Part shown: positions 1-64,000 of the stretch, in pieces
Position numbering within the stretch: position 1 is the stretch's first letter
Layout of the letters: the number at the start of each line of letters is the position of its first letter
Assembly (NCBI GenBank): GCA_017431175.1
Contig: JAFRLN010000034.1
Location: forward strand, 14,030 to 78,029
Source: Mogibacterium sp.
Lineage (GTDB): Bacteria > Bacillota > Clostridia > Peptostreptococcales > Anaerovoracaceae
Direction of reading: 5' to 3'
Length of the DNA stretch: 64,000 bases
The notes under the pieces: model-generated
Databases searched by the model: none
Told to the model about the DNA's origin: nothing
The model's input: only the letters and a program-made list of their open reading frames with translations
Position numbers and translations under genes: made by a program

Positions 1-858
1 CTTGAGGACAGCCTGCTGATTCTCTACACGCTTATCGTCTTCGTTGTTGAAAGCCTTCCTCTCTCTGGCGAAGTAGAGCGCTTCCTTGCCGCCCATGTAG
101 TTCCAGCCCTCTTCATATTCATAATCCGAAATGGAAGACTTGAACGCTTTAGGCGAGTATACTTCGATGCCGCCGATGGCATATATGATCTTCATGACAG
201 ACGAGAAATTGCACTTGACATAGTAGTCGAGGTTCACGCCGAGCCAGTCCTCAACGGTATTCAGCGTCTCATCGACACCGTATACTCCTGTATGTGTGAG
301 CTTGTCCATCTGACCGGCTGTGTGCAGCCTGACATATGTATCTCTCGGGATGGAGGTCATCAGGATCTTCCTCGTCTGCGGACAGACGGTAACGATCATA
401 TTGACATCGCTTCGCTCAAGGTCAAGACCTTTCTCGTCGTTCCACTGGTCTATACCGGTGATATAAATGTTGAACGCTTCATTGGTAATATCGGCGCCGC
501 TTTCGTTGCCGACGCGCGCGTCACCGCTGCCTCCTATTTTATTGAATGCTGCGTATGTGCTGCCAAGATAATAAGTTCCGACTCCGTAGACTACGAGAAA
601 CACGACCGCCAGCAGCAGACCGAGTATCCTGAAGCCTTTTTTCCTGCGCTTGAACAGGAAGAAAACCAGTATCAGCAGCACGAACAGAAGACCCACGAAC
701 GCCATCGTGATCTCCTTAGGGAATGCGCTGACAAGTGTCAGCATGACCATGAACGCCGCGGCTACCAGTGCCATTATCAGTATTATTATTCCATACCCCT
801 TAGCAGGCATGAATCCGGACTTTGCCGGCTTCCTGCTTTCAGTATTCTCGTTAGCCAT
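1..858 (-). CDS. LytR-CpsA-Psr (LCP) family glycopolymer-to-peptidoglycan ligase, first 286 codons (3' end lies beyond the window start)
   Basis: Absent from the ORF track because it runs off the edge. My own minus-strand translation from ATG at 856-858 gives MANENTESRKPAKSGFMPAKGYGIIILIMALVAAAF... (TM segments), then ...NIYITGIDQWNDEKGLDLERSDVNMIVTVCPQTRKILMTSIPRDTYV...GGKEALYFARERKAF, the LCP core signature. AAGAGG lies about 7 nt upstream of the ATG. The gene starts 11 nt after the stop of the upstream gene. Confidence 0.8.
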   Translation of the reverse strand, partial: MANENTESRKPAKSGFMPAKGYGIIILIMALVAAAFMVMLTLVSAFPKEITMAFVGLLFVLLILVFFLFKRRKKGFRILGLLLAVVFLVVYGVGTYYLGSTYAAFNKIGGSGDARVGNESGADITNEAFNIYITGIDQWNDEKGLDLERSDVNMIVTVCPQTRKILMTSIPRDTYVRLHTAGQMDKLTHTGVYGVDETLNTVEDWLGVNLDYYVKCNFSSVMKIIYAIGGIEVYSPKAFKSSISDYEYEEGWNYMGGKEALYFARERKAFNNEDDKRVENQQAVLK

Positions 859-868
859 CAGTTACCTC

Positions 869-2185
869 TTACTTCTTGTTTTGATCTTCGTTCCCCTTCA
901 CCGGCTTCATCCTGATCGTGCGCCGTGTAGCTTTTCTGTCAGGCTTGGCAGCTTCACGCGCGATCTCTGCGAGAAGCTCATCGTCTCGTGTGTCGGGATT
1001 TTCTCCCGCAGCTTTCTTGGCGGCTCTGCGTCTCTCCCTCTCCTCGTTGAGCATCCATACCAGGTTCTCTCTCTCTGCCTGCCTTGCGGCTTCGCGCGGA
1101 TCCTGTGTGATGATCTTACGGAGATTCTTCTTCGGCTGACGCGGAACGATTATGATACCAAGGTAGAGCAGCGCGATCGCCATGAGGAAGAGAGCGTCTA
1201 TATACAGCTCGCGGCTGATCAGCACCGCTACGACTCCCATGATGCCTACAATGCCGTACATGATCAGTACAGACCGCCTCTGACCGAAGCCTGCCGCCAT
1301 CAGGTGGTGATGCAGGTGCCCTCTGTCAGCCTTCATGATCGACTCATGCCTGAACACTCTCCTGAGCATAGCGAACGCAGTATCGAAGATCGGGACCGCA
1401 AGTACCAGCATCGGTATGATCGCGCCGACCATCGTCGCTCTCTTGAGAGGAGAGATGACCGAGAGCACAGCGATCATATATCCGAGATACAGAGCTCCGC
1501 CGTCACCCATGAATGTTTTGGCCGGAGAGAAATTATACGGCAGGAAGCCTATACATCCGGCAGCGACAGCACAGAACGCTATGCATACCGGCATCATCCC
1601 GAGCCTGATACCGTGGATATACGCGACATAAGCAAGTGATATCGACATGATCGCGGTACTTCCCGCGGCCAGTCCGTCAAGCCCGTCCATAAGGTTGACG
1701 GCGTTGGTGATGCCGACTATCCACAGTACTGTTATAAGATAGGCCAGCCCGGCGCTGAAGTAGATCATCGCCTTGGATCCTGTGGACAGCGGCGCAAGCA
1801 CGAGATTGATAAAACGGATCCGTATTCCCAGGCTGAACATGACTGTCGCGGTGAATAACTGTGCTCCGAACTTTACCATCGGTTTCAGGTCAAAGATATC
1901 GTCAGCTACGCCGACTGCGTACATCATAAGACCCCCGAGCATAGCGACGCGTATACTCGAGTTCATTCCCGCCGGTATGATCATCGCAGCCATTGATCCG
2001 AGGAATATGGACAGCCCTCCGAATCTCGGTATCGGCCTGTTATGGACCCTCCGGTCATCACGCGGTCTGTCGATGATATTCCACTTGTACGCCAGCTTGA
2101 TGCTCAGCGGTGCTGTAAGCCACGATACGGTGATACCGATCACAAAGGCCTGCAGTATTCTTGTCAGATAAAATGAAAGATGCAT
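869..2185 (-). CDS. Polyprenyl-phosphate HexNAc-1-phosphate transferase (WecA/TagO/MraY family) with a ~95-aa charged C-terminal tail
   Basis: 438-aa ORF with ATG at 2183-2185. Polytopic. Motifs DRPRDDRRVHNRPIPRFGGLSIF and NAVNLMDGLDGLAAG are typical of the family. The tail REAARQAERENLVWMLNEERERRRAAKKAAGENPD... is additional to the usual fold. Confidence 0.85.
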   Translation of the reverse strand: MHLSFYLTRILQAFVIGITVSWLTAPLSIKLAYKWNIIDRPRDDRRVHNRPIPRFGGLSIFLGSMAAMIIPAGMNSSIRVAMLGGLMMYAVGVADDIFDLKPMVKFGAQLFTATVMFSLGIRIRFINLVLAPLSTGSKAMIYFSAGLAYLITVLWIVGITNAVNLMDGLDGLAAGSTAIMSISLAYVAYIHGIRLGMMPVCIAFCAVAAGCIGFLPYNFSPAKTFMGDGGALYLGYMIAVLSVISPLKRATMVGAIIPMLVLAVPIFDTAFAMLRRVFRHESIMKADRGHLHHHLMAAGFGQRRSVLIMYGIVGIMGVVAVLISRELYIDALFLMAIALLYLGIIIVPRQPKKNLRKIITQDPREAARQAERENLVWMLNEERERRRAAKKAAGENPDTRDDELLAEIAREAAKPDRKATRRTIRMKPVKGNEDQNKK

Positions 2186-2236
2186 TTCTGAATAATCTGT
2201 CGTCCGGTCAGTCCCGGGTACCCTGTCTGTGAACTA

Positions 2237-3850
2237 TTACTCCTTCGGCTCCAGCATCCCGTCTCTGATGAGCAGCCGTAGTATCCTTTCGGAATTCTTT
2301 CCGTCATGGAACTCAACGATCTTCCTGTATCTGGCGAGTTCCTCTTCATCCTGCGGAGCCATATAGCGCTCTGCTACTGCTTTGCGTATGTCTTCCGCAT
2401 CCATGCAGACCGGGCCGAAGACATTGTCCATGTTGAGCATGAGGTGCGTTCCCTCACCGTAGTGCTCCATGCATTCGTCCTTGTCCTTCCAGTAGAAAAC
2501 GACGTTCGCCCCTCTGTAATACGCGTCATAGGCAATAGACGAATAGTCTGTGATGAGGAGCGCGCAGTCTCTGAGTATCGGGTCATACTGATCCGTCACC
2601 GTCACGTGTTTCCCAAAGCTCTCATCGCCTGAGAACCTCTCTGAGATAAGAGGGTGCGGGAGAATGATCACTTTGTCCCTCAGCTCTTCCGGTACGCCCT
2701 CGAGCATGGTCTGAACCATCCTGTAGTAGCCTGTATCACGGAGATCGTGCCTTGCCTGATTAGTTTCCCACCGTCTCCATGTAGGCATTATAATGATCTT
2801 GTCAGCCCCTTCATTCTGAACAGCTCTGTCGAACTTGGCGAGACCTGTGACATACAGATCTTCATGCTTCATTCCCGCCAGGTCAATGAAATGCTGTGCC
2901 TCAAGCTCTGAGCTCACAACTGTTCTGTGGAGCTTGTAGCCCTTCTTCTTGTTGAACCCGACCCTGAGGCTGGACCCCAGCGAGACCATGTACATTACAC
3001 CGTGTTGTAAGAATACATACATTAACCCTTTTCCGGTGATCTTGTCAAGTACATCCTTGCTCGCGATCCTGAGCTGCAGCGCATGGTCTATGGTTTCCGT
3101 CGCCGCGAACTTATTGCAGGCGAAGAAGTATTCAAGATGCTTGTCGGAATCCTTCTCTATGAAATTCTTCCTGTATTTCTCATCGACATTCTGTACTGCC
3201 GGAATGCTGGTATCGACGATAAAATACACGTTGTCATATCCGGCGTCGATCAGTTTCTCGTACAGTATCGATGCGCTTTCTTCATACTTGGCGCAGTTCT
3301 TTTCGTACATGAGTACGATGTCCTGCCCTTTCAGGCGGCGGGACCTGCGTTTTGCCTCTTTGAGGCGCCTCTGTCCCTCAGGCGTATCGTACTGATTGGC
3401 GTCACGCACGGTCAGAAAAAGCGTGTTGCTCACATTCTGACGCAGATACATCGCGGTTCCGTCATGAATGAAGATCCTGCTGTTCTTGTTGCGGCCCTTC
3501 TTGAGGTCAGCCGCAGAATACAGGAATCTGCCCGCGTATTCTCCCTTGTATACCGGCATCAGTTTGTTCTGGATGTCCAGGTCGCGCGCTTCTTCTATAT
3601 CGATCTCCAGTCTGAATCGGTTGAGACTGGCTCCGAGAGGAAGCGGTCTTCCGTATCTGGATCCGAAGCTGAGCTTAGCAGCGTTCTCCTTGACGGGAAC
3701 ATCGATCCTTATCTGATCGGTATCGACCCGTCCCTTGCCGCCCTGCAGCCTTATGACGCATGAGCCTTCGGCGATGATACTGCCGTTTTCTTCCCATACC
3801 TTCATTCCTGTGATCCCTATTACAGGGACCTCTTTTCCGGCAGAACTCAA
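2237..3850 (-). CDS. CDP-glycerol glycerophosphotransferase (TagB/TagF family) with ~170-aa N-terminal extra domain
   Basis: 537-aa ORF with a TTG start preceded by AGGAGGG at 7-nt spacing. C-terminal motifs IIIMPTWRRWE, ILPHPL and LLITDYSSIAYDAYYRGANVVF match the Glyphos_transf pattern. Confidence 0.8.
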   Translation of the reverse strand: MSSAGKEVPVIGITGMKVWEENGSIIAEGSCVIRLQGGKGRVDTDQIRIDVPVKENAAKLSFGSRYGRPLPLGASLNRFRLEIDIEEARDLDIQNKLMPVYKGEYAGRFLYSAADLKKGRNKNSRIFIHDGTAMYLRQNVSNTLFLTVRDANQYDTPEGQRRLKEAKRRSRRLKGQDIVLMYEKNCAKYEESASILYEKLIDAGYDNVYFIVDTSIPAVQNVDEKYRKNFIEKDSDKHLEYFFACNKFAATETIDHALQLRIASKDVLDKITGKGLMYVFLQHGVMYMVSLGSSLRVGFNKKKGYKLHRTVVSSELEAQHFIDLAGMKHEDLYVTGLAKFDRAVQNEGADKIIIMPTWRRWETNQARHDLRDTGYYRMVQTMLEGVPEELRDKVIILPHPLISERFSGDESFGKHVTVTDQYDPILRDCALLITDYSSIAYDAYYRGANVVFYWKDKDECMEHYGEGTHLMLNMDNVFGPVCMDAEDIRKAVAERYMAPQDEEELARYRKIVEFHDGKNSERILRLLIRDGMLEPKE

Positions 3851-3872
3851 AATGATTCCCTCCTGCTGAACA

Positions 3873-5423
3873 TCAGTCTTCCAGTCCTGCGCCGATGTCT
3901 TCTATATTGATCGGCGTCTTCCATATATAGTCTGTATAATCCGTCGTATTGCCGAGCAGCAGCAGGTATCCGTCGTCATCGACGGACGCGCTCTCGACTT
4001 CACTCAGCTCGCACGACAGAGTCCCGAGATACATCCCGTGTTTCATATCATACAGATCGACATAATTCGTCCCGTGCGTATCGCTCTTAGGCGACATGCA
4101 CCTCATCATAATGCCCGCGTGTCCTCCGCAGTCCTGTCCGTACAGAGAAGTAGTGTGATGCGCGGAGCCGTAAATATGCTCTTTCACAAAACCTTCGTCG
4201 GTATTCCGGTACATGATCAGCGAACCGCCGGAGCATGCGTACATACAGTCCTCTATACGGTCATAGCCGAGCGCGTGTCCTCCGTGCGAGAAGTTGTACA
4301 CGCCGTACTCTCCTGTCGCAGGCTTGTAAGTGACCGCGCGTCCCGATCCGCCTTTGACGCAGTATGCCGTCCCGCTCTTGCGGGAGTATGCCAGCCCGTT
4401 CGGATGGCCTATGACTATGTCAGGAACAGAAATGTTCTTGCCGTCGCCTTCTCTGTCGAACGTGATGATTCTCTGGGAGGCTGTATCATACATGCCGTAC
4501 GCTACTATGTAACCGTCTTCTGTAACGTCGAACGACTGAGGGATATCGGCATTCGGCCCGTCACCCATGATCGCCTTGACTGCCTCACAGTTGCTCGGTC
4601 CGAGGCTGTAAATGATCCTGATCCCGGCACCGGCAGAGCTGACAGGTTCCGCTTCGATGACCTCCAAAGTGACCTCAGTCTCAGCCGGAAGGTAGTCTTT
4701 CGTCTCCTTCGCTGTGACCGTGATCACAGCGGTACCTGAGCCGTTGATGCTGACTTTGCCGGTCTTCTTGTTTACCTCCGCTACCGCTTCATCATCCGAG
4801 ACATATGTCATCTGAGTGGAGGCGGTCAGTTCAAGAGTAAAGTCTTTCGAGCTTGTCAGCTTGGTATATGCGGTCTTGCCCTCGATGTACTGATTCGTTC
4901 TGGTGGAGAAATACTTCTCCTTCGTACCGAAACCGTTCCTCTCGTCGTTGTCTGCTCTGACTACGACTCCGTACTCCGTTCCCTCATCAAGGTTGGGAAG
5001 TGTGACAGTATCCTTGCTTCCCTTCTGATTGTCTATACGGATCTTGTGCCATCCGAGAGGTGACTCCCCTTTGATCTTATAGTAGACCGTATAGGAATCC
5101 GTGTTCCTCGTACCCTTCCACTCAAGAGTGATATAGTCAGTGCCTCTGTCTACCGCCTTGAGAGAACTCCTCTCCAGGATACCCGGCCGCTCATGATAGT
5201 CCTTCCAGATCACGAAGCCGGCGATCAGTGTCAGAATGACAAGCATAACAAGACCGACCCTGATCTGCTTCTTCTTCTGGTGTCTGCTCAGATCTCTGAA
5301 TCTGGTGAATCTGCGGAACACCCGGTTCTTGCTCTTTCGTCCACGGGGTCTGGTTGCCTTGTGCTCTTTCGGTGTATCGGTTGTCTTTGTTGTATTGTCA
5401 GTTCTTTTAACTTTGCTTCTCAA
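3873..5423 (-). CDS. Membrane-anchored extracytoplasmic protein: basic N-terminus + 1 TM, FN3-like domain, Big_2-like Ig domain, ~250-aa C-terminal domain of unknown function
   Basis: 516-aa ORF. TM segment VGLVMLVILTLIAGFVIW. FN3-like ITLEWKGTRNTDSYTVYYKIKG...GTEYGVVVRA. Big_2-like VSDDEAVAEVNKKTGKVSINGSGTAVITVTAKE. The C-terminal His/Gly/Cys-rich part has no motif I recognise. Confidence 0.6.
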   Translation of the reverse strand: MRSKVKRTDNTTKTTDTPKEHKATRPRGRKSKNRVFRRFTRFRDLSRHQKKKQIRVGLVMLVILTLIAGFVIWKDYHERPGILERSSLKAVDRGTDYITLEWKGTRNTDSYTVYYKIKGESPLGWHKIRIDNQKGSKDTVTLPNLDEGTEYGVVVRADNDERNGFGTKEKYFSTRTNQYIEGKTAYTKLTSSKDFTLELTASTQMTYVSDDEAVAEVNKKTGKVSINGSGTAVITVTAKETKDYLPAETEVTLEVIEAEPVSSAGAGIRIIYSLGPSNCEAVKAIMGDGPNADIPQSFDVTEDGYIVAYGMYDTASQRIITFDREGDGKNISVPDIVIGHPNGLAYSRKSGTAYCVKGGSGRAVTYKPATGEYGVYNFSHGGHALGYDRIEDCMYACSGGSLIMYRNTDEGFVKEHIYGSAHHTTSLYGQDCGGHAGIMMRCMSPKSDTHGTNYVDLYDMKHGMYLGTLSCELSEVESASVDDDGYLLLLGNTTDYTDYIWKTPINIEDIGAGLED

Positions 5424-5428
5424 AAATG

Positions 5429-6559
5429 CTACTTTCTGTAGAATTCATCTATCTTGCCGCAGATGTATTCCACTTCGTCTGCTCCGAGACCGTAGTACAT
5501 CGGGAGTCTGAGCAGACGCTCAAATGTATTCGTTGTATACCTGTCTTCGCCGTGGAACCTTCCGAATCTGGATCCCGCAGGCGCGCTGTGCAGAGGTACA
5601 TAATGGAAAGCGGACCCGATGCCGTTCTCCTTGAGGAATGATGTGAGAGCTGTTCTCTCCTCTATTCCCGCAGTCTTGATATAGAACATGTGTGAGTTGT
5701 GCTCGCATTCCGCAGGGATCACAGGCAGCTCGATCCTGCCGGACTCAGCCAGCGGAGTGAGCAGCTCATAATACGCGTCCCAGCTCGCTCTCCTGTTGCG
5801 GTTGATCATATCAGCTTCTTCAAGCTGCGCGTACAGGAACGCGGCGTTGATATCACTCGGCAGATAGGAAGAACCCATGTCTACCCATGTATATTTGTCG
5901 ATCTGTCCGCGGAGGAATCTGCTCCTGTCTGTTCCTTTCTCTCTGATGATCTCAGCTTTCTCAGCATCTGCTTCATCTTTGATCAGGAGCGCTCCGCCCT
6001 CGCCCATGCTGTAATTCTTGGTCTCATGGAAGCTGTAGCAGCCGAAGTCGCCGATCGCTCCGAGCGCTCTTCCCTTGTATGTCGACATGACGCCCTGAGC
6101 GGCATCTTCTACCACGGTCAGGCCGTGTCTCTCTGCGATGTCCATTATGGTGTCCATCTCACAGCCGACACCGGCATAATGCACAGGAGCGATGACCTTA
6201 GTCCTGTCAGTGACCGCGTCTTCTATCAGCTTCTCATCTATGTTCTGTGTGTCAGGCCTGATGTCCACGAAAACGAGTGTCGCGCCTCTGAGTACGAAAG
6301 CGTTCGCTGTCGATACGAATGTATAGGAAGGAAGGATCACCTCATCTCCCGGGCCGACATCCGCGAGGATCGCTGCCATATCGAGAGCTGTCGAGCCGGA
6401 TGTGACGAGGAGTGCCCTGTGAGCTCCTGTTTTCTCCTCGAGCCAGGCGTGGCACTTCTTGCTGAACGCTCCGTCTCCGCAGATCTTATTGTTGTCTATT
6501 GCCTGATTGATGTATTCTTTTTCTTTTCCGATGAAAGGTGGCTTGTTGAAAGGTATCAT
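5429..6559 (-). CDS. wecE: dTDP-4-keto-6-deoxyhexose 4-aminotransferase (WecE/RffA-like, DegT/DnrJ/EryC1 family)
   Basis: 376-aa ORF with AAGGAG RBS. Near-colinear resemblance to E. coli WecE: MIPFNKPPF..., LPSYTFVSTANAFVLRGATLVFVDIRPDTQNIDE, VEDAAQGVMSTYKGRALG, SFHETKNY, IIREKGTDRSRFLRGQIDKYTW, FHGEDRYTTN...RLLRLPMYY. The C4 stereochemistry of the product cannot be read from sequence. Confidence 0.85.
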   Translation of the reverse strand: MIPFNKPPFIGKEKEYINQAIDNNKICGDGAFSKKCHAWLEEKTGAHRALLVTSGSTALDMAAILADVGPGDEVILPSYTFVSTANAFVLRGATLVFVDIRPDTQNIDEKLIEDAVTDRTKVIAPVHYAGVGCEMDTIMDIAERHGLTVVEDAAQGVMSTYKGRALGAIGDFGCYSFHETKNYSMGEGGALLIKDEADAEKAEIIREKGTDRSRFLRGQIDKYTWVDMGSSYLPSDINAAFLYAQLEEADMINRNRRASWDAYYELLTPLAESGRIELPVIPAECEHNSHMFYIKTAGIEERTALTSFLKENGIGSAFHYVPLHSAPAGSRFGRFHGEDRYTTNTFERLLRLPMYYGLGADEVEYICGKIDEFYRK

Positions 6560-6614
6560 TATAATCTCCTTTGTGCTGATCCCGTATACTCCTTCTTGCT
6601 GTCATACAGATGCT

Positions 6615-7634
6615 CTATCTGTTGCCGTACATTTTCTCATAGTACTGCTGGTACTCGCCGCTCACGATGTTCTTCCACCATGCTTCGTTGTCGAGATACC
6701 ACTGGATCGTCTTCTTAATGCCGTCTTCGAACTTCGTCTCAGGCAGCCATCCGAGCTCATTATGGATCTTGGTCGGATCGATAGCGTATCTCTGGTCATG
6801 GCCTTTTCTGTCTGTTACATATGTGATCAGGCTCTCCGGCTTGCCGAGCTGCGCGAGAATGATCTTGACGACTTCGATATTAGCCTTCTCGTTATGACCG
6901 CCGATGTTGTAGACTTCACCGACTCTGCCGTTTTCGAGTATGAGGTCGATCGCTCTGCAGTGGTCCTCAACATACAGCCAGTCTCTTACATTGAGTCCTT
7001 CGCCGTATACAGGCAGAGCCTTGTCCGCGAGAGCATTGGCTATCATAAGAGGGATGAGCTTCTCAGGGAACTGATAAGGCCCGTAGTTGTTGGAGCATCT
7101 GCTGATCGTGACAGGCAGACCGTATGTCCTGTGATATGCCATTACGAGCAGATCCGCGCTGGCCTTTGATGCTGAATAAGGGCTCGAAGCTGTCAGCGGC
7201 ATGGTCTCAACGAAGAAGAGATCCGGTCTGTCAAGCGGCAGGTCTCCGTAGACCTCGTCTGTGCCGACCTGGTGGAATCTCCCCACGCCATACTTGATGG
7301 AAGCGTCCATCAGTACCTGTGTTCCGAGGATATTCGTCCTGAGGAACAGTCCCGGATCCTCAATGGATCTGTCTACATGTGATTCAGCGGCGAAATTGAC
7401 GACTTTGTCGAACTTCTCTTCCGCGAAAAGCTTGTCTACGGCGTCCTTGTCGGTTATGTCGATCTTGACGAACTTAAAGTGCGGATGGTCCATCACCGGC
7501 GCGAGAGTCTCGAGATTGCCGGCGTATGTAAGTGAGTCAAGCCCGACAATATCATAGTCAGGATGAGCATCCAGCATATGAAATACGAAGTTGCTTCCTA
7601 TGAATCCGGCTGCGCCTGTTACCAATATCTTCAC
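6615..7634 (-). CDS. rfbB: dTDP-glucose 4,6-dehydratase
   Basis: 339-aa ORF with a GTG start and AAAGGAG upstream. [16 protein letters not shown]..., YSASKASAD (YxxxK), a typical RmlB C-terminus, and WWKNI near the end. Confidence 0.92.
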
Positions 7635-7774
7635 GATTGATACACTCCTTTTTCTGATAATTGATTGTTATATTGATTGATTTCTGAACGAAGCTCTCTG
7701 CGTGCCCGCGTGCATCAGACGCAGCGCGGGGGATCCGGCACGCGCCGGAGCTTCCGCTGGTGTTCTGACTGCGT

Positions 7775-7790
7775 CACCGGGATCCCGGTG
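7775..7790. other. Perfect 16-bp palindrome CACCGGGATCCCGGTG inside a GC-rich structured spacer
   Basis: Read directly. It lies 8 nt downstream of the stop of the 7798..9039 gene (minus strand). A T-run follows only on the plus strand, so a terminator role is uncertain. Confidence 0.3.
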
Positions 7791-7797
7791 CGTTTTA

Positions 7798-9039
7798 TTA
7801 CCGCATATATCCGTGACCGGTAAGTATAAGGTAGAAATGATACAGCTGGCAGATGACTGATGCTGCCAGGATCAGCCCGATCACAGCCATGGCGGCTGTC
7901 CTCTTGCTCCGGCTGCTGAAGAAATCCCTGTTATAGTACATCTCCAGGAAGACTGCGCACGCTGTCAGCGTAATGAAGTAACAGCCGAACATCCTTCCCC
8001 ACGAGAAGTTCCCGAAATTGGATCTCGTTCCCGTCTCGCTGATCGTCGCCCACTGCAGGGTGCCGATCACGAAGGTATACAGAGCGAACTTATACTTGGT
8101 ATCTCTGAACTTCTTCAGGTTGAACGCGAACACTGCAATAGCGAATGTGATGCCGAACAGCAGCGCCGCCCACGGGCGCTCATAATTGAGCAGTGGTCCG
8201 AGTCCGAAGACGATCTCATGCTCTTCTCCGAACTGCGTATTGTCAGCGAACTGCCTCTTGTTGAGCCATATTATATACAGCCCGCTCGGGACTACCGACA
8301 TGCCCATGATGAACATCCTGCGGAACCTGACGAGAAAACCGTCTGCTCCTTTTCTGATCAGCTCAGCGATGAACATGATCACGATCGTGAACACGAGTCC
8401 GATCGTATAGCTCGGCTTGCTCGTAGTCGCCAGGAAAGTCGTAATAAGAGTCGCGATCCACCACTTCACGCTGACGCCTTCGGTATCATACGGCATGTAC
8501 ATCCTGAGGAAGCAGACCGCAGCGATCATGGCGAACAGTGTCATAAAGTGCTGGGTCGGCGAGTGCCAGCAGAACGAGCTGAAAGACTTGCGGTAGAAAT
8601 ACTCATGGATGACCGGAACGTAAATCGGTCCGATAAAGAGCATCGCTACAGAGAATACCTGTACAGCACGCCTCGGTACGCTCTCCAGCAGTCCGTCCTC
8701 TCTCAGGAAAAACCTGATAACCGCGAAATTCGCAACAATGATAGCCGCGATCACCAGTGCCAGCATGATATTGATCTCGAGCGTGGACTGGTTGATATCG
8801 AACAGCCACTGACACAATATGCCTACCAGCCTCTCCTGAGGCTCGGTGCTCTGAGTGCGTTCCAGCGCGTAGTATCCGATATCGGACTCGTACTTGCCGT
8901 TGTAATTGACTATCATCCTGTAGAACAGTTCCAGACATACTGCAGAAACTGCCGCGATAGCTGCTATCCAGGCGAAATCATATATATTCAGGGACAGAGT
9001 GACCTCCCTGTCTCTGAGTTTTTTCCTGTTATCAAGCAT
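7798..9039 (-). CDS. Polytopic membrane protein (about 11 TM); candidate Wzy-like polymerase or small GT-C-type transferase
   Basis: 413-aa ORF with an ATG start and GAAGAGG RBS. Hydrophobic throughout, with no soluble domain and no motif I can name. Confidence 0.5.
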   Translation of the reverse strand: MLDNRKKLRDREVTLSLNIYDFAWIAAIAAVSAVCLELFYRMIVNYNGKYESDIGYYALERTQSTEPQERLVGILCQWLFDINQSTLEINIMLALVIAAIIVANFAVIRFFLREDGLLESVPRRAVQVFSVAMLFIGPIYVPVIHEYFYRKSFSSFCWHSPTQHFMTLFAMIAAVCFLRMYMPYDTEGVSVKWWIATLITTFLATTSKPSYTIGLVFTIVIMFIAELIRKGADGFLVRFRRMFIMGMSVVPSGLYIIWLNKRQFADNTQFGEEHEIVFGLGPLLNYERPWAALLFGITFAIAVFAFNLKKFRDTKYKFALYTFVIGTLQWATISETGTRSNFGNFSWGRMFGCYFITLTACAVFLEMYYNRDFFSSRSKRTAAMAVIGLILAASVICQLYHFYLILTGHGYMR

Positions 9040-9096
9040 ACAAAAACCTCTTCAGGCTGCGTACCGCGTCAGTCAGCGGCAGCGGTCTGCAATCGT

Positions 9097-9125
9097 TTTA
9101 CAAATTTTCCCACATATATTATACT
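9097..9125 (+). promoter_or_regulatory. Sigma-70-type promoter candidate (TTTACA-17 bp-TATACT) for the 9171 gene
   Basis: Hexamers read at 9097-9102 and 9120-9125 with a 17-bp spacer, 46 nt upstream of the ATG. Confidence 0.4.
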
Positions 9126-9170
9126 TACAAACAACGTATATTTCAACGAATATGCCCCTGCGGAGAATCT

Positions 9171-11282
9171 ATGACAGCTTCGTCACGTGTTTCATCATTA
9201 ATCAGAGTGATCAGCCTTGCAGTTATGGCTGCAATGGTTGGTATTTCCGTGTTCATATACCATGTACACATTCCGGAGCTTGCTGTTTTCGCTTTCTTCG
9301 CGGTCTGCTACATCCAGCTTCCGGGGCTGCTGATCTCGAGGCTTCTGAAGATCCGGACCAGGCACATCTCTGAAGATCTGCTTCTTTCATTCTTTGCCGG
9401 GTGGGCTTTGATGGTTGCCCTGTATTTCCTCTGCGATCTCATCGGAAACAGACTGCTCCTGTTCATCTCAGGCCCGGTCTGTTCCGCTGCATATATCTGG
9501 CTTCTGTATAAAAAGCGCGCAGGCGCCGCTGTTCTCGGGAAACTTTCACTCAGGCGCATCCCGGCCGCGATGTACGCCGCCGTCGCGATCCTGATGACTT
9601 ATGTTTTCCTGAACTCCCAGTTCCTCTATCTGTCGCCGGAACTCTGTGATGAGGTCTTCGCCGGCATCGACAAAGTATACCAGATGGGACTGTCTATGTC
9701 ACTGACTCACGGGTATCCTCTCCAGAGCCCGTGGGTACACGGAGTCATCGAATACTATCATCTGTACACGCAGATTCTTCTTGCGATCCCTGTGATGCTC
9801 TTCGGGCTCACTCCTGACTTCCTTGTCATGTCATGCAGCCCGTATATGACGACTTATCTTGTAGGCCTTTCCTTCTATGCGACGTTCCGGCATTTCTGTT
9901 CCGGCGGCAAGAGGGCCGGCCTCTATACATTGTCTGTCATACTTTCCAACATGTTCATATCCAAGACGCACACCACGTCCTATATGTTCACGATACTGTT
10001 CGCCAACGCCAACCACGGCGGATTCGGCATCGCCGGCCTGATGGCCTGCGCGATCATGCTGGACATCTGCCTGCGTGACGAGTCCGGTGATAAACGCCGG
10101 GCTGCCCGCAGCACAGTCATGCTCACGGTTCTGGTCATGGTGCTTACAGGTATCAAGGCTCCCGTCGGGCTTGTCTTCGCAGGCGGCATCACGGGAACGT
10201 TCCTGCTGGGTCTTCTGCTCAGGGCTCCTGTGCTTAAGAAAGCCGCGCTTCCGACAGCCGCATCTGACCTGGGATTCCTCGCGACATACATGTTCCTTTT
10301 CAGCGGCGACCCGACTTCAGGCACGACGAATGACTCGCTGTTCTATTTCGGCGGAATGACCAACATCACCTGGTGGAAGGAAGACCTTATCATCGCTCTC
10401 CGTTCTGTCGGTGTTCCGGGACCAGTCCGCCTCCTGTGCATACTTGCCGTTTTCGCCATATTCTTCTTCACGATATATCTGCTGCCTTTCACTATCGGAT
10501 ACATCAGGGAGTTCATCCTTGTCGTCACGAAGAAGCATGAATTTGATTTTGCCCGTATCACCGTATACGCGGCAGCGCTCGTCGGTTTTGTGCTCATGAT
10601 GTTCCTCAGTTACGACGGGCACAGCCAGGTGTACTTCGGAACCGCTACGACGGCATTTGTGCCGCTCATTTCGTTCTGGTTCTTCGAAGACCGGGAGGAA
10701 ATAACGTCCGGGGCTGTTAAAGTCCTGTTCAGGGTTTGCTGTGTATGGTTTTTTGCTCTGATCTTCCTGACCTCCGCGACTCTGTTCATCGACATGCACG
10801 GCCTGATCCCTGCAGCCAGGTATCACACTCACCCGGAGGCTCCTTATAACCCGGGCACCAGCCTGACAAGAGATGAGTATGAAGCGACAAAATGGCTCAA
10901 AGAGAACACCCCGGAGGATGCTCTGATCGCGACACAGATGTATCTGTCCGTAGGCGTCAGCGATTTTGACTACACTGACCGCTGGGATTGCTGTCATTTC
11001 GTATACGCCGCGTATTCAGACAGGATGTTCTATCTGGAAGGTTCCGGCTTCACGCTTGAGACTTACGAGACAGACCTCCGCCTCAAAATGATAGAGACCA
11101 ACAATAAGCTCTACGATGTGAACAACGCGGAGCGCGGCGATCTTGCCCGGTCTCTCGGCATAGACTATGTAATGGTAACCAAAAAAATATTCCCGGAGAC
11201 CCCTGACCTGTCCTCGGATGATTATGAACCTGTATTCACCAACAACGATATCGTGATCTATAAAGTAAGCCAGGCTGACTGA
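9171..11282 (+). CDS. Large polytopic membrane protein with C-terminal extracytoplasmic domain; GT-C-fold (ArnT/PMT/YfhO-like) glycosyltransferase candidate
   Basis: 703-aa ORF with GGAGAA RBS. About 13 TM segments, then a soluble ~170-aa tail ending ...LARSLGIDYVMVTKKIF...PVFTNNDIVIYKV, a tail style common in ArnT/GT39-like proteins. Confidence 0.55.
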   Translation: MTASSRVSSLIRVISLAVMAAMVGISVFIYHVHIPELAVFAFFAVCYIQLPGLLISRLLKIRTRHISEDLLLSFFAGWALMVALYFLCDLIGNRLLLFISGPVCSAAYIWLLYKKRAGAAVLGKLSLRRIPAAMYAAVAILMTYVFLNSQFLYLSPELCDEVFAGIDKVYQMGLSMSLTHGYPLQSPWVHGVIEYYHLYTQILLAIPVMLFGLTPDFLVMSCSPYMTTYLVGLSFYATFRHFCSGGKRAGLYTLSVILSNMFISKTHTTSYMFTILFANANHGGFGIAGLMACAIMLDICLRDESGDKRRAARSTVMLTVLVMVLTGIKAPVGLVFAGGITGTFLLGLLLRAPVLKKAALPTAASDLGFLATYMFLFSGDPTSGTTNDSLFYFGGMTNITWWKEDLIIALRSVGVPGPVRLLCILAVFAIFFFTIYLLPFTIGYIREFILVVTKKHEFDFARITVYAAALVGFVLMMFLSYDGHSQVYFGTATTAFVPLISFWFFEDREEITSGAVKVLFRVCCVWFFALIFLTSATLFIDMHGLIPAARYHTHPEAPYNPGTSLTRDEYEATKWLKENTPEDALIATQMYLSVGVSDFDYTDRWDCCHFVYAAYSDRMFYLEGSGFTLETYETDLRLKMIETNNKLYDVNNAERGDLARSLGIDYVMVTKKIFPETPDLSSDDYEPVFTNNDIVIYKVSQAD

Positions 11283-11301
11283 TGTCGCCCGGCTTTTTTC
11301 C
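11267..11301 (+). terminator. Rho-independent terminator
   Basis: AAGCCAGGC / GCCCGGCTT stem (one mismatch) spanning the stop codon, followed by TTTTTT. Confidence 0.6.
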
Positions 11302-11335
11302 TTCGTTTGTTTATTTCTTTATTGTTTCCTGATCA

Positions 11336-13027
11336 CTATTGCTTCCTGATCACTACCCGGTAGATCCCCTGATCGGCTAACTCATCGACTTTGATGAATT
11401 CCGCTTTCTCTCCTTCCTTGCAGTACCATTTATCGTAATACTCCGTAAGTCCTTTCACTTTGAAATCTCCGAAGTAATATACGTCCGGATTATTGATGAG
11501 ATCCCTGACCGGGTTCTCGATCCCGTATGCTCTGAGCTGCTCCAGTTTATATGGCGTCATCGTGTCCCAGCCTCCTGTGTCGGTCAGATTGGCCGCGACC
11601 ACAGGCGCTTTGAGCGGCGTCATATAGGACTGCGTCTGGCTGTTGAGCACCGTCGGCATTACATAGAAGCTGTCCGGATGAGCCTGCAGATATTCTGTGA
11701 CTTCAGGCGCTTCTATGAGGCTGCTGTTGTAATTGACTCTGCTCTGAAGATAATCGAGCTGCCCCGGTATGCTCAGCGCGACAGCGAGGATCGTCACCGC
11801 GAGAACGATACTGCCTGCCGCCTTCTTTTCTGATCTGCCGCTTACCGCCGCGATATACAGGAGCCAGAAGGTTATATTGACATCGGCTATATAGATCGCT
11901 CTGTACTGGACTCTCTTCATGTAATAGACAGCAGTATACAGAACGACCGTCAGAATGCCGAGCGCCAGTATGTACATCCAGATCTTCGGTTTTCTCTCCG
12001 CAAGCAGGTACAGAACGATGAGCAGCACGAAGATGATATGCAGTCCGTTCTTGTCCATCGCGAGCACTGATTCAAGAGACCGTTTTACCGCTCTCTTGAC
12101 CGCTTTCACAACTGACTTGTCAGCTTCAGCGTAAGGACCGTTGATACTGTTGATCACTTTGAGGTTATCATACGAAGCGGCTCCGTCATAATCGAAGAAC
12201 CATCTGTCGATCAGCTCAAGGTCATTCTGGTCCAGACCCACGGCTTCATATTCTCCGATATTATCCTCGATATAGTCCAGCATCGGATAGTCTGTTACTT
12301 TGACTCTCTCCGCCTGATACTGTCTTCCGGCTTTGAGCTCAGGCGTACCCGCGTTGGCAGCGTCTGAAGCCTTGTCGAGCCCGTACGGAACGAGCATAGC
12401 GATCACAATGATCAGCACCAGCCCGATCTCCGGCAGCGGCTTTCTGCCCCCGAAGAACTCCTTTCCGTTGGTGAGCCACCACAGCAGCATGAACAGGGCG
12501 ACAAACGCTATAGACGGGAACATGCCCTTCTGCCTGTATGCCACTCCGATAAAATACAGCGCGAACGCAAGGATAAAGCATGCTGCGCGCCGTTCATGCA
12601 GGTAGGTATCCGCGATCCATATGAGGCCTGCAGTCATCAGCAGAGCGGATGTCTTGGTGAACTGCATGCAGCCATAATGATCCATGGAGTAGAACAGCAC
12701 CAGCAGCAGAGACAGGACAGACAGCAGGACTGACTCCTGTCTGTCCAGAATGACTTTGATCAAGACGGTGAAAGCGATAAAAGACATGACCAGCTGAGAG
12801 ATCATGAATATGTTGGCTGCAGGGAAGATCTTCTGTATCAGCATAAGGATCCTGCAGAGATACACACTGACGAAACCGACAAAAGGATAACCGGACGCAA
12901 TCTCCGCCGCTATCGCAAAGTCATCGTTAGTCTCATACGTTACCTCGGACAACATAAAAACGGCTGCCATTATCGCTGTATTAGCAGCCAGTGAGATGAT
13001 CCAGTTCCTGAGGCTTTTATTCTTCAT
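11336..13027 (-). CDS. Large polytopic membrane protein with C-terminal soluble domain; GT-C-fold glycosyltransferase candidate
   Basis: The track ORF runs 11336..13093 from a GTG. I prefer the ATG at 13025-13027 (MKNKSLRNWIISLAAN...). Many TM segments, with soluble segments in the middle and at the C-terminus. The start choice is uncertain. Confidence 0.5.
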   Translation of the reverse strand: MKNKSLRNWIISLAANTAIMAAVFMLSEVTYETNDDFAIAAEIASGYPFVGFVSVYLCRILMLIQKIFPAANIFMISQLVMSFIAFTVLIKVILDRQESVLLSVLSLLLVLFYSMDHYGCMQFTKTSALLMTAGLIWIADTYLHERRAACFILAFALYFIGVAYRQKGMFPSIAFVALFMLLWWLTNGKEFFGGRKPLPEIGLVLIIVIAMLVPYGLDKASDAANAGTPELKAGRQYQAERVKVTDYPMLDYIEDNIGEYEAVGLDQNDLELIDRWFFDYDGAASYDNLKVINSINGPYAEADKSVVKAVKRAVKRSLESVLAMDKNGLHIIFVLLIVLYLLAERKPKIWMYILALGILTVVLYTAVYYMKRVQYRAIYIADVNITFWLLYIAAVSGRSEKKAAGSIVLAVTILAVALSIPGQLDYLQSRVNYNSSLIEAPEVTEYLQAHPDSFYVMPTVLNSQTQSYMTPLKAPVVAANLTDTGGWDTMTPYKLEQLRAYGIENPVRDLINNPDVYYFGDFKVKGLTEYYDKWYCKEGEKAEFIKVDELADQGIYRVVIRKQ

Positions 13028-13261
13028 CGATCTGATAACCTTTCTGAGGTCGGTTGGGGATGGATACGCCCGCTGCTCAGGCGCAGTCTGCACTGTGCCG
13101 CAGCACTGAGCTTGCTGCCCGCGAACGCGAATTTTACAAATTTCAGTAAATATATTATACTATTACAGTCCTTATGGAACAAATATGAAAATGCGCAGGT
13201 ACCGCCGGCTACGATGGCAGTATACAGCATAATATACACAATCAGAACGGAGGGTATTCAC

Positions 13262-13825
13262 ATGAAGAGAAAATACATTTCATTTATGATGATCATCGCC
13301 ATGCTGGCGTTCCTCGCCTCATCATGCTCCATATTCGCAGACAAGGAGGAAGAGGTACCGGCCAGTGATAATGATTCTTCTGTAATCATCTCTCAGGAGA
13401 GCAATGAGGTAAACGATCTCGATACTGATATGGGGCTGATCGATTCGGATCCGGACCAGCCTGATCTGACAGAAAGAGAGTCTAACGGCATCTCCTTCGA
13501 TCTCGAGAGAGAAGACGCTGAGATCAAGAGAGTCAAGACCGATCCTGCAAAATTCGCAGGCAGATGGACCGCTACTTCTGACCAGGCCATCTACCTCTAT
13601 GGCAATATTGACCTCATCGTCAACAGCAACGGTTCATGGGCTGCGGATATTACAGAAGAGAAACTCGGCGGATCCTGGAAAGAAGTCGATGACCACATCC
13701 ATCTGGATGATACAAGCGAGCTCAACTTCGACTTTGACCTTGCTTTCGACCAGTCAGGAGCTCTCGTAATGACAGAGACTAATCCGGAAGGCGTGATCAA
13801 CACCGTTCTTACCAAGATGAACTAG
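13262..13825 (+). CDS. Small secreted lipoprotein, unknown function
   Basis: The track ORF starts at 13112. The internal ATG at 13262 has GGAGGG upstream and gives MKRKYISFMMIIAMLAFLASSCSIF..., a signal peptide plus lipobox-like LASSC, followed by an acidic linker. Confidence 0.65.
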   Translation: MKRKYISFMMIIAMLAFLASSCSIFADKEEEVPASDNDSSVIISQESNEVNDLDTDMGLIDSDPDQPDLTERESNGISFDLEREDAEIKRVKTDPAKFAGRWTATSDQAIYLYGNIDLIVNSNGSWAADITEEKLGGSWKEVDDHIHLDDTSELNFDFDLAFDQSGALVMTETNPEGVINTVLTKMN

Positions 13826-13842
13826 TCCGTATCCGGACTTCA

Positions 13843-15126
13843 TCAGGCGGCATCTTCAGCGAGATGCTGCCTTTTTTTGTGGATGAACCAGAATGTAATG
13901 AACGCGAAGATAAGAGCGAGAAGACCCATCAGTATAGTATACAGCACAGCCGCGCCTCTCAGGCCGTAGCCGCGGACCGCTTTTTCCGCAAGCAGCAGAG
14001 CCATGACCGCGATCACGACATATCCCGCGATCAGATGCTTCTGGTATCTCATGACCGTTACCACGACTGAGAAGAAATTGACCAGCGCGAGCATTCCTCC
14101 GCCGACCATCAGAATGGTCAGGTCTGTTCTGAACGGCGAGATATCCGCGTTGAACAGGATGCCCAGCACAGGGCAGCCGATCGTCAGCGCTACCGCAATA
14201 GCCAGGAGCGTGATGGCTCCTATGACCAGCAGCTGGCGCAGCACGATCTTAATGAATGGTCTGATCTTGCCTTCATCCCATCTGTGTGCGAGTTTTACCA
14301 GAATAGGGTTGAAGATGAAGTTCGCGAAGAGTCCTACCGCGAACACCGGCATGAAGATATAGTTGTAATTCGCCTGATCCAGATCCGTCATCGTTGCGTC
14401 TATCGCGTATTTCGGAGCATTGCCTATGTAGTTCATCATGAAATATCCGATGAACAGCGGGAAGCAGTCCATGAATATCCGCAGGACTTTGTCCCATCTG
14501 AACCTGAGCTCAAGCGTGCCGAAATCCTTATATACCAGAATGCTGGATGTCAGCATAGCCAGAACAGTCAGAACGAACCACACCGTGATCGAAATTGTAA
14601 GATCGTGTGTTATGACCAGTGAGACGCAGCCGCCCGCAAGGCCGACCATCGTCCTGTAGAAATTCGTTTTGGCCGATACATCCAGTCTTCCGACCTGCTG
14701 GAATCTTCCGAAATACACTTCAGAGTAAGCTTCGACCACTTTGATCAGGCAGACCATGAGAACGATATACGCCTTACTGAAGGAATATCCGGAGAAATAC
14801 CCTTTCGCGACATATCCCAGGCTGACGATCAGCATGACCGCGCAGGCCGCGATCCTGTGGGAATGATAGTCTGTGAACGACATCTCTTCATTGACATCGC
14901 TGACCTGATACTTCCTGACGCCGTACTCGCCTATGTAGTACATGAGGCTGCCGACAGCGTACGCGATAGAGAAGACGCCCGCATCCTCCTGACCGCTCGT
15001 ATGGGTAATGACGATCAGAGCGATCATCGACTGCACGGCAAAGAAAGTGGCGGACAGCGTATTCCAGATGTAGCTGTCCCTCATGACGTTGTCAGATTCA
15101 GTAAACAGTTTCTTTAATGCGTTCAT
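13843..15126 (-). CDS. Oligosaccharide/polysaccharide flippase (Wzx-like, MOP superfamily)
   Basis: 427-aa ORF with about 12 TM segments. N-terminal pattern ...NTLSATFFAVQSMIALIVITHTSGQEDAGVFSIAYAVGSLMYYIGEYGVRKYQVSD resembles Polysacc_synt family proteins. Confidence 0.55.
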   Translation of the reverse strand: MNALKKLFTESDNVMRDSYIWNTLSATFFAVQSMIALIVITHTSGQEDAGVFSIAYAVGSLMYYIGEYGVRKYQVSDVNEEMSFTDYHSHRIAACAVMLIVSLGYVAKGYFSGYSFSKAYIVLMVCLIKVVEAYSEVYFGRFQQVGRLDVSAKTNFYRTMVGLAGGCVSLVITHDLTISITVWFVLTVLAMLTSSILVYKDFGTLELRFRWDKVLRIFMDCFPLFIGYFMMNYIGNAPKYAIDATMTDLDQANYNYIFMPVFAVGLFANFIFNPILVKLAHRWDEGKIRPFIKIVLRQLLVIGAITLLAIAVALTIGCPVLGILFNADISPFRTDLTILMVGGGMLALVNFFSVVVTVMRYQKHLIAGYVVIAVMALLLAEKAVRGYGLRGAAVLYTILMGLLALIFAFITFWFIHKKRQHLAEDAA

Positions 15127-15147
15127 CCTGCTGCAATAACCGTTCTA

Positions 15148-15180
15148 CAAGAAAGAAGCGTCTCAGATAATGAGACGCCT
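15148..15180 (-). terminator. Rho-independent terminator after the L,D-transpeptidase gene
   Basis: Minus-strand GCGTCTCA-TTATC-TGAGACGC hairpin (15158-15178) followed by TTCTTTCTT. Confidence 0.6.
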
Positions 15181-15204
15181 CCGTGTTCTCTGTATGATAT
15201 GACC

Positions 15205-16203
15205 TTAGAAAATATATACCGCGGTTCCGATCGGGCAGTTCCTGTAGATATACAGAGCATGATCGTCTGTATTTCTTACGCAGCCGTTCGACTTAGGCCA
15301 GTCGAGGTTGCCGTAGGATGACAGTCTGCCGTGGATCGAGAATACCTGACAGATATTCCAGTACATCGGAGTACCGTAGTATTCCTTGTCATAGATCCTT
15401 GTCTTTCCGGTATCTGTAGGTGTGCTTGCCTTACCTGATGAGCACTGCCATGGTCCGCAGATCATTCTCCAGTGTCCCTGATATCCCTTGAATATGCAGA
15501 GTCTCTCAGTATACTGATTGACCCAGATCAGATAGTCTGTGCTGCTGCTGATACCGATCGTGTTTACAAAGTCCTCGCACTCTCTCTTCCAGTACGTCTT
15601 ATCAGTATTGATATCATCAATATATGCATTATAAGTGCTGAGTCTGGATACATAGTAAGTCAGCTTGCCTACAGGGAAGATATAACGTCCCTGATTGAAT
15701 CCTCTGGCCTTATATGAGTCGCCCGCATAGAACCTCTTCGTGGTGCTTGTGCCTTCATGGCTGGTCAGAGTCCTGTTCTCAGCGAATGTGAACCTGATCG
15801 TCATGAGCCTGATCGGCGCAGCCTTGATGGTGCAAGGATGCGGCGACATTGCCACTACCTGATTCTTCTTCCCGTTTACTGTACCGAGTCTGACAGCATA
15901 TACCACGTAAGTGATGTCTCTGTCGAGGAGTCTGGAATCGCTGATAACGTGAGTGTACTTAAGTGTGTTGCGCCCTTTCAGTACAACGTTTCCTCTTACA
16001 CCGTTAGCTGCCCAGTATACTCTGTATCCGTCTGCGTTGGATACCTGTTTCCACTCCAGACGGACTCTGTTATAGCTGGAATATCCTCTAGCCCAGGTAA
16101 CACTCCATACCGTAGGTGATGAAGCAGCGGATACGCTGAGCGGTGCAGCAAATGTGAGGATCATTGCGCTGATCATGAGCACTGCTATGAATTTCTTGCG
16201 CAT
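15205..16203 (-). CDS. Secreted L,D-transpeptidase (YkuD domain) with N-terminal FN3-like domain
   Basis: The track ORF reaches 16275. The ATG at 16203 has AAGGAG upstream and gives the signal peptide MRKKFIAVLMISAMILTFAAPLSVSAASS. FN3-like RLEWKQVSNADGYRVYW. YkuD catalytic region SIHGRLSSYGNLDWPKSNGCVRN. Confidence 0.8.
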   Translation of the reverse strand: MRKKFIAVLMISAMILTFAAPLSVSAASSPTVWSVTWARGYSSYNRVRLEWKQVSNADGYRVYWAANGVRGNVVLKGRNTLKYTHVISDSRLLDRDITYVVYAVRLGTVNGKKNQVVAMSPHPCTIKAAPIRLMTIRFTFAENRTLTSHEGTSTTKRFYAGDSYKARGFNQGRYIFPVGKLTYYVSRLSTYNAYIDDINTDKTYWKRECEDFVNTIGISSSTDYLIWVNQYTERLCIFKGYQGHWRMICGPWQCSSGKASTPTDTGKTRIYDKEYYGTPMYWNICQVFSIHGRLSSYGNLDWPKSNGCVRNTDDHALYIYRNCPIGTAVYIF

Positions 16204-16300
16204 AATAAAATCTCCTTTTTCTTTTTTCATACCTATCCGATATGAATTATAACAGCTACTGTCCGCAAGAGTCAATCGGTATATCGGCTATAAGTCATCA

Positions 16301-16330
16301 AAAATAAAAAGGCTCATGAGAGCCTTTTTG
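16301..16330 (-). terminator. Bidirectional rho-independent terminator
   Basis: AAAAAGGCTC-ATGA-GAGCCTTTTT, a hairpin flanked by A- and T-runs, downstream of the ATP-grasp gene. Confidence 0.75.
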
Positions 16331-16412
16331 CGCATGCCTTGCAAGCATAATTTTTCTCTATATTTAATTCCGGACGCTGCTCTCGATGCGCTCACGTCAG
16401 TGGCTGCGCGTG

Positions 16413-17525
16413 TTAATCCACGTGCCTGATGACATAGCATCCTGCCCTGGTGGAGCTGTTCGTCGCGCTGTTCAGGAGGTCCAGATCCAGGTCTACGACG
16501 CGGATGATCCTCTCCGGTTCATGTTCCTGCATATAGTGGAATTTGTCAAGGTCTTCCTGATCGAGGATAAAGACGCTTTCTACAGGGAAAGGTTCCACGA
16601 TCGGTGTGAAATCCGGGGCCTCGCCGCACGCGATCTGTATGACCATACCGACATAGTCATATCCCGTCGAGTACTTGACCAGATCAGTCCCGATGCAGTC
16701 GCCGGACATTCTCTGTCCGACTTCAATGAGCCTGATATTGCCCTCGTCATCTATCTTGATCTCTGCGTTTCCTGCTCCGTACTTGATCTCAAGGCTGTCG
16801 AAAGCATGATCGACGACCTGTCTGATCTTCTCTTTTACCTCGTCGCTGACAGGCGCCGGCTGATAATGTCCGGTCTCGATGAACCGCGGCGCGCCGGTCG
16901 TGTATTTGAAAGTGACTGCCAGGAGCGTATGCTTACCTTCATAGGATATATACTCTACGCTGTATTCCTGACCTTCCACGAACTCTTCGACAACAGCTTT
17001 CTGCTCGAAGCTCTGTTCGAACGCCTCGCTCAGAGCCTCCGGCAGTTCTTCCGGGGATTCGATCTTGTGAACACCTCTGCTTCCGCTGCGGTCTGTCGGC
17101 TTCACTATGGCAGGGTAAGGAATGTCTATCTGCGACATGTCTGTCTCCGGTGTCACAAGAATGCTTTTCGGGGACGGGTCACCATGCTCTTCGAAGGCCT
17201 TTCTCATAAGATGCTTATTGGTGCTCTTGTAAGTGCTCTCCATGGAGTTGGCAGTAAGCCCCATCTTGTTGGCAACATAGTTGCATGTGATGAGCGCGAC
17301 TTCCGAAGCGATACTGCAGATACCGTCGATCCCTATCTCTCTGCACTTTTCCAGAATAGCGTCTCCGTCTCTCGTGCTGATCGGATAGAAATGGTCAGCG
17401 GCGGTCTCTCCGACGTCTCCGCATTCCCACGCGAAAACATGAGTGACGTATCCGAGCTCTTTCGCCCTCTCTATCAGCGGGAGCTGATGATAGCTCGCTC
17501 CCAGAATAGCAACGTTCTTTTTCAT
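16413..17525 (-). CDS. ATP-grasp family ligase (cassette A)
   Basis: 370-aa ORF. Rossmann-like start MKKNVAILGASYHQLPLIERAKELG. ATP-grasp core YPAIVKPTDRSGSRGVHKI, VVEEFVEGQEYSVE, AGNAEIKIDDEGNIRLIEVGQRMSG. Confidence 0.8.
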   Translation of the reverse strand: MKKNVAILGASYHQLPLIERAKELGYVTHVFAWECGDVGETAADHFYPISTRDGDAILEKCREIGIDGICSIASEVALITCNYVANKMGLTANSMESTYKSTNKHLMRKAFEEHGDPSPKSILVTPETDMSQIDIPYPAIVKPTDRSGSRGVHKIESPEELPEALSEAFEQSFEQKAVVEEFVEGQEYSVEYISYEGKHTLLAVTFKYTTGAPRFIETGHYQPAPVSDEVKEKIRQVVDHAFDSLEIKYGAGNAEIKIDDEGNIRLIEVGQRMSGDCIGTDLVKYSTGYDYVGMVIQIACGEAPDFTPIVEPFPVESVFILDQEDLDKFHYMQEHEPERIIRVVDLDLDLLNSATNSSTRAGCYVIRHVD

Positions 17526-17548
17526 TAGTGAACCTCCGCTAGGCAGTT

Positions 17549-17884
17549 TTACAATGTATAGACCAGTATGCCGGTGATGATGATCAGATTGCCGACAAGC
17601 TGAAGTCCTGTGAATTTTTCTTTGAGCAGAAGATATGAGAATATCATGACGTTAACGTAGCTGAACGCGTCGATGATGGACGCGTATTTGATCTCGACCT
17701 CTGTGTAGGCGTAGGTGTTGACCATCAGCACCGTAAAGGCGATACCGTACGCGAGTATGACTCTCCAGTTGAGATACTCGTATATCCAGCTCTTGTGTTC
17801 TATCTGCGCGCTCTTCTTCATCAGTACCTGAGAGATCGCCGTAAAGAAGGTAGTCGCGAACAATATCAGCATATATGGATGCAT
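17549..17884 (-). CDS. Small 4-TM DMT/EamA-type protein, ArnE/ArnF-like flippase subunit (cassette A, subunit 2)
   Basis: 111 aa with 4 hydrophobic segments. 67/111 identical (gapless hand alignment) to the 36495..36830 product. Confidence 0.65.
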   Translation of the reverse strand: MHPYMLILFATTFFTAISQVLMKKSAQIEHKSWIYEYLNWRVILAYGIAFTVLMVNTYAYTEVEIKYASIIDAFSYVNVMIFSYLLLKEKFTGLQLVGNLIIITGILVYTL

Positions 17885-17888
17885 TGTC

Positions 17889-18269
17889 TTACTCCTTGCT
17901 TTGTTTCTCTCCGAGAGAGACGACGATTACTCCGAACATTACGATCAGCATTCCCAGTATGTTCCTCGGCGTCAGGCTTTCGGAAAAAATGAAGACAGCC
18001 CACAGCTGGCTCCACACCAGGTACATGCTCCTGTTGGCATAAGCTACATGCAGGTCAAAATGCTTGATGATCTTCTGCCAGCAGAACGCGTAGAAGACAC
18101 ACACGAAAAGCATCAGGATTATGAATATGTATATCCTGATACTGCGTAATCCGTATTCATTATATGATATAGCCGCAAATTTGCCCAGTACTTCCGTCAT
18201 CGAGAATACCAGGATGCACAGATGCAGTGCTATAAAATATTTGATTCTTCCCATGCGATATGATGTCAT
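17889..18269 (-). CDS. Small 4-TM DMT/EamA-type protein, ArnE/ArnF-like flippase subunit (cassette A, subunit 1)
   Basis: 126 aa with 4 hydrophobic segments. Paralogous to 36827..37201 (shared ...YAF.WQK.IK..DLHV.YANRS.YL.W.QLWAV..F.E.LT..N..G...V..GV..VSL). Confidence 0.65.
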   Translation of the reverse strand: MTSYRMGRIKYFIALHLCILVFSMTEVLGKFAAISYNEYGLRSIRIYIFIILMLFVCVFYAFCWQKIIKHFDLHVAYANRSMYLVWSQLWAVFIFSESLTPRNILGMLIVMFGVIVVSLGEKQSKE

Positions 18270-18295
18270 TCTGCAGGGTCCCTGCCGGGTCCCGC

Positions 18296-19306
18296 TTATT
18301 CTCTGTTGATCTGATGAGGATCCGCAGCGCCGCCTGCCGGCTGTGCGCTGTGATCAGGATCCGGACGCGCGGCTGCCTGCTTGTCCAGATTGAGCGCCTC
18401 CCGGATGATGAACTGAGGCGTCTTGTTCAGGATCAGGATCGCTTTGCCGAGATACTCTCCTACTACGCCGAGCACCATCAGTACCGCTCCGAACAGCAGT
18501 GTCATCAGGCAGAGGGTCGATGCCCAGCCCATCGGGATGATCGGGTCCGTGACTTTCTTATAGATGAGCCAGAACGTGACCAGGACTCCGAAAGTCGCAG
18601 ATGCCGCTCCTATGAAGAACGATATTCTCAGCGGCACGACCGAATAGTTCCAGTAAGAGAGCCAAAGCCTGACGAGCTTTCTGAAGGTGTAACCCGACTT
18701 GCCGGATTCCCTCTTGTGATGCTCTACCTCGACAGCGCCGAAATTATGCGTGACCTGATAGAAGATCGCGTCCAGCACAGGATTGAAGCTGCTGTACTTG
18801 ATGACCTGGTCTCTGACATCTCTTGTGATGATCCAGAAATTGGTCGCTACGATCTCCTTCGGCATATCGAGCAGGATCTTGGACGTGAGCCTGTTGAATC
18901 TGCTTGAAAGCGTCTTGAAAAATGAATTCTTGGAGTGCGGATAGGTGCCGTATACGACATCGTAGCCGCCCTGCTCTATCGTCTCGATCAGCTTGAACAC
19001 CTGGGACGGATGCGTCTGCATGTCATCGTCCATACCCATGATGTACTCGCCTGACGCGTAGTTGAGCCCTGCCATCTGCGCGTTGTGCTGACCGAACCCT
19101 CTCATGAGGTTGATGCCTATAACATTAGGATACTTGTCGCACAGAGATCTGATCACGCCAAAAGTACCGTCCGTCGATCCGTCATTGATCAGAACGAACT
19201 CGCACTCATAGCCTTCGCGCTGTTCAAACTGCTCCATGACAGCCAGCACTTCCTTGCCGATCGTATCTTCAGAATAATAGCATGGTATTACGAATGATAT
19301 CAGCAT
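18296..19306 (-). CDS. Polyprenyl-phosphate glycosyltransferase, GT2 (GtrB/ArnC/CsbB-like) with two C-terminal TM helices (cassette A)
   Basis: The track ORF begins at a TTG (19312). The ATG at 19306 with GGGAGA RBS gives MLISFVIPCYYSE..., colinear with paralogue B. Motifs NDGSTDGT, MDDDMQTHP, C-terminal TM pair and VVGEYLGK. Confidence 0.85.
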   Translation of the reverse strand: MLISFVIPCYYSEDTIGKEVLAVMEQFEQREGYECEFVLINDGSTDGTFGVIRSLCDKYPNVIGINLMRGFGQHNAQMAGLNYASGEYIMGMDDDMQTHPSQVFKLIETIEQGGYDVVYGTYPHSKNSFFKTLSSRFNRLTSKILLDMPKEIVATNFWIITRDVRDQVIKYSSFNPVLDAIFYQVTHNFGAVEVEHHKRESGKSGYTFRKLVRLWLSYWNYSVVPLRISFFIGAASATFGVLVTFWLIYKKVTDPIIPMGWASTLCLMTLLFGAVLMVLGVVGEYLGKAILILNKTPQFIIREALNLDKQAAARPDPDHSAQPAGGAADPHQINRE

Positions 19307-19343
19307 GCTCAAATCTCCCTGTTATTTCAAAATTAATCATATG

Positions 19344-19352
19344 ATTATACCA
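19344..19352 (-). promoter_or_regulatory. Extended -10 promoter element TGGTATAAT upstream of cassette A
   Basis: Read on the minus strand, 38 nt upstream of the ATG at 19306, in an AT-rich spacer. Confidence 0.4.
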
Positions 19353-19528
19353 TAATCCAACAGATAATAATACAGTGGCGCTCAACAACTATTTAACCGC
19401 ACCTTGCTTATGCATTATGGAAACGATTGGATATAAAGCTTACGCTCCCCTCGTGATAAGCTGCTGAACAACCAGTTGTCACTATGGGGAGCGCATTTTT
19501 TAAGAATTAATATTAGCTATAACGTTCT

Positions 19529-22500
19529 TTACCTGACTCTGACCGCTACCGGGCAGGAGATGTTACCGATGTAGGTGGTGTTTCCGACCTTCCTGATCTC
19601 TCTGACCTGTACGTAGTAGGTAGTGCCGCTTCTGAGCGGTGTTGCTCTGCCATTCACCTTTATGTCTTTGACGGTGATGCTGGTCGCAGACGCACCCGCC
19701 GTCTTGATGTTCTGTGCAGCGCCGGAACCATTCTTGTTGGTCGTGTAGAGCACCTGGTAGCCAGTCGCCCTGGAGTCCCTCGCCCAGCTCATGGTAAAAG
19801 TCCCCTTGCTGGTGGAAGCGAGCCTGATCTTCTGTGTGGTGTAGAAATACCTGTAGACGCTAGGCGACCATTCACCGTAAGCAGCCTCAGCTGTTGCAGT
19901 AGCCTCCTTGAACGGTCTGACCCTGATCTCGTAGAGTCCTCCGATGGTCAGCCCGGAAGTGGTGCCTCTTGAGACGTCTCCGACCTTCCTTGATGCCCAC
20001 TTTGAAGCGCCGCGCGCCCTCCAGTTGATCTCGTAGCCTGTAGCGCCGCTGACCTTGGACTTGTCCCAGATGACGTCGTTGGTCTTCTTCGCCGAGTTGG
20101 CTACCGTATTGAGGATCGTGACCCTGCCTGCCGGAGGATCCTGTACCTCAGGCTCAGTGTTTCCTCCGCCCTGAGTAGCTTCCTCAAGAGCCTTCTCTGC
20201 TTCTTCAGCCCTCTTCTCAGCTTCTTCTCTTGCCTGGTTGGCTTCAGCAACCTGTCTTTCCGCATCCTCTACGGCCTGATTGGCCTCAGCGAGCTGATCC
20301 TCCAGATCGGCCTTGGCCTGCTCCGCTTCTGCGAGTCTCGCGTTCGCTTCATCCGCCGCAGTCTGAGCCGCTTCGAGCTGTGTCCGGAGTTCTTCGGATA
20401 TCTCCTTCTCCCCGGCAAGCTGCGTTTCCAGTTCTTCCTTGGCGGCATTCGCTTCATCCGCCGCAGTCTGAGCCGCTTCGAGCTGACTCTGTGTAGTGCT
20501 CAGCTCTTCTTCAGCATCTTTTGCTCTCTGCTCCGCGGCTTCCTTCTCCGCCTCGGCAGCCTGCTTCTGCTTCTCTGCTTCTTTCAGAGCCTGCTCTGCA
20601 GCCTCCTTCTCTCTGAGCGCCTGCTCGAGCTGGGACTCTACCGTCTCTATGATCTGGAATTCAGCATTGGCAGTTCCCCTGAAGTTGCCTATGCCGCTGA
20701 CCGTGACTGTCGCTGTGCCGACCTCGGTGTTATTGGCATATGCGACCTCATAGTCCGTATCCTTCTCGAGCGTATTTCCGTTGAATGTCACATTGAGCGC
20801 CGGTTCTATCGCGCTGCCTGTCTTCGTCTGATCTGCGATCTCTCCGATGTCCGCATTTGCGATGTTGGCCTGTGTGATCGTGAACTCCTTCTCTACCGTT
20901 CCGCTGTAGTCGCCTATACCGGTCACGACAGCCTTGCCGGTACCGACATCGACATTGTTCTCGTACGCGACTGTGAAGTCCGTTCCTTCCCTGAGGCCTT
21001 CGATCACTACTGCCGGCTCGGCCGGAGTGCCTTCATATACGAAGCTCGTCCTTGAGAGCGTCACATCCTTTGTAGCAATATCCGTTACTGCCGAGGAAGC
21101 CACTGTCACCTTCACGTTTTCAAGCGTCACCGGATCGTAGTCTCTGTCCAGTGTATTCGCCGGTGCATAGCTGACCCTGATCGGGTATGTTCCTTCTTCA
21201 GCATCCGGATCGACATGCAGGATCATGCTCAGCAGATCACCGCCGGTAATGCCGTCCGTCGCGTCTCCGCTCCATACGAGTCTGTATCCGTCCTTCAGGT
21301 CTGCAGCATGGACTGCTCCCTCGCTGACAGCCTCTCCGGATGAGAAGACCGGTTCGTCATATTCGTTCCTGTCTGCGTAGAATACCGCATCATCGCATTC
21401 GATCATGAAATCGTATCCGATCAGTCCCGGGTCTTCAGTAACAGATGCTGTGATCTGGATCTCCGCATCGGACGTGACCTTCACCTCATATGTCCCGAGT
21501 TCTGTCCACTCATCGTATGTGAGATCCGCGTCAGTTGAATATGCGTCTTCCGGATCCGGCTCATTCTCATAGAAGACATAACGGATATCGCTCATATTCT
21601 TGCCTTCCGCGTAGCTGACAGCCATGATCGATGTATCTTCGTTGAACGCGATCGGTTCCGTATATACTTTTATGCTTCCTGTATATGAGTCTTTGTCTGT
21701 GTTCAGATACTCTATGATGCCTTCTTCCGTAGGTACTGTTCCGTCCGTCGTGATGAAGATCTCATCTCCGCACTCATCATCCTCTAAGTACAGCTCCACC
21801 TTACGGTCTTCTGATGTCTCGTCTTCCGCATCTCCGGCTGTAATATTTGCCGACGGCATAAGCGCCTGTTCATCATAGACGATTACCGGATATACATCGA
21901 CGTCCTTCTCGACATCCCACCAGTTGACTGCAGTGCTCCAGCTTACGAACGTTCCTTCTTCAGGTGTATATTCAGGCGGATTCGCCGCATTGTGGTATTC
22001 TATCTCCTGTGCATCCACGGCTTCGCCGTCCGTCCCCATGAACCTGACGGTGTACTTCTCGACGTCATACTCTGCCGTGATCACCATGTCGCCGCTGACC
22101 GGGATCGTCTCTCCCGCTGCCTTGACAGTTCCGTCTTCAAGCTTCCAGCCCCTGAAATGGTATCCTTCGGCGTCTTCGGTCTCGGCCGGAAGAGTGATGC
22201 TTCCCTGCGTCCTCTGGATGTCTACGGTCTCATGCTGCCAGTCGACGAATACGACAACGTTCTGCATCTGTCTGTATACGGCGTTTACAGTGCAGTTGCC
22301 CGTGATGTTCGTGGTCCTCTGATCCCAGCCGGTGAATTCATAGCCTTCCTTCTCCGGTACGTCTATACCGCTCAGATCGACATCGCTTCCTTCCTCGACC
22401 TCCTGCTGGCCAAGAAGTTTATCTTCTGTTCCGTCGTTCCACTGCAGCTTCACGAGGTACTTTTGTTTCGGAGCTTCCACTGTTCCTACCGTCACGAGTC

Positions 22501-25500
22501 CTGTCGTCCTGTCAAGCCCGAGTGTCACTATGTAGTTCCCTGATGTCTCGCTTGGATCGACCATCGGGATGAAGGAGAAGTCATAGCTGTTGCCTTCGCC
22601 TATGTCCACCTTGCCGGTATACTGCATCTGGTACTGATTCGGATCAGTGTTGTTCGCCTGGTATACCATCAGGGTGGCCTGCGTTCCGCTCAGGTCATTC
22701 TCAATATTGAGAGTGCCATCGATATGGATGGCCTTGCCGCTCAGATTCGTCGGCTCAGGCGGGTTCTCTATCTGATCGCTGTATCTGTACTCCGTCTGCT
22801 CCTCTATCTGTCTGTTGCTGTTTGCTGCTACCTCCGTTTCACTGTATTTCCAGTTGTTGTCCCAGCTTGTATATCTGTATCTTGTTTTCGTTACCTTCTG
22901 ACGGTGCAGATCGTTCTTTACATTCTGATCCCACAGATAGGTCTGTGCCCAGGACGCGCTCGTCGTAAAGGATGATTCGATCTTGCCGTTCCAGAACATC
23001 GTCCGGATGGTCCCGTCCGGTGTTGCCGTTATTGTCTTTGCGAATATCCCTGCTCCCCGGTCTGTTGTTCCAGAAGGGGTGTAGCTGCTTGTTGTGTATA
23101 CGACAAGGCTGTTGCTGTTCTTGGATTTACACTCTGTACATGTGACTGTATCTTTTTCGTTGCGCGCTACACGTTTACAGTCACAGTAATACGCGCGCCA
23201 CTTCTTGGCATTTTTATACGTGTCCTCTGTGACCGTTGTCGTATATACGTCATCTTCGGTCGTTGATGTCTCGGCGTTCTTTATGAACCAGCGGCCGTAG
23301 GTCGTGCTGACTGTCTCCGCTACGCCCTTTATTCCGTTGACCGTCGGATGCCCGCTGTACGTAACGACCTTGTCACGGTACTTGTATGTCGTTCTCGTCT
23401 CTACATGTCTGCCCGGCTTTTCCTCCGGTCTCTCAGTACTCCACTTGCTCGGTTCTGTCCAGCTTGTATTCTGGGATATCTCCTTTGTGAACAGGGCAGA
23501 ATATGTGCCGCCTGTGCTGCCGTCCGCTTTTCTCTCTACTGCTACCAGCTCGAGCTTTGTTACTGCGTTTGCTGCTGCTGAATCACTGACCGCAAGATCC
23601 AGATCATGGTCATTTGCTCCTGCGTTCAGCACCAGCCCGCTTTCTCCGGCAGGGATCTCGAAGCTCCTTCTGTCTGTGTACAGGGTCTTCTCGATCCCCG
23701 TAGCTGCGTCTGTTCCCTTGAGGGACGCTATGAGGTAGAAGCGCAGCGTCTCGTCAGCGTTCTTTTCCAGAACGACGTTCTGCGGTCTGAATACCGTTCC
23801 TTCCCCGTCGCTGCGAGTGACTTCCACAGTCTCCACGGATTCTATCTCTACCGGCAGCTCTGTGTTCTCCCATGTGACGATCGCCTTGATGTCCATATCT
23901 GAATCGACATGCTCGACATCTGCTGCGCTCTCAGGCTTGCTTGTCTTGATCACCGACCAGCCCTGCAGTTTCCTGCCCGGCGTCACATAGCCTTCCTCCT
24001 CCAGCATGTCTGTCACTGCCTGAGTGACGGCGCTTTCTCCATGCCTTACTTCTCTTGTAGTGAGCAGTTTGTCATCCGGCGCGTATATCCTTACTCTGTA
24101 TGTGTCTCCTTTGTATCTCGCCTCATAGTCGGTGTCGGTCGTTATTTTTTCACTTGTATAGTCTGTCGGCGATACTTTGCCGCTGTTTCTGTTCTCCCAT
24201 CCGCGGAACGTATATCCCGGTCTGGATGGTTCCTGCACTGCTTCAGGCGAGTCTCCGTACTTCACTTTAAGTTCTGTAAGAACCTTCTCTTCGCCCGTTT
24301 CGCCCGTTTCTATGAATCTGACCGTCAGAGGATCCACTGCTCTTACTTCCGCGCGTTCCGCTGATGTGCTCTCGCCCTGGCCGTTCTTTGCCGTTACTTC
24401 AACATAGTACAGGCCTGCCTCTGTCAGTCTGAACTTCGCCGTGTTCTCTGTCGTCTCCAGAGAATCCTGCTCCATATATCCGCCGTTATATGTCTCCTTA
24501 TACAGCATGACGGTATAGCTCTCCGCGGACTTGTCTTTGCTCCAGCTGAACGCTGCTGTCTCGCCCGTTGCTATCGTTTTGTCTGTATTGAGCAGCCTGA
24601 CTGTAGGCTCTTCCGGCTCGCCAAGATCCGCCTCCGCTTCTGCAGTTGTGCTTCTGACCGACCCGTCTCTTCTCGCGTATGCCCTGATCACTGCGCCGTT
24701 CGCTCCCTTGAAAGGCGCTTTGTACAGTACGTACTCGCCTCCGTTGACTGAGTACTTGATCGTGTCTCCGCTTGCTCCCGTGATGATGACTGTTCCGTCG
24801 GATGAGATGTTGATCTCAGGCGGAATGCACTGTTTGACTTTGATCCTCTTTTCCGCGTTCGGGCTCCGCTTCCCGTCGCCCGTTTTCGCGTACGCGACTA
24901 TTTTGTGTCCTTCTTCGGAGACGCTCGTCAGCGGGATCGTCTTGCTTGTTTCTGTATATCCCTTCCCGTTGATGTACAGTGTGCCGCCAGCGTTGTTCGT
25001 TACTACTGCGTATTTTCCTTCCTTCCCGGAGCTCTCTTTGTAGCTTCCCTCCGTGATCGTCGGCGCTGCTACTCCCGGATCGCTGACCACGACCTGCGCT
25101 GTGGCTGTCTTCTTCTGTCCTGCGGTATCCACCGCTGTGATAGAGATCGTCCACGTTCCGGCTCCTCTGTCGCCCAGGTTCAGCGCTTTGACCTGATCCT
25201 TGTCTGACGACACCGTTATGTTGCGGAAGATGAAGTTCTTGTATGGCATCGTCTTCTCGATCACTGTCGGCGTGATGACCCCGTTCTTTCTCGTATTTGG
25301 GTTCTCCGCGCGGATCGTTATGGACTTGACCGGATTGTGTGATACTACCTTTCCGGTTATATATCTCTTCGTTCCCCGCGTCACCGGCTTCCTGGCTTTT
25401 TCGTCCAGCGTCACTGTGATGTTCGATGTGCTCTTATTGCTGTCGTACTGGTTCACATACGACGCCTTCACATACCCGATGTTTCCCTTGCTGTCCTTCA

Positions 25501-26386
25501 CTTTGTACCAGGCGACGCTGCTGCGGGTGTTCCTGCCCAGTACCCGGAGCCCTTCGTCCTTGCCCAGCTCTCGGATCTTCTTCCCGTCATCGTCAGGATA
25601 CGCTTTTAGCTTGATCGTTGCGCTCGTCTCGGTTGCTGTCTTCGTTCTGTAGAACCGGCTGTTTGACGATGCCCCCAGTGTCCCCCAGTTGTCCCATTCG
25701 GTATATGGCGTGCCGCAGTTCTTGCACATACCCGTGTATACGCCTTTTTCCGTTTTGCCCGGTGTGTGTGTTGTGCAATACTTTGGATGGGCAAAGCCAT
25801 ATACATCGTAACTATCTAGTGGGTAAGATTTACATCTTACTGAATTGCTAGAGTTCCCCTCAATCGTGTAAACTTTTCCAGCTTTTGTATATAGAACAAT
25901 CCCTATATGATCTGACAGTCCGTTTCTCCCATTGTATGCCCAATCAAAAAAAATTAAATCTCCCTCAACTGGTGTGTAACTACCTCCATATGCCTTTCCA
26001 TAATAGAATCTCTTTTGTTTTCTATATGAATCTGTTTCTGCGCATACAATATTTTTAATTACAGACTCTGGTATTCTCGCTTCTCTTGCACAATTTGATA
26101 CAAACCAGGCACACCATTCTCCGTTATAGCCATCATTCCATATCGTGTATCCATTAGCCCTCATGGCACTTTTGACACTTGATAAGGTACTAATGCCTAA
26201 ATATTTTTTAGCTTGGACAACTAACAGATGTCCTGGGCCACTCTCTTGTGCGGCGTAGACCCGTCCTGTTTCTAATTCTATGGTTTCGGATTCTATGGTT
26301 TCGGAAAAAAAAGGATAAACTGCTACCAACAAATAAATAATAAGAAGGATATTTGCTGCCCTTTTCAGAATTCTTTTCGCTCTCAT
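19529..26386 (-). CDS. Giant (2285-aa) N-terminally anchored surface protein: CHAP amidase/peptidase, SH3b, many Ig/FN3-like and Listeria-Bacteroides-type repeats, coiled coil, two C-terminal FN3-like domains
   Basis: The track ORF runs to 26398. The ATG at 26386 has GGAG at 6-nt spacing (MRAKRILKRAANILLIIYLLVAVYPFF signal-anchor). CHAP: EWCAWFVSN...SDHIGIVLY...TIEGN. SH3b: KLKAYPDDDGKKIRELGKDEGLRVLGRN...WYKVKDSKGNIGYVKASYV. Repeats with GYTFRGW, GYEFTGW and GYHFRGW. Ala/Glu/Gln coiled coil encoded around 20150-20650. I found no LPXTG, SLH or choline-binding motif. Confidence 0.85.
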   Translation of the reverse strand: MRAKRILKRAANILLIIYLLVAVYPFFSETIESETIELETGRVYAAQESGPGHLLVVQAKKYLGISTLSSVKSAMRANGYTIWNDGYNGEWCAWFVSNCAREARIPESVIKNIVCAETDSYRKQKRFYYGKAYGGSYTPVEGDLIFFDWAYNGRNGLSDHIGIVLYTKAGKVYTIEGNSSNSVRCKSYPLDSYDVYGFAHPKYCTTHTPGKTEKGVYTGMCKNCGTPYTEWDNWGTLGASSNSRFYRTKTATETSATIKLKAYPDDDGKKIRELGKDEGLRVLGRNTRSSVAWYKVKDSKGNIGYVKASYVNQYDSNKSTSNITVTLDEKARKPVTRGTKRYITGKVVSHNPVKSITIRAENPNTRKNGVITPTVIEKTMPYKNFIFRNITVSSDKDQVKALNLGDRGAGTWTISITAVDTAGQKKTATAQVVVSDPGVAAPTITEGSYKESSGKEGKYAVVTNNAGGTLYINGKGYTETSKTIPLTSVSEEGHKIVAYAKTGDGKRSPNAEKRIKVKQCIPPEINISSDGTVIITGASGDTIKYSVNGGEYVLYKAPFKGANGAVIRAYARRDGSVRSTTAEAEADLGEPEEPTVRLLNTDKTIATGETAAFSWSKDKSAESYTVMLYKETYNGGYMEQDSLETTENTAKFRLTEAGLYYVEVTAKNGQGESTSAERAEVRAVDPLTVRFIETGETGEEKVLTELKVKYGDSPEAVQEPSRPGYTFRGWENRNSGKVSPTDYTSEKITTDTDYEARYKGDTYRVRIYAPDDKLLTTREVRHGESAVTQAVTDMLEEEGYVTPGRKLQGWSVIKTSKPESAADVEHVDSDMDIKAIVTWENTELPVEIESVETVEVTRSDGEGTVFRPQNVVLEKNADETLRFYLIASLKGTDAATGIEKTLYTDRRSFEIPAGESGLVLNAGANDHDLDLAVSDSAAANAVTKLELVAVERKADGSTGGTYSALFTKEISQNTSWTEPSKWSTERPEEKPGRHVETRTTYKYRDKVVTYSGHPTVNGIKGVAETVSTTYGRWFIKNAETSTTEDDVYTTTVTEDTYKNAKKWRAYYCDCKRVARNEKDTVTCTECKSKNSNSLVVYTTSSYTPSGTTDRGAGIFAKTITATPDGTIRTMFWNGKIESSFTTSASWAQTYLWDQNVKNDLHRQKVTKTRYRYTSWDNNWKYSETEVAANSNRQIEEQTEYRYSDQIENPPEPTNLSGKAIHIDGTLNIENDLSGTQATLMVYQANNTDPNQYQMQYTGKVDIGEGNSYDFSFIPMVDPSETSGNYIVTLGLDRTTGLVTVGTVEAPKQKYLVKLQWNDGTEDKLLGQQEVEEGSDVDLSGIDVPEKEGYEFTGWDQRTTNITGNCTVNAVYRQMQNVVVFVDWQHETVDIQRTQGSITLPAETEDAEGYHFRGWKLEDGTVKAAGETIPVSGDMVITAEYDVEKYTVRFMGTDGEAVDAQEIEYHNAANPPEYTPEEGTFVSWSTAVNWWDVEKDVDVYPVIVYDEQALMPSANITAGDAEDETSEDRKVELYLEDDECGDEIFITTDGTVPTEEGIIEYLNTDKDSYTGSIKVYTEPIAFNEDTSIMAVSYAEGKNMSDIRYVFYENEPDPEDAYSTDADLTYDEWTELGTYEVKVTSDAEIQITASVTEDPGLIGYDFMIECDDAVFYADRNEYDEPVFSSGEAVSEGAVHAADLKDGYRLVWSGDATDGITGGDLLSMILHVDPDAEEGTYPIRVSYAPANTLDRDYDPVTLENVKVTVASSAVTDIATKDVTLSRTSFVYEGTPAEPAVVIEGLREGTDFTVAYENNVDVGTGKAVVTGIGDYSGTVEKEFTITQANIANADIGEIADQTKTGSAIEPALNVTFNGNTLEKDTDYEVAYANNTEVGTATVTVSGIGNFRGTANAEFQIIETVESQLEQALREKEAAEQALKEAEKQKQAAEAEKEAAEQRAKDAEEELSTTQSQLEAAQTAADEANAAKEELETQLAGEKEISEELRTQLEAAQTAADEANARLAEAEQAKADLEDQLAEANQAVEDAERQVAEANQAREEAEKRAEEAEKALEEATQGGGNTEPEVQDPPAGRVTILNTVANSAKKTNDVIWDKSKVSGATGYEINWRARGASKWASRKVGDVSRGTTSGLTIGGLYEIRVRPFKEATATAEAAYGEWSPSVYRYFYTTQKIRLASTSKGTFTMSWARDSRATGYQVLYTTNKNGSGAAQNIKTAGASATSITVKDIKVNGRATPLRSGTTYYVQVREIRKVGNTTYIGNISCPVAVRVR
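20343..20485 (-). repeat. Two identical 38-bp direct repeats, 105 bp apart, in frame inside the coiled-coil region
   Basis: TTCGCTTCATCCGCCGCAGTCTGAGCCGCTTCGAGCTG occurs at 20343-20380 and 20448-20485. Each copy encodes QLEAAQTAADEAN. Confidence 0.9.
26276..26305 (-). repeat. Perfect 15-bp tandem duplication (2 units) encoding SETIE-SETIE just after the signal-anchor
   Basis: TTCTATGGTTTCGGA occurs at 26276-26290 and 26291-26305, immediately followed by an A8 run (26305-26312). Confidence 0.9.
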
Positions 26387-26466
26387 AGTCTGCTCCATTT
26401 AAAAAGCGTAAATTACTTTGGCACTTTTAAGCGCTTGTAGCTATCTTGTATATCAGAAATTAAACC

Positions 26467-26496
26467 TTGCTAACATGCTCCCGCTCATACTACAAT
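26467..26496 (+). promoter_or_regulatory. Promoter candidate TTGCTA-18 bp-TACAAT for the GT2 gene at 26519
   Basis: Hexamers read at 26467-26472 and 26491-26496. GAGGTG RBS precedes the ATG. Confidence 0.4.
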
Positions 26497-26518
26497 TAGG
26501 TAATTGTGAGGTGAAGCA

Positions 26519-27511
26519 ATGAATTATTCAATAGTCATACCATGTTACAGATCATCGCATACCATCAGAAGCGTTGTCGAAGAGACGATTGCTGAGATGG
26601 ACCGTCTCGGCAGGGACGGATACGAGTTCATCCTTGTCGACGATTTCTCGCCTGATGACGGCGAGACCGTCCGCGAGCTGCAGGCTCTGGCGGATCAGTA
26701 TTCATGTGTTACAGCAATAGCCCTGGCGCACAATGTAGGTCAACATAACGCTCTCATCTGCGGGCTCAATTACGCGTCCGGGAACATCATCATTTTCATG
26801 GATGATGACATGCAGACCCACCCGTCGCAGCTCGACAAGATCATCAACGGTCTTGATGAAGACCACGATGTAGTATACGGGTATTATCCGGATAAGAAGC
26901 ATTCAGGCTTCCGTAATTTCGGGTCCTGGTTCACTCATATGAGCGTACGCATCCTCATCGGCAAGCCGAAAGACATGAAAACTTCGAGTTATGTCGCGAT
27001 GAAGAAGTATGTCCGTGACAGTATCATCAAATATCCTGCTCACTACACTCAAATGCAGGGACTGATCCTGCGTACCGTATCCCCGGCACGTATCGCGAGT
27101 GTACCTATCCAGCATTTTGACAGAGCATACGGTGAGTCAGGCTATACACTGAAGAAACTTCTGAGTCTCTGGTCCAACATCGCTGGCTTCTCCATCGTCC
27201 CGCTCCGTTTCGCCCAGAGGTTCGGTGTATTTACAACTCTGTGCGGAGTTCTCGGTCTGATATGGCTGCTGGTACGCAAGCTCATCAGCAAGACCAAGAT
27301 CCTCGGCTGGACATCCACAATGATGACCATCATCATCTTCTCCGGCATCATACTTATCACGCTTGGTGTAGTCGGTGAGTACGTCGGACGGATGTTCCTG
27401 ACGATGGGCAACTACCCGCAATACGTAGTCCGTGAAGTATATGGAAACAACATTGACTGCGAATCAAAATCAGAGAACAAAAAAAGTAGAAACGTCGCTC
27501 AAGAAGAGTAA
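26519..27511 (+). CDS. Polyprenyl-phosphate glycosyltransferase, GT2 (GtrB/ArnC/CsbB-like), third and most divergent paralogue
   Basis: 330 aa. MNYSIVIPCYRS..., VDDFSPDDG, FMDDDMQTHPSQ, two C-terminal TM helices and VVGEYVGR. Confidence 0.85.
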   Translation: MNYSIVIPCYRSSHTIRSVVEETIAEMDRLGRDGYEFILVDDFSPDDGETVRELQALADQYSCVTAIALAHNVGQHNALICGLNYASGNIIIFMDDDMQTHPSQLDKIINGLDEDHDVVYGYYPDKKHSGFRNFGSWFTHMSVRILIGKPKDMKTSSYVAMKKYVRDSIIKYPAHYTQMQGLILRTVSPARIASVPIQHFDRAYGESGYTLKKLLSLWSNIAGFSIVPLRFAQRFGVFTTLCGVLGLIWLLVRKLISKTKILGWTSTMMTIIIFSGIILITLGVVGEYVGRMFLTMGNYPQYVVREVYGNNIDCESKSENKKSRNVAQEE

Positions 27512-27558
27512 GTCTCTGCCTTAAAACTGCCAATTCGAGGAAAAACTATTTATCAGGA

Positions 27559-27586
27559 AACCGGAAATCGTTCTCCGGTTTTTAAT
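27559..27586 (+). terminator. Rho-independent terminator
   Basis: AACCGGA-(8 nt)-TCCGGTT followed by TTTTAATTT. Confidence 0.65.
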
Positions 27587-27666
27587 TTGCAATAATAAGA
27601 ATAAGAATTACTACCCCGGTTATACTATTAATCTCCCCCATAGCCCTTTTTGTTATTCTTGACACA

Positions 27667-27858
27667 CTAGTCAAAAATCTTTATTTCTGAGAGTCTTACT
27701 CCGAACAGGTCTGCCACTGCGATCACTTTTCCAACTGCAACTCGCGAGATGTCTTTTTCCCAGGCATTGTATGTCTGAACTGATATGCCAAGCTTCTCAG
27801 CGGTCTCACGCTGAGTCCAGTTTTTACGGGCTCTCAGTTCCTTGAGCGAATACTGCAT
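27667..27858 (-). CDS. Small XRE/Cro-type helix-turn-helix regulator
   Basis: The track ORF starts at a GTG (27867). The ATG at 27858 gives MQYSLKELRARKNWTQRETAEKLGISVQTYNAWEKD..., a classic HTH_3 pattern, 63 aa. Confidence 0.85.
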   Translation of the reverse strand: MQYSLKELRARKNWTQRETAEKLGISVQTYNAWEKDISRVAVGKVIAVADLFGVRLSEIKIFD

Positions 27859-27882
27859 CAAGCACACACCTCCTCGTGTCTG

Positions 27883-27911
27883 ATTATACTTGAATATAAA
27901 TCAAGTAGCAA
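27883..27911 (-). promoter_or_regulatory. Strong promoter candidate TTGCTA-17 bp-TATAAT driving the Cro-like gene
   Basis: On the minus strand, -35 at 27911-27906 and -10 at 27888-27883. Operator-like site O1 lies entirely in the spacer. Confidence 0.55.
27890..27904. promoter_or_regulatory. Operator-like inverted repeat O1: TTGA-ATATAAA-TCAA
   Basis: Read directly. One of three TTGA-N7-TCAA sites in the 224-bp divergent spacer. Confidence 0.55.
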
Positions 27912-27919
27912 TTGCTAAT

Positions 27920-27934
27920 TTGACCTGAATTCAA
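27920..27934. promoter_or_regulatory. Operator-like inverted repeat O2: TTGA-CCTGAAT-TCAA
   Basis: Read directly. Centre is 30 bp from O1. Confidence 0.55.
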
Positions 27935-27961
27935 CCATGTGCGATTAATATTCGTATACGC

Positions 27962-27976
27962 TTGATAATTATTCAA
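27962..27976. promoter_or_regulatory. Operator-like inverted repeat O3: TTGA-TAATTAT-TCAA
   Basis: Read directly. Centre is 42 bp from O2. Overlaps the -35 of the plus-strand promoter candidate. Confidence 0.55.
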
Positions 27977-27990
27977 CAATCTTGTATTAT
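27962..27990 (+). promoter_or_regulatory. Promoter candidate TTGATA-17 bp-TATTAT for the CI/LexA-like gene
   Basis: Hexamers read at 27962-27967 and 27985-27990. This would give a leader of about 95 nt. Confidence 0.4.
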
Positions 27991-28091
27991 TGGGGTACTA
28001 TTTGTCGTATTGCTTCATTTCTATGCTTATATGCAGTATTCTCTGTATGATTTGTATTCTTAATATTGATAAGTTTTGAGGTTCGGTTAAG

Positions 28092-28730
28092 ATGCACTTC
28101 ATTGCCAGCAACATCAGATATCTGAGAAAACGCGACGGTTATTCGCAGCAAGCTTTGGCCAATTTGCTAGGATATCATTCCGACAAATCATTCACTACAG
28201 TCCAGAAATGGGAGTCCGGAGTATCGACGCCGCCGCTCGTCGTTTTCTTGCGTTTAGCAGAGATTTTCAAGGTCGATCTTGATACACTGGCATATCAGAA
28301 CATGGCAGACCCATCCAGCAGAATAGAATATAATAAATCATCTTCTATAGTTCCGGTTTATAGAAGTCTCTCGAACGATGATTCGGCTGATAAGTATCAA
28401 GACATTGAGGGATTTGTAGATATCGATTCTAAGGATCTGGATGCAGACAAAAGCTATTTTGCTCTAAGGGTCACAGACGCTTCAATGCATCCAAAGTATG
28501 AAAAAGATGACATAGTACTCTTCGAGAAGCAGGATGCATATAGCACCGGATCTGATTGCGTGGTAAGAATAGGTGATAATGATGCTACGTTTATGAAGGT
28601 TCGCAATAATAGGGATCACATTCTTCTTCAGCCTATCAACCCGGATTTCGAACCAGTTCTGATCAGCAACGATGGAAGCTTCTCAATCAAGATTCTTGGT
28701 GTTGCCAGAGAAATAAGAAGGAAGGTATAG
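28092..28730 (+). CDS. CI/LexA-like repressor: N-terminal XRE HTH + C-terminal S24 peptidase domain
   Basis: 212 aa. HTH: IRYLRKRDGYSQQALANLLGY...VQKWESG. S24-like: YFALRVTDASMHPKYEKDDIVLFEKQ...ATFMKVR...ILLQPINPDF (Ser in DASM, Lys in FMKV). Confidence 0.8.
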   Translation: MHFIASNIRYLRKRDGYSQQALANLLGYHSDKSFTTVQKWESGVSTPPLVVFLRLAEIFKVDLDTLAYQNMADPSSRIEYNKSSSIVPVYRSLSNDDSADKYQDIEGFVDIDSKDLDADKSYFALRVTDASMHPKYEKDDIVLFEKQDAYSTGSDCVVRIGDNDATFMKVRNNRDHILLQPINPDFEPVLISNDGSFSIKILGVAREIRRKV

Positions 28731-28775
28731 CCAGAAATTAGCGGCTTATCTTATCTTGAGTTTAATTCTCGCAAG

Positions 28776-28812
28776 CAAAACGGGGTCTGTTTACTGCAGA
28801 TCCCGTTTTATA
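28776..28812. terminator. Bidirectional rho-independent terminator between convergent genes
   Basis: AACGGGGTCTG-(7 nt)-CAGATCCCGTT stem (one G-T pair), flanked by AAAA and TTTTATAT. Confidence 0.7.
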
Positions 28813-28838
28813 TCTATCTATCACACTGACTGTGATTC

Positions 28839-29774
28839 CTATTCACATTTCAGGCTTCTCACCTCTGTCATCGCTTCTTCCATATCTTCCGGATATATGC
28901 CCAGCGCCTGATTCAGGAGTTCGGTGCTCATCCACGATGGCCTTATCGTCTCTTCCTTAGAGTCGTCATAATCGATCGGGGTGCCGTTTTCGAATACCCT
29001 GTTGACGATCTGCGCGATCTCCAGATTGGTGTATGCATGAGGCATGCCTGCGTTGACGGTGATGTTCTCACCGGCGCTGAGATGCTCATTGCCGCACGCA
29101 AGCGCGGCGAGGATCTTCGCGAGATCTTTCACATAGAGGTACTGGCGCTTTACGACGCTCCTGCCGATGACGCGGAGCTGTCCGCCGGCAGCGGCCGTAT
29201 CGATGAAGACATTCATCATCGCGCGCCTCTTCTCTCCGAGGCCCAGCACCTGGGCGATCCTCGCGATCCCGTATGTGACGCCGCATTCATCAGCGTATCT
29301 GCGTATCAGCTGCTCGCATCTGATCTTGGAGTCCCCGTATGCAGTACGCCCTTTGAGCGGAGTGTCTTCTGTCCACGGGATCAGCGATTCGTCATCGTAG
29401 ACTGAGATCGTCGACGCGAAAACGATCCTCTTCACTCCGGCTGTTACCATTGCCCTGAGGATGTTCTCAGTCATCTCTTCATTGATCACATAGTCTGCCG
29501 GATCCGGCGTCGTTCCTCTGACTCCCGCCAGATGCACCAGGACATCAACGCCCTCGAGGACCTCTGCCAGAGACGCCTCTGTGTAATCTGTCGCTTTCCA
29601 CTGCACGGCCGGGCAGGATGCCTCTGCATCAGGGATCTTCCCGCTGCCGGCAGTCTCTTCTTCCGATGCGCGGCCGCCTCTTGTAAGGCCGACTATAGAA
29701 TTGTCTGTTTTCTTCAGTAGGCTGAGCAGCTCAGTTCCGATGAACCCGCTCGCTCCTGTGATTGCTATTTTCAT
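28839..29774 (-). CDS. NAD-dependent sugar epimerase/dehydratase/reductase (extended SDR)
   Basis: The track ORF extends to 29861. The ATG at 29774 overlaps the MATE stop (ATGA) and gives MKIAITGASGFIGTELL (GxxGxxG). YGDSK is the YxxxK motif. Confidence 0.8.
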   Translation of the reverse strand: MKIAITGASGFIGTELLSLLKKTDNSIVGLTRGGRASEEETAGSGKIPDAEASCPAVQWKATDYTEASLAEVLEGVDVLVHLAGVRGTTPDPADYVINEEMTENILRAMVTAGVKRIVFASTISVYDDESLIPWTEDTPLKGRTAYGDSKIRCEQLIRRYADECGVTYGIARIAQVLGLGEKRRAMMNVFIDTAAAGGQLRVIGRSVVKRQYLYVKDLAKILAALACGNEHLSAGENITVNAGMPHAYTNLEIAQIVNRVFENGTPIDYDDSKEETIRPSWMSTELLNQALGIYPEDMEEAMTEVRSLKCE

Positions 29775-31162
29775 TTTGCGCTCCCCTGCATTATCAGAGA
29801 TTTCTGCTTCCAGCGGCCTCTCTGGTATACGGCTACTGTCATCGCCGATCCCATGAGCCACGCGATCAGCATCGATACGAACATCATGTAGAACTGTCCG
29901 TGCGGATTCTCAGGCGACCTTGTCATCCATGTCATCAGGTAAGCCAGCGGGACACGGATCGCTACTGTTGTGATCATGGACAGCCACATCGGCGCCATCG
30001 TATCTCCGGCGCCTCTCATGATGCCCTGCAGGCACTGCGTGACTTCCATCGCGATATAACCGACACCCATGATCAGCATCATGTGATAGCTCTGTTCGAT
30101 CAGCGCGTCCGTGTTGGTGAAGAGAGCCATCAGGTACTTGCCGAAGATGAATATGAGTACTGTGATGACAGCAGAGGTCGCCATAGCGACTCCGGTGCCT
30201 TTTTTCGCTCCTGTCTCTACCCTGTCGATCCTGCCGGCACCGATATTCTGCCCCGCGAAAGTGGTCATGGCCGCTCCGAATGAGAATGCCGGCATCATGA
30301 CGAATCCGTCGATCCTCATTACGATTACGTTGGTGGCTATGCACATAGGCCCGAAGCTGTTGGTGAGCGACTGCACGACTACCATGGAGAGAGAGAATAT
30401 CGCCTGTGTTATGCCTGAAGGAAGTCCGAGACGCACCAGTTCCCTGACATACTTGCTCCCGGGTTTCAGATAGGCCGCCTTCAGATCAAAGACGTCCTTC
30501 TTTCTCGCCAGCTTGATGAAAGACAGCACCGCCGAGAAGCTCTGCGCGATGACGGTCGCAAGAGCAACTCCCGGGACTCCCATCCCGACCTTCGCTACGA
30601 AGAAAATATCGAGCACGATATTAAGGATCGTCGCGACCACAAGGTACATAAGAGCGGAGATCGAATCTCCGAGACCTCTGAGCACTCCCCCGAGGATGTT
30701 GTAAAACGCGCATCCCGCTATTCCGAGGAACAGGATCCTGAGATAGTCATCGCACCAGTTTAAGATCTCATCCGGCGTATTGAGAAGTCTCAGCAGCGGC
30801 ATCGTAACCAGCGGGGCTATGATCATAACGATCACAGACGCAAGAAAAGTCATCGTAATGCAGCATCCGATCGATTTGGACAGATGATTCCTCTGCTTTG
30901 CGCCGAAATACTGCGATACCATGATCCCTGCTCCTACTGAGATACCCATGAAAAGTACCAGCAGAAGATTGACGATAGGCCCCGCGCTTCCTACAGACGC
31001 AAGGGCATTATCGCCTATGTATTTGCCTACCACGATGCTGTCGACAGTATTATAAAGCTGCTGGAATACATTTCCGATCAGCATCGGTATCATGAATTTT
31101 ACGATCTGCCGCACCGGGTCCCCGACCGTCATGTCGACAGGTTCAAATATCTTCTTCCACAT
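29771..31162 (-). CDS. MATE-family (MOP superfamily) transporter
   Basis: 463 aa with 12 TM segments. N-terminus ...IVKFMIPMLIGNVFQQLYNTVDSIVVGKYIGDNALASVG is typical MATE. The substrate (drug or lipid-linked glycan) is not determinable. Confidence 0.8.
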   Translation of the reverse strand: MWKKIFEPVDMTVGDPVRQIVKFMIPMLIGNVFQQLYNTVDSIVVGKYIGDNALASVGSAGPIVNLLLVLFMGISVGAGIMVSQYFGAKQRNHLSKSIGCCITMTFLASVIVMIIAPLVTMPLLRLLNTPDEILNWCDDYLRILFLGIAGCAFYNILGGVLRGLGDSISALMYLVVATILNIVLDIFFVAKVGMGVPGVALATVIAQSFSAVLSFIKLARKKDVFDLKAAYLKPGSKYVRELVRLGLPSGITQAIFSLSMVVVQSLTNSFGPMCIATNVIVMRIDGFVMMPAFSFGAAMTTFAGQNIGAGRIDRVETGAKKGTGVAMATSAVITVLIFIFGKYLMALFTNTDALIEQSYHMMLIMGVGYIAMEVTQCLQGIMRGAGDTMAPMWLSMITTVAIRVPLAYLMTWMTRSPENPHGQFYMMFVSMLIAWLMGSAMTVAVYQRGRWKQKSLIMQGSAK

Positions 31163-31189
31163 CTCCAGTCACTTCCATTTTTGAAAATA

Positions 31190-31222
31190 AGAAAAGGTCA
31201 GGACATCGTTCCCGGCCTTTTC
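31190..31222 (-). terminator. Imperfect hairpin + U-rich tract between the adenylating-enzyme and MATE genes (possible intra-operon attenuator)
   Basis: Minus-strand AAGGCCGGG-(8 nt)-CCTGACCTT (one mismatch, one G-U pair) followed by TTCTTATTTTC. Confidence 0.35.
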
Positions 31223-31233
31223 CGCGTTGCTGT

Positions 31234-32541
31234 TTACTGGACATTGCAGACAAAACATCTCTGCTTGCCAGTCTTCTCCGGAGGCAGTTCGTCGAGCCAC
31301 TCTATAGTAATCTTAAACTCATCGCCGTAGAGCTTGGTCACCTCTGTGATGAATCTCTCTTCGATCTGCTCCTTAGTCATCGACTTGTTGAACGGATCCG
31401 CTACCAGCTGGATCTTCATGTCGTGATAAGTCTCTTCGATGAACCTGAACTGCGAGAGTCCGACTGTGTGGTTCGCTATCCTCATCAGCTGGAGCGCGGA
31501 TGAATCCGCTCCGCCCTCATGCTTGACGAGGTCGTTCATGCGGCCTTCGATGTCCGTGAAGTACCTGATGCCGTCCTTCACGAATGACTTGCCGAGGTCG
31601 AGTGTCTCATAGTTGATCAGCGGATAAGTGTGCTTGTACAGAGAAGTCACGACAATGCGTCCGTCATCGGCAAGCTCGTTCTTGTCGTTGTAGACATTAG
31701 CGACTGCGATGTCGTTGGCGACATATCTGTAGCCTACACCCGGGAACTCATAGATAAAGCTTCCCATCTCGGATACTCCGTACGCGTCGATCAGTCCAGG
31801 TCCGAGCGCCTTCGCAAGCATCTTGCGTGTTACTTCATCGACCATCTCGCTTATAGGCGCGTAGAGCTTCGGCTTCCATATTTCAAGGTTGTGTGACTCG
31901 GCATAAGCGACCATTCTGACCATGACGTTGCGCCTGAGGCAGATGAGGTCCGGCTTATACTCGTTGATGTCCTTGATCAGATCGGCGATTCCGTCGCCGA
32001 CTATGTGGTCTTCTCCGACAACTTTACGTCTCATCAGTCCGAACTTCTGGATGATGGAGTCTCTGTTTTTCTTCCTCGGTCCCTTGTGGCTTGTCGAGAA
32101 TGAATACATCTTGCCGAAAAGCGGCTTGTAGCCTGCTGCCGACAGTGCTCTTGCCCAGTTGGCATCACTGCAGGCCTGCTCTTTCTGGGTGTAGAGCATC
32201 TTAAGCGGTGTGCCGGAAGATCCGCTCGTGCTGAGGATGTTGACATCATCATGGATCTCAGGATGATCATCCCACTCAGTCTGCATCCACAGACGAAGTT
32301 CAGGCTTGGTTAGAGTAGGGAATTTTACGAGATCCTCAGCGCTGTGATAGTCATCAGGAGTCGTACCCGACTGCTCGAACTTCTCTCTGTATACAGGGAT
32401 CTTGTAAGCTCTCTGCATCAGCCGGTAGATCTTCCTGTTCTGGTCCGCCTTGATCTTCTTCGGATCACCGTCGAGCGATCTTCTCAGCGTCAGCAGATAC
32501 CATACCGTATAAGCATTTTTGAGTTTTTTCTGAATACCCAT
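31234..32541 (-). CDS. Adenylate-forming enzyme, phenylacetate-CoA ligase / CapK / F390-synthetase-like
   Basis: 435 aa. ...FPTLTKPELR..., P-loop-like ILSTSGSSGTPLKM, and overall PaaK-like length and layout. Confidence 0.65.
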   Translation of the reverse strand: MGIQKKLKNAYTVWYLLTLRRSLDGDPKKIKADQNRKIYRLMQRAYKIPVYREKFEQSGTTPDDYHSAEDLVKFPTLTKPELRLWMQTEWDDHPEIHDDVNILSTSGSSGTPLKMLYTQKEQACSDANWARALSAAGYKPLFGKMYSFSTSHKGPRKKNRDSIIQKFGLMRRKVVGEDHIVGDGIADLIKDINEYKPDLICLRRNVMVRMVAYAESHNLEIWKPKLYAPISEMVDEVTRKMLAKALGPGLIDAYGVSEMGSFIYEFPGVGYRYVANDIAVANVYNDKNELADDGRIVVTSLYKHTYPLINYETLDLGKSFVKDGIRYFTDIEGRMNDLVKHEGGADSSALQLMRIANHTVGLSQFRFIEETYHDMKIQLVADPFNKSMTKEQIEERFITEVTKLYGDEFKITIEWLDELPPEKTGKQRCFVCNVQ

Positions 32542-32556
32542 GTTATCTGACCTCCG

Positions 32557-33699
32557 TTATTTTACAGTTCTTCCTGTCCTGCGGATCACATATCCGCACT
32601 TCTCTATATATCCGTTGATCCTGAGCACTCTGTCGCCGTCATCGTAATAGTAGCAGACATGCTCAGCGCCTTCCGTATCGAACTCGCCGCGCGCAAAACG
32701 CGTATTCGGCTCTTTGCTCATGAACGCCAAGCTGTACTCTTCCGCAGGCATCTCATACTTCCCGTCCAGGACAGAGGCACCCTCAAGCAGATGCCTGAAG
32801 CACGCGTCCAGAAGATCCGCGCCGCAATAATGTCTGATCAGGTTCCACATGTGGCAGCCGTCAAGTCTCGGTGTGACTTCAAGCAGTACAGGATCAGTGC
32901 CGTTCCTGAGTTTGATCTGGAAATACGCCGGTCCGTCGGTGATCCCGATCCTTGATGCCACGCGGGCAGCAAGGTCTTCACACTTCATCTTCGCCTCTGC
33001 GTCAGCAAAAGACGAAGGGACCCGGTGCTCTTTGATGATCCCGCCGGGATACTCGTCGAACGCGTATCTGTCGCTGACGAGAGCGAACTTCAGCGCTCCG
33101 TCCTGCATATACGCGTTGACCGATACCTCCGGCCCGTCGATGAATTCTTCAACGATGACCTTGCCTTCGAACGAATAACCGAGAGAAGCCGCGAAGTGCT
33201 CTCTGATATCGTCCGCGGACTCCACCTTAAAGCATCCTCTCTGGCCCTGCGAGTCGACAGGTTTCATCATACCCGGGAAGTCCGTATACTCAAGAGCTTC
33301 TTCGAGGGTGCGCGCGGTTATGAATGACGCGTTGCCTTCAAAGCCCTGTCCGAGAGCCTCTCTCAGCTTGCCCTTGGAATGGCAGGTCTCTGCAGTTTCA
33401 TACGAAATAAAATGTGGCAGACCGAGCATCTCGCTGACCTTCATGACGGTCGGCATAGCAAGATCAGAGCCGACGGAATAGATCGCCCGCACTCCGTATC
33501 TTCGCGCGAGGTCTGCGACGCCCTCCATACTCTTGATATCGACCTGTTCGAAATAGTCAAGATGCGGAATGCCGCAGTCTACAGTCGTGTAGCTGCATCC
33601 GACGACCTTGTAACCATGCGCCTTGCAGTATTCGATCGCGTCGATCTGCGCGTTGCCGGCGCCGAGTATGAGGATTCTTTTTTCTTCGTTCATTTTCAT
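32557..33699 (-). CDS. ATP-grasp family ligase (third copy)
   Basis: 380 aa. KRILILGAGNAQIDAIEYCKAHG, FPGMMKPVDSQGQRGCFKV, VIVEEFIDGPEVSVNAY, PVLLEVTPRLDG. The start overlaps the upstream stop (ATGA). Confidence 0.8.
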   Translation of the reverse strand: MKMNEEKRILILGAGNAQIDAIEYCKAHGYKVVGCSYTTVDCGIPHLDYFEQVDIKSMEGVADLARRYGVRAIYSVGSDLAMPTVMKVSEMLGLPHFISYETAETCHSKGKLREALGQGFEGNASFITARTLEEALEYTDFPGMMKPVDSQGQRGCFKVESADDIREHFAASLGYSFEGKVIVEEFIDGPEVSVNAYMQDGALKFALVSDRYAFDEYPGGIIKEHRVPSSFADAEAKMKCEDLAARVASRIGITDGPAYFQIKLRNGTDPVLLEVTPRLDGCHMWNLIRHYCGADLLDACFRHLLEGASVLDGKYEMPAEEYSLAFMSKEPNTRFARGEFDTEGAEHVCYYYDDGDRVLRINGYIEKCGYVIRRTGRTVK

Positions 33700-34859
33700 G
33701 GAGTCACCGTTTCCAGTTCTGTTATAGTCCTGAGCGTATCGCTCAGATCGTGATCTACTTCTTCATGCGGCTTGTCGGCATGAGCGGAAGTGTAATCTTC
33801 ATAGCATTTGTAGAATTTCAGGATCAGTTCCGCGCTGTCTTCCCACTTGGCGCGGTTTTTCTCTGTCTGGGTCCGCGGCTGAATGCCGTATTTCTCTTTG
33901 ATGGTCTTGCCGAGATATGAGGAAAGCTTGCGCTGGCCGGTCGCGACCATGTGATGCGTATCGAAGAAGTCCTCATAATACTCGAGTCCGATCTTGTCTA
34001 TCTCCTTAGTGAAGTCAATGACGTCAAAGCCTTCTCCTCTGATGATCTCTGCCGCCTGATTGAATCTCTGATGTCTTGTATATCCCTTCTCGTTTCCGAT
34101 GATGTGCGGGAACTCGGCGAAAACGATATGCGGTATCTCCGATTCTTTGCACGCTTCGAGGAATTCCCTGAGTTCCGCTTCCCCGTCAGCGTTGAGCGGG
34201 GCTGTAGTATCGTCCGCCGGGAGGATGTTGTCCGCGTCGAACTCCGTATGGTAGAGCGGAGTCATCGCGCCGCGGAGTCTCAGATATCCGTTTCTGTACA
34301 TCAGCATCCTGTCCCTGACAGAGTCATCTCTCAGCTCCGTCCATCTGTAGTGATACTTGATCACCGGGAAGATGCTTTCCAGCGGGTGCTGCGCCATCTC
34401 GCGGGCAAAACGGATCCCGTTCCCCGAGATCGGCAGGTTGTCGCCGAGGAGCCTGACACAGTCTTCCGAGTGGATCATGGAGTCCTCTTCATAGAGAGCT
34501 CCGTTCAGTTCAATGACAAGTACCTGCGGGTGCTGCGTCCGTTCGATCTCTGCCAGCTCGTACTTCCACAGTGGTACAGAGTTCACGGCAAAGCAGTACG
34601 GGTAGCTTGTGTATCCGTGCTCCCGGTACATTTCCGGCGCGCAGTAATCGTTCATGATCTCGCTCGCGCCCATGACAACAATGTCCAGCGAATCCGGCTC
34701 TTCAAGATAGAACCCCTGCAGCAGCACCGACTCGCTGCTTCCGTCATTGGCGAACAGCAGCTGCGACACATAGCAGATCCCCGTTATGACCGCGATGAAA
34801 AGCGCGATGCCGAGTATTCTTTTGGTATATTTCTTTTTTCCGGTAGTTTTCTCTGTCAT
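33696..34859 (-). CDS. Membrane-anchored SGNH/DltD/AlgJ-like (divergent DHHW-family) protein, partner of the MBOAT
   Basis: 387 aa with an N-terminal TM. VVMGASEI (nucleophile-like Ser). FFDTHHMVATGQRKLSSYL parallels FFNTDHHWKPSTALWAAGV in the 42040..43221 product. Confidence 0.6.
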   Translation of the reverse strand: MTEKTTGKKKYTKRILGIALFIAVITGICYVSQLLFANDGSSESVLLQGFYLEEPDSLDIVVMGASEIMNDYCAPEMYREHGYTSYPYCFAVNSVPLWKYELAEIERTQHPQVLVIELNGALYEEDSMIHSEDCVRLLGDNLPISGNGIRFAREMAQHPLESIFPVIKYHYRWTELRDDSVRDRMLMYRNGYLRLRGAMTPLYHTEFDADNILPADDTTAPLNADGEAELREFLEACKESEIPHIVFAEFPHIIGNEKGYTRHQRFNQAAEIIRGEGFDVIDFTKEIDKIGLEYYEDFFDTHHMVATGQRKLSSYLGKTIKEKYGIQPRTQTEKNRAKWEDSAELILKFYKCYEDYTSAHADKPHEEVDHDLSDTLRTITELETVTP

Positions 34860-36472
34860 CAGAATCCCATATATACGAAATCGACACCTTCAGATCCTGA
34901 CCCGTACATGCCCAGCATGATGACAGACAGCGCGCCGATCAGAAGGATCACCCACTGAAGCCACGCAGGTCTGCGGTCAAGGAGGTCACCCGGAGTCTCA
35001 AGGCCGGACCTCTCCAGTCTGATGCTGAAATACAGAATCACCAGCGCGCCGTACACGACGACCGCCATATCGCTCATCCTGAGATCAAGATCGTGTATCT
35101 GGCTTGTTGTTACCATGTGAAAGTCCGCGACCGAGCGCCACATCATATCGAAGGCACCCCTGAGGTCGGGAGCTATGTCGAAATAGTAACCAATCAGAAC
35201 GACCACGAAAGTCCTGAGCATCTGGAAGAGCTTCCATCCCCATGCCTCTGCCTTGATGTGCAGAGCATTCAGCGCTTTCTCATAGGCCGGAGCCATGAGT
35301 GTGGAGAACATGATCACAAGTCCGTTCCACAGACCGAATCCTATGTACCTGCTGTTCGCTCCGTGCCAGATACCGATCAGCAGGAAGACGATCAGTGAAG
35401 CGAAAGCGGTCGGAAGCGTTCTGGAGATATGCTTCCCCGCGGCAGTCTTGCCGAAAGCAGTGCCGGCAAGGCGTTTGCTGATATTCAGGAAGAGATTCGA
35501 GACAGCAAGCGAATAGAAGACGTATTTCTTCATCCAGGCGCCGAGCGTGATATGCCATCTGCGCCAGTACTCATTGATGGATCTTGAGAAATACGGCTGT
35601 CTGAAGTTGTTCTCAAGGTCGATGCCGATCACTCTCGCAACGCCTCTCGCTACATCGATGCCTCCGGAGAAGTCCGCGTACAGCTGCAGAGCGTACATGA
35701 GCGCGGCAAAAAGTATCATCCCGCCCTGATAGGAGGCATAGTCGCCCGCGACGGTATTGATCGCCGCGAACAGCCTGTCAGCTATCACGAGCTTCTTGAA
35801 CAGGCCCCACAGGATGAGCTCTCCGCCTGACTTGAATCTGTGCCACTCCGGCCGGTGCTCTTCATACAGCTGTGATCCAAGCTGGTCGAAAGCGCTGATC
35901 GGTCCCTGTATGATCTGCGGGAAGAATGAAACGAACAGAGCGAATCTGAACAGATTCTTCTCTGCCCGGACTGTTCCTCTGAACACATCTATCAGGTATC
36001 CTGTTGCCTGGAATGTGTAGAAAGAGATGCCGAGCGGCAGGAGCAGGCTTATGATCTTAGCGTCTCCCGACGAGTGTCCCAGGAGATGCATCAGCCCGCC
36101 GGCCAGGAAGTTCAGATACTTGATCACGAACAGGATGCCGAAATTGGTCAGCAGCGCCGCGGCGAGGATCCTCTTCTTACTCTTCTCGGCGCCTTGTTTG
36201 TACGCCTTCTTCTCTTCAGAGCTCCACACACCCTTCATCGACTTGACTTTCTGTTTTGTCTCTGCGGACACCTTGTCTATACAGACTGCCGCGTAATATA
36301 TCGTCAGAGTCGTAAACAGGATGAAGACTGTATATTTATAGCTGTTGTACACATAGAAAAAATAGCTCGCGAAAAGCAGCACCGTCCACTGATACTTCTT
36401 CAGCGGAAACAGAAAATATATGATGATTGTGATGCCTGCGAACAGTGCAAATAACAGCGATGTGAAAGTCAT
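34859..36472 (-). CDS. Membrane-bound O-acyltransferase (MBOAT; AlgI/DltB/PatA-like)
   Basis: 537 aa, polytopic. ISFYTFQATGYLIDVFRG, FFPQIIQGPI, YWRRWHITLGAWMKKYVFY, GIWHGAN (conserved His). Confidence 0.85.
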   Translation of the reverse strand: MTFTSLLFALFAGITIIIYFLFPLKKYQWTVLLFASYFFYVYNSYKYTVFILFTTLTIYYAAVCIDKVSAETKQKVKSMKGVWSSEEKKAYKQGAEKSKKRILAAALLTNFGILFVIKYLNFLAGGLMHLLGHSSGDAKIISLLLPLGISFYTFQATGYLIDVFRGTVRAEKNLFRFALFVSFFPQIIQGPISAFDQLGSQLYEEHRPEWHRFKSGGELILWGLFKKLVIADRLFAAINTVAGDYASYQGGMILFAALMYALQLYADFSGGIDVARGVARVIGIDLENNFRQPYFSRSINEYWRRWHITLGAWMKKYVFYSLAVSNLFLNISKRLAGTAFGKTAAGKHISRTLPTAFASLIVFLLIGIWHGANSRYIGFGLWNGLVIMFSTLMAPAYEKALNALHIKAEAWGWKLFQMLRTFVVVLIGYYFDIAPDLRGAFDMMWRSVADFHMVTTSQIHDLDLRMSDMAVVVYGALVILYFSIRLERSGLETPGDLLDRRPAWLQWVILLIGALSVIMLGMYGSGSEGVDFVYMGF

Positions 36473-36494
36473 GAATAATTATTGGTTCCTGCAG

Positions 36495-36830
36495 CTATAT
36501 CGTATAGATCAGAACGCCCGCGATAATCAGCAGGTTGCCGATCAGCTGTCCTCTGTTGAAATGCTCCTTAAGAAGCACGAACGACAGCACCATTACGAAA
36601 ACGTATGTAAAAGTATCGATCACCGGACCGAATCTCATGTCTACCTTGGTGTAGGCATATGTGTTGACGAAGAGCACGCCGAAAGAGATCGCGTAAGCGG
36701 TCAGTACTCTCCAGTTCAGGTATTCATAGATCCAGGACTTGTGCTCCATCCTGGCACTCTGCTTGAGCAGTATCTGGGATCCCGCGGAGAAGAAAGTCGC
36801 CGCGAACAGAAGGAAAATGTAGAAATTCAT
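36495..36830 (-). CDS. Small 4-TM DMT/EamA-type protein, ArnE/ArnF-like flippase subunit (cassette B, subunit 2)
   Basis: The track ORF extends to 37085, but the ATG at 36830 overlaps the upstream stop (ATGA) and gives a 111-aa protein colinear with 17549..17884 (67/111 identical). Confidence 0.65.
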   Translation of the reverse strand: MNFYIFLLFAATFFSAGSQILLKQSARMEHKSWIYEYLNWRVLTAYAISFGVLFVNTYAYTKVDMRFGPVIDTFTYVFVMVLSFVLLKEHFNRGQLIGNLLIIAGVLIYTI

Positions 36831-37201
36831 TCCGCCGCCTCCTCTCCGTACGGGGTGTTGAGAGAGACGGTAACGACTCCCGCAAGCACTACCGCAAGTC
36901 CGACGAGGTTCTTGGCTGTCAGGTGCTCTCCGAATAAAAGCACAGCCCAAAGCTGTCCCCATATGAGATAGACGCTCCTGTTGGCGTATCCCACATGAAG
37001 ATCTACTTTCTTGATTACCTTCTGCCAGAAAAACGCGTATACTACGCAGACCATCAGCATCAGCATTGAGAATATATACAGCCATGGACTGTAGAATCCC
37101 GCGCTGTTATATGTGTTGGCCGCTGCCTTGGCGAAAACGCTGGTGAAGGAGAACACCATTACGCAGAGGTGGAGACGCAGATAATCACCTAATCTCTCCA
37201 T
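36827..37201 (-). CDS. Small 4-TM DMT/EamA-type protein, ArnE/ArnF-like flippase subunit (cassette B, subunit 1)
   Basis: 124 aa with 4 hydrophobic segments. Paralogue of 17889..18269. Confidence 0.65.
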   Translation of the reverse strand: MERLGDYLRLHLCVMVFSFTSVFAKAAANTYNSAGFYSPWLYIFSMLMLMVCVVYAFFWQKVIKKVDLHVGYANRSVYLIWGQLWAVLLFGEHLTAKNLVGLAVVLAGVVTVSLNTPYGEEAAE

Positions 37202-38400
37202 AATTCCTCCAGTGTCCTTCCATCAACGAACATAGCACTGTATACACGATCCTTGATCCTGTCAAATTCATCCTCATCATCGACAGCCGCGATGACATGT
37301 CCGATTCTCGTCGTACCGTTGTACATCTTCTCGATGCTGTCTCCGACACCGTAGTCGAGCTTGACTGTGATGCCTTCTCCGCGGATGGCATCGAGCTTCT
37401 CCTCGTCTATATAAGAGATCGTGCCGTCAACCGGACTCATGAGGAGCTTTGCCATGCATGGCACTCTGACGTCGCCCTCCGGCATCACGACCGGTCTTCC
37501 GAGCGCGTTGTTGATCATCTGCTCGTAGAAGTCGAAGCCGTAGTAAATGGATATCAGTTCCGGTATGCAGGTCGCTCCGGCGCGGCCTCCCATCTCGATG
37601 ATATAGACTTCATCCCCGTCAACGAAGACGTCTGAATTGAATGCCGTGTTATCGATCCCGAGGGAGCGTGTCGCGAGCGTGATCTGCTTCGCGATCTCAT
37701 CATACACTTTGTCTGAGCACTTATACGGGAACGCGTGTCCCGCAGGCATAGTGGCACCTCTGAACTTGTAGGTGAACTTCTCATGAGGGGCAAGGAGGAT
37801 CAGTTCACCATTCTCCACCATTCCGTCAACGCCGATCTCATGACCGCCGAGCTTGCTCTCGATGAGAACATAGTCTTTGCGGGAATATCTGACCGCTTCC
37901 TCATATGCCGTTTTCATCTCGTCACGGGTGTCGATGACATTGATGCCGCGGCTGCCGGAGCTGTCTACGCATTTTACGACGACAGGATATCCGATCTGTT
38001 CTGCGGCGGCATACGCCTCCTCAAGGGATGTGACGCGGACATATCTCGACGCAGCGACGTTGCCTTCAGCGAAAGCTTCTTTCATCTGAAACTTGTCGCA
38101 CGCCTTATCCGCCGCGATCTCGCTGATACCGGACAGCCCCATCTGGTCGTTGACATAACCGATCGTCGCGACAGCGACATCCGTCCCTGAGGTGCAGATC
38201 CCGTTGACGCCTTCCTTGCGGCAGATCTCCAGGATAGCTTCCTTGTCTACTGTATTGATGTAGTATGCCTTATCGGCATAATCAAAACCGGGATATGCTC
38301 CCGGCATACTTGATACTATAGTATAGAGACCCATACGCTTGGCCGTTTTGATCAGCGGTACCTGATATACGCTGGCGCCAAGTATCATGATCTTGTCCAT
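37189..38400 (-). CDS. ATP-grasp family ligase (cassette B)
   Basis: The track ORF starts at 38448 inside the upstream gene. The ATG at 38400 (GAGAGG RBS) gives MDKIMILGASVYQVPLIKTAKRMG. YPVVVKCVDSSGSRGINVI, YVLIESKLGGHEIGVDG, VYIIEMGGRAGA. Confidence 0.8.
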   Translation of the reverse strand: MDKIMILGASVYQVPLIKTAKRMGLYTIVSSMPGAYPGFDYADKAYYINTVDKEAILEICRKEGVNGICTSGTDVAVATIGYVNDQMGLSGISEIAADKACDKFQMKEAFAEGNVAASRYVRVTSLEEAYAAAEQIGYPVVVKCVDSSGSRGINVIDTRDEMKTAYEEAVRYSRKDYVLIESKLGGHEIGVDGMVENGELILLAPHEKFTYKFRGATMPAGHAFPYKCSDKVYDEIAKQITLATRSLGIDNTAFNSDVFVDGDEVYIIEMGGRAGATCIPELISIYYGFDFYEQMINNALGRPVVMPEGDVRVPCMAKLLMSPVDGTISYIDEEKLDAIRGEGITVKLDYGVGDSIEKMYNGTTRIGHVIAAVDDEDEFDRIKDRVYSAMFVDGRTLEELWRD

Positions 38401-38404
38401 AAAA

Positions 38405-39340
38405 CTACCTCTCAGATTCATTGATGCCAACAGTATCTCTGATGACATATTGCGGTGTTTTGTTAAGTATTAGTATTATCTTGCCCAGATACTCCCCTAC
38501 GATTCCGAGTACCATCAGCACAACTCCGAACAGCAGTGTTATGACGCACATCGTGGATGACCATCCTACAGGGAGGTTCGGATATATGATCTTGTTGATA
38601 ATGATCAGTATTGTGAATACCAGTCCGGCTATGAATGAGAAGATGCCGACGAAGAAGGATATCCTCAGCGGTATCACGGAGAAGTTCCAGTACGCCATCC
38701 ACAGCTTGAGAAGCTTCTTGAATGTGTAGCCGGAATGTCCGTATTCTCTCTTGAAGTGCTCGACCGGAACCATTCCGATATTATTGGTCACTCTGTAGAA
38801 CACGGCATCGACATAAGGATTGAACGTATCGAACTTGATCACCTCATCTCTGACAGACTTCGTAATGATCCAGAAGTTGCTGGACTCTATCTCCTTAGGT
38901 CTGCTGAGCATTACTCTGGAGGTCTTTCTGTTGATGATGCTGGTCAGATTTTTGATCGGTCCGTTCTTGACTTCCGGATAGATCCCGTATACAAGGTCAT
39001 AGCCTTCTTCGATCTTGTGGATGAGCTTGAAGATCTGCGACGGATGCGTCTGCATATCGTCATCCATTCCCAGGATATAGTCGCCCTTCGTATAGTTCAG
39101 CGCTGCCATGATCGCGTTATGCTGGCCGAAGTTCCTCATCAGGTTGACTCCGCGGACGTTAGGGTATTTCCTGTTCAGCGCGACGATTTCATTGAAAGTG
39201 CCGTCTGTTGAGCCGTCATTGACCAGGACGAATTCGCATTCATATCCTTCGTTGTTATTAAATTCTTCTGTAACCATGTCGACGACCTTGCCAATCGTCT
39301 TCTCAGAGTAGTAACATGGTATTATTATTGATATAAGCAT
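38405..39340 (-). CDS. Polyprenyl-phosphate glycosyltransferase, GT2 (GtrB/ArnC/CsbB-like) (cassette B)
   Basis: 311 aa with AAGGAG RBS. 73 of the first 100 residues are identical to the cassette A GT2 (hand count). NDGSTDGT, MDDDMQTHPSQ, C-terminal TM pair and IVGEYLGK. Confidence 0.85.
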   Translation of the reverse strand: MLISIIIPCYYSEKTIGKVVDMVTEEFNNNEGYECEFVLVNDGSTDGTFNEIVALNRKYPNVRGVNLMRNFGQHNAIMAALNYTKGDYILGMDDDMQTHPSQIFKLIHKIEEGYDLVYGIYPEVKNGPIKNLTSIINRKTSRVMLSRPKEIESSNFWIITKSVRDEVIKFDTFNPYVDAVFYRVTNNIGMVPVEHFKREYGHSGYTFKKLLKLWMAYWNFSVIPLRISFFVGIFSFIAGLVFTILIIINKIIYPNLPVGWSSTMCVITLLFGVVLMVLGIVGEYLGKIILILNKTPQYVIRDTVGINESER

Positions 39341-39376
39341 TTATGACGAACTCCTTCTTATCATTGCAGACATTTC

Positions 39377-39388
39377 ATATAATTATAT
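39377..39388. promoter_or_regulatory. Perfect palindrome ATATAATTATAT providing a TATAAT -10 hexamer on each strand (divergent promoters)
   Basis: Read directly in the 107-bp divergent spacer. Plus-strand TATAAT at 39378-39383, minus-strand TATAAT at 39387-39382. Confidence 0.4.
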
Positions 39389-39447
39389 CGCAACTGCGCA
39401 GCATCTACAAGAAGACATAATCCATGCAGCAGAAAGGACGTATCACG

Positions 39448-40404
39448 ATGAAGGAAATCGGCGGATACATGGAGCTTGAACATATGCGCGGATCCGAGCT
39501 TTATCCGGATCTTCACAGGCTCAATCTGGGCCGTACTGCTTTTGTATGGCTCCTCCAGAACATACCACACAACAGAGTATTCATTCCTGAATACATATGC
39601 AGATCAGTGCCTGACAGCGCCGCGTCCGCGGGATTCGATGTAGTCAGATACCGTCTTGACGAGCACCTGCAGCCTCTATGGGGCAGCGAGGGGGCTCCCG
39701 GCGACGATGACATCCTGTACCTCGTCAATTTCTACGGGCAGCTCAGTCCCGAAGAGATCCGGTCATGGCGGAGCCGCCTACCGAAAGTCTTCGTCGATAA
39801 CGCGCAGGCCTTCTACGACGCTCCCCTCGAAGGAGTGCATACGATCTATACTGTCAGAAAGTACTTCGGTCTGAGTGACGGCGCGTACGTTGCTTCAGAT
39901 ATCGACGCATCTGCTGATGATCTTCCTGATGACCATTCCGGAAACAGGATCAGGCATCTCACCGGCAGGCTCGAAGAGAACGCCGGCGCGTATTACAGGG
40001 AGATGCTTGACGTATCCGACACCTTCTCTGCTGAGATCCCGAGACAGATGTCACCACTGACTCACAACCTGCTGAAGGGTATCGATTATGAATATGTCAG
40101 GACACAGAGACGTTCCAATTACAGGACCCTCAGCCGCCTCCTTCCGGGAAGCAACCCGTTCACGCAGCGTATGCCTGAATGTCCTTTTGCTTATCCTTAC
40201 TATCACGGGGACGGCGTAGCACTCAGGAAATATCTGGCCTCGAAGAAGATATTCGTACCGACCAACTGGACTTATCTCATCCAGACAATGCCGGAGGACA
40301 GTCTCGAGTATGACTGGTCTGCCAACGTTCTTCCTCTGCCTGTAGATCAGCGCTACGGTGATGAGGAGATGAAGATCATCGCTGACGCAGTACTCAGCTT
40401 CTGA
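39448..40404 (+). CDS. Divergent DegT/DnrJ/EryC1-like PLP-dependent enzyme (sugar aminotransferase fold), function uncertain
   Basis: The track ORF starts at 39424. ATG at 39448 gives MKEIGGYMELE.... The layout resembles the DegT fold: LGRTAFVWLL, VDNAQAF, TVRKYFGLSDGAY (candidate PLP Lys), RRSNYRTLSRLL, LPLPVDQRYGDEEMKIIADAV. Confidence 0.45.
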   Translation: MKEIGGYMELEHMRGSELYPDLHRLNLGRTAFVWLLQNIPHNRVFIPEYICRSVPDSAASAGFDVVRYRLDEHLQPLWGSEGAPGDDDILYLVNFYGQLSPEEIRSWRSRLPKVFVDNAQAFYDAPLEGVHTIYTVRKYFGLSDGAYVASDIDASADDLPDDHSGNRIRHLTGRLEENAGAYYREMLDVSDTFSAEIPRQMSPLTHNLLKGIDYEYVRTQRRSNYRTLSRLLPGSNPFTQRMPECPFAYPYYHGDGVALRKYLASKKIFVPTNWTYLIQTMPEDSLEYDWSANVLPLPVDQRYGDEEMKIIADAVLSF

Positions 40405-40435
40405 GTCTGCTGAACAAAGCTGCTGCAGCTCTCAA

Positions 40436-40477
40436 CCAAAACGCCGGCATCCTGATCGGATGCCGGCAATTTTATTG
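40436..40477. terminator. Bidirectional rho-independent terminator between convergent genes
   Basis: Perfect 10-bp stem GCCGGCATCC-TGATC-GGATGCCGGC (40443-40467), flanked by CAAAAC and AATTTTATT. Confidence 0.8.
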
Positions 40478-40512
40478 CTGTATATTCTGTTCTCAGCGGT
40501 AAGTGTCCTGTT

Positions 40513-41925
40513 TTACTTACCCGCGTTCGGTCCTACGTATCTCATAACGTAGCTTCTGCCGTGGTGATTGGCTGCGTCACGAAGTGAATAACTGCCTTCG
40601 TTACGTATTGCGATGGATGCAGGGCTCCAGCACGCGTCGATACCCTCGGCGTCGACGATCATGTTATTGCCTGCGTAAATGGCGACATGTCCGTTATCAT
40701 AGCCGTCTTCGTTGTACCAGCTGATAACATCGCCCGGCAGCAGATCGTCTACCGACAGGTCGCTGCAGTATCCGATCTTCTTCCAGCAGGAGTACCTGTA
40801 GAAATTGTCATCGTTGCAGACGACGCAGTCTCTTCCGCTGCTGCAGTCTCTCATCATCTCAGGATCTTCCGCTCCGTGCGCAAAAGCGGCGGTTACGAAT
40901 GTCAGGCATACATATGTCTTCTCGTATCCTGACGGCTTATTCCTCTGGTTCGTTCCGCAGAAGTAACATCCCATGCTGCTCGTTGCCGGCTTCGCTCCGT
41001 ATGTGAAGGAGTCATCGTTGGCGATCATGCAGGCCCAAGCTACAGCAGCTCTTGCTCCGTCTCCGGTCCATACAGCGTAGAGATCGACATTTTCGCCGGT
41101 CTCTCCGAGGTCCGTTACCTGCTCAGCATCAGTGAACTCCACCAGGCCGTCATCCGACCTTGCCCATCCGAGGAACTTGTGATCTCCGTTGATGAACGGA
41201 TTGTCGTCGAGATTAGTGGTAACATCTGTAGCTACGATCTGCTTGATCTCATCATCCCCGTCGTCTGCCGAAGAATGATAAGTGATGGTATATGCGTCGA
41301 GCTCCTCAACGGAAACCTTGATCTCCTTCTCGGCTTCGCCGTACTGGCTGTTGCCGATCTGCTGGACCTTGATCGTCGCTTCTCCGCCGCCTGATGTGAT
41401 GATCTTGCCGTCTTCATCAACGCTCGCCACTTCAGGATTGCTGGATGAATAGATCAGATCGTCTCCGGAGGAAGCTTTTGCGCCGATATCCGCGTCGAGG
41501 CCCGGATATGTCAGGTTATATTCTTTCTCTGCGACTTTGATCTCCTGCTCTTCTCTTTCAACATAGCTGATCTCGACTCTGTCCTTGCCGGTAGTACTTC
41601 CGTCAGCGTCCTTCTCGAGAACATTGAAGACATTGAGTCTCTTCTCGCTTATGTATTTCTCCGGGATCTTGATCCTGAACGACTCAGAAGAACCTGTTGC
41701 CGGCAAGACCTTCTCTGCGATCACGCGAAGACCGAGCTTGACAAGAATCGTCTGTCCGCTCGCCTTATCGACCGTGCCCTCGATGTAAGCGGCATCTCTG
41801 TCGCCGGTCACGATCCTCGTATTATCTATAGTAAAATCCTGTCCGTCATCCGCAAACGCGGTCTGAATTCCTGCTGCAAGGATAAAGCACAGTACTATCA
41901 GAAGGCCGATATGTCTCTTCTTCAT
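40513..41925 (-). CDS. Secreted protein: signal peptide, Ig-like/Big_2 and Listeria-Bacteroides-type repeat, C-terminal Cys-rich NlpC/P60- or CHAP-like cysteine peptidase domain
   Basis: 470 aa. Signal peptide MKKRHIGLLIVLCFILAAGIQTAFA. SSNPEVASVDEDGKIITSGGGEATIKV. FLGWARSDDG. C-terminal GCYFCGTN, GYEKTYVCLTF, PGDVISW, NGHVAIYAGNNMIVDAEG. Confidence 0.7.
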   Translation of the reverse strand: MKKRHIGLLIVLCFILAAGIQTAFADDGQDFTIDNTRIVTGDRDAAYIEGTVDKASGQTILVKLGLRVIAEKVLPATGSSESFRIKIPEKYISEKRLNVFNVLEKDADGSTTGKDRVEISYVEREEQEIKVAEKEYNLTYPGLDADIGAKASSGDDLIYSSSNPEVASVDEDGKIITSGGGEATIKVQQIGNSQYGEAEKEIKVSVEELDAYTITYHSSADDGDDEIKQIVATDVTTNLDDNPFINGDHKFLGWARSDDGLVEFTDAEQVTDLGETGENVDLYAVWTGDGARAAVAWACMIANDDSFTYGAKPATSSMGCYFCGTNQRNKPSGYEKTYVCLTFVTAAFAHGAEDPEMMRDCSSGRDCVVCNDDNFYRYSCWKKIGYCSDLSVDDLLPGDVISWYNEDGYDNGHVAIYAGNNMIVDAEGIDACWSPASIAIRNEGSYSLRDAANHHGRSYVMRYVGPNAGK

Positions 41926-41968
41926 CAGGATCCTTTCCTCTCAATTCTGAATTAAAGGGAACTCTGTA

Positions 41969-41997
41969 ATTTTAGCATATGTAACGCTCAATCACAA
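41969..41997 (-). promoter_or_regulatory. Promoter candidate TTGTGA-17 bp (with TG)-TAAAAT
   Basis: On the minus strand, -35 at 41997-41992 and extended -10 TGCTAAAAT ending at 41969, 44 nt upstream of the ATG. Confidence 0.5.
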
Positions 41998-42039
41998 TAA
42001 ATTGATTCTGAAGATTATCTGAAAAAGGGACAACTTATT

Positions 42040-43221
42040 CTATCTGTCAAAGTCGAACGCGCCGTCTTCTCTGAACATGCTTGGGTTATAGGCGATGATA
42101 ACAGCATCAAAATCATTGTCTTCTATGTATTCCTTGAGCTTCAGATCACTGTAATATCTCATGTCTATCGCGGTGATCTCTCCCGCGGACAGAGCAAGAT
42201 ATGGAAGAAGCGTGCAGGAGAACGAGTCTCTCAGCATCAGGATCTTCCGGTCATTAGGCGCCATCCTGTTAGTGACGGTGCTGAGTCTGTACTCATTGCC
42301 CATATATGTGAAATATGTCATGTCACTGAACAAGTCCTTCTCGTCGAGATATCCGAGGGCCATAAGCGAATCTGCAAAAGGTCCGTCCTTTTCCCGCTCG
42401 TTCCCGTCAGTCTGTGACTGTGTATACAGGTGGAAGTCCGTGTCGAACCGCGGGATCAGTGTCTCAAAGTCCTCGATCCCTCCGAAGAAACGGCCGGTAC
42501 GCCTTCCGAGCGATCCGAGGAACCAGTCTTTGTATTCAGTTTTCTCGTAATTCGCAGGATCGTAGATCTCAGGATCGAACATATATCCCTCTACCGTCCC
42601 GGCGAGGCGGGCTGCTGTCACTCCCGCCGCCCAGAGTGCTGTGGATGGCTTCCAGTGATGATCCGTATTGAAGAACAGCTCCGGTATACTGAAGCCTGCA
42701 GCGTCTATCTCCTCTCTCAGATCCAGGACCGCTACATTGCCGGCATTGAGCGAGGTTATGAGTTCATCCGCGTCCGCGTATCCGTATGTGTGAGTTCCCG
42801 GAGGCATGAGTTCATCTGTGTATGCTTTGCACGGAAGCTGTACATACATAAATTCCATTCCTCTGTCTCTCACGAACCTATCCAGCCCGATGATCTCTTC
42901 TGCGGCGTATTCCATGTCGTTATCCGGGTACGCGTAAGTGAGCTGTCCGTTAGACATTTTGTACACATCGATATCTCCGGCATCCCGGACGATCGTCACA
43001 CCGGCGAGCCTCTGGAAAAGGCCGTTGATATTGATCCAGTTGTTGCGGCTCTTGAAATTCTCTGTCATCGCGGTATCGATGGCCGCGGGGATCTCTGACA
43101 GCGAATTGTCCCTGACTGCGTCTATGATATCGCCCCTTGCCTTAAGTGCCGTTGTGCTTCCGAAGAGGAATATCGTCATCAGGAAGAAGGCGGCTATTAA
43201 TATTTTACCTGTCTTTCTCAT
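42040..43221 (-). CDS. DHHW-family (AlgX/AlgJ-like SGNH) protein, partner of the MBOAT
   Basis: 393 aa with an N-terminal signal-anchor. Literal DHHW motif in ELFFNTDHHWKPSTALWAAG. Confidence 0.75.
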   Translation of the reverse strand: MRKTGKILIAAFFLMTIFLFGSTTALKARGDIIDAVRDNSLSEIPAAIDTAMTENFKSRNNWININGLFQRLAGVTIVRDAGDIDVYKMSNGQLTYAYPDNDMEYAAEEIIGLDRFVRDRGMEFMYVQLPCKAYTDELMPPGTHTYGYADADELITSLNAGNVAVLDLREEIDAAGFSIPELFFNTDHHWKPSTALWAAGVTAARLAGTVEGYMFDPEIYDPANYEKTEYKDWFLGSLGRRTGRFFGGIEDFETLIPRFDTDFHLYTQSQTDGNEREKDGPFADSLMALGYLDEKDLFSDMTYFTYMGNEYRLSTVTNRMAPNDRKILMLRDSFSCTLLPYLALSAGEITAIDMRYYSDLKLKEYIEDNDFDAVIIAYNPSMFREDGAFDFDR

Positions 43222-43230
43222 GATCCCCTC

Positions 43231-44655
43231 CTAGAAGTTGAAGTAAATGAACGGATTGTAGCTGCCTTTGACGAGGAAAGAGATCGACGCTAAGAAAAGC
43301 GCGCCAAGGCAGGCGGCGTACAGAAGATCCGTGACGGCAGTCGGTCTGATCTTTTTAGCTACCCATGGGGCGAACGGAGTAGAGAACAGTATGCCGGCCG
43401 CGAGATAGGAGATGTTCTGTCTCGCGTACTCGATAAAACTGCTGTCGAATACCGGTCCGCCTCCCGCTCCGAAGCATGCTCCGATATAGTGTGCGGCCAT
43501 CGGCAGATCATCTGCCCTGAACAGGATCCAGCCCATTACAACGAAGAACATGGTGTATATATATTTGAGGACATCCGCGCCTCTTCCTTTAAGATCATTG
43601 AATCCGGAGAACCTCTCGAACACGAGCAGGACAAAATACATCAGCCCCCACAGGATGAATGTCCAGTTGGCCCCATGCCATACACCCGTGCACAGCCATA
43701 CGACGAACAGATTGAATATGTGGCGCGCACGTGTCCTGACCCGGCTGCCTCCGAGCGGAATGTATACATAGTCTCTGAACCATGTGCCCAGAGACATGTG
43801 CCATCTGCGCCAGAATTCAGTCACCGATCTTGAGATATACGGATAATTGAAGTTCTCCAGGAAATGGAACCCGAACATCCTGCCGAGTCCGATGGCCATA
43901 TCGGAATACCCGGAGAAGTCATAGAAGATCTGAAGTGTATAAGCAATCGCTCCGAGCCACGCCATCCCCACAGAGAGTCCGCCCTGACCGGCGATCTCGT
44001 ACGCTTTGTCGGCAACCAGAGCCACATTGTTCGCGATGAGGATCTTCTTGCAGAAGCCGATAATGAACCGCTTGATCCCTTCACAGAAATCATCCATTGT
44101 CTCGGTGCGGTTGTGGATCTGATCCGCTATCGTCTCGTATCTGACGATAGGACCCGCGATCAGCTGCGGGAAGAATGAAATATACAGTCCTACATTGAGT
44201 ATGTGCCGCTGGGCTTCGCCGCTTCCTCTGTATACATCGACGACATAGGATATCGCCTGGAACGTGAAGAAAGAGATCCCGATCGGCAGCGCGATCTCCG
44301 GGACCTTGAGCCCAGCCCCGAACGCGGAATTGATATTGCTGACGGTAAAATTCAGATATTTGAAGATGAATATGATCAGAAGATTGAAAAATATATCGAT
44401 GCCGAGTATGACTCTCGCCTTCCTGTCACTGCCGGCGGACCGCGCCGAAGATACGAGAAGTCCCGCCGCCCAGTTGATCGCGATGGACAGCATCATTACC
44501 AGGACGAATTTCGGCTCTCCCCAGGCATAAAAAAACAGGCTCGCCAGACACAGAAAGACATTCTGCAGCAGTCTGGACCATCTGAGGAGCCCATAATAGA
44601 TCAGTATTACAGCCGGCAAAAATGCAAACAGAAAAGTGTTGCTCGAAAATAACAT
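43231..44655 (-). CDS. Membrane-bound O-acyltransferase (MBOAT, AlgI-like)
   Basis: The track ORF starts at 44682. The ATG at 44655 (GGGAG RBS) gives MLFSSNTFLFAFLP..., an AlgI-type start. ISFFTFQAISYVVDVYRG, FFPQLIAGPIVRY, FWRRWHMSLGTWFRDYVYIPLGG, GVWHGANW. Confidence 0.85.
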   Translation of the reverse strand: MLFSSNTFLFAFLPAVILIYYGLLRWSRLLQNVFLCLASLFFYAWGEPKFVLVMMLSIAINWAAGLLVSSARSAGSDRKARVILGIDIFFNLLIIFIFKYLNFTVSNINSAFGAGLKVPEIALPIGISFFTFQAISYVVDVYRGSGEAQRHILNVGLYISFFPQLIAGPIVRYETIADQIHNRTETMDDFCEGIKRFIIGFCKKILIANNVALVADKAYEIAGQGGLSVGMAWLGAIAYTLQIFYDFSGYSDMAIGLGRMFGFHFLENFNYPYISRSVTEFWRRWHMSLGTWFRDYVYIPLGGSRVRTRARHIFNLFVVWLCTGVWHGANWTFILWGLMYFVLLVFERFSGFNDLKGRGADVLKYIYTMFFVVMGWILFRADDLPMAAHYIGACFGAGGGPVFDSSFIEYARQNISYLAAGILFSTPFAPWVAKKIRPTAVTDLLYAACLGALFLASISFLVKGSYNPFIYFNF

Positions 44656-44711
44656 CCCAGTCTCCCGGTTAAGGCCGATCACGAAAATTGTCCGATAGTT
44701 TAATCTGCAAC

Positions 44712-44720
44712 ATTATAGCA
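44712..44720 (-). promoter_or_regulatory. Extended -10 element TGCTATAAT for the MBOAT operon
   Basis: Read on the minus strand, 57 nt upstream of the ATG at 44655. Confidence 0.4.
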
Positions 44721-44727
44721 TAGCTAT

Positions 44728-44735
44728 TGTATAAT
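44728..44735 (+). promoter_or_regulatory. Extended -10 element TGTATAAT for the 44798 gene
   Basis: Read on the plus strand, 8 bp from the opposing -10 element. Confidence 0.35.
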
Positions 44736-44797
44736 TGCTTGTGCTTTTGATAAAATGTGTAAGTTAGCAGCTGCTCGCGCAGGCAGCGCAAAGCGGC

Positions 44798-45574
44798 ATG
44801 AATGATCTGCAGCAGGTGATAATGGACAAGACCTCGTTAGAAAAATTCAATATAATCAGTAAGCTTGACAATGTTCCCAGGCTCAGCCAGCCCAGACTGT
44901 TCGGGAAGAGGCTTAAGAGAAAAGGGCTCCTGATCATAATCTGGCATGAGTTCCTTGTGGGAGTGATCCTGTTCATACTTCTCCTGCATTCAATTTCCCT
45001 TAATGCCACGGACAAGATCAATTACGCGGACGAGTCATCTGAGGATCAGATCAGCTGTGCCGACGGAGCACTGATCGTCAACGATGTGACGGTCCTGGTC
45101 CCGACGGACGGCAACGTGAAATACAACATCGCCTACTCCTGGGGCAAGGACGACAGAAAGTACCCGACGATACCGCGATCCATCACGGCGTCTTACCGGG
45201 ATGATGACGACAATATCCTGTACGACCTGACTCTCTACAAGGATTCCTTCACCCCGGCAGACAAGCTCAAGCCCGGTCAGAACGTTTCGACCTGGTTCAG
45301 GAGCTGGATTACCGGAGATGAGGGAAAAGTCAAACGTGAACAGAAAGATGTCGGCAATATTCACGGATTCCTGATATCCACTACAGGCAGCAGTGATGAA
45401 GGAGAAGGTTCGATATATGAAAGTTCCACTTATTACTTCGCTGTACGCACTCCGGATGGCATAACAGTATATATCCTCGAGGGCAATCTCTACGACAGAG
45501 AATCACAGAAAGCGATGCAGGCAGCAATGAAGTCTGCAATGGAATCTATCTCAATAAAGGAGCAGGCGGCCTAA
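44798..45574 (+). CDS. Hypothetical single-pass membrane protein with extracytoplasmic domain
   Basis: 258 aa. TM LLIIIWHEFLVGVILFILLL. No recognisable motif. Weak RBS, so the start is uncertain. Confidence 0.45.
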   Translation: MNDLQQVIMDKTSLEKFNIISKLDNVPRLSQPRLFGKRLKRKGLLIIIWHEFLVGVILFILLLHSISLNATDKINYADESSEDQISCADGALIVNDVTVLVPTDGNVKYNIAYSWGKDDRKYPTIPRSITASYRDDDDNILYDLTLYKDSFTPADKLKPGQNVSTWFRSWITGDEGKVKREQKDVGNIHGFLISTTGSSDEGEGSIYESSTYYFAVRTPDGITVYILEGNLYDRESQKAMQAAMKSAMESISIKEQAA

Positions 45575-45592
45575 GCCGCCTGCTATTTTATT
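45562..45592. terminator. Bidirectional rho-independent terminator
   Basis: GCAGGCGGC-CTAA-GCCGCCTGC with the stop codon in the loop, followed by TATTTTATT. Confidence 0.75.
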
Positions 45593-45665
45593 ATGATATT
45601 TTATATGATATTACGATTCAGTCAGATTTCTTCACCTTCTTACGTTTTCGTATCCGGTATTCATT

Positions 45666-47387
45666 CTAGTATCTGTATCTCATAACATAGTTTCTGCTGT
45701 CATCTCTTCCGCACCAGCGCAGATAACTTTCCGCTCCGCTTCTGACCGCGATGGAGTCATGGCTCCAGCCGAGTCCTTCCGCGTCTACGTAAGTGTCGCC
45801 TCCCGCGAACATCCATACATGGCCGTTGCCGTTATCGCTTGACCAGTCGACGATGACATCTCCAGGCTGCAGGTCCTTGGTGTGCAGCTCAGAGCATTTT
45901 CCTATCTTCATCCAGCAGGAGAAGACGTTGAAGTTGTCATTATTGGAGTACATCGTCATCTTGCCGCGCTGACACTTGTACAGGATCTCCGGATCTCCCG
46001 CGCCGTGAGCGTAAGCCGCGCCGAGGAATGTCAGGCATACGTATGTCTTCTCATATCCCTTTGGCTTGGTGCGCTTGTTGGTACCGCAGAAGTAACATCC
46101 TACTTCGCTTGCGGCAGGCTTAGCGCCGTATGAGAAGGAGTTGTCTGCTGCTATCCTCTTAGCCCAGTTGACCGCCAGCTGAGGCTTGTTGCTCGGCCTT
46201 ACTGTGAATGCCTGGTTGAGCGCGAGGGTAACGCCGCTTGCGGTATGTACATATATCCTGTAACGGTATGTTCCGCCAGGCAGCAGGTTGACCTTGAGTT
46301 TAGGCGCCGCCCATTTCAGATAGAAGGACTTCGCGTTGACAGACTTATTGTCATATTTGTATGCGGTCCACTTGTTGGTCGGGCCGAATACGATGCCGAC
46401 TTCGACACGCTTGATCACTTCCGTTGAATCTATCCTGCCGGAAGCTGTGAAGGTTTTACCGACACTGCAGTTCGCCGGTTTGTTTACTCCGACGAGAGTG
46501 ATCTTGCTGTTGACCTTCTGAGCTGTCTTAGCAGAAGTATCATTGGTCATCTGCTCTTTTTCTGTCTGGGTACCGGTTCCGACCGGGGTCTTGACTCCGC
46601 CGCTCTTCGCTGATGAGCCGCCGGTGTTTTTAGGCGCACTCTTCGCCGCAACAGTGAATGTGTGGTTGAGTACGATGTGTACTTTGCCGTCTGCTGTATG
46701 GACATAGACCCTGTAGCAATAGGTACCGGCCTTAAGCGCGCTGAACTTGATCTTGCTGTCTGCCTTGGACAGATCGAAAGTCTTGGAGTTGACACTCTGG
46801 TTGTCATACTTGTATGAAGTCCAGCCGCCGCCTTTTACAGCAATACCTGCTTCTACTCTCTTGATCACGGAAGACGAAGTCAGTTTGCCCTTGACAGTGA
46901 ATTTCTGTCCGGCGATAAGTCCTTTCGGAAGCGCGTGACCGCTTATCGTGACCCCTGTTGTCGTTTTAACAGTGGATGTTGCTTTTGCGACAGTGAACTG
47001 CTGATTAAGAACGGTATGGACCTTGCCGTCACTTGTGTGAACATATATCCTGTACTTATAGGAACCGTGGTTCAGTTTCCCGAACGAAAGCTTGCTGTCT
47101 GCTTTGCTCAGATCGAAGGTCTTGGCATTGACGTTCGCGTTGTCATACTTGTACGCGGTCCATTTGTTATACGCATTTACAATGCCGACCTCTATCCGGT
47201 CGATCTTAACGGTTGAGCTTATCTTGCCTCGTATGATAAAGCTCTGTCCTGCTTTGAGCGCCGTAGGCGCCGTGTAACCCGATATGGTTACTTTGCTGCC
47301 TGCCGCGTACGTAAACGCGGTCGATGCCAGCATCGCCGTGATGGTCAGAAGCAAGACAAATAATCGTCTCTTTCCTGATTTAAACAT
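45666..47387 (-). CDS. Secreted protein: three ~103-aa tandem beta-rich repeats + C-terminal Cys-rich NlpC/P60- or CHAP-like domain (paralogue of the 40513..41925 C-terminus)
   Basis: The track ORF starts at 47447. The ATG at 47387 with AAGGAG RBS gives the signal peptide MFKSGKRRLFVLLLTITAMLASTAFTYAAG. Repeats lie at about 46989-47297, 46650-46955 and 46200-46508. C-terminal GCYFCGTN, GYEKTYVCLTF, PGDVIVDW, NGHVWMFAGGDTYVDAEG, NYVMRYRY. Confidence 0.75.
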   Translation of the reverse strand: MFKSGKRRLFVLLLTITAMLASTAFTYAAGSKVTISGYTAPTALKAGQSFIIRGKISSTVKIDRIEVGIVNAYNKWTAYKYDNANVNAKTFDLSKADSKLSFGKLNHGSYKYRIYVHTSDGKVHTVLNQQFTVAKATSTVKTTTGVTISGHALPKGLIAGQKFTVKGKLTSSSVIKRVEAGIAVKGGGWTSYKYDNQSVNSKTFDLSKADSKIKFSALKAGTYCYRVYVHTADGKVHIVLNHTFTVAAKSAPKNTGGSSAKSGGVKTPVGTGTQTEKEQMTNDTSAKTAQKVNSKITLVGVNKPANCSVGKTFTASGRIDSTEVIKRVEVGIVFGPTNKWTAYKYDNKSVNAKSFYLKWAAPKLKVNLLPGGTYRYRIYVHTASGVTLALNQAFTVRPSNKPQLAVNWAKRIAADNSFSYGAKPAASEVGCYFCGTNKRTKPKGYEKTYVCLTFLGAAYAHGAGDPEILYKCQRGKMTMYSNNDNFNVFSCWMKIGKCSELHTKDLQPGDVIVDWSSDNGNGHVWMFAGGDTYVDAEGLGWSHDSIAVRSGAESYLRWCGRDDSRNYVMRYRY

Positions 47388-47576
47388 AAAACTGCTCCTT
47401 ATCTCATGAAAACTAAAACATGTGATGTTAAACAGTTTAGCTTCCACGACAAGAGCAGTTCAACGTTTCTTATCATTCATATATCTTTAATTCTGTTAGT
47501 GAAGTACGCTTTACGGTAAAGTCTTCTATACGTTGAAATTTCAAGGCTTTCAGGCTCCGTCCGTTCAACGGGATCT

Positions 47577-48827
47577 TCACCTTTGGATGATCCTTGCCAG
47601 CACTCTTTCGGACGCGTGTCCGTCGTCTTTCGGATTGTATTTCGCGCAGAATTCTTCGTATTTTTCATCCGGCTGCCACTCATCGCACGCTCTGATCTCA
47701 CGGATCAGTGCATCTTCGTCTCTGACGATCGGACCCGGCAGCTCGTCAAGAGAGATATAGAATCCTCTCAGCTCGCCCGCGTATTCCTCCAGATCGTACA
47801 TATAGAAGATCTCCGGTTTTCTCAGGTTGGCATAATCGAAGAATACGCTGGAATAGTCTGTGATGAGTATGTCAGCGGCAATGTAGAGATCATTGATGTC
47901 GCTGTAAGACGACACGTCTCTGACAAAGCCTTCGTATCTGTCAAAATCAAAACTGTTCGCTACGAGATAGTGAGCGCGGAACAGGATGACGTACTCCTCT
48001 CCGAGTTCATCCCTGAGCCTGTCAAAATCGACTTCGGTTTTGTACGTATATCCCTCGCCGCTGGTGTGCTGATTGTCTCTCCAGGTCGGCGCGTAGAGTA
48101 TGACTTTCTTATCGTCTACCCCGAGGCTTTTTCTTATCTCCGCCCTTTCCTCCGGACCGGCGGTTATCAGGCGGTCATTGCGCGGATATCCTTCTTCAAT
48201 GATCTTGCCCGTCTGTCCGGTCCTGACAAGATCCCACGCCGTGGAGAACTTCTCAGTCGCGAAAGGTGAAGGTGACAGCAGATAAGAGAACTTAGCCGCG
48301 TCAGTCCTGTACTTGCTCCTGATCTCCTCGATCGAATTCATGGAGTTGTCGCTGCTTTCAAGGTCATAACCGAGTCTCTTGAGCGGAGTTCCGTGCCAGC
48401 ACTGTACGTATACCTGTCCTCTGCGCGGATGCTGGTGATCGAGCATCCTGTAATTGGAGATCCAGTACTTCGCCTTGCGGAGAGCTTTGTTGTCCGCCCT
48501 TGTGCGGAACTTCACGATCTCCGTTCTGTCGTTTGTCAGGAAGCTGTATTTTTCAGGCTCCTTAAAACTCCATACGAACCGGAAGTCGCTGTATTCCGGC
48601 GCGCTCAGCATATATTCGTACATAGCCTTCGGCGAATCACTGTATCCGCGGCCGGAAAATGTCTGGAAATACACCAGTCTGTCATCGATCCGGGCAAAAG
48701 GTTCGTCCATGACCATGCGCGCGTGGTACAGCGCGTCTCTTCCTGTCCTGGCCGCTACGCGGAAAGGTTTGTTCTTCTTGGCCAGGTCGAATATTTTCTT
48801 TTTGACTTTCTTTGCGATCTTATTCAC
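47577..48827 (-). CDS. CDP-glycerol glycerophosphotransferase (TagF/TarF family)
   Basis: 416 aa. QCWHGTPLKRLG, ILYAPTWRDN, ILFRAHYL, ILITDYSSVFFDYANLRKPEIFYMYD. Confidence 0.85.
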   Translation of the reverse strand: MNKIAKKVKKKIFDLAKKNKPFRVAARTGRDALYHARMVMDEPFARIDDRLVYFQTFSGRGYSDSPKAMYEYMLSAPEYSDFRFVWSFKEPEKYSFLTNDRTEIVKFRTRADNKALRKAKYWISNYRMLDHQHPRRGQVYVQCWHGTPLKRLGYDLESSDNSMNSIEEIRSKYRTDAAKFSYLLSPSPFATEKFSTAWDLVRTGQTGKIIEEGYPRNDRLITAGPEERAEIRKSLGVDDKKVILYAPTWRDNQHTSGEGYTYKTEVDFDRLRDELGEEYVILFRAHYLVANSFDFDRYEGFVRDVSSYSDINDLYIAADILITDYSSVFFDYANLRKPEIFYMYDLEEYAGELRGFYISLDELPGPIVRDEDALIREIRACDEWQPDEKYEEFCAKYNPKDDGHASERVLARIIQR

Positions 48828-48840
48828 GTCTGCCTGCCTG

Positions 48841-49923
48841 TTATCTGATCTGCGACTGGATGAAATCAGCCAGCTGTTCTGTGCAGTGTCCCGGTTCTAC
48901 TTCTATATACTTGTCTCTGAAAGCCTTCAGGGCTTCCATATCATACGGCTTCTCCATAGCCGCCGCGAGTTCTCCGGCATCTCTGAACACATAGTCCGCG
49001 ATCGCTTCTTCCCCGAACTTCATGTTGAGCCCGGTAGTCTCGCTGTACTGGTCGATATCATAAGTGTAGAGGTAAAGCGGCTTGTCCGCGATGGTTGCCT
49101 CTACCACAAGAGATGAATAATCACTGATGACCGCGTCCGCGCATGCCATAAGATCATAGGTCGAGATATTATCCTCATATATGACATGGTCTGCCTGCGG
49201 CAGTTCTCCCTCTGCCTTGTACAGAGGATGCAGTCTTACGATAAGCTCATATTTCTCAGGATCGAGCGCTTCAACGAGGCTCTTCACATCAGGCGTGCTT
49301 CCCCTGCGGAAAGTCGGCGCGTACAGCACAACGGTCTTTTCGCTGGCCGCAAGATGCGGGTAGAGAGCATACACAGCGCCCATCGCTCTGTATCTTCTGT
49401 CGCCCTTCGTTACATCCAGGATGTAGTCCGCTCTCGGAAGGCCGAGCTTGACGACTTTGCCCGGATCGGTCCTGAACGCTTCTGCAAAGTGAGCCGCTGT
49501 AGCGTCGCTCGGAGCGATCACGTAGTCATAACCCTTGTGCATCCTCATGATGCGGGCCGTTCTCTCCCGCGTGCCGTCTTCACTTCCGACTGTCTGCCAG
49601 CCGAACTTCTTGACAGCGCTGAGCGCGTGCCACATCTGGATCACTTTGGTCCTGCCTGTATGCGGGAGCATGCTTACCGGAATGATGTAAGTGTCGACAA
49701 CTACCACATCTGCCCATACCATGGCTGCTGCCTGGCTGAACATGTGTCCTGCGTAGCTCAGCGACTCCTCTCTTGTCTTGTCCTTGGTAAGCAGTCTGGT
49801 CAGCGTGCGGACTTCGACCCCGCGCTTCTGAAGCTCTTCCTCGAGCATCACGATATCCAGACTCTTGCTGTTGCTCTCGCGGCTTATTATCGCGACTTTG
49901 CCTTTTCTCTTGTTCTTACTCAA
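48841..49923 (-). CDS. CDP-glycerol glycerophosphotransferase (TagB-like, short form)
   Basis: 360 aa. IQMWHALSAVKKFG, VVLYAPTFRRG, VRLHPL, AVISDYSSLVVEATIADKPLYLYTYD. Confidence 0.8.
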   Translation of the reverse strand: MSKNKRKGKVAIISRESNSKSLDIVMLEEELQKRGVEVRTLTRLLTKDKTREESLSYAGHMFSQAAAMVWADVVVVDTYIIPVSMLPHTGRTKVIQMWHALSAVKKFGWQTVGSEDGTRERTARIMRMHKGYDYVIAPSDATAAHFAEAFRTDPGKVVKLGLPRADYILDVTKGDRRYRAMGAVYALYPHLAASEKTVVLYAPTFRRGSTPDVKSLVEALDPEKYELIVRLHPLYKAEGELPQADHVIYEDNISTYDLMACADAVISDYSSLVVEATIADKPLYLYTYDIDQYSETTGLNMKFGEEAIADYVFRDAGELAAAMEKPYDMEALKAFRDKYIEVEPGHCTEQLADFIQSQIR

Positions 49924-49940
49924 TTCTGTTACCCTTCTGT

Positions 49941-50246
49941 TTACGGCTGATCCTGTGATTCAGATTCCGGATTCGTATCATCTTCCGGCGGAGTATCCGG
50001 CTCATCTTCAGGCGGTGTATCCGGAGGTGTGTCCTGCTTCTCAACTATATCCGGCATTCTGATCAGATCTTCGTCATTATCTGTTATTTCCAGTTCTGTT
50101 TTGGCGGTTGTAATATCAAGATCATAATTCTTGCTTATGAGCAGCAACTTCAGATACAGGTTCTTTTTCTTATTCTTATCCGAATTATCCTCGGCTATTT
50201 TCTTGGAGATCACAATGACCTGGACCCCAGCGTTCTCTTCAGCCAA
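49941..50246 (-). other. 101-codon ORF (TTG start) overlapping the 3' end of the upstream gene in another frame; likely a frameshifted continuation of it
   Basis: The frame is open upstream to about 50295. It reads ...AEENAGVQVIVISKK...TPPDTPPEDEPDTPPEDDTNPESESQDQP. No convincing RBS of its own. Confidence 0.4.
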
Positions 50247-51304
50247 GGAGTCCGCTTTTCCTTGCTCATATCGTCTTCGAACAAGACAATGTATTTCGGA
50301 TTCTCATCTTCGCCGACTGGATTTCCGATACAATCTGCAGCAAGGCTTTTGAGGGCATCATCATTTCCTAGAGGGCAATAGAACGGAATTGGTTTTGTGT
50401 CTTTTGCGATTAAATCTATTGCGGCGCTGAGAGTATCATTCCAGTACTTGAATCCATCCCAGTGCGCGTACCATGTCTGGTCAGATGTTACAGGCGCATC
50501 CGGTTTTATCTTATTTCCGCCTGTCGGTGCTGAAAACCATCCGAGGAATTCATATCCTTCACGGTCCACCTCAGGAAGCGTCCCGTAGCTGTCACCTTCC
50601 GGAACATTGACAGTTATGGTATCCAGTTCCTCTGCATTAGGATCAAACGTCACAGTGAAGGATGGCTTGTTTTTCTCTTTCCACTGGGCGAAGAGTGTGT
50701 GGTTCTTTGTTACTCTGACGACAGTTTGGGAACCGACTTTCTTGCCCTTGGACGTGTACCATCCGAGGAAGTCGTATCCCTCTCTTGTTGCTTCCGGAAG
50801 ATCACCGTATGCTTCACCGATCTCTACCGTAAGCGTCTTTACCTCGCATTTTCCGCCGTTCGGATCAAGCGTTACTACGATCTCCTGCGGCTCCGGATCG
50901 GATTCACCTTCATCGTCGTTATTCCTGCTGAGTGTGCCGCCACCGCCGCCTGCTCTTTTCTTCTTCGGCTTTTCACTCTGAGGGAGGATCTCCGGTTCTT
51001 CTTCCTCTTCTGCCGGATCGTAGTCCTCCAGCCTGCCGACATCGTAATCGTCATAGTCCTCTTCCGGTTCTTCAGGAGAACTGAAACCATTGAAGAAAGG
51101 TTTCTTCGCTTTATCCAGACCCAGTTCATCTCTTCTCATCTGATACTCAGCCGACATGAACACATCCTCGTCGTATACAACGGAGAGGACTTCATCATTG
51201 TTGCTCAGCCTGGTCCTGCAGCCGCACAAACCCAGCATCAGTATCAGAACTGACGCGATACAGCATATTCTTGATAAATATCTGCTGTTTTTTCTGCTCA
51301 TCAT
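50210..51304 (-). CDS. Lipoprotein with two Listeria-Bacteroides-type repeats (possibly truncated by a frameshift)
   Basis: 364 aa. The signal MMSRKNSRYLSRICCIASVLILMLGLCGC contains a lipobox-like LCGC. Repeats contain GYDFLGWYTSKGKKV and GYEFLGWFSAPTGGNKI. The start overlaps the upstream stop (ATGA). Confidence 0.7.
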   Translation of the reverse strand: MMSRKNSRYLSRICCIASVLILMLGLCGCRTRLSNNDEVLSVVYDEDVFMSAEYQMRRDELGLDKAKKPFFNGFSSPEEPEEDYDDYDVGRLEDYDPAEEEEEPEILPQSEKPKKKRAGGGGGTLSRNNDDEGESDPEPQEIVVTLDPNGGKCEVKTLTVEIGEAYGDLPEATREGYDFLGWYTSKGKKVGSQTVVRVTKNHTLFAQWKEKNKPSFTVTFDPNAEELDTITVNVPEGDSYGTLPEVDREGYEFLGWFSAPTGGNKIKPDAPVTSDQTWYAHWDGFKYWNDTLSAAIDLIAKDTKPIPFYCPLGNDDALKSLAADCIGNPVGEDENPKYIVLFEDDMSKEKRTPWLKRTLGSRSL

Positions 51305-52701
51305 AATGCGTATTTCAGTTTTGTCCGGACTTTGGCCATAAAGTCGGATCTCTGCTCTATCATTTCTACTGTATCATTCATAAACGTGGACATCTCTGTC
51401 CTGTTCTTCTCGGTCATTTTATGATCACTGTATGACGCTTCCTGCCACAGCGCGTACATATCTTCATATCTGTACGCGTACTCTCTCGACATCTCTTCTC
51501 TCAGTGATGGTATCAGGGAGGCAAACGGCTTGCCTGAAATATCTATGCCATATGCCTCAAGCCACCTGACGCAGTACGGGAACATAGCTGCTATCGCCGC
51601 ACCCGGATCGGCTGAATCGATGCCTTGCTTGTTGTCTTCAATTCTCTTCTTAAGCCTTCTCCAGTACAGGAACGCCGCGACTCCTAAAGCGGCAATGATC
51701 AGGAAGGTGACTGAAAGAGCTCTGAAAATTCTGCGTATCACAGTGTTTTCTGCAGCTTCCTTTTCTGCTTTCTCCTTCTCCATCTGATCCTGTTTCTGTA
51801 ACTCGCTGAGGTCGCTTGTGTCCTCTTCCGGGTTCTCGATATATGCCGACCTGAAAGCGAATCTGTCTCTGAGGTTCTCATCCATTCTGGAGATCCCGAT
51901 GCTCTCACCCGGATTGATCAGCACAACAGCGCCAAAGAGTATCACTACTGCAAGCATCAGCGGAAGTGTTGACAGCAGATTCCCTCTCGTAAAAGCAGTT
52001 ATGCATGCCAGGATCAGTACCCCGGTCCATATCCAGGAAGGGATCATCCCGTAGTAGGCGAAAGCGATCATCACAGCTGCCGCGGTAAACGCGCACATAC
52101 CGCGTCTGTAGTCGGCAGTCGGGATCGCGGAGATCAGTCCGGCGAGCCCTCCGAGCCAGAGTGCCCCCAGCCTGGTGCACATGACCGGCGAAGTGTTGGC
52201 GATCTCAGGAACCACGAACCTGTCATATATGTATGCCTGTGACTGTTCAGCCATATCGTAGAAGTAACCGGATATGAGTGCTATTCCTCCTCCTATCCGT
52301 GTACGCCATATGGCAATGGTTGCGATCAGTATCACCAGAACAACTCCGGCGATGATCCATCTGAGCTTGCCCGGCTTCATGGATTCAGCCATGGTGATCG
52401 CAAGATAAACCAGCACGCCGGAAGCGGCGAACGGGATCATCCCGCTCACATAGGCGGCAGCCAGGAAAACGCTTACGGCAGCGAGGACAACGGCCGCGCC
52501 CGAAAGGTTGAGCATAAGGTCCTTCTTCCATCCTGCCTCTGTCTCCTCTTCCGGATATTTCAGTATCGGCTCATCGTTTCTGACGTTGACCTCAAAGCTG
52601 TCCGCGGAAGGATCATACAGATCGAACGTGATCATACCCTCATCAGGCTCAGCAGCTTTTCTATTCTTTTTTGTCTCAGGCAACTTAAACTGTAATTTCA
52701 A
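51301..52701 (-). CDS. Polytopic membrane protein with C-terminal DUF4129-like cytoplasmic domain (third member of a MoxR/DUF58 triad; no transglutaminase core seen)
   Basis: 466 aa with about 8 TM segments. A coiled acidic/basic linker QKQDQMEKEKAEKEAAEN, a further TM, then ...CVRWLEAYGIDISGKPFASLIPSLREEMSREYAYRYEDMYALWQEASYSD. Confidence 0.5.
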   Translation of the reverse strand: MKLQFKLPETKKNRKAAEPDEGMITFDLYDPSADSFEVNVRNDEPILKYPEEETEAGWKKDLMLNLSGAAVVLAAVSVFLAAAYVSGMIPFAASGVLVYLAITMAESMKPGKLRWIIAGVVLVILIATIAIWRTRIGGGIALISGYFYDMAEQSQAYIYDRFVVPEIANTSPVMCTRLGALWLGGLAGLISAIPTADYRRGMCAFTAAAVMIAFAYYGMIPSWIWTGVLILACITAFTRGNLLSTLPLMLAVVILFGAVVLINPGESIGISRMDENLRDRFAFRSAYIENPEEDTSDLSELQKQDQMEKEKAEKEAAENTVIRRIFRALSVTFLIIAALGVAAFLYWRRLKKRIEDNKQGIDSADPGAAIAAMFPYCVRWLEAYGIDISGKPFASLIPSLREEMSREYAYRYEDMYALWQEASYSDHKMTEKNRTEMSTFMNDTVEMIEQRSDFMAKVRTKLKYAL

Positions 52702-52706
52702 TTACT

Positions 52707-53846
52707 CTATACCTCAATACCGGCAAGCTCATTCTTATATGACCCTCTGCTGAAACCGGCTATCGTAAGATTAGTCTCGCTTGCGGTGCCGTCTGCTCCG
52801 TACAGGAGTATGGTGACCTGGCATCCGTTGGTGATCGCTTCGATACCCTCAGGTATCCTGGAACTGACTATTATGATATGAGCGTATCTGCTCTCTGCGA
52901 CATCTCTCTCTATCCTGCCGAAGGCGCTCGGCCCGGAGCTCGGCACAGCAAGATATTCATCTGCGGCGGACGCCGCTTCTGCTTCGTCCTGTATCCTGCG
53001 GATCACCGCTTTGCCCGTATCCGGGTTGGTCCAGCCGGCTGACAGAGCGTATCCGTCATTCAGTATCGAGTGTATCAGAGACGCGAAAACTGACGCGGCT
53101 GCGTCAAGGGCAAAAGGATCCTGCGCTATATCCGGAGCTGTATCGAGGATCACCAGGAACTGGTCTGTTACAGGGCTTCCGAGTTCTTTGACCAGAAGCT
53201 TGTCTGTCTTCTCCGACAGCTTCCAGTGGATATTTCTGACCGGATCACCCGGAACATATTCTCTGATCCCGGTGATGTCTCCGGGGTCATTTCCCCTTGC
53301 GTGCTCCTGGTATCTGTCGTTCTCGAGCATTGCTGCACTGCTGGTATATGACAGCATGATGTCGAATATTTCAGGCATAACAGTAAGGTGCTCCTCTCCG
53401 GAACACTCTGCTGTTTTGCTCCATATACCGAGAGTATCCGCGATCTGTGCGGATACTATAGACACTTTATATCTGCCTGCGTGTCCGGGAATGACTTCAA
53501 GAGCGGTCTCGCTGTGTCCGCGCGGCGGCAGAGCTTTGCTGACAGAATAGCTGTCAGTCTCTCCCGTCCTCAGATTGACGCAGCTTACATCTACATCCGC
53601 GGACGCGACCGGGATCATATCCGGATTGGACATAGTCAGGAGGACCGTGTGCTTATCAGGCGACGGGTCCGTACCGCTCAGACCGATACTGATATTCCTG
53701 CCGGAGATCCTGAGCAGTCCCAGGGATGCTGCCGGGAGGACGATCAGCACGATCAGGACAGCAAGCGTCACGGTCTCATTGGAGAACAGATACAGTATTA
53801 ACGCTGCAGCTATCAGGATGCAGCATACTATTCTTCTGATTAGCAT
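52707..53846 (-). CDS. DUF58 family protein (vWA-like, MoxR-associated)
   Basis: 379 aa with two N-terminal TM segments. Signature GDITGIREYVPGDPVRNIHWKLSEKTDKLLVKELG. Confidence 0.8.
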   Translation of the reverse strand: MLIRRIVCCILIAAALILYLFSNETVTLAVLIVLIVLPAASLGLLRISGRNISIGLSGTDPSPDKHTVLLTMSNPDMIPVASADVDVSCVNLRTGETDSYSVSKALPPRGHSETALEVIPGHAGRYKVSIVSAQIADTLGIWSKTAECSGEEHLTVMPEIFDIMLSYTSSAAMLENDRYQEHARGNDPGDITGIREYVPGDPVRNIHWKLSEKTDKLLVKELGSPVTDQFLVILDTAPDIAQDPFALDAAASVFASLIHSILNDGYALSAGWTNPDTGKAVIRRIQDEAEAASAADEYLAVPSSGPSAFGRIERDVAESRYAHIIIVSSRIPEGIEAITNGCQVTILLYGADGTASETNLTIAGFSRGSYKNELAGIEV

Positions 53847-53862
53847 CTGTGTATTCTGACTC

Positions 53863-54822
53863 CTATAAGCTGTTCGGTGTCCTGACGTTATCCATCAGCA
53901 GCTTCAGTATATCCTGCGGCGTGGTGCCGGCGGCTCTTGCTTTCTGCGTGAGCAGGATCCTGTGCGCGCATACATCGATGAATATATCGCGGATATCTTC
54001 CAGGGTGACATAGTCTCTCTTCTGCATCAGCGCGTTGGCTTTGGCCATGTGACTTACAGCGATAGCACCTCTCGGGCTGATACCGAGTTCGATGTTCGGA
54101 TTGTCACGGCTCGCCGCGACCAGATCTGCAATATATCTTACAAGAGGCTCCTTGATGGTGACCTGAAGAGTGGCGGCCTGCATCGCTTTCACAGAATCAT
54201 TATCTATGATCTGCCTTACGGACGCGTACGGATCAGCCGTCTGTCTTCCCTGGATGATCGCTACTTCACTGTCCTTGTCAGGGTAGCCGATCGCGAGCCT
54301 GACGAGGAATCTGTCCATCTGCGCGTGAGGAAGCACCTGTGTTCCTGCTGCGCCGACCTGGTTCTGTGTCGCGATAACGATAAAAGGATCCGGAAGCTTG
54401 TGAGCCTTACCGTCAACTGTGACCTGCTTTTCTTCCATAGCCTCAAGCAGCGCAGCCTGCGTTCTGCTCGAAGTACGGTTGATCTCATCGGCAAGCACGA
54501 GATTGGTGCTGTTGATAACACCCGGCATATAGACAAAAGTATTGTTATCCTTGTTGAATACAGAGAATCCGACTATATCCGAAGGAAGTACATCCGGAGT
54601 GAACTGGATCCTGTTGTATTTCATTCCAAGTGTCCTGCCGAGCGCGACCGCGAGCGATGTCTTTCCGACACCCGGTACATCATCGAGAAGGATGTGTCCG
54701 TTGGCAAGGATACTCATAAGCACCTTGCGGATGACATCCTGCTTACCGATTATGACTTTGCTTACTTCTTCATTGATCGCCTGTGTTGCCTTGTACACAG
54801 CCTCTACTGTCTTCTCGTGCAC
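53863..54822 (-). CDS. MoxR-family AAA+ ATPase
   Basis: 319 aa. GTG start with GGAGG 8 nt upstream, inside the end of tagH. Walker A DDVPGVGKTSLA, Walker B LVLADEINRTSSRTQAALLEAMEE, FIVIATQN, DRFLVRLAIGYPD. Confidence 0.9.
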   Translation of the reverse strand: MHEKTVEAVYKATQAINEEVSKVIIGKQDVIRKVLMSILANGHILLDDVPGVGKTSLAVALGRTLGMKYNRIQFTPDVLPSDIVGFSVFNKDNNTFVYMPGVINSTNLVLADEINRTSSRTQAALLEAMEEKQVTVDGKAHKLPDPFIVIATQNQVGAAGTQVLPHAQMDRFLVRLAIGYPDKDSEVAIIQGRQTADPYASVRQIIDNDSVKAMQAATLQVTIKEPLVRYIADLVAASRDNPNIELGISPRGAIAVSHMAKANALMQKRDYVTLEDIRDIFIDVCAHRILLTQKARAAGTTPQDILKLLMDNVRTPNSL

Positions 54823-54825
54823 TTT

Positions 54826-55671
54826 TTAAGCCTCCTGTTTTATTGTCTGAGCAGCTTTTTGCGCGGCAGCCTGCTGTTCAGCGGCCTTCTCCTCTGCTGC
54901 TTTCTTTTCGGCAGCTCTCTTCCTTGCTGCCGCTCTCTCTTCCGCGTTCGCCGGATCATAGAAATCGATCGCGTCATCTATCGGCCCGTCAAATTTCTTC
55001 ACTCCCTTTTCGAGGACAATACCTCTGTTGCAGAAATCTCTTGAAGTAGAAAGCGAGTGAGTTACGAACAGCAGCGTCACATCATCGTTTTTCATGATCT
55101 CCGCGACTTTGTCCTTGCACTTCTTCTGGAAGTTCTTATCCCCGACACTCAGCGCCTCGTCTACGATCAGGATGTCCGGATTGGAGTTGACGCTTATGGC
55201 AAAACCAAGTCTTGCTCTCATACCGCTTGAATAAGATCTCAGAGGCTGATCTATGTATTCTCCGATATCAGCGAATTCGATGATATCTTCTTCGACAGCG
55301 GCGATCTCATCCTCAGTCATGCCCATAAGGCTGCACTTGAAGCCGATGTTCTCGCGTCCGGTGGACTCATTGTCAAAACCTGCGGTCAGCTCGAGCAAAG
55401 CGCTTACCTTGCCTTTTACATATACCTCGCCCTCGGTAGGGAAGGTGACTCCCGTTACCATCTTGAGGGTCGTGGATTTGCCGCATCCGTTCCGCCCGAA
55501 CAGAGCCACACTCTCGCCTTTTCTGACTTCAAAGGAGAGATGGTTGATGGCCTTATTTTCCTTGTACTTGATCTTCTTGGAAAACAGACCTTTGAATCTG
55601 TCCCGGCTGCTTTTATAAAGCCTGTAGATCTTAGTTACATCATTAAAACGTATTACTACTTCATTTTCCAT
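54826..55671 (-). CDS. tagH: Teichoic acid / polysaccharide ABC exporter ATP-binding protein with Ala/Lys/Glu-rich tail
   Basis: 281 aa. FGRNGCGKSTTLK, YSSGMRARLGFA, ILIVDEALSVGD. The N-terminal beta-hairpin IRFNDVTKIYRLYKSSRDRFKGLF is typical of TagH/Wzt. The tail is ANAEERAAARKRAAEKKAAEEKAAEQQAAAQKAA. Confidence 0.8.
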   Translation of the reverse strand: MENEVVIRFNDVTKIYRLYKSSRDRFKGLFSKKIKYKENKAINHLSFEVRKGESVALFGRNGCGKSTTLKMVTGVTFPTEGEVYVKGKVSALLELTAGFDNESTGRENIGFKCSLMGMTEDEIAAVEEDIIEFADIGEYIDQPLRSYSSGMRARLGFAISVNSNPDILIVDEALSVGDKNFQKKCKDKVAEIMKNDDVTLLFVTHSLSTSRDFCNRGIVLEKGVKKFDGPIDDAIDFYDPANAEERAAARKRAAEKKAAEEKAAEQQAAAQKAAQTIKQEA

Positions 55672-55688
55672 GATCTATATTCCTTTAC

Positions 55689-56495
55689 TTACAGAACATC
55701 CGGAATCTCCTTACGGAGTCGGCGGTATGCCCACAGGGCGCCCAGAGTAAATACGAACAGTGTTACACAGTAGCACAGCAATTCGACCTTGTCTTCAAAG
55801 AACCACTGCTTGTATATAAAGGTCCTGCGGTATCCGCTTGATATGACTGTGACAGGATTGAACTTGAGCAGCAGCCTTACCCAGCTGTGCTGGATAGTAT
55901 CTACATTGTAGATAATACCCGACATCCAGAAGATCGCCTGGGATAATGACCCGACCAGGTTCTGGAAGTCTTTGCTGATCGCGGAAAGCAGACCGGCGAA
56001 AAGAGCCCACACCGTGAAGAACAGGAACATCATCAGCATGTAGAGCGGTATCTGCAGCAGATAGATATCCGGCATATATCCGAAGCACATATACAGAATA
56101 ACTGTAACTACACACAGGAATATATGCGTATACAGATGTGAGATGTTGACATACGTCGGTATGATCGAGATCGGGAATTTCATCTTGGTGACCAGATGAC
56201 TGTATTTTCTGATACAGGCTGCGCCGCCTGTGATCAGTTCAGACATGAAGAACCAAGGGAGAAAACCCGCTTCCAGCCACAGGAAGTAAGGATATCCTTC
56301 TACCTTACCGCCTGCCCTCAGACCTATTGTAAACGCGAACCAGAATACAAATAGCGTTATCATAGGCTTGATGAGCGCCCATGCCCATCCGAGAGCAGCA
56401 CCTCTGTAAGTCTTGATCAGGTCTGACTTGGCGAGATTGAATATCTGCGCTCTGAACGAAATATGTTCGTCAACTATTGTTTTGATCGTTTCCAC
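55689..56495 (-). CDS. tagG: ABC-2 type exporter permease
   Basis: 268 aa with 6 TM segments. N-terminus ...FRAQIFNLAKSDLIKTYRGAALGWAWALIKPMITLFVFW is typical of TagG/Wzm. Confidence 0.8.
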   Translation of the reverse strand: METIKTIVDEHISFRAQIFNLAKSDLIKTYRGAALGWAWALIKPMITLFVFWFAFTIGLRAGGKVEGYPYFLWLEAGFLPWFFMSELITGGAACIRKYSHLVTKMKFPISIIPTYVNISHLYTHIFLCVVTVILYMCFGYMPDIYLLQIPLYMLMMFLFFTVWALFAGLLSAISKDFQNLVGSLSQAIFWMSGIIYNVDTIQHSWVRLLLKFNPVTVISSGYRRTFIYKQWFFEDKVELLCYCVTLFVFTLGALWAYRRLRKEIPDVL

Positions 56496-56516
56496 TTTTA
56501 CTGTCTCTCCTGATAA

Positions 56517-58676
56517 TTATTTTCTCTTCCTTCTTCTCGTCAGGTGAAGCTTTCTCCTGGCTCTCTCTACGTTCTCAATACCCTTGAGAAGACCGACGTC
56601 GACAGCTTTGTCCATTATCGGCTTGATACCCTGATAGTAATTGATCTCCTGGATCAGACCTCTTGAGTTGGAGACTGCGCGGTCCTTGAGCATTGCGTCA
56701 GCGAAGATCTTATATACTTCGAACTGGTAAGCCTCGTCCTCGATCAGATCTTCTACTACAACTGAAGCGAAGAGCGTAAACGGACTTTTGCCGCTTACGA
56801 CCAGCCAGTCGTAATAGTCATAGACTACATTCGCGAGCCTGCCTTCTATATCTTCAGATTCATCCGTTCTCTCTCTGATTATCTGTTCGACCAGTTCACC
56901 GTAATAACTCTTGCCGTCTTCAATGTCAAGGTATCTGTCAGCATTTATACTAAGAGTCAGGTCCTCTCTCTTGCGGATATACCCGGTGTAATCAGCGGTG
57001 AGAATCGCAAGGTTCTCTTTTGTGCATTCTCCTTCTTCTAACCGCCTGATCACTTCACGGTGCCAGACCTTATTGATAAGTTCTCCGTTGTAGTGATCGC
57101 CAAGATATCCCGGGTTAAGAGCAATGTTGACCGGTCTGTTGCTTGCGTTGAGGATCGTCGTCTGCAGCCTGAAGAAAATAATCGGGTGGATACGTGCCCT
57201 CAGAGATCCTGCGATCTCATTGGTCAGAGTAAATCCCGGATTGCCTTCTTCAAGAAGCATCAGATAGTCATAGCCCGTTCTTCCGTGGATGACTTCTCTG
57301 TATATCGACCAGTCATCGTAGGAAGATACTTCACAGAATTCGATGTAAGGGTCATATCTGTCCAGCCAGGTCTTGATCCAGCCCAGCTCTTTGTGCCACA
57401 GCATACCCTCTTTCGAACCCTTGATAGTTCTTTTATACTCCTGAACTCTGTTCTTCAGGTGTTTTTTATCAAAATATTCTTCATATTCTGCTTTCTTCCC
57501 TTCAGGAATGAGCAGGTACAGGCTGGTTCTGACATATGCCTTTCTGAAGATGCAGCTGTATACATTGACATATGTCTCAGGTGTCATCTCCTTGACCTTG
57601 ATGAACATATTGATCGACAGCTTTTCTCCCTCGATCTGTTCTCTGACAGCGTCGGTTACATCCTGCCTGTCAAAATCGGTCTTGGTAAAATAGACTTTGG
57701 ATTCCTTGGCACAGGTAGCGATCGAAGCGCCGGTCGACCCGAACGTGACAAGTCTGTCGAATTTCTCATCCCGGTAGTTGAACACTTCAACAGGAAAGTC
57801 CTTCGGAAGGACTTTTGCCTTTTCGCTTCCGAACATTCTCGGATCATTCCTCTCAGCCGGGTGCGGCTTATAGTATACCTGAAGCCCTTCGTCGTTTTCA
57901 TTCCTGATGATCTTCCTGCACAGAAGGTAGTTCTCGACGGCGTTACAGTATCTTGACCTGTCGAGAGGCTGTCCGAGATACAGAGAACTGTTGCCGGTGA
58001 TTCCCATCTTCTCTACATCAAAGATCTGCAGCAGAGCCTTCTTGAACTTGTCCTCATTCTGAGCGACGATATCCTTGTAGTCCCAGACGAACAGCTTGGA
58101 TCTGTAGTAGTCATCAAGATCCTCAAAGTCTACGCTGCTGATGATTTTTCTGACCTTTTCGTGTCTGTACAGCGGTTCCGGATAATAGCCCTTCTCTATG
58201 AAAGGCTCCAGTCTCTCTTTATCTCCTTTGAACCTGTGGATGCCGATCTGCTGCTGCAGAGAAGCATATCCGTCCTCTACTCCGACTATATTGTCAAAAT
58301 GCTTGCAGATATAGTAATAGTGATACTGGAAATCGTTATATACGAAGATCTCGTCGCTTTTGTCTGCGTTCTCGAAGTCCTCCTCATACTGCGGCTCAAG
58401 ATACTTCTCGAAAAGCGATGAACCCAGCGCGTCGATCTCGTCCTCTTCCATGTCGTATGTCTTTCGGAGTTCCTTGACTAATTCCGGGAATTCCCCTCGC
58501 CAGGTGATTCCTCTGACTTCGTTGAAAACACCCGTATCAGCGATTCTCTCCAGCAGGACCTCGTCCGGGTTGAGAAAATCCATTGAGAAATACAGATTCG
58601 GCTTTTCCTCAAACGTCAGAGCTAACGCGATCGAGTGCATCAGCTGATAATAAGTCATTGCTACTAATGATTTCAT
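56517..58676 (-). CDS. Large cytoplasmic protein; N-terminal half resembles GT52/capsule-type glycosyltransferases, C-terminal half unknown
   Basis: 719 aa. MTYYQLMHSIALAL, YYKPHPAERN and TFGSTGASIA loosely parallel GT52 (Lst-like) motifs. This assignment is tentative. Confidence 0.35.
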   Translation of the reverse strand: MKSLVAMTYYQLMHSIALALTFEEKPNLYFSMDFLNPDEVLLERIADTGVFNEVRGITWRGEFPELVKELRKTYDMEEDEIDALGSSLFEKYLEPQYEEDFENADKSDEIFVYNDFQYHYYYICKHFDNIVGVEDGYASLQQQIGIHRFKGDKERLEPFIEKGYYPEPLYRHEKVRKIISSVDFEDLDDYYRSKLFVWDYKDIVAQNEDKFKKALLQIFDVEKMGITGNSSLYLGQPLDRSRYCNAVENYLLCRKIIRNENDEGLQVYYKPHPAERNDPRMFGSEKAKVLPKDFPVEVFNYRDEKFDRLVTFGSTGASIATCAKESKVYFTKTDFDRQDVTDAVREQIEGEKLSINMFIKVKEMTPETYVNVYSCIFRKAYVRTSLYLLIPEGKKAEYEEYFDKKHLKNRVQEYKRTIKGSKEGMLWHKELGWIKTWLDRYDPYIEFCEVSSYDDWSIYREVIHGRTGYDYLMLLEEGNPGFTLTNEIAGSLRARIHPIIFFRLQTTILNASNRPVNIALNPGYLGDHYNGELINKVWHREVIRRLEEGECTKENLAILTADYTGYIRKREDLTLSINADRYLDIEDGKSYYGELVEQIIRERTDESEDIEGRLANVVYDYYDWLVVSGKSPFTLFASVVVEDLIEDEAYQFEVYKIFADAMLKDRAVSNSRGLIQEINYYQGIKPIMDKAVDVGLLKGIENVERARRKLHLTRRRKRK

Positions 58677-58701
58677 TGTACCGGCCCCTTTGCTGCAGTG
58701 T

Positions 58702-61335
58702 CTAAATCAGTTCGTCGAATTTCTGTTTCAGATGTTCATTTCCGTTTCTGACAAACTCATCTACTGCATCTGCGTCAATAGATGAATCGAACTGGTGGAA
58801 GTTCATCAGTGTCGTCTGTGAATACAGATTGCGTATCCTGACATCGTCACTTCCCATGTATTCAAGGAAAGTGATCGCCCTGTCGCTGATATCTTCCCGT
58901 TCTTCTATAAGAGACGGATCCAGCATATAGCTTTCGTATTCTTCAAGTGTCTTCGGGAATACGAACCCTATCGGATAATCATAATGCCCCCACACGTCGG
59001 CTACAAGAACTTTTTTGCCCTGAGCGGTAAATTCCAGTGAGCTCGTTCCGTTCCAGACAAGTCCTACATCCATGTATGGCGTGAGTTCCGAATTGGTGAA
59101 CATATCATTATCAAGATAGATCACACTCTCTCCCATCTCGGTATCGATCAGCGATCTCAGGTCATCGATCTTTTCAGAGGTAAGCGTAAGATCCACTCTG
59201 TTCTCATGCGGATGAGGTTTGATGAGCAGCAGGACTCTGTCGCTGTTTCTGTTGGCAAAATCCACAGCGTGCGTGATCCATTCGCGCATATCCGAATGAA
59301 CACAGCCCTGCGTGTACTTTACCGCCAGATCTATTATGACCTTGCCGTTGAGAAGGATGATCGTCTTCCCTTCTTCCTTTGCCTTCCTGATCCGCTCAAG
59401 CGTGTCCTGTTTTGCCTCGTAGAGAACTCTCAGTCTGTCTCTGCCGCGCTGAGCTTCCAGGTGCTTCTGCATCTTCTGGCGTATCTCCGGAAGACGCCAC
59501 TTATTATTTTCGTAATACCGCTCAAATCCTTCCGCTGTGCCGAGGAATGAATTCCTTGCATTCAGGTTGCGCGTCAGATTGAGCGCGGTAGTCGTTTCCG
59601 AGCGCGGATCAGACGCGTTCAGGAAATAGTTATCATATCCCGGGGATGTGCAGATATAATTCAGTCCGTTTTGGAAGCCTTTCTCTTCACAGTATATGCG
59701 GAACGCCGCCGCGTAATGGATGTGAGGAGCATTGGATATGAAGAATACTCTCTTATTATTCTTCACAGCCCACTTCTCGACCTCTTCCGCGTATCTGAAG
59801 AACGCGTTGTAGACCCTGATCAGCGAATCGGTCTTATATCTCGCCCAGGCATCAGTATCATAATTATAATTATAAGTGAACTGATATCTGGAGACGATCT
59901 CGAATATAGGCTGATAGATATTCATACCTCTGCAGATGATCTTCTTGCCGGGTATGTCGATCTCTGTACCGGAAATATCGTTGTCCTGGAAATACATCGT
60001 ATCCAGACCGTCATTCCACCAGCCGTACAGTTCGTAAAAATCATCCTCCGGACCGCATGACTCAAGATGGATCTTCGGAGAAAACGCGTAGCTCGGTATT
60101 CCCCTTCTCTTCGCTTCAAGAAGGAACGGGAATGTAACCGCTCCGTTCACCAGCGAATGCTCATTGACGAAAATGAATACCGCGTCATCGACACGCTCTG
60201 TCTCTGACGGAACCACTTTATCATAGTTGACTTTGTAATCTCTCCAGTATTCCACTGACGGTCTCATCAGGAGCAGAGTGTAGACATCCTTGTTGGCTAT
60301 CAGTCTGTCCTCAAGAGATTCCGCCTTCGCGGCCATAGATCTGTAATACTCTACTGCTTCATCGATCTCCGCGAGCAGAGTGGTCAGATCATACTCTTTG
60401 TCAGCAAGGTGCTGTTTGATCATGCTGATCCTGTAACCGACAGCACTCTCGTCAGGTCCTTTTCCGAGGGCTCTCCTGACAACTTTCTCTGCTTTCTGTT
60501 CTCTTCCCTCGCACAGGAGTCTTACGGTCTCGATATCATAGGCATGAGGGCCGTTGATTACATTCTCTCCCAGAGAGTCAAGCCATGAGCGTACTCTGTC
60601 GATATGCTCATTGGTGTAGCAGAATTCTCTGAAGAGTCTCATTACAAGAGGTTCCGCGCTTCCCTGATATCTCTCGCAGATATCATCCAGAAGTGCGCCG
60701 AACGCAGGGTTTTCAATGCCGGTCCTGCTGCTGATCACGTACAGATTGTACAGAAAGTCTGCTTTGTTGTTAGCTGTCGAACATTCTGTTTCATATGCTT
60801 TCTCGCATGACGCGAAGAGCGATTCGATCCTGCTGACAGGCAGCTTTCCGCAGCTTGAGATCAGGATCTGCACATACATTCTCGCCTTATAGGTTTCCCT
60901 GAAAATGATGTAGTACTTGTTGAGAAGCCTGTGCGCGTGCTGCACGTTATGGATGCTCAGATTGGCAAGAATGAGCATCAGTATCACTTTCTGGAGATCT
61001 ATATAGTAGAAACGGTTTCTGATCAGCTTAGGATGAGCAATAAAAGCATCCGTGAACAGCTCTATGGACTTGTTTTCCGCGGTCTCATCCAGAGACAGTC
61101 TCACCTTCGGATACAGCGTCATGAAATACAGGTGCAGAGGCTGCACTATTACATTATTCTTCTCTTTGTCTTTGGTCAGACTCAGGATGTCATCCATGAC
61201 CTGCTGTTCGTAAGGAAGACATTCCTTTTCGTCATCAAGAGCAGACAATACCGACAGGTTCTTCATGATCCTGGCAATTGTCTTCTCATTTCTCTTGTTT
61301 CTTGCGCTCTGCCTAAGTTTCTGTAATAAACCCAT
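58702..61335 (-). CDS. Large cytoplasmic protein: ~450-aa helical N-terminal region + C-terminal capsule-synthesis (KpsC/KpsS-like) or TagF-like transferase domain
   Basis: The track ORF starts at 61416, inside the upstream gene. The ATG at 61335 has GGAG upstream. C-terminal LLLIKPHPHEN and VWNGTSSLEFTAQGKKVLVA resemble HP...S..G.E motifs of Capsule_synth-type enzymes. Tentative. Confidence 0.35.
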   Translation of the reverse strand: MGLLQKLRQSARNKRNEKTIARIMKNLSVLSALDDEKECLPYEQQVMDDILSLTKDKEKNNVIVQPLHLYFMTLYPKVRLSLDETAENKSIELFTDAFIAHPKLIRNRFYYIDLQKVILMLILANLSIHNVQHAHRLLNKYYIIFRETYKARMYVQILISSCGKLPVSRIESLFASCEKAYETECSTANNKADFLYNLYVISSRTGIENPAFGALLDDICERYQGSAEPLVMRLFREFCYTNEHIDRVRSWLDSLGENVINGPHAYDIETVRLLCEGREQKAEKVVRRALGKGPDESAVGYRISMIKQHLADKEYDLTTLLAEIDEAVEYYRSMAAKAESLEDRLIANKDVYTLLLMRPSVEYWRDYKVNYDKVVPSETERVDDAVFIFVNEHSLVNGAVTFPFLLEAKRRGIPSYAFSPKIHLESCGPEDDFYELYGWWNDGLDTMYFQDNDISGTEIDIPGKKIICRGMNIYQPIFEIVSRYQFTYNYNYDTDAWARYKTDSLIRVYNAFFRYAEEVEKWAVKNNKRVFFISNAPHIHYAAAFRIYCEEKGFQNGLNYICTSPGYDNYFLNASDPRSETTTALNLTRNLNARNSFLGTAEGFERYYENNKWRLPEIRQKMQKHLEAQRGRDRLRVLYEAKQDTLERIRKAKEEGKTIILLNGKVIIDLAVKYTQGCVHSDMREWITHAVDFANRNSDRVLLLIKPHPHENRVDLTLTSEKIDDLRSLIDTEMGESVIYLDNDMFTNSELTPYMDVGLVWNGTSSLEFTAQGKKVLVADVWGHYDYPIGFVFPKTLEEYESYMLDPSLIEEREDISDRAITFLEYMGSDDVRIRNLYSQTTLMNFHQFDSSIDADAVDEFVRNGNEHLKQKFDELI

Positions 61336-61354
61336 CTGTGCTCCGCTCCCCTGT

Positions 61355-64000
61355 TTATTGTATTTCTGAATAGATCCTTGAACAGTTGCTCCTGTCGTTA
61401 TATCTGAGCCGCTCATCAGCCCTTCTACGGTATTCTTCTTTCTGTCTGCAGCCCGAACGCATATATTCTATGATCCTGCCGGCCAGGTCCTCTTCCGTAT
61501 ATTCGACTTCCCCGAATCCATCGGTCTCATAATCATACGTTCCGCATGAAACCATGTGTTTTCCGGAGAAGAATTCTTCTCTGTCAAACTGCGCGTATAT
61601 CACCGGTTTATGAAGGACCGCGAAGTCACACGCAGCGGATGAGTAGTCAGTCACGAGCAGTGCGCTCCTGCTGACGATCTCTTCATATGGCATGTCACCG
61701 CCTTTGATCTCAACAGTATCAGGAAGCCCGAAGGCTGCCGCCGCCTCTTCGCTGAAGGAAGGATGTACCCTGAACCAGATCTTATATCCAAGGCTATCCG
61801 CTTCATCGAGAAGCTGCCGGTCACCTGCCAGTTCCCTGAAGAATCCCGCGTACCTGCTTGAAGCAAAATCATCGGTCAGCTTCCATCTGCCGTTTTCCTG
61901 ATCCTGTCCTGTCACAAGGTATCTCCGCCAGGTAGGCATAATGCAGATGATCTTTTCGCTGCTGTCGCTGAGCTTGTCCCACTTCGGAAGACCGGTCAGA
62001 AGGATATCCTCCTCCGGATATCCGTAGGATTCCCCGAGCAGATCATCCCGCTCCTGCTCTGAGGAAACGATGAACGCAGAAATGTTCTGTTCGTCCTTGG
62101 ACAGCCATTTTGAGCAGTCTGAGAGCAGTACACCGCTCTGCAGGAAGACGAATTCTGTAGTGAAGATCAGACTTCTGAGAATCTCAGTCGCGCGCTCGTC
62201 CTGATACCACGGGTTCCTGAAGATCATATCTGTCTGTGACGCTATGATCTTACGCGCTTTCAGAAGAAGCATCCTGTGCCTGAATGATCCCGGCTGCACC
62301 AGCGCGAACCCTTTTCCTCTGAGCCTCTTTGCGTCGCTGCAGTTTCCGTCGATCACGAAGTAACACTTCTGTCCGGCATGCTCTTTCTGCAGATATTCAT
62401 AGAACGCTTCGCCGTTGTCTCCCGCCTCTGCAAGACGGTCTGACACGAGCCAGATCTCACGGGTCGGATCTGTCTTCCAGAACAGACTGAGCAGTCTGTA
62501 CAGAATACCCTTCAGGCGATATGGTTTCTTAGAGAAAACGATCTCTCCTATATTCCTGATCTCCAGCTTCCACCGCTTCGCGTAGGAGCAGCGGACGATC
62601 CTGAAGTGATCTTTGAATACTCTCAGCGCAAAACCTCTGCGGCAGATATAGTCGTGCCTCTGCTTTCTGTTCAGCCCGGAGAGCCTGCCGTATGTGATCT
62701 TTCTGACCGGTATCGCTCTGTCGCCTATCGTGCTGACCAGTCTGATCTTCCTGCCGGTGAGACCGTCTGTGACATCAAGAGATCCATGGAACCGGATCTC
62801 GGTATAGGCGTAGTCGCCTTCTTCCTTCATGACATCGCAGGTCTCTCTCTCAAGTTCGAATGTCCTGTTTCCTGCCTGGATACAGATGTCCGGAGTCTCG
62901 CCGTCCGGAGTCCAGTAATATCTGGCGGTCCCTTCGATGCGCAGCTTCCCGCCGGAAAGACCGATATCGCGGATCCTGCAGTAATCCTGCCCGAGCTCTC
63001 CAAGTGGGATATCCCCCCAGACTCTCGAATATGTGACGCTTCCGTTTTCGTCTGTCTCTTCCTTCACTCGGATAGCTTCCGGAGCAAGCGCTCTTGCGGC
63101 CATGACTCTTATGTCGGTCTTCACGATCTTCCGGAAAAGCTCAGGGAAAAATTCCGTCGTCTCCGCGGTCCTCCAGAAGTCAGCGCCATATGGATGTATC
63201 ATCCTGTGCCACGGTTTGCGGCTTCCTGCATAGTGTACGATGGCCACCTCGTCCGGGCTGATCATAAGGTCTTTTCTGAGATAGTCCGGAAGGTACATAT
63301 TGTCGCCGTAATCCGTGACCATGCCCCATTCAGGGCCGATATAATGAATATGTCCCGCGCACAGGATGTTGACTACGTCCTGATCGTGCTGTCTCCAGTT
63401 AGTATCTGTCGCCAGCTTAAGGATACCTTCGAGGCTGAAGAGCTTTCTGAACTGCTCGAGGTTGAACAGAATCGTCCCCGCGATGATATAGTCGTCAAGG
63501 GCTGTCAGTCCTATTGACTTTCTGTACTCGGCGAAATCGCTTCCCGGCTTGTAGACGCTGCATATACCCCAGTAGTCACGGAGCGCGGCGATGTAGCTGT
63601 CTCCGATATCCAGATAGAGCAGTTCTCCTACATCCCGTCTGACGAGCATATCCGCGTCCAGATACAGAGCGAATCTGTATTCTTTGCTCAGGACCCACGG
63701 CGCATACAGTCTGTAATAAGTTTCCTCTGTCAGGGTCTCGCGGTTGGCGGTATAGAAGTTGATCCCGGCCGTATATTCCGTCAGATCCAGAAATCTTATG
63801 GCAAGATTGTCTGTACCCTCCGCCATTTCGGTCACCATAGCCTGATGCTCTCCGGTGATATCGCGGTGCATGATCACGATATCATAGCACCTGTCTTCTG
63901 ACATATGATCGGCTATGGATTTTATCATAACAGCGAGAGGCGCGATAAAACCGTCATTGGCAGAGAACAGAATGCATCTGTCTGTCCCCGCGAACGCAGG
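61355..64000 (-). CDS. Bifunctional fusion: N-terminal GT8 glycosyltransferase + C-terminal CDP-glycerol glycerophosphotransferase (TagF family); 5' end beyond the window
   Basis: The frame stays open through 64000 (my translation: PAFAGTDRCILFSANDGFIAPLAVMIKSIADH..., a GT8-type N-terminus). GT8: LYLDADMLVRRD, ILFNLEQFRK, DQDVVNILC. TagF: IMPTWRRYLV, FRVHPSF, LLVTDYSSAACDFAVLHKPVIYAQFD. Confidence 0.8.
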   Translation of the reverse strand, partial: PAFAGTDRCILFSANDGFIAPLAVMIKSIADHMSEDRCYDIVIMHRDITGEHQAMVTEMAEGTDNLAIRFLDLTEYTAGINFYTANRETLTEETYYRLYAPWVLSKEYRFALYLDADMLVRRDVGELLYLDIGDSYIAALRDYWGICSVYKPGSDFAEYRKSIGLTALDDYIIAGTILFNLEQFRKLFSLEGILKLATDTNWRQHDQDVVNILCAGHIHYIGPEWGMVTDYGDNMYLPDYLRKDLMISPDEVAIVHYAGSRKPWHRMIHPYGADFWRTAETTEFFPELFRKIVKTDIRVMAARALAPEAIRVKEETDENGSVTYSRVWGDIPLGELGQDYCRIRDIGLSGGKLRIEGTARYYWTPDGETPDICIQAGNRTFELERETCDVMKEEGDYAYTEIRFHGSLDVTDGLTGRKIRLVSTIGDRAIPVRKITYGRLSGLNRKQRHDYICRRGFALRVFKDHFRIVRCSYAKRWKLEIRNIGEIVFSKKPYRLKGILYRLLSLFWKTDPTREIWLVSDRLAEAGDNGEAFYEYLQKEHAGQKCYFVIDGNCSDAKRLRGKGFALVQPGSFRHRMLLLKARKIIASQTDMIFRNPWYQDERATEILRSLIFTTEFVFLQSGVLLSDCSKWLSKDEQNISAFIVSSEQERDDLLGESYGYPEEDILLTGLPKWDKLSDSSEKIICIMPTWRRYLVTGQDQENGRWKLTDDFASSRYAGFFRELAGDRQLLDEADSLGYKIWFRVHPSFSEEAAAAFGLPDTVEIKGGDMPYEEIVSRSALLVTDYSSAACDFAVLHKPVIYAQFDREEFFSGKHMVSCGTYDYETDGFGEVEYTEEDLAGRIIEYMRSGCRQKEEYRRRADERLRYNDRSNCSRIYSEIQ

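Follow-up and report, generated by a model that had tools for sequence, protein, structure and literature searches.

Gene content and organization of the region

The 64-kb window, the whole stretch of DNA analysed here, comes from a rumen Anaerovoracaceae/Mogibacterium-like bacterium and constitutes a wall-polymer superlocus in which TagF-type genes are abundant. All six minus-strand open reading frames (ORFs) that a preliminary description had placed within positions 28839-36472 were recovered at the same positions, in the order MBOAT, SGNH-fold partner, ATP-grasp, CapK, MATE and SDR. The small EamA-like gene upstream (stop at 36495) is separated from the MBOAT start at 36472 by just 22 nt. 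The reported overlaps are also present: the MBOAT and partner genes overlap by 1 nt at 34859, the partner and ATP-grasp genes have an ATGA in common (33696-33699), and the MATE and SDR genes have another (29771-29774), provided that the SDR starts at ATG 29774 and not at the GTG at 29861 that opens its longest ORF. The largest gap, described earlier as ~70 nt with a hairpin, is the 71-nt CapK-MATE interval (31163-31233, minus strand); it folds into a hairpin with a U tract behind it (-25.1 kcal/mol, z = -2.5), which may act as an attenuator or as a partial terminator. A ten-gene order including this region is found again in the MAG RUG13158 (locus L010) and in part in RUG321 (L014), and is therefore no assembly accident; the six genes are genuine, and close relatives conserve them. 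Profile searches backed the earlier family calls for the MBOAT, ATP-grasp, PaaK/CapK-like, MATE and SDR proteins, with the PaaK model (TIGR02155) matched below its cutoff.

The MBOAT (34859-36472, minus strand, 537 aa; Pfam PF03062, 9e-14) is a member of a 530-550 aa subfamily and has His307 (RWH), His370 (WHGA) and Tyr534, the last within a C-terminal FVYMGF. This terminus corresponds to the FxYxxF acyl-shuttle motif of PatA-type MBOATs, in which the fused motif accompanies the use of a CoA thioester (PMC12148441). The adjacent partner (33696-34859, minus strand, 387 aa) has an N-terminal transmembrane helix and the invariant residues Ser66 (GASE), Asn119-Gly120 and Asp300-x-x-His303. Searches of Pfam, NCBIfam and PDB sequences gave no match to it, and its family, comprising 7186 representative clusters, has no Pfam or NCBIfam model. 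Its AlphaFold (AF2) model (pLDDT 92.8) nevertheless identified DltD (6pfx; E 4.6e-4, TM 0.35) as the best Foldseek match, with PatB and further SGNH proteins ranking next. The SGNH-like assignment made earlier is thus borne out by the fold, whereas the proposed variant of the DHHW motif finds no support at the sequence level.

An ATP-grasp enzyme, CapK and the SDR form a triad. The first, ATPgrasp3 (32557-33699, minus strand; ATP-grasp_4, 4e-9), is a carboxylate-amine ligase of the L-amino-acid-ligase type, matching L-amino acid ligase 3vot (3e-11) and BacD in the PDB. CapK (31234-32541, minus strand, 435 aa) is an adenylate-forming enzyme of the PaaK subfamily that keeps every ANL catalytic motif on alignment: STSGSSGTPLK (A3), YGVSE (A5), GRMNDLVKHEG (A8) and GK426 (A10). 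Its match to TIGR02155 (1e-17) lies far under the cutoff, yet it matches PaaK1 by sequence (PDB, 1e-10) and its AF2 model matches PaaK1/2 in Foldseek (2e-21), with the true CoA ligases PaaK and HCL among the nearest structures. Fold, adenylation motifs and a length of ~435 aa are common to CapK and PaaK, HCL, NatL2, AjiA1 and ClxA, a subfamily that includes both CoA ligases and enzymes forming esters or amides directly; CapK differs in being only ~20% identical and in its distinct C-terminal domain with an invariant RCFxC (PF27533 CapK_C in homologues). The extended SDR (28839-29774, minus strand; Pfam Epimerase, 5e-36; GASGFIG and YGDSK motifs) resembles a nucleotide-sugar (UDP-HexNAc) 4-epimerase and matches the UDP-GlcNAc 4-epimerase 3m2p in the PDB (5e-36). 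The transporter (29771-31162, minus strand, 463 aa) belongs to the MATE family of the MOP superfamily (MatE, 5e-64; TIGR00797, 261 bits, cutoff 147), with a weak Polysacc_synt match (8e-9). It takes the slot beside CapK that a Polysacc_synt (Wzx-type) flippase holds in relatives, an arrangement seen only in the window and L010.

Upstream in the same transcription unit lies cassette B (36495-39340, minus strand), consisting of an ArnC/GtrB-type GT2 (38405-39340; ArnC, 3e-33; PgfS, 5e-46), a further ATP-grasp of the L-amino-acid-ligase type (37189-38448) and two 4-TM SMR/EamA halves (36827-37201 and 36495-36830; ArnE, 1.6e-4). This block adjoins CapK or YfhO in L006, L016, L053, L058 and L059. 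A separate system, an AlgI-type MBOAT with an ALGX protein, is encoded at 42040-44682, 6 kb upstream of the MBOAT-partner pair.

Donor genes in the window and in relatives

No carrier was matched in the window by tblastn with five carriers, and profile HMMs for the three donor proteins of the relatives (carrier, adenylating enzyme and PLP enzyme) gave no match below E = 0.4 among all window ORFs of at least 35 aa. The earlier finding of no carrier ORF therefore extends to the whole 64 kb, across which carrier, DltA-type and PLP genes are absent. In sister genomes, orthologous MBOAT-partner pairs (55-75% identity) adjoin precisely these three donor genes, whose products are an adenylating enzyme of the NRPS/DltA-like kind, a carrier of 75-77 aa and a decarboxylase resembling BtrK (L006, L007/8, L009, L011, L013, L015, L017 and L044). 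The adenylating enzyme matches TIGR01733 (1e-88) and DltA (PDB, 5e-54) as well as TIGR03098; the carrier matches the DltC model (1e-7); and the PLP enzyme comes closest to BtrK among PDB entries (1e-31) and also matches TIGR03099. The characterization of the region as 'without a carrier protein' holds for the window, and probably reflects gene location or recent loss and not mechanism.

The resemblance to Dlt, which D-alanylates teichoic acids by means of DltA, DltC, DltB, DltX and DltD, comprises an MBOAT with a membrane-anchored SGNH-fold protein closest in structure to DltD, FxYxxF shuttle chemistry, a teichoic-acid-type genomic setting and, in relatives only, the DltA-like and DltC-like proteins. 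However, DltA, DltC and DltX are all missing from the window; the shuttle motif, carried by a microprotein in Dlt, is fused to the MBOAT, which scores 132 bits against the DltB equivalog TIGR04091 (cutoff 375); the partner does not match the DltD Pfam model; and the decarboxylase of the relatives has no counterpart in Dlt. That decarboxylase recalls butirosin side-chain biosynthesis, in which BtrI is the ACP, BtrJ an ATP-grasp enzyme that loads the carrier and BtrK the Glu-S-ACP decarboxylase, and also the 'exosortase A-associated' ligase/ACP/decarboxylase trio covered by TIGR03098 and TIGR03099. In the relatives, a small carrier likewise lies between the adenylase and PLP genes, and, as in butirosin, an ATP-grasp of the L-amino-acid-ligase type is nearby. 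Carrier, adenylase and decarboxylase are nonetheless missing from the window, aminoglycoside genes are absent, and the output would pass to an MBOAT instead of a BtrH-type transferase.

Genomic neighbourhoods of the triad

Neighbourhoods were counted over 26 non-redundant CapK loci. An ArnC-type GT2 lies within 10 kb of CapK in 21/26, a second ATP-grasp (ATP-grasp2) in 16/26 and an MBOAT in 10/26; the distance to the MBOAT is within 3 kb in just three loci. Where an MBOAT is present, it has its own carrier in seven of ten cases and its own NRPS/DltA-type adenylating enzyme in five. The most constant neighbours of the triad are the GT2, the second ATP-grasp and a flippase: triad, GT2 and ATP-grasp2 are operonic in L004/5, L021, L025 and L028, and a Polysacc_synt flippase is the neighbour of CapK in L001-3, L053, L054, L058, L059 and L061. 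Of the 14 loci with a CapK of 60% identity or more, 10 have ATPgrasp3 next to it. The window and L007 have a common backbone, GT2 (82%) ... SDR-CapK (92%)-ATPgrasp3 (80%)-Ig (60%)-ALGX (73%). One flank of the L007 triad carries an MBOAT-partner-adenylase-carrier-decarboxylase set, at which position the window has a LexA-like gene, and on its other flank the window has a different MBOAT-partner pair and cassette B. Modules have therefore been shuffled around a stable triad.

These data bear on the possibility that all six genes form one pathway with a carrier-free or re-wired donor arm, the ATP-grasp/CapK pair having replaced adenylase, carrier and decarboxylase. CapK would then make an acyl- or aminoacyl-CoA thioester for direct uptake by the MBOAT, as PatA takes acetyl-CoA, or would load an unlinked carrier. 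The triad of the window, L010 and L014 lies downstream of the partner, in the exact slot of the L007 adenylase-carrier-decarboxylase genes; L016 has a tight ATPgrasp3-CapK-SDR-MBOAT-partner run, none of the donor genes lying within 10 kb of it; and L004, L030 and L031 combine the triad with a carrier and an MBOAT but have no DltA-type gene in 21 kb. The full ANL motif set and the CoA ligases among the nearest structures of CapK would suit such a role, as would the CoA-thioester use of PatA-type MBOATs, and the example of BtrJ indicates that ATP-grasp enzymes could load a carrier. However, in the syntenic L007/L008 the 92%-identical CapK and 80%-identical ATP-grasp stand beside a complete adenylase-carrier-decarboxylase-MBOAT-partner set and are therefore not donor loaders there. 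CapK likewise accompanies an adenylase and a carrier in L013, L015, L044, L057 and L065, and 16/26 CapK loci have no MBOAT within 10 kb. Moreover, the SDR has the appearance of an epimerase of nucleotide sugars and not of an acyl-pathway enzyme, and in sequence the window MBOAT has not shifted away from its carrier-linked orthologues. We consider this single-pathway explanation improbable, at about one chance in five. The earlier proposal of a PaaK-type enzyme feeding the MBOAT thus gains from the co-occurrence of the two and from the intact ANL motifs, and loses to the tighter GT2 link and the separate donor genes.

Plain O-acetylation, in which the MBOAT-partner pair acts like PatA/PatB or AlgI/AlgJ and the ligases serve sugar decoration, appears less probable still. 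Acetyl-CoA would come from general metabolism, so that dedicated donor genes would be unneeded, as befits a 64-kb stretch with none and two further loci (L012 and L019) lacking them within 10 kb. The architecture is also that of PatA/PatB, AlgI/AlgJ/AlgX and WssH/WssI: the MBOAT is extended at its C terminus by two additional helices that finish in FxYxxF, the SGNH partner with its Ser-Asp-His triad is a distinct extracytoplasmic protein, and there is neither DltX nor a nearby carrier gene. However, those acetyl-CoA-dependent systems have none of the adenylase and carrier linkage of the window MBOAT's orthologues, the sequence of the window partner bears no signature of the ALGX or PatB type, and the bona fide AlgI/ALGX-type pair would already cover O-acetylation. 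In the tree of the 530-550 aa MBOATs, the window clade is nested within carrier-linked members, nearly all sister lineages and the closest outgroups are carrier-linked, and the lack of adjacent donor genes is polyphyletic. The window MBOAT matches 172 of 174 columns invariant among eight carrier-linked orthologues, whereas the AlgI-type MBOAT of the window deviates in 39 of 100 columns also invariant in a carrier-linked group of 38-40% identity. Given these orthologues and retained positions, the lineage looks carrier-dependent and not that of a plain O-acetyltransferase. The earlier interpretation is partly supported, but neither of its alternatives fits as stated: the sugar-decoration role of the ligases stands, while O-acetylation is doubtful.

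A probable pair of wall-polymer decoration modules in one operon

On balance we favour, at slightly better than even odds, the view that the region comprises two wall-polymer decoration modules in one operon and not a single Dlt-like pathway, the donor genes being unlinked or lost. Several observations run against this. The 64 kb of the apparent main wall-polymer locus contain no donor gene, and the syntenic site of the L007 donor genes is empty in the window; a real loss may have occurred in this lineage. At least six distinct layouts, those of window/L010/L014, L016, L030, L007, L013 and L015, bring MBOAT sets of three sub-types next to the triad, and in the window, L016 and L030 the triad and MBOAT genes share a strand with little space between them. 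This repeated adjacency is more than casual linkage. Because, to our knowledge, no CapK-type enzyme has a known biochemical function, CapK is placed in sugar decoration by gene context alone.

In the two-module arrangement, the MBOAT and its SGNH partner would relay an acyl group across the membrane, as we infer from PatA/PatB and DltB/X/D. A thioester on a phosphopantetheine arm would reach the MBOAT from the cytoplasmic side, His370 would move the acyl group to Tyr534 of the fused FVYMGF shuttle, and from the shuttle it would reach Ser66 of the partner, which is anchored on the outside and would esterify a wall glycopolymer with it. Orthology makes an aminoacyl-S-carrier the most likely donor. 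Its production would require three proteins, an adenylating enzyme of the NRPS/DltA-like kind, a carrier of 75 aa and a decarboxylase resembling BtrK, and in this lineage their genes would lie outside the window or have been lost.

The ATP-grasp, CapK, SDR and MATE genes would form the second module, together with the Arn-like cassette upstream. As in CsbB/GtcA/YfhO and ArnC/ArnE-F/ArnT, an ArnC/GtrB-type GT2, small flippases of the SMR/EamA or MOP kind and, in relatives only, a YfhO GT-C enzyme are the genes found most regularly next to CapK and the ATP-grasps; we know of no ATP-grasp or CapK-type ligases in those systems, and the window, unlike CsbB/GtcA/YfhO, yielded no YfhO homologue. An epimerised nucleotide sugar from the SDR would be loaded on undecaprenyl phosphate by the ArnC-type GT2, and the ATP-grasp and CapK ligases would add carboxylate or amine substituents at the cytoplasmic face. 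The product would then be flipped by a MOP or SMR-type exporter and joined to the wall polymer by a GT-C enzyme, in relatives YfhO.

The MBOAT pair and its setting in the wall-polymer locus

Six minus-strand genes follow cassette B (36495–39340) and encode an MBOAT (34859–36472), its SGNH-fold partner (33696–34859), an ATP-grasp termed ATP-grasp3 (32557–33699), the PaaK-like adenylate-forming enzyme CapK (31234–32541), a MATE transporter (29771–31162) and an extended SDR (28839–29774). The gene boundaries reported in the preliminary description were reproduced, as were the overlaps of 1 nt at 34859 and of ATGA at 33696–33699 and 29771–29774 and the family calls for the MBOAT, ATP-grasp, PaaK-like enzyme, MATE transporter and SDR; the MATE protein scored 261 bits against TIGR00797 (cutoff 147), which places it among the MATE transporters. 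The largest gap, between CapK and MATE, spans 71 nt and folds, as had been noticed, into a hairpin (−25.1 kcal/mol, z = −2.5) followed by a U tract, and ATP-grasp3 and CapK are 15 nt apart. Since the MBOAT starts 22 nt from a small EamA-like gene upstream, the six genes extend a ten-gene run that begins with the GT2 at 39340.

All 64 kb of the window form a wall-polymer superlocus, with TagF-type glycerophosphotransferases, TagGH-like ABC-2 exporter genes, GT4, GT2 and GT8 enzymes, three ATP-grasps, L,D-transpeptidase-like proteins and a second MBOAT with an ALGX protein. This second, conventional MBOAT (483 aa, C-terminal FIYFNF) and its ALGX-type SGNH partner, located at 42040–44682, are probably the ordinary O-acetyltransferase of the locus. 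The middle of the wall-polymer locus (19529–26398) encodes a 2289-aa secreted protein that combines CHAP, SH3, Listeria-Bacteroides repeat, Fn3 and chitobiase-C-like domains, and the regions 52707–54822 and 56517–58676, among teichoic-acid genes, encode a MoxR-type AAA ATPase, a DUF58 protein and a 719-aa protein that has polysialyltransferase/GT52-like domains.

The MBOAT carries the family histidines His307 and His370 (WHGA) and ends in FVYMGF (residues 532–537), a fused FxYxxF motif. FxYxxF is the ‘acyl shuttle’ motif found at the C-terminus of PatA-type MBOATs and provided to DltB by DltX (PMC12148441). Against the DltB equivalog TIGR04091 the protein scored 132 bits (cutoff 375). Its partner received no annotation from Pfam, NCBIfam or PDB sequence searches, and no DltD Pfam match. 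The earlier view of the partner as a DHHW variant was not borne out, as neither the window protein nor ten distant members matched DHHW, DltD or ALGX in Pfam or NCBIfam; placement in any of these families by sequence failed, and fold comparison alone succeeded. The AlphaFold model (pLDDT 92.8) consists of an N-terminal TM helix and an α/β domain, for which Foldseek against the PDB returned DltD (6pfx) as the best match (E = 4.6e-4, TM-score only 0.35), followed by PatB and other SGNH proteins, which make up most of the match list. Ser66 (GASE), Asn119-Gly120 and Asp297/Asp300-x-x-His303 are invariant in an alignment of 19 homologues. A profile search assigned 7186 representative clusters to the partner family, which has no Pfam or NCBIfam model, distant members included; a genome scan with the partner profile, limited by pattern-based seeding, yielded only 11 loci.

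The window pair fits the structural definition of PatA/PatB-type MBOAT-SGNH acyltransferases, combining an MBOAT that has the invariant His and a C-terminal FxYxxF with an adjacent extracytoplasmic SGNH-fold partner that has a Ser-Asp-His triad (Ser66, Asp300, His303). Its architecture is PatA/PatB-like and not DltB/DltX/DltD-like: the DltX shuttle of the Dlt system is separate, whereas here the shuttle is fused to an MBOAT that scores below the DltB cutoff. Of the original ‘Dlt-like’ designation, the combination of an MBOAT with an SGNH-fold partner stands, but the locus lacks DltA, DltC and DltX and is not a Dlt system.

Donor genes beside orthologous pairs

No carrier gene had been recognised in the gaps between the six genes, and none was found in the window by tblastn or by a 13-sequence carrier HMM run on every ORF of 35 aa or longer. 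An AMP-binding HMM built from 11 relatives detected no DltA-type adenylase in the window below E = 0.4, and tblastn and custom HMMs for carrier, adenylase and PLP genes likewise returned nothing below this value on window ORFs of at least 35 aa. The sole adenylating enzyme in the window is PaaK-type.

The relatives, rumen MAGs of Anaerovoracaceae/Mogibacterium, were examined through the neighbourhoods of MBOAT homologues and of partner homologues. An MBOAT of the same subfamily (55–75% identical) and its partner directly adjoin donor genes in loci L006, L007/8, L009, L011, L013, L015, L017 and L044 of other genomes. These donor genes encode an adenylating enzyme of 504–546 aa (TIGR01733, 1e-88; DltA models, about 1e-75; PDB DltA, 5e-54), a carrier of 75–77 aa with a conserved (D/E)SFD serine (DltC model, 1e-7) and a PLP decarboxylase, which matches an ‘exosortase A-associated’ decarboxylase model and has as its best solved homologue BtrK (1e-31), the glutamyl-S-ACP decarboxylase. 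Complete sets of adenylase, carrier, decarboxylase, MBOAT (530–550 aa, C-terminal FxYxxF) and unannotated SGNH partner occupy L007:10001–15832, L009:6893–12777, L006:3287–12781, L013:212–6078 and L015:5395–11167. A more distant MBOAT group (38–40% identical) is also carrier-linked (L004, L030, L031, L054, L057 and L065). The carrier–MBOAT pairs at L004:19255–21096, L030:12769–14640 and L031:16053–17943, with MBOATs 39–40% identical to that of the window, lack an SGNH partner and, in 21 kb, a DltA-type gene, and they adjoin the triad of ATP-grasp3, CapK and SDR and YfhO or TagF genes.

MBOAT-SGNH pairs are currently sorted into two kinds: Dlt systems, in which a carrier protein is the donor and DltX a separate shuttle, and PatAB/AlgIJ systems, in which acetyl-CoA is the donor and the shuttle is fused. 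The family described here joins a fused shuttle, in most relatives, to a DltA/DltC-like donor arm and a BtrK-like decarboxylase, and thus represents a third, undescribed configuration; no description of a hybrid of fused shuttle and donor arm was found in the searchable literature, and a search for MBOAT systems with BtrK-like enzymes gave nothing relevant. The five-gene set is a Dlt/PatAB hybrid by which wall polymers may receive a decarboxylated (omega-amino) acyl group, and the hybrid family probably puts a non-D-alanine aminoacyl group on the wall polymers of Gram-positive bacteria.

In a neighbour-joining tree, the MBOATs of the window clade (the window, L010 of MAG RUG13158 and L014 of RUG321) are nested among carrier-linked MBOATs, and the window protein keeps 172 of the 174 columns invariant among eight carrier-linked orthologues, so the lineage looks ancestrally carrier-dependent. 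Among 100 columns that are invariant also in the distant, 38–40% identical carrier-linked group, the AlgI-type MBOAT of the window has changed 39. MBOATs that lack neighbouring donor genes (the window clade, L012, L016 and L019) are scattered over the tree; they neither form a single clade nor, by column comparison, share altered conserved positions. Tyr164, part of a conserved D-V-Y-R-G motif and present without exception in the carrier-linked MBOATs, is the site of the only recurring change: the window, L010 and L014 have Phe and L019 has His, and none of these four has donor genes beside it, but the tyrosine is kept in L012, L016 and L020. Judged by its sequence, the window MBOAT looks free of any functional shift. 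The orphan state of this well-conserved MBOAT-partner pair is real, and by orthology its donor would be an aminoacyl-S-carrier made by genes outside the window.

The CapK triad and the Arn-like cassette

Every ANL motif of CapK is kept on alignment (A3 STSGSSGTPLK, A5 YGVSE, A8 GRMNDLVKHEG and A10 Lys426) and is invariant in 12 homologues, so that the catalytic residues expected of the PaaK-like enzyme are in place. The fold belongs to the PaaK subfamily (Foldseek PaaK1/2, 2e-21, TM-score 0.58–0.65) and the homologues carry PF27533 (CapK_C), but a score of 63.5 bits against TIGR02155 (cutoff 646) shows that CapK is not a PaaK equivalog. As the PaaK subfamily includes CoA ligases (PaaK, HCL) as well as enzymes that form esters or amides directly (NatL2, AjiA1, ClxA), the acceptor of CapK is not readable from homology. 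The family has an invariant C-terminal RCFxC (residues 429 and 432) and invariant His341 and His373, features that PaaK lacks and that could form a metal site or include a reactive cysteine. Literature searches for CapK function and for ATP-grasp–YfhO systems gave nothing relevant, and ‘capK’ as used in a B. cereus paper denotes a Wzz-like gene that is not related.

Within the triad, ATP-grasp3 is of the L-amino-acid-ligase type, and the best solved homologue of the SDR is a UDP-GlcNAc 4-epimerase. Among 26 non-redundant CapK loci with flanks of at least 8 kb, an ArnC/GtrB-type GT2 lies within 10 kb of CapK in 21 and a second, LAL-type ATP-grasp in 16. The pairing of an MBOAT with a PaaK-like enzyme does recur in other genomes (within 10 kb in 10 of the 26 loci, within 3 kb in only 3), and seven of these ten loci have a carrier and five an adenylase. 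The triad is limited to CapKs at least 60% identical (10/14 loci) and shares one operon with a GT2 and ATP-grasp2 in L004/5, L021, L025 and L028. More distant CapKs adjoin a Polysacc_synt flippase and GT2-ATP-grasp2-YfhO (L001–3, L043–47, L053 and L058–61); the window MATE, present only in the window and L010, holds the flippase position of those loci. Mutual exclusion of the triad and a DltA-type gene, as a sign of replacement, was considered and rejected, both being present in L007/8, L013, L015 and L044.

Cassette B encodes an ArnC/GtrB-type GT2 (PDB ArnC, 3e-33), an ATP-grasp of the L-amino-acid-ligase type (PDB 4dim, 1e-54) and two 4-TM SMR/EamA half-transporters that overlap by ATGA and weakly match ArnE. 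The cassette resembles the Arn pathway, an analogy that suggests production of an undecaprenyl-phosphate sugar modified by the ATP-grasp before flipping. Three YfhO proteins used as tblastn queries revealed no YfhO-type GT-C transferase in the window. Two large polytopic membrane proteins without a Pfam match are encoded at 9171–11282 and 11336–13093 (about 12 and 10 TM segments). The first shares 40% identity with a protein of 686 aa encoded in L007, and one or the other could be the GT-C-type transferase or polymerase that is missing.

L007/8 is collinear with the window through GT4, aminotransferase (82%), dehydratase (92%), PST flippase, YkuD and GT2 (82%), and then SDR (57%), CapK (92%), ATP-grasp3 (80%), an Ig-like protein (60%) and ALGX (73%). 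Between GT2 and SDR, L007 contains MBOAT-partner-adenylase-carrier-decarboxylase, and in the window that site, which is low in GC, holds nothing but a LexA-like HTH/S24 gene. This stretch (26400–28840, GC 0.44; GT2 at 26519–27511, LexA-like HTH and S24 peptidase gene at 28092–28730) sits exactly at the five-gene site and may therefore be the scar of a deletion or replacement. On its other flank the triad has, in the window, a different MBOAT-partner pair and the Arn-like cassette B. This synteny indicates that MBOAT sets are shuffled around the triad, which serves as a stable backbone, and the unusual ‘carrier-less’ appearance most probably reflects module shuffling and not new chemistry. The 92%-identical CapK of L007/8 lies beside a self-sufficient donor arm, which argues that its job there is not MBOAT loading.

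Two proposed modules and alternative donors

The most economical reading, which we hold with moderate confidence, is that the six genes are two juxtaposed modules; gene content, motifs, folds and context are observed, and all of the chemistry is our inference. The first would be an acyl relay analogous to PatAB and Dlt, in which the MBOAT receives a thioester from the cytoplasm and His370 transfers the acyl group to Tyr534 in the fused shuttle. From the shuttle the group would go to Ser66 in the SGNH partner, which would esterify a hydroxyl of the wall polymer. In the second, the SDR would supply an epimerised nucleotide sugar from which the ArnC-type GT2 makes an undecaprenyl-phosphate sugar; ATP-grasp and CapK ligases would decorate this sugar and an SMR or MOP exporter would flip it.

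A less probable explanation is that CapK or an ATP-grasp feeds the MBOAT through a CoA thioester. It is similarly doubtful that the donor arm was lost in this Anaerovoracaceae clade and functionally replaced by ATP-grasp3 and CapK, which would give a non-acetyl acyl- or aminoacyl-CoA straight to the MBOAT. If true, a wall polymer would be aminoacylated independently of a carrier protein, and a function would be assigned to a CapK-type enzyme for the first time. Several observations keep such feeding and plain O-acetylation alike in contention: neither the 64 kb of the main wall locus nor the syntenic site contains donor genes; MBOAT sets of three sub-types are placed beside the triad in at least six arrangements; MBOAT and triad are tightly operonic in the window, L016 and L030; and L004, L030 and L031, with a carrier and an MBOAT near the triad, show no DltA-type gene in 21 kb. 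The missing donor genes, the repeated placements and these three loci thus leave both alternatives a small share of the probability. Plain O-acetylation is the least likely, as the linkage of the orthologues to carrier genes speaks against an acetyl-CoA donor.

With a conserved pair and donor genes absent from the locus, the window copy is an edge case that makes the question of what can feed a bacterial MBOAT testable. CapK-type ligases are common, functionless annotations in glycan loci, and they now have a concrete, testable context of ArnC-type GT2, ATP-grasp ligases and flippases.

Follow-up and report, generated by a model that had tools for sequence, protein, structure and literature searches.

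Two copies of an uncharacterised four-gene glycosyltransferase, ATP-grasp ligase and membrane protein module in a rumen Mogibacterium

Cassettes A and B of a rumen Mogibacterium, located in the 64,000-nucleotide stretch of DNA analysed here (the window), are each an intact copy of an uncharacterised module of four genes that is widespread in gut and rumen Clostridia. Each cassette has genes for a GT2 glycosyltransferase of the ArnC/GtrB type, an ATP-grasp ligase and a pair of small ArnE/F-like membrane proteins, and a search of the literature found nothing describing this four-gene module. As an explanation of the whole we consider it somewhat probable that each cassette provides the cytoplasmic steps and the flipping step of an Arn-like, lipid-carrier-based glycan decoration, and that cassette A is a mosaic. 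If the model is true, the module would load an acid-modified amino sugar, the putative product of the ligase, onto a lipid carrier and flip it outward for decoration of the cell wall.

Composition and conservation of the two cassettes

The preliminary description of this DNA had noted the same four gene types twice, and we find both sets on the minus strand. In cassette B the GT2 (38405-39340, 311 aa) is of the ArnC/GtrB/PgfS polyprenyl-phosphate glycosyltransferase type, with a GT-A domain and two C-terminal transmembrane helices (residues 230-248 and 264-282). It is followed by a 403-aa ligase of the B-type subfamily with a LAL_C2-like C-terminus (37189-38400; the reading frame is extendable to 38448, and 403 aa was chosen according to the length of the orthologues), and by two EamA-half, ArnE-like membrane proteins of 124 aa (36827-37201) and 111 aa (36495-36830; the listed 196-aa reading frame is over-extended, the orthologues being 111 aa long). 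Cassette A consists of a 336-aa GT2 of the B-type cassette lineage (18296-19306), small proteins of 126 aa (17889-18269) and 111 aa (17549-17884) and, in the last position, a 370-aa ligase of the A-type subfamily (16413-17525). The gene order differs as first described: in B the ligase gene comes directly after that of the GT2, in A it closes the cassette. The reported overlaps in cassette B, ATGA between the 124-aa and 111-aa genes (36827-36830) and 13 nt between the ligase and 124-aa genes (37189-37201), were reproduced in the sequence; the identical 13-nt overlap is also called in Parablautia, Mogibacterium and another MAG.

By BLASTP, the two GT2s are 63% identical (197/311, E 4e-152), the 111-aa proteins 60% (67/111, ungapped, E 1e-52) and the 126/124-aa proteins 54% (65/121, E 4e-48), whereas the ligases reach only 32-35% (E 1e-45). 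The earlier hand counts (67 of 111 without gaps, and 73 of the first 100 GT2 residues) were reproduced, and the values agree with the paralogy of the 124/126-aa subunits and with the stronger divergence of the ATP-grasp pair. At the DNA level the cassettes are 66-68% identical over the GT2 and small genes, no identity was detectable between the ligase genes, and synonymous sites are saturated (pS 0.68-0.74); on these grounds a recent duplication or an assembly artefact was rejected. Judged by their sequences, A and B appear to be old paralogues of the module.

It had been considered that one cassette might be degenerate. Both are intact, and all eight genes are under strong purifying selection, with dN/dS values of 0.00-0.08 in comparison with orthologues (cassette B: GT2 0.03, ligase 0.05; cassette A: GT2 0.04, 126-aa gene 0.07, ligase 0.05). 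The 111-aa protein of cassette A is 100% identical to its orthologue in locus L006 although pS is 0.47. This pattern argues that both cassettes are functional.

Distribution of the module and the origin of cassette A

The order GT2-ligase-small-small recurs in about 75 loci of many genera, belonging to Anaerovoracaceae/Mogibacterium, Lachnospiraceae, Oscillospiraceae and Olsenella. The ligase is of the A type in 17 of these loci and of the B type in 58, a number that includes cassette B itself as well as the duplicate contigs L003 and L005. This recurrence supports the view that the four proteins act as a unit. A GT2 is found within 5 kb of the B-type ligase in 87 of 92 loci (95%), and the small pair in 66 of 92 (72%). 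Cassette B had been regarded as the rearranged copy, but its order is the common one, while that of cassette A is rare, derived and confined to close relatives of this organism.

The preliminary description also proposed a duplication with subsequent divergence centred on the ligase, a model that would mean a local duplication of the four genes in this lineage, then a rearrangement and accelerated divergence of the ligase alone. Three of the four pairs at 54-63% identity with the ligases at 32-35%, as well as the location of both cassettes in one locus with alike GC content (0.51 and 0.50), would suit such a history, yet we hold it to be very improbable. The two ligases represent two old subfamilies that are separately widespread, and both have orthologues at 60-89% identity. 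For the ligase of cassette A, the median identity is 48% to ligases from another cassette lineage, against 28% to those of the B type; its relatives inside that other lineage reach 64%, although the GT2 and small proteins found there are only about 30% identical to those of the window. For the GT2, 126-aa and 111-aa proteins of cassette A, the median identities are 58, 54 and 62% to B-type cassettes versus 28, 32 and 34% to cassettes carrying A-type ligases. Furthermore, the cassette B proteins resemble their orthologues in other genera (up to 84% identity for the GT2) far more than their cassette A counterparts, and the dN/dS of the ligases is as low as that of the remaining genes.

The trees follow the same division. 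The ligase of cassette A falls among WecE/DegT-associated ligases that belong to a separate cassette lineage, and the GT2 and small proteins of cassette A group with B-type cassettes, in both cases with a bootstrap of 100/100. Since the two sets of trees are incongruent, we conclude that cassette A is a mosaic, the ligase of which was swapped rather than diverged in place. A B-lineage GT2 and small pair may have lost their internal ligase, and a ligase of the other lineage may then have been appended at the 3' end. With such a ligase, the two cassettes would deliver differently acylated, or different, sugars; the presence of two ligase subfamilies is compatible with the earlier suggestion that the cassettes handle different acyl groups or sugars.

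Homology of the components and a possible pathway

The cassette B GT2 matches Pfam PF00535 (E 5e-26) and, over its full length, both NCBIfam PgfS (E 5e-46) and ArnC (E 2e-36), in each case under the equivalog cut-off. Full-length matches were also found to the PDB structures of ArnC (9hwj, E 3e-33, residues 3-305) and GtrB (5ekp, E 4e-30), and the family aligns with E. coli ArnC over 306 columns (hhalign probability 100%, E 5e-53). The 124-aa protein matches Pfam EamA (E 6e-5) and NCBIfam ArnE (E 1.6e-4), the 126-aa protein matches NCBIfam ArnE (E 5e-7) and ArnF (E 2e-5), and the 111-aa protein of cassette B matches EamA (E 1e-9). Against E. coli ArnE the 124-aa family profile gives an hhalign probability of 93.7% (E 2e-7), and the 111-aa family profile gives 91.8% against ArnE (E 7e-7, 99 columns); the two small-protein families are mutually homologous (99.8%).

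The cassette B ligase contains the Pfam domains ATP-grasp_4, CPSase_L_D2, Dala_Dala_lig_C and LAL_C2, its catalytic columns are invariant in the alignment, and its more than 1295 homologues are named at most 'ATP-grasp domain-containing protein' or 'biotin carboxylase'. Its PDB matches are 4dim (E 1e-54), PurT, BacD and L-amino-acid ligases; those of the cassette A ligase include 4dim (E 3e-27) and the L-amino-acid ligase 3vot (E 9e-25). Both ligases thus share the ATP-grasp fold and catalytic signature with L-amino-acid ligases, PurT and 4dim of Anaerococcus prevotii (named GAR synthetase by its depositor, a putative function), with 3vot, BacD, PurT and the LAL_C2-like C-terminal domain as further matches. 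These enzymes have their own genomic context, dipeptide antibiotic or purine biosynthesis, and we know of none among them that acts on a sugar.

The ligase could therefore be thought to work outside glycan chemistry, on a peptide or a peptidoglycan side chain in the manner of D-aspartate ligase or L-amino-acid ligases, with the EamA-like pair exporting a small molecule and the adjacency of the GT2 reflecting co-regulation. Its best characterised sequence relatives are indeed L-amino-acid ligases, BacD and Ddl, the EamA and SMR families contain small-molecule transporters, and a YkuD L,D-transpeptidase gene follows cassette A both here and in L006. We nevertheless find this reading quite unlikely, as in dozens of genera the ligase gene is flanked by those of the GT2 and the small pair, with reading frames that overlap, and accompanies sugar aminotransferases even where the GT2 is missing. 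In addition, the YkuD gene is set off by a terminator-like hairpin that closes cassette A (16306-16329, minus strand; a stem of 10 bp and then a T run) and possesses a promoter-like site of its own (16275-16246, 11/12 match, with TG), and elsewhere it is seldom nearby (3 of 92 B-type and 1 of 45 A-type loci).

The sugar aminotransferases point back to the glycan pathway that we prefer. The window encodes a WecE-type dTDP-4-amino-4,6-dideoxyhexose transaminase (5429-6559, minus strand; NF008687, 620 bits, cut-off 375) and the dTDP-glucose 4,6-dehydratase RmlB (6615-7634, minus strand; TIGR01181, 491 bits, cut-off 365). WecE-type homologues at 53-70% identity adjoin the ligase in many loci, and a typical A-type cassette reads [RmlB]-WecE-GT2-(SDR)-ligase-small-small. 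A WecE-like gene occurs within 5 kb of 24 of 45 A-type and 22 of 92 (only 24%) B-type ligases, the latter share counting against the model; the WecE-ligase pair is retained without the GT2 and small pair in L008 (a Wzx-type polysaccharide locus), L090 and L128. This adjacency, including the loci without a GT2, suggests that the ligase acts on the product of the aminotransferase. Divergent from cassette B lies a gene for a 326-aa protein (39424-40404, plus strand), probably a distant DegT-like PLP enzyme. It had no match in Pfam, NCBIfam or PDB sequence searches, but aligns colinearly with a WecE/DegT alignment over 289 columns (hhalign E 0.0015), K146 falling on the PLP lysine. Its homologue adjoins B-type ligases in 12 loci, and in L019 and L025 lies directly upstream of the GT2 on the same strand.

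We propose the following pathway. Going by family membership, RmlB and a WecE/DegT-type aminotransferase would produce dTDP-4-amino-4,6-dideoxyhexose; for cassette B, the 326-aa protein may carry out the amination. In the next step the ligase would couple a carboxylic acid, of which an amino acid is the likeliest, to the amino group of the sugar in an ATP-dependent reaction, which would stand in for the ArnA-dependent N-formylation of the Arn pathway. Given its strong full-length homology, the GT2 would move the modified sugar to undecaprenyl phosphate; it speaks against this step that, to our knowledge, the donors of the family members characterised so far are UDP- or GDP-sugars, not dTDP-sugars. 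The small ArnE/F-like proteins, homologous and obligately paired, may form a heterodimer that flips the Und-P-sugar. Finally, a GT-C-fold enzyme, for which the predicted folds of the 703-aa and 563-aa proteins described below make them candidates, would place the sugar on its acceptor, either a wall polymer of the teichoic-acid type or a protein of the cell surface.

It is useful to compare this scheme with known systems. The Arn system (PmrHFIJKLM; ArnB, ArnC, ArnA, ArnD, ArnT, ArnE, ArnF) places L-Ara4N on the lipid A of Gram-negative bacteria. Both would form an NDP-4-amino sugar by means of a DegT-family aminotransferase and acylate the amine ahead of lipid loading; both would also use a GT2 of the ArnC type bearing two transmembrane helices at its C-terminus, a pair of ArnE-related 4-TM proteins that are small and homologous, and a GT-C transferase. 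On the other hand, the module has neither ArnA (formyltransferase and decarboxylase) nor ArnD, the ATP-grasp ligase occupies the position of N-acylation, the precursor would be dTDP-4-amino-4,6-dideoxyhexose instead of UDP-L-Ara4N, the host is Gram-positive without lipid A, and every component scores far under the Arn equivalog cut-offs, including those of ArnC, ArnE and ArnF for the GT2 and small proteins. Pentofuranose systems reportedly make their donor with a phosphoribosyl-transferase-type enzyme, not an ArnC-like GT2, and are said to have no ATP-grasp ligase. The Gram-positive systems CsbB/GtcA/YfhO, GtlA/GtlB, GacI/J/K/L and PgfS/PgfM, as far as is known, use a GtrA-family (GtcA) or Wzx-type flippase and transfer unmodified Glc, Gal or GlcNAc. 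In the module, by contrast, the flippase candidate is an EamA-half pair, and the ATP-grasp ligase is integral and translationally coupled. These multi-component transmembrane glycosylation systems decorate LTA, WTA, wall polysaccharide or proteins, and have in common with our scheme the cytoplasmic GT2 that forms a C55-P-sugar, the flippase and the GT-C enzyme (PMC8035078, PMC5836110). The pentofuranose systems are reported to comprise a polyprenyl-phosphoribose synthase, a small flippase and a GT-C enzyme, and likewise add a single sugar extracytoplasmically from a polyprenyl-phosphate donor, so that the small flippase candidate and GT-C enzyme are shared features (PMC11127046).

Cj1438 of Campylobacter jejuni HS:2, a GT2 fused to a TupA-like ATP-grasp amidoligase, resembles the module in the physical coupling of a GT2 to an amide-forming ATP-grasp enzyme of surface glycan biosynthesis. 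However, Cj1438N is described as a polymerising GT2 and not as a synthase of polyprenyl-phosphate monosaccharides, a flippase pair is missing, and Cj1438C activates the carboxylate of the sugar (GlcA) rather than acylating an amine (PMC11800379). With this documented partnership, which places the amide on the C6 carboxylate of GlcA (PMC11800379), one could suppose that within the same lipid-carrier pathway the ligase activates the carboxylate of a uronic acid for amide formation with an amino acid or another amine. A PLP enzyme of the D-cysteine-desulfhydrase/ACC-deaminase family, present upstream of 47 of 92 B-type cassettes and left unexplained by the Arn-like model, could provide either of these. 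We regard this as unlikely: no UDP-glucose dehydrogenase or other uronic-acid gene was detected by Pfam among window reading frames of at least 150 aa, or among the called genes of the loci examined, the recurrent WecE-type partner yields an amine and not an acid, and the ligases match L-amino-acid-ligase, PurT and 4dim-type proteins whereas Cj1438C is described as TupA-like.

Candidate transferases and neighbouring genes

The final step of the Arn-like scheme would call for a GT-C enzyme. A 703-aa polytopic membrane protein (9171-11282, plus strand), without a match in the Pfam scan, is the first candidate for this extracytoplasmic transferase: its AlphaFold2 model (pLDDT 93.1) has GT-C enzymes as all ten of its top ten Foldseek matches in the PDB (TM-score up to 0.54), among them STT3 (3e-8), AglB, PglB (3e-5), AftA and ArnT (5e-5). 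Homologues adjoin B-type cassettes in L002, L011, L013 and L060. The second candidate, a 563-aa polytopic protein (11336-13027, minus strand; pLDDT 92.9), probably also has a GT-C fold; its top four matches are the GT-C enzymes ALG12, DPY19, Pmt4 and STT3 (probability 0.96-1.0), which are marginal by E value (1.6e-3 to 3e-2) and TM-score (0.39-0.46). It has a conserved ETNDD motif after the first helix and is 100% identical to a Mogibacterium sp. MAG protein. A 413-aa polytopic protein with about 8 hydrophobic segments (7798-9039, minus strand), without a match in Pfam and NCBIfam scans, is syntenic with the cassettes, its homologues directly following the 111-aa gene in L002, L003 and L011. 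In the Lachnospiraceae loci no GT-C-like gene was detected within 10 kb, which speaks against the scheme.

As for the acceptor, the same pathway could serve O-glycosylation of surface proteins, as in Pgf of Streptococcus mutans, instead of a teichoic-acid-type polymer. Both GT2s have PgfS as their best NCBIfam match (E 5e-46 and 5e-43), albeit at 157 bits, far under the equivalog cut-off of 500; the window encodes many large surface proteins with Flg_new, fn3, SH3 and CHAP domains, one of them directly upstream of cassette A; and in its fold the 703-aa protein matches oligosaccharyltransferases best. Likeness to the GT-C fold does not identify the class of acceptor, however, and the locus is dominated by a TagO-like GT4, four TagF-like genes and a TagGH-like ABC transporter, so we regard a protein acceptor as unlikely.

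Downstream of cassette B, genes continue on the minus strand (28839-36472; Pfam and NCBIfam assignments) with an MBOAT protein (34859-36472), a DltD/SGNH-like protein (33696-34859), the third ATP-grasp ligase described below, a PaaK-like adenylating enzyme (31234-32541), a MATE/Wzx-like protein (29771-31162) and an SDR (28839-29861). The gap between the 111-aa and MBOAT genes is 22 nt, no terminator-like site was found between them, and the same gene order is present in the closest genome, L009.

The window also holds a third ArnC-like GT2 and a third ATP-grasp ligase, which the preliminary description had missed. The GT2 (26519-27511, plus strand, 330 aa, PF00535) has two C-terminal transmembrane helices and is 38-40% identical to the two cassette GT2s (E 3e-71 and 5e-82). 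The ligase (32557-33699, minus strand, 380 aa, ATP-grasp_4) is 24-27% identical to the two cassette ligases, and its gene is tightly packed with its neighbours and co-directional with cassette B.

Two cassettes and the conserved quartet

Each of the two cassettes, all genes of which lie on the reverse strand, encodes a GT2 glycosyltransferase, two small ArnE/F-like membrane proteins and an ATP-grasp protein. Cassette B reads GT2 (311 aa, 38405-39340), ATP-grasp protein (403 aa, 37189-38400) and membrane proteins of 124 aa (36827-37201) and 111 aa (36495-36830), while the order in cassette A is GT2 (336 aa, 18296-19306), membrane proteins of 126 aa (17889-18269) and 111 aa (17549-17884) and ATP-grasp protein (370 aa, 16413-17525). 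Both overlaps given in the preliminary description (ATGA and 13 nt) were found again in the sequence, and its hand counts of identical residues, 73 of 100 for GT2 and 67 of 111 for the 111-aa proteins, were reproduced. In pairwise comparison the GT2 proteins are 63% identical, the 126/124-aa proteins 54%, the 111-aa proteins 60% and the ligases 32-35% (BLASTP E-values from 4e-152 to 1e-45 over the four pairs). Nucleotide identity between the cassettes is 66-68% for GT2 and the small genes, and for the ligase genes no similarity was detected. Synonymous sites are saturated (pS 0.68-0.74). Because the DNA identity does not exceed 66-68% and the synonymous sites are saturated, the relation between A and B is an old paralogy, and neither a duplication of recent date nor an artefact of assembly can account for it. 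The same saturation makes dN/dS between the paralogue pairs, the check proposed at the outset, uninformative, so orthologue comparisons were used instead; these gave values of 0.00-0.08 for all eight cassette genes. As all reading frames are intact and dN/dS is at most 0.08, neither cassette is degenerate. Cassette A ends at its 3' side in a terminator-like hairpin (16329-16306); no terminator-like site was found in the 22-nt gap between cassette B and the following MBOAT gene. The window has a third ATP-grasp gene outside both cassettes (32557-33699), and a third, ArnC-like GT2 gene on the forward strand (26519-27511), whose product has two C-terminal TM helices and shares 38-40% identity with the cassette GT2 proteins; the gene adjoins neither a small pair nor a ligase, and is 92% conserved in L006, a close relative that shares cassette A.

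The distribution of the quartet was followed in 133 numbered loci (six homologue contigs, a scan of GTDB genomes and a metagenome scan), annotated by tblastn with the proteins of the window as queries. The order GT2-ligase-small-small is found in 58 loci with B-type ligases, i.e. those of the subfamily of the cassette B ligase (a count that takes in cassette B itself and two duplicate contigs), and in 17 loci with A-type ligases. Within 5 kb of B-type ligases a GT2 gene is present in 87 of 92 loci and the small pair in 66 of 92. The 13-nt overlap of the ligase gene with the first small gene was also called in Parablautia, in Mogibacterium and in another MAG. Since gene order, co-occurrence within 5 kb and overlap all recur, the quartet is a real, conserved unit of which cassette B is the canonical form, in line with the earlier proposal that the four proteins act together. 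The view that cassette B is a rearranged copy has to be turned around, as the order GT2-small-small-ligase occurs among the 133 loci only in the window, in L006 and in a fragment (L089). The whole B operon is shared with the closest genome, the rumen MAG RUG13158 (L009), and the whole neighbourhood of cassette A is common to the window and L006. A GT2/ATP-grasp/PaaK-like module without the small pair, whose ATP-grasp protein shares about 45% identity with the ligase of cassette B, recurs in six loci (L076, L078, L080, L082, L084, L088); in two further loci (L053, L079) such a module forms a tandem with a complete quartet of the B type, which it directly follows.

Origin of cassette A

A-type ligases are usually found in the setting [RmlB]-WecE-GT2-(SDR)-ligase-small-small, which is a separate cassette lineage whose GT2 and small proteins are only about 30% identical to those of the window. 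The ligase of cassette A belongs with this lineage (median identity 48%, maximum 64%, vs 28% to B-type ligases), whereas its GT2, 126-aa and 111-aa proteins are 58, 54 and 62% identical to those of B-type cassettes and 28, 32 and 34% identical to those of the A-type lineage. The same discrepancy is seen in neighbour-joining trees of 88 complete cassettes (100 bootstraps). In the ligase tree all A-type ligases, including that of the window, split from the rest in 100 of 100 replicates; in the tree built from GT2 concatenated with the small proteins, the A-type cassettes other than those of the window and L006 split off, again in 100 of 100. As both the identity medians and the fully supported splits disagree between the ligase and the trio of GT2 and small proteins, cassette A is, judged from its sequences, a mosaic in which a ligase of another lineage was appended to the end of a B-lineage trio. 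This origin accounts both for the rearrangement and for the apparent concentration of divergence in the ligase, and it replaces the earlier explanation by duplication followed by ligase-focused divergence; of the preliminary description the observations are thus confirmed, and the interpretation is supported only in part. The proteins of cassette B are closer to orthologues of other genera (up to 84% for GT2) than to cassette A, so either the duplication of the trio would be old or the second trio would have been acquired horizontally.

Predicted functions of the encoded proteins

The cassette GT2 proteins match PF00535 above the gathering score (E 5e-26 for B, 2e-27 for A). Their N-terminal GT-A domain carries an acidic DxD-type motif, and GMDDDMQTHPSQ is kept in all three GT2 paralogues of the window. 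The cassette GT2 is colinear over its full length with the solved ArnC (PDB 9hwj, E 3e-33, residues 3-305 against 10-315) and GtrB (PDB 5ekp, E 4e-30), including the hydrophobic C-terminal helices (230-248 and 264-282) that correspond to the TM pair of polyprenyl-phosphate glycosyltransferases, and in hhalign the family matches E. coli ArnC with a probability of 100% (E 5e-53, 306 columns). In NCBIfam, PgfS and ArnC come out best, well under the equivalog cut-offs (126 and 113 bits vs 529 for ArnC). This strong homology predicts polyprenyl-phosphate glycosyltransferases of the ArnC/GtrB type.

The small proteins are EamA half-domains according to Pfam. A PDB search with the 111-aa protein gave no match, and the NCBIfam equivalog levels were not reached by the pair for ArnE (21.8-30 bits vs a cut-off of 92) or for ArnF, for which the sole match is the 126-aa protein (25.2 vs 99). 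Homology to ArnE is supported despite these low scores, the profiles of both families aligning to E. coli ArnE with 92-94% probability. The two families also match each other (99.8% probability) and are always paired; these two homologous proteins, related to ArnE and EamA/SMR, are a candidate flippase.

Both ligases match ATP-grasp_4 in Pfam (E 1.5e-25 for A, 1.8e-11 for B; both over the 27-bit gathering score), and the Lys, Glu, Arg and Gly-rich-loop columns, which concern ATP/Mg binding and the acyl phosphate, are invariant in the three ligases of the window and 12 homologues; carboxylate-amine ligase activity is accordingly predicted. Among solved structures 4dim, which is uncharacterised, is the closest to them, ahead of L-amino-acid ligases, BacD and PurT. 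The equivalog levels of characterised dipeptide-forming L-amino-acid ligases were not reached (BacD, 48-52 bits vs 850; DdaF, 30-48 bits vs 840). It might be argued that the ligase makes a peptide that is unconnected with a glycan, but its position inside the cassette is conserved and overlapping, which speaks against such a role. Each of the two cassette ligases has a large homologue set to itself, the closest members being 60-89% identical among the matches listed, where the only names given are "ATP-grasp domain-containing protein" and "biotin carboxylase". At E 1e-10 or better the two word-filtered searches, in each of which 8000 candidates were scored, gave lower bounds of more than 1295 homologues for one and more than 6407 for the other, from Lachnospiraceae (Blautia and Fusicatenibacter among them), Oscillospiraceae and Anaerovoracaceae.

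Three polytopic membrane proteins have no match in Pfam, NCBIfam or PDB (phmmer or profile), nor do the membrane-protein families match E. coli ArnT in hhalign. For two of them a GT-C identity comes from structure prediction only. The AlphaFold2 model of the 703-aa protein (pLDDT 93.1) has GT-C enzymes as all of its top 10 Foldseek matches in PDB, including STT3, AglB, PglB, AftA and ArnT (E 3e-8 to 1.5e-4); its distant relatives gave one GT87 match, which is too thin alone. The 563-aa protein (pLDDT 93) carries a conserved ETNDD loop motif, and its top four matches are GT-C enzymes with marginal scores. Both genes lie between WecE/RmlB and cassette A, 3.3-7 kb from the latter, and their homologues adjoin B-type cassettes in related genomes. 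A transferase of predicted GT-C fold is therefore encoded alongside the system and is a candidate partner of the cassettes. The third, a 413-aa protein (7798-9039, reverse strand), is without family match; its homologues directly follow the 111-aa gene in Mogibacterium and Anaerovoracaceae loci (L002, L003, L011), and it could be a third transferase, a ligase or a polymerase.

A possible Arn-like pathway and its surroundings

RmlB (491 bits vs a cut-off of 365) and WecE (620 bits vs 375) of the window are both at equivalog level, and for this reason the encoded enzymes can be predicted to make dTDP-4-amino-4,6-dideoxyhexose. A WecE-like gene is found within 5 kb of the ligase in 24 of 45 A-type and 22 of 92 B-type loci, and the WecE-ligase pair is kept in three loci where GT2 and the small pair are absent (L008, L090, L128). 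As the ligase is tied to WecE even there, this points to the amine of a nucleotide sugar as its nucleophile. Alternatively, the ligase might amidate a uronic acid, by analogy with the ATP-grasp domain of Cj1438, which does so (PMC11800379), but neither Pfam scans of the window's ORFs of at least 150 aa nor the called genes of the loci looked at showed a uronic-acid gene. An Arn-like pathway in five steps is the model with the best support: the amino sugar would be synthesized, then presumably N-acylated by the ATP-grasp enzyme in substitution for formylation by ArnA, GT2 would move the sugar onto Und-P, the ArnE-like pair would flip the Und-P-sugar, and a GT-C enzyme would pass it on to its acceptor, either a wall polymer or a protein of the surface. 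This model leaves unexplained a PLP enzyme of the D-cysteine desulfhydrase/ACC deaminase/CuyA family that is found in 47 of 92 B-type loci and that, in cassettes of the Lachnospiraceae type, lies immediately upstream of GT2 (L001, L004, L015-L018, L020 and others). In the relatives of the window this neighbourhood is occupied by a 326-aa protein, encoded divergently from cassette B, that accompanies B-type ligases in 12 loci; it has no match in Pfam, NCBIfam or PDB (phmmer or profile), and hhalign aligns it colinearly with DegT enzymes (E 0.0015), one of its lysines falling on the PLP position.

It is useful to compare the system with known ones. Unlike the Arn pathway, the window has no ArnA or ArnD (Pfam scans of ORFs of at least 150 aa gave neither a formyltransferase nor a polysaccharide-deacetylase domain), and its GT2 and small pair stay under the ArnC, ArnE and ArnF equivalog cut-offs. 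A deacetylase that follows some Lachnospiraceae cassettes and is absent from the window was considered as an ArnD-like deformylase and rejected; it resembles PdaA (271 bits on the spore PdaA model) but for an extended N-terminus, has no ArnD match, and is treated as a mere neighbour. Multi-component transmembrane glycosylation combines GT2, flippase and GT-C; here the GT-C fold is predicted and the candidate flippase is the ArnE-like pair. Lipid-carrier "three-component" glycosylation handles plain sugars in Bacilli and Ara4N in Gram-negative bacteria. In the literature searched we found no description of an ATP-grasp ligase within such a system, nor of the GT2/ligase/small-pair module; a survey of the "lipocone" mentions ATP-grasp in one unrelated operon only (PMC12419801). 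Lipid-carrier glycan decoration that has an ATP-grasp ligase as an integral part would be new, the window having one canonical and one mosaic copy.

We speculate, and consider it rather doubtful, that the quartet is a widespread, undescribed and Dlt-independent way for Clostridia of the gut and rumen to put charged or zwitterionic aminoacyl groups on wall polymers, ligase swapping between lineages diversifying the surface chemistry. The ligase would then aminoacylate an NDP-4-amino-6-deoxyhexose, in the committing or masking role that N-formylation has in Arn; the product would pass on undecaprenyl phosphate through the ArnEF-like flippase to dedicated GT-C transferases, and ligase exchange between cassette lineages, as in cassette A, would be a means of surface diversification. 

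The module is common in dominant gut and rumen families. If the Arn-like model holds, the module would deliver N-acyl or aminoacyl amino sugars outside the membrane as a new class of surface decoration, which would likely matter for phage receptors, immune recognition and cationic-peptide resistance in commensals; a large family annotated merely as "ATP-grasp domain-containing protein" would gain a function, and the mosaic cassette would be a clean natural case of module swapping in a glycan-tailoring pathway.

The rest of the locus has TagO-, TagF- and TagGH-type functions. Cassette B is followed on the same strand (28839-36472) by genes for MBOAT, DltD/SGNH-like, the third ATP-grasp, PaaK-like adenylate-forming, MATE/Wzx-like and SDR proteins, an order also present in L009; the set looks like Dlt-like O-acylation with ATP-grasp and PaaK-like proteins in the place of DltA. 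A second MBOAT (483 aa) and an AlgX-like SGNH protein (393 aa) are encoded 3 kb from cassette B (42040-44682, reverse strand), which brings the number of membrane O-acyltransferase pairs in the locus to two. The gene immediately upstream of cassette A (19529-26398, reverse strand) encodes a giant 2289-aa surface protein with CHAP, SH3, Flg_new and fn3 domains, in whose translation a repetitive region rich in Ala and Glu was noticed by eye close to the C-terminus. The protein is a possible glycosylation target, as are further Flg_new/fn3 surface proteins (3873-5423, 40513-41925, 50210-51304). Behind the hairpin of cassette A follows a YkuD L,D-transpeptidase gene (15205-16275, reverse strand) with its own strong promoter-like site (11/12 match plus TG), an arrangement kept in L006. 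Genes at the right end (56517-63928, reverse strand) suggest, from their predicted families, a further unusual glycopolymer: they encode a polysialyltransferase/GT52-like protein (719 aa), a GT8-TagF fusion (857 aa) and a 904-aa protein with a weak Capsule_synth match (Pfam E 0.006, under the gathering score). A MoxR-type AAA ATPase and a DUF58 protein (52707-54822, reverse strand) are encoded between the TagGH-like ABC transporter and surface-protein genes. Finally, a repressor with LexA-like HTH and Peptidase_S24 domains (28092-28730, forward strand) lies between the two cassette regions, opposite to most genes of the locus.

Follow-up and report, generated by a model that had tools for sequence, protein, structure and literature searches.

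A four-gene MoxR-DUF58 cassette lies within a teichoic-acid-like operon of a Mogibacterium species

MoxR-type AAA+ ATPases are widely encoded together with DUF58 proteins and a third partner in the membrane; to our knowledge, no function has been established for such systems. Likewise, we know of no described TagGH/TarGH operon that carries MoxR or DUF58 genes. The available part of a report on the bifidobacterial PFNA cluster places aaa-atp, duf58 and tgm genes beside a gene for an FN3 surface protein (PMC8430577). According to the available part of a review, mycobacterial MoxR1 helps the wall hydrolase RipA to be exported (PMC12067865). Bat-type operons of Borrelia and Bacteroides, as far as the available text describes them, encode MoxR with DUF58 and inner-membrane partners that bear vWA domains (PMC5700661). 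The literature that we searched, much of it available only in part, draws no connection between MoxR and teichoic acid, in agreement with the initial annotation of the locus described here, and it yielded neither a paper naming both DUF4129 and MoxR nor anything relevant on yeaC/yeaD/yebA.

The stretch of DNA analysed here (64 kb in total, hereafter the window) is an envelope-polymer island with genes for a GT4, several GT2 and Glyphos_transf proteins, flippases, MBOATs, a YkuD protein and a 2289-aa surface protein. All genes of the region of interest are on the minus strand, in the order tagG-tagH, MoxR (AAA_3), DUF58, a 466-aa polytopic protein, a lipoprotein and TagB/TarF-like genes:

55689..56495, minus strand: tagG-like ABC-2 permease, 268 aa (PF01061 ABC2_membrane, 1.6e-17)
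54826..55671, minus strand: tagH-like ABC ATPase, 281 aa (PF00005 ABC_tran)
53863..54822, minus strand: MoxR-type AAA+ ATPase, 319 aa, GTG start (AAA_3, 4.9e-53; AAA_lid_2, 3.8e-22)
52707..53846, minus strand: DUF58 protein of 379 aa whose N-terminal part has two hydrophobic helices (PF01882, 26.2 bits where the cut-off is 23.4; the match spans no more than profile positions 2-78 of 216)
51301..52701, minus strand: 466-aa polytopic membrane protein, unmatched in Pfam and NCBIfam, with a putative DUF4129-like C-terminal tail
49941..51304, minus strand: lipoprotein gene (Flg_new, 7.6e-28; lipobox LCGC)
48841..49923, minus strand: TagB/TarB-like glycerophosphotransferase, 360 aa (PF04464, 1.8e-49; NF041711 TarB, 1.6e-33, below cut-off)
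47577..48827, minus strand: TarF-like glycerophosphotransferase, 416 aa (PF04464, 7e-108; NF041712 TarF, 3.9e-95, 319 bits against a cut-off of 550)

The outer genes reproduce the arrangement of TagGH/TarGH exporters with TagB/TagF-type enzymes, in that an ABC-2 permease (PF01061) and its ATPase are followed by Glyphos_transf genes, and a Pfam search finds PF04464 in three of the operon's genes. Orthologues of the permease, 59-93% identical, occur in 39 of 66 congeners. The window's proteins differ from the described systems in their scores: the TagH models are the best-scoring families for the ATPase, yet it does not reach their NCBIfam equivalog cut-offs (NF010066, 214 bits against 320; NF010065, 248 against 538). 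Because the TagH, TarB and TarF homologues all fall below these cut-offs, the polymer is better called teichoic-acid-like than proven teichoic acid.

The initial annotation had described the MoxR, DUF58 and membrane-protein genes as packed between tagGH and the TagB/TarF genes without intergenic room, and our reading of the junctions bears this out. With the spacings that it had reported, the tagH stop (TAA) is followed after 3 nt by the MoxR GTG at 54822, whose GGAGG lies inside the last tagH codons; the MoxR stop is 16 nt from the DUF58 ATG at 53846, the DUF58 stop is 5 nt from the membrane-protein TTG at 52701, and an ATGA at 51301-51304 joins the membrane-protein stop to the lipoprotein ATG. 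In an Atlas record the membrane protein begins at residue 7, which would widen the DUF58 gap to 23 nt. Four relatives with the same linked order are also tightly packed: they leave 3-75 nt between tagH and MoxR, and -4 to 17 nt between the lipoprotein gene and TagB. Terminator-like sites number 23 against 13.7 in shuffled sequence, and none falls at a cassette junction; promoter-like sites (21 against 19.8) are uninformative. RNA-library contigs from one study (X14 and X15) contain 100% identical pieces over MoxR, DUF58, the DUF58/membrane-gene junction, the lipoprotein gene, TagB and the TagB/TarF junction, and none over tagG/tagH at 54812-56315; contigs of this kind cannot show transcripts, transcript starts or the absence of either. 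Most likely, the cassette is co-transcribed with wall-polymer genes in the window species and in a minority of its congeners.

Where the initial annotation recognized a triad of three genes, which are real, the conserved unit has four, the Flg_new lipoprotein gene included. In the genus, all 12 annotated, unlinked loci have this gene directly 3' of the membrane gene, and the order MoxR-DUF58-membrane protein-lipoprotein is kept, in three contexts, in every locus with enough sequence. In the assembly, the lipoprotein reading frame (50210-51304) is shortened to 364 aa by a frame change that tblastn with orthologues places near 50255-50258. All four public runs examined (two DNA and two RNA libraries) have a single additional letter at 50255, where the assembly is one base short, and so the gene is intact in the samples and encodes about 454 aa. 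The continuation ends at 49941, 17 nt ahead of the TagB TTG at 49923, and the 286-nt "gap" in front of TagB is therefore an assembly artefact; the correction is relevant to annotators of this genome. The full-length protein comprises the lipobox LCGC, a conserved membrane-proximal segment, a linker of acidic character, the two Flg_new repeats and, at the C terminus, an alpha/beta domain; G28, C29, R30 and R32 are invariant. A fold search with the model of an orthologue matched the B-repeat to InlB, YwfG and a sialidase, and returned nothing for the C-terminal domain.

The MoxR protein belongs to the AAA_3 and AAA_lid_2 families (PF07726, 178.9 bits against a cut-off of 27; PF17863, 78.2 bits) and is 73-89% identical among close relatives. 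By eye, Walker A (GVGKTS) and Walker B (LVLADEINR) motifs can be read in its translation and look intact. Among 33 orthologous DUF58 sequences, the motif REYxPGDxxRxIHWKLS is near-invariant and the would-be MIDAS position is not conserved. A second MoxR+DUF58 pair, 67% identical, is on a 1992-base contig, and its position is not assignable. A MoxR-vWA conflict or defence system was considered and rejected: PADLOC assigned no defence family, giving nothing for the four proteins beyond two weak AAA matches for MoxR (E 2-3e-4), and a Pfam search of the cassette region detected no vWA or effector domain.

Neither Pfam nor NCBIfam gave a family match to the third protein, even with the threshold relaxed to E<=10. 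That it carries no transglutaminase core, as first annotated, is supported by the lack of any Transglut_core (PF01841) match at the same threshold, whereas a canonical partner in another genome (G160) has this domain at 7.5e-19. An AF2 model is all-helical (pLDDT 75), and the segment between the last two membrane helices (residues 263-323, about 60 residues), modelled as helix or disorder, is too short to house such a core. The DUF4129-like tail that had also been proposed is not detected by Pfam (PF13559), but the resemblance holds at the level of profile-profile comparison: hhalign aligned residues 348-440 with the tail of a transglutaminase-bearing partner at 94% probability (E 1.3e-7) and with 14 DUF4129 tails at 90% (E 1.5e-6), and Atlas leads for the protein name DUF4129 and TgpA_N. 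A PDB fold search with the model returned nothing at E<=0.001 (the best match, a HEPN-like bundle, stood at 0.14). Complex prediction with residues 56-466 of the membrane protein and 29-100 of the lipoprotein scored 0.01, which is evidence neither way. A search for a canonical transglutaminase partner elsewhere in the same genome gave two Transglut_core matches (contigs C52 and C115), of which the one inspected, on C52, is an unrelated secreted-type protein.

In these respects the cassette most resembles the MoxR (MRP subfamily)-DUF58-transglutaminase triads of the PFNA type. The order MoxR, DUF58, polytopic membrane protein is common to both, the tails of the third proteins appear homologous (the 94% alignment above used a partner whose genome belongs to the same family), and a surface protein of beta-sandwich repeats is encoded alongside. 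Unlike those triads, the cassette includes neither a transglutaminase core nor the Ser/Thr kinase of the PFNA cluster; its surface partner is a Flg_new lipoprotein, always directly downstream, and it sits in a teichoic-acid-type operon. The mycobacterial ripAB-moxR1-DUF58-vWA loci, as the available part of the review presents them, also set MoxR and DUF58 beside cell-wall genes, with a secreted wall enzyme as the proposed MoxR client; there, however, the third gene encodes a vWA membrane protein rather than one with a DUF4129-like tail, and the neighbours, in Actinobacteria, are peptidoglycan hydrolase genes and not teichoic-acid genes (PMC12067865). By comparison with Bat-type operons, again from the text available (PMC5700661), the cassette lacks a vWA/MIDAS partner and Bat proteins. 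We conclude that the cassette is a variant of the uncharacterized MoxR-DUF58 systems that is sited in a tag operon in one lineage.

The initial annotation had gone further, proposing that MoxR, DUF58 and the membrane protein are dedicated to assembling or remodelling TagGH or TagB/TarF as a chaperone and are co-transcribed with these genes for that reason. The 3-nt gap and the ribosome-binding site within tagH speak in its favour, and MoxR1-aided export of RipA, as the available part of the review relates it, offers a precedent for MoxR beside cell-wall genes (PMC12067865). A first family-level sample, which gave the membrane protein in 7 of 200 genomes and in neither of two congeners (tagH being absent from both), had made the cassette appear unique to this genome, and this was overturned when a full genus search found it in 33 of 66 other species. 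Genes in these relatives were called with our own ORF script and tblastn, and the compared genomes are kin, so that the counts are not independent. The linked order, with tagGH upstream, recurs in six other species of the genus and on two metagenome contigs (L081 and L082), at 41-61% membrane-protein identity, and TagB remains beside the cassette in five loci where tagGH does not (L028, L182, L079, L080 and L089).

The wider distribution tells against such a dedicated role. Among the 66 congeners, 21 have both the cassette and a TagG orthologue, 12 the cassette only, 18 TagG only and 15 neither, which amounts to no association; six of the TagG-positive, cassette-less genomes are 90-97% complete (G595, G603, G616, G633, G634 and G646). 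Of the 27 informative genus loci, only 6 have tagGH immediately upstream of the cassette and 21 are unlinked; TagB follows the cassette immediately in 7 of 24. The basal loci of the genus adjoin HGD-D metabolic genes and Lit. Insert-free versions of the window's operon also exist. Of nine cassette-less congeners examined, two (G616 and G604) have uninterrupted tagH, TagB and TarF orthologues, with the TagB orthologue about 115-135 nt past tagH, and in a further congener (G607), whose cassette is 50 kb away, tagH runs into a TagB orthologue, with no TarF orthologue in the stretch examined around them. Outside the genus, no tag genes lie near the cassette loci, and a survey of MoxR loci in Clostridia found TagG, TagB or TarF homologues within +-10 kb of 0 of 60 others. 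The initial annotation had named a two-part finding that would refute its proposal: the first part, linkage of the triad to unrelated genes elsewhere, is observed, while the second, confinement of the arrangement to this genome, is contradicted by the six congeners. Given the independent occurrence of the two gene sets and their infrequent linkage, we regard a dedicated TagGH/TagF chaperone as improbable.

If the cassette does not serve the Tag proteins, it might be a pure passenger with no tie to wall polymers, which landed neutrally in a recombination-prone surface-polymer island. Any insert into a 64-kb island of this kind would acquire envelope-polymer neighbours, and both the independence of cassette and TagG and the variable contexts within the genus fit such a history. 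However, the insertion is precise, in frame with the operon, shares a ribosome-binding region and leaves no terminator-like site at its junctions, and the position has been kept across the 41-61% identity range, with partial remnants of linkage in further lineages (L028, L167, L182, L183 and L185). In a tree of the concatenated cassette, the tag-linked loci fall into two separate clades, a pattern that would also suit a Tag-specific role; their joint grouping is rejected (p-AU 0.0038), and at least four changes of linkage state are needed. It follows that linkage arose repeatedly or was long kept, and either history hints that the position carries some benefit. Most derived loci are flanked by several kinds of envelope genes, and many unlinked loci of the genus lie among envelope-polymer genes (YfhO, MBOAT with AlgX, Acyl_transf_3 and NTP_transferase), so there may be a looser functional tie to wall polymers. 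On balance, we consider neutral landing quite unlikely.

Outside the genus, the cassette keeps different company: a 5'-nucleotidase-family homologue (5_nucleotid_C, often with SLH) is directly upstream of MoxR or just beyond the lipoprotein gene in 16 distinct loci, and a SAM methyltransferase (49-58% identical) adjoins the cassette in 11. A Metallophos protein is directly upstream of MoxR in five cassette loci (L084, L168, L174, L175 and L178). These neighbours raise the prospect of a maturation system that loads or activates a wall-anchored 5'-nucleotidase or metallophosphoesterase and was re-used, in this genus, beside genes that serve phosphodiester-linked wall polymers. Insertion of metal cofactors is a role of several MoxR-vWA pairs, and some loci have metal- or vitamin-related neighbours (an ECF transporter, a CsoR-type repressor and FecCD). 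On the other hand, this reading draws on neighbourhood alone, the vWA-like part of DUF58 has no conserved MIDAS-like position, and no such enzyme is encoded near the window's cassette, the only 5_nucleotid_C gene found in this genome being on another contig. We judge it highly improbable.

Taken together, these observations lead us to favour, with moderate confidence, a self-contained four-gene envelope module that, in the window species and a minority of its congeners, occupies the tagH-tagB junction as one unit. Its constant partner is its own lipoprotein, joined elsewhere by a 5'-nucleotidase-family wall-anchored protein, and this makes a surface protein a likelier client than TagGH or TagF. 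The two clades of tag-linked loci and the envelope-polymer surroundings of many unlinked ones weigh against this reading. Judging topology by eye from model helices and charge distribution, MoxR would be the cytoplasmic component, and the vWA-like DUF58 protein a membrane-anchored adaptor with its bulk on the cytoplasmic side. The polytopic protein would keep the usual third partner's cytoplasmic DUF4129-like tail, with just an acidic linker of about 60 residues in place of that partner's transglutaminase core, and the lipoprotein would display its two InlB-type B-repeats outside the cytoplasm. ATP-driven remodelling by MoxR may then reach the membrane protein's tail by way of DUF58, and the conserved outer loops of the membrane protein could relay the change to the lipoprotein.

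A more ambitious version of this model is a transmembrane MoxR machine in which cytoplasmic ATP controls or matures proteins of the outer face (the B-repeat lipoprotein here, a 5'-nucleotidase-type phosphoesterase elsewhere), its repeated placement among tagGH/TagB/TarF, YfhO, MBOAT/AlgX and acyltransferase genes reflecting a real coupling to the biogenesis or turnover of wall polymers. We offer this extension tentatively and consider it unlikely.

For teichoic acid biology, the outcome is mostly negative: the operon carries the insert as an optional passenger, specific to a lineage, and the cassette does not fill a gap in the export machinery. For MoxR-DUF58 systems, the cassette provides a small, defined set of four proteins for testing. 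Since the transglutaminase core has been dropped while the tail has been kept and the lipoprotein is always present, the conserved working part of the system seems to be the tail with a surface partner, and not the enzyme core.

All genes of the tag and cassette region in the window lie on the minus strand, and in order of transcription they are as follows.

61355-63928, minus strand: GT8 and Glyphos_transf fusion, first in transcription order
after the fusion, minus strand: 904-aa protein without a clear family
between the 904-aa protein and tagG, minus strand: GT52/polysialyltransferase-like protein
55689-56495, minus strand: tagG, ABC2_membrane
54826-55671, minus strand: tagH, best NCBIfam match TagH, under the equivalog cut-off
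53863-54822, minus strand: MoxR, AAA_3 (4.9e-53) and AAA_lid_2
52707-53846, minus strand: DUF58, 26.2 bits against a cut-off of 23.4
51301-52701, minus strand: 466-aa membrane protein, no family
after the 466-aa protein and before the TarB-like gene, minus strand: lipoprotein with Flg_new
48841-49923, minus strand: TarB-like glycerophosphotransferase (TagB below), best NCBIfam match TarB, under the equivalog cut-off
47577-48827, minus strand: TarF-like glycerophosphotransferase, best NCBIfam match TarF, under the equivalog cut-off

Because the TagH, TarB and TarF matches all fall below their NCBIfam equivalog cut-offs, we term the polymer 'teichoic-acid-type'. The observation made in the initial annotation stands, with two corrections, and its junctions are confirmed: 3 nt between tagH and MoxR with GGAGG inside tagH, then 16 nt, 5 nt and an ATGA overlap. 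The remainder of the 64-kb window is an envelope-polymer island too. It includes a 593-aa protein (45666-47447, minus strand; weak Ig-like matches only). Many congeners encode homologues of this protein (26-59% identity) downstream of their tag genes, and it therefore seems to be a regular tag-cluster member. It also includes a giant 2289-aa surface protein (19529-26398, minus strand) with CHAP, Flg_new, Flg_new_2 and Fn3_assoc domains, which has a B-repeat type in common with the cassette lipoprotein.

The conserved unit had been described as a triad of MoxR, DUF58 and the membrane protein, and is instead four genes: every related locus with enough sequence keeps the order MoxR, DUF58, membrane protein and Flg_new lipoprotein. 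In the window the lipoprotein reading frame encodes 364 aa and ends 286 nt short of TagB, and orthologues have 440-530 aa. Comparison with four orthologues by tblastn places a frame jump near 50258. The match continues in the other frame as far as the stop codon at 49941, which leaves 17 nt to the start of TagB, such that the gene is split into 50210-51304 and 49941-50258. At 50255, in a minus-strand A-run, contigs from all four public runs (two DNA and two RNA libraries) have one letter more than the window, which means that the samples contain an intact gene. The frame break in this assembly is either an error or a rare variant. Across the family an invariant lipobox (G28, C29) with R30 and R32 behind it leads into a conserved segment close to the membrane, a charged, disordered linker, a pair of B-repeats and a C-terminal alpha/beta domain. 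A second MoxR (319 aa, 67% identical) with a truncated DUF58 resides on a 1992-base contig of the same genome (C66, locus L002). The MoxR tree places this copy next to the genus clade, as its sister, and it may be a paralogue or derive from a co-binned strain, the metagenome-assembled genome being 71% complete with 3.6% contamination.

The 466-aa protein matches no Pfam or NCBIfam family, even at E<=10. Its AF2 model, built from a 31-row alignment (pLDDT 75), is helical throughout, with about eight membrane helices, followed beyond an acidic stretch by a last membrane helix and a five-helix tail; a PDB fold search with this model found nothing. As first proposed, the protein lacks a transglutaminase core: a profile search detected none, and there is no room for one, because the poorly modelled acidic stretch before the last membrane helix (263-323) has only about 60 residues. 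The proposed DUF4129-like tail (about 348-440) has no Pfam match, but profile comparison by hhalign favours it, with 94% (E 1.3e-7) against the tail of a transglutaminase-bearing third partner from the same family of genomes and 90% (E 1.5e-6) against an alignment of 14 DUF4129 tails. The Atlas likewise points to DUF4129. Positive charges read by eye on one side of the protein (KPGKLR, RR, RRLKKR) suggest that its N-terminus and tail are cytoplasmic, which would put two conserved stretches, 132-171 and 263-323, on the outer side.

A first family sample had suggested that linkage to tag genes is not conserved; that sample was thin and was outdone by later searches. A pattern scan of species genomes recovered the full order tagG, tagH, cassette, TagB and TarF, tightly spaced, in four further genomes, and tagGH also lies upstream of the cassette in two metagenome contigs (L081 and L082). 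The best sample is the complete genus, comprising 66 other species genomes, of which 33 encode the membrane protein and 39 a TagG orthologue (59-93% identity). No association between cassette and TagG is evident among these congeners (both in 21, cassette only in 12, TagG only in 18, neither in 15). Flanks were fetched for 31 cassette loci of the genus. Of 27 loci, 6 have tagGH immediately ahead of MoxR (four were dropped for short upstream sequence), and a TagB orthologue directly follows the lipoprotein gene in 7 of 24 (seven were dropped for short downstream sequence). Partial arrangements have TagB only (L028, L182), tagGH only (L167), TagB/TarF on the other strand (L183) or TarF 6.5 kb away (L185). 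Neither the distribution nor this synteny supports the earlier proposal of a chaperone dedicated to the Tag machinery.

We also examined twelve tagGH loci, nine in congeners without the cassette and three in genomes that carry it elsewhere. In cassette-less G616 and G604, a TagB orthologue begins approximately 115-135 nt after tagH and is followed by a TarF orthologue. In G607, where the cassette lies 50 kb away, a TagB orthologue follows tagH, with no TarF orthologue in the fetched stretch. The uninterrupted tagH-TagB junction in these three genomes is the empty site of the cassette.

Cassettes located elsewhere have other neighbours. In the derived genus clade these are often further envelope-polymer genes, namely YfhO, MBOAT with an AlgX-like gene, Acyl_transf_3, NTP_transferase, YkuD or NlpC/P60, and in some loci of the genus MoxR is immediately preceded by a gene for a Metallophos protein. 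One sub-clade (L179, L184, L186) has a secreted CAP-domain protein together with a HAMP/HisKA two-component pair in that position; beyond these genes, L186 encodes a 1031-aa TIR_2 protein. Outside the genus, in distant Clostridia (L014, L017, L018, L037, L091, L093, L096 and others), 16 distinct loci have the cassette beside a gene of the 5'-nucleotidase family, whose product often carries wall-anchoring SLH domains, and in 11 the cassette adjoins a well-conserved SAM methyltransferase (49-58% identical). With these two proteins the cassette makes up a larger conserved module than the window's. The window has no 5'-nucleotidase-family or Metallophos gene near the cassette, and the sole 5_nucleotid_C gene found in its genome sits on another contig. 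One related genome has a Cas9-Cas1 locus (L014:20-5016) downstream of the cassette region, at a distance of about 3 kb.

The survey of tagGH neighbourhoods that the initial annotation had suggested, taken with a reverse survey of MoxR loci, gave a divided answer. The linked order recurs in further genomes, but none of 60 class-level MoxR loci has a TagG, TagB, TarF or membrane-protein homologue within 10 kb on either side. Among 300 sampled class genomes, 107 encode an AAA_3 MoxR, and the loci surround one MoxR gene in each of 60 of these. The surveyed proteins are 36-45% identical to the window MoxR, and nine of the 60 loci gave generic ABC-ATPase matches only (23-29% identity).

In a quick IQ-TREE analysis of concatenated MoxR, DUF58 and membrane-protein sequences (33 rows, with two out-of-genus loci as root), the linked loci fall into two distinct clades, each with full support. 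One comprises the window, L165 and L026, and the other has seven rows, two unlinked loci among them; the sister groups of both are mostly unlinked. Basal genus loci adjoin HGD-D metabolic genes, and in two of them Lit (lipoprotein intramolecular transacylase) adjoins the lipoprotein gene (L187:4399-5214, L189:8013-8774). Linkage changes state at least four times on this tree. Forcing the two linked clades together is rejected (p-AU 0.0038), a test weakened by naming the group after the tree was seen. Most simply, the cassette entered the tag operon once, at an early stage, and the arrangement then broke up repeatedly; alternatively, it was placed there more than once. Either way, the tag-operon position is not obligatory.

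Gene spacing suggests that the window's cassette is co-transcribed with tagGH. RNA-library contigs identical to the window span most cassette genes, TagB and TarF, though such contigs cannot show transcripts. Among described systems, those most similar to the cassette are the bifidobacterial PFNA cluster of kinase, FN3 surface protein, MoxR, DUF58 and transglutaminase (PMC8430577) and the mycobacterial neighbourhood ripAB-moxR1-DUF58-vWA (PMC12067865). A search of literature outside subscription journals, judged in part from excerpts, yielded no link between MoxR and teichoic acid and no mention of MoxR together with DUF4129.

The cassette is best read as a variant MoxR-DUF58 system of four genes, without a transglutaminase core and with a lipoprotein partner of its own. 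In some lineages of a single genus it occupies the tagH-tagB junction, and a looser functional tie to wall polymers is possible.
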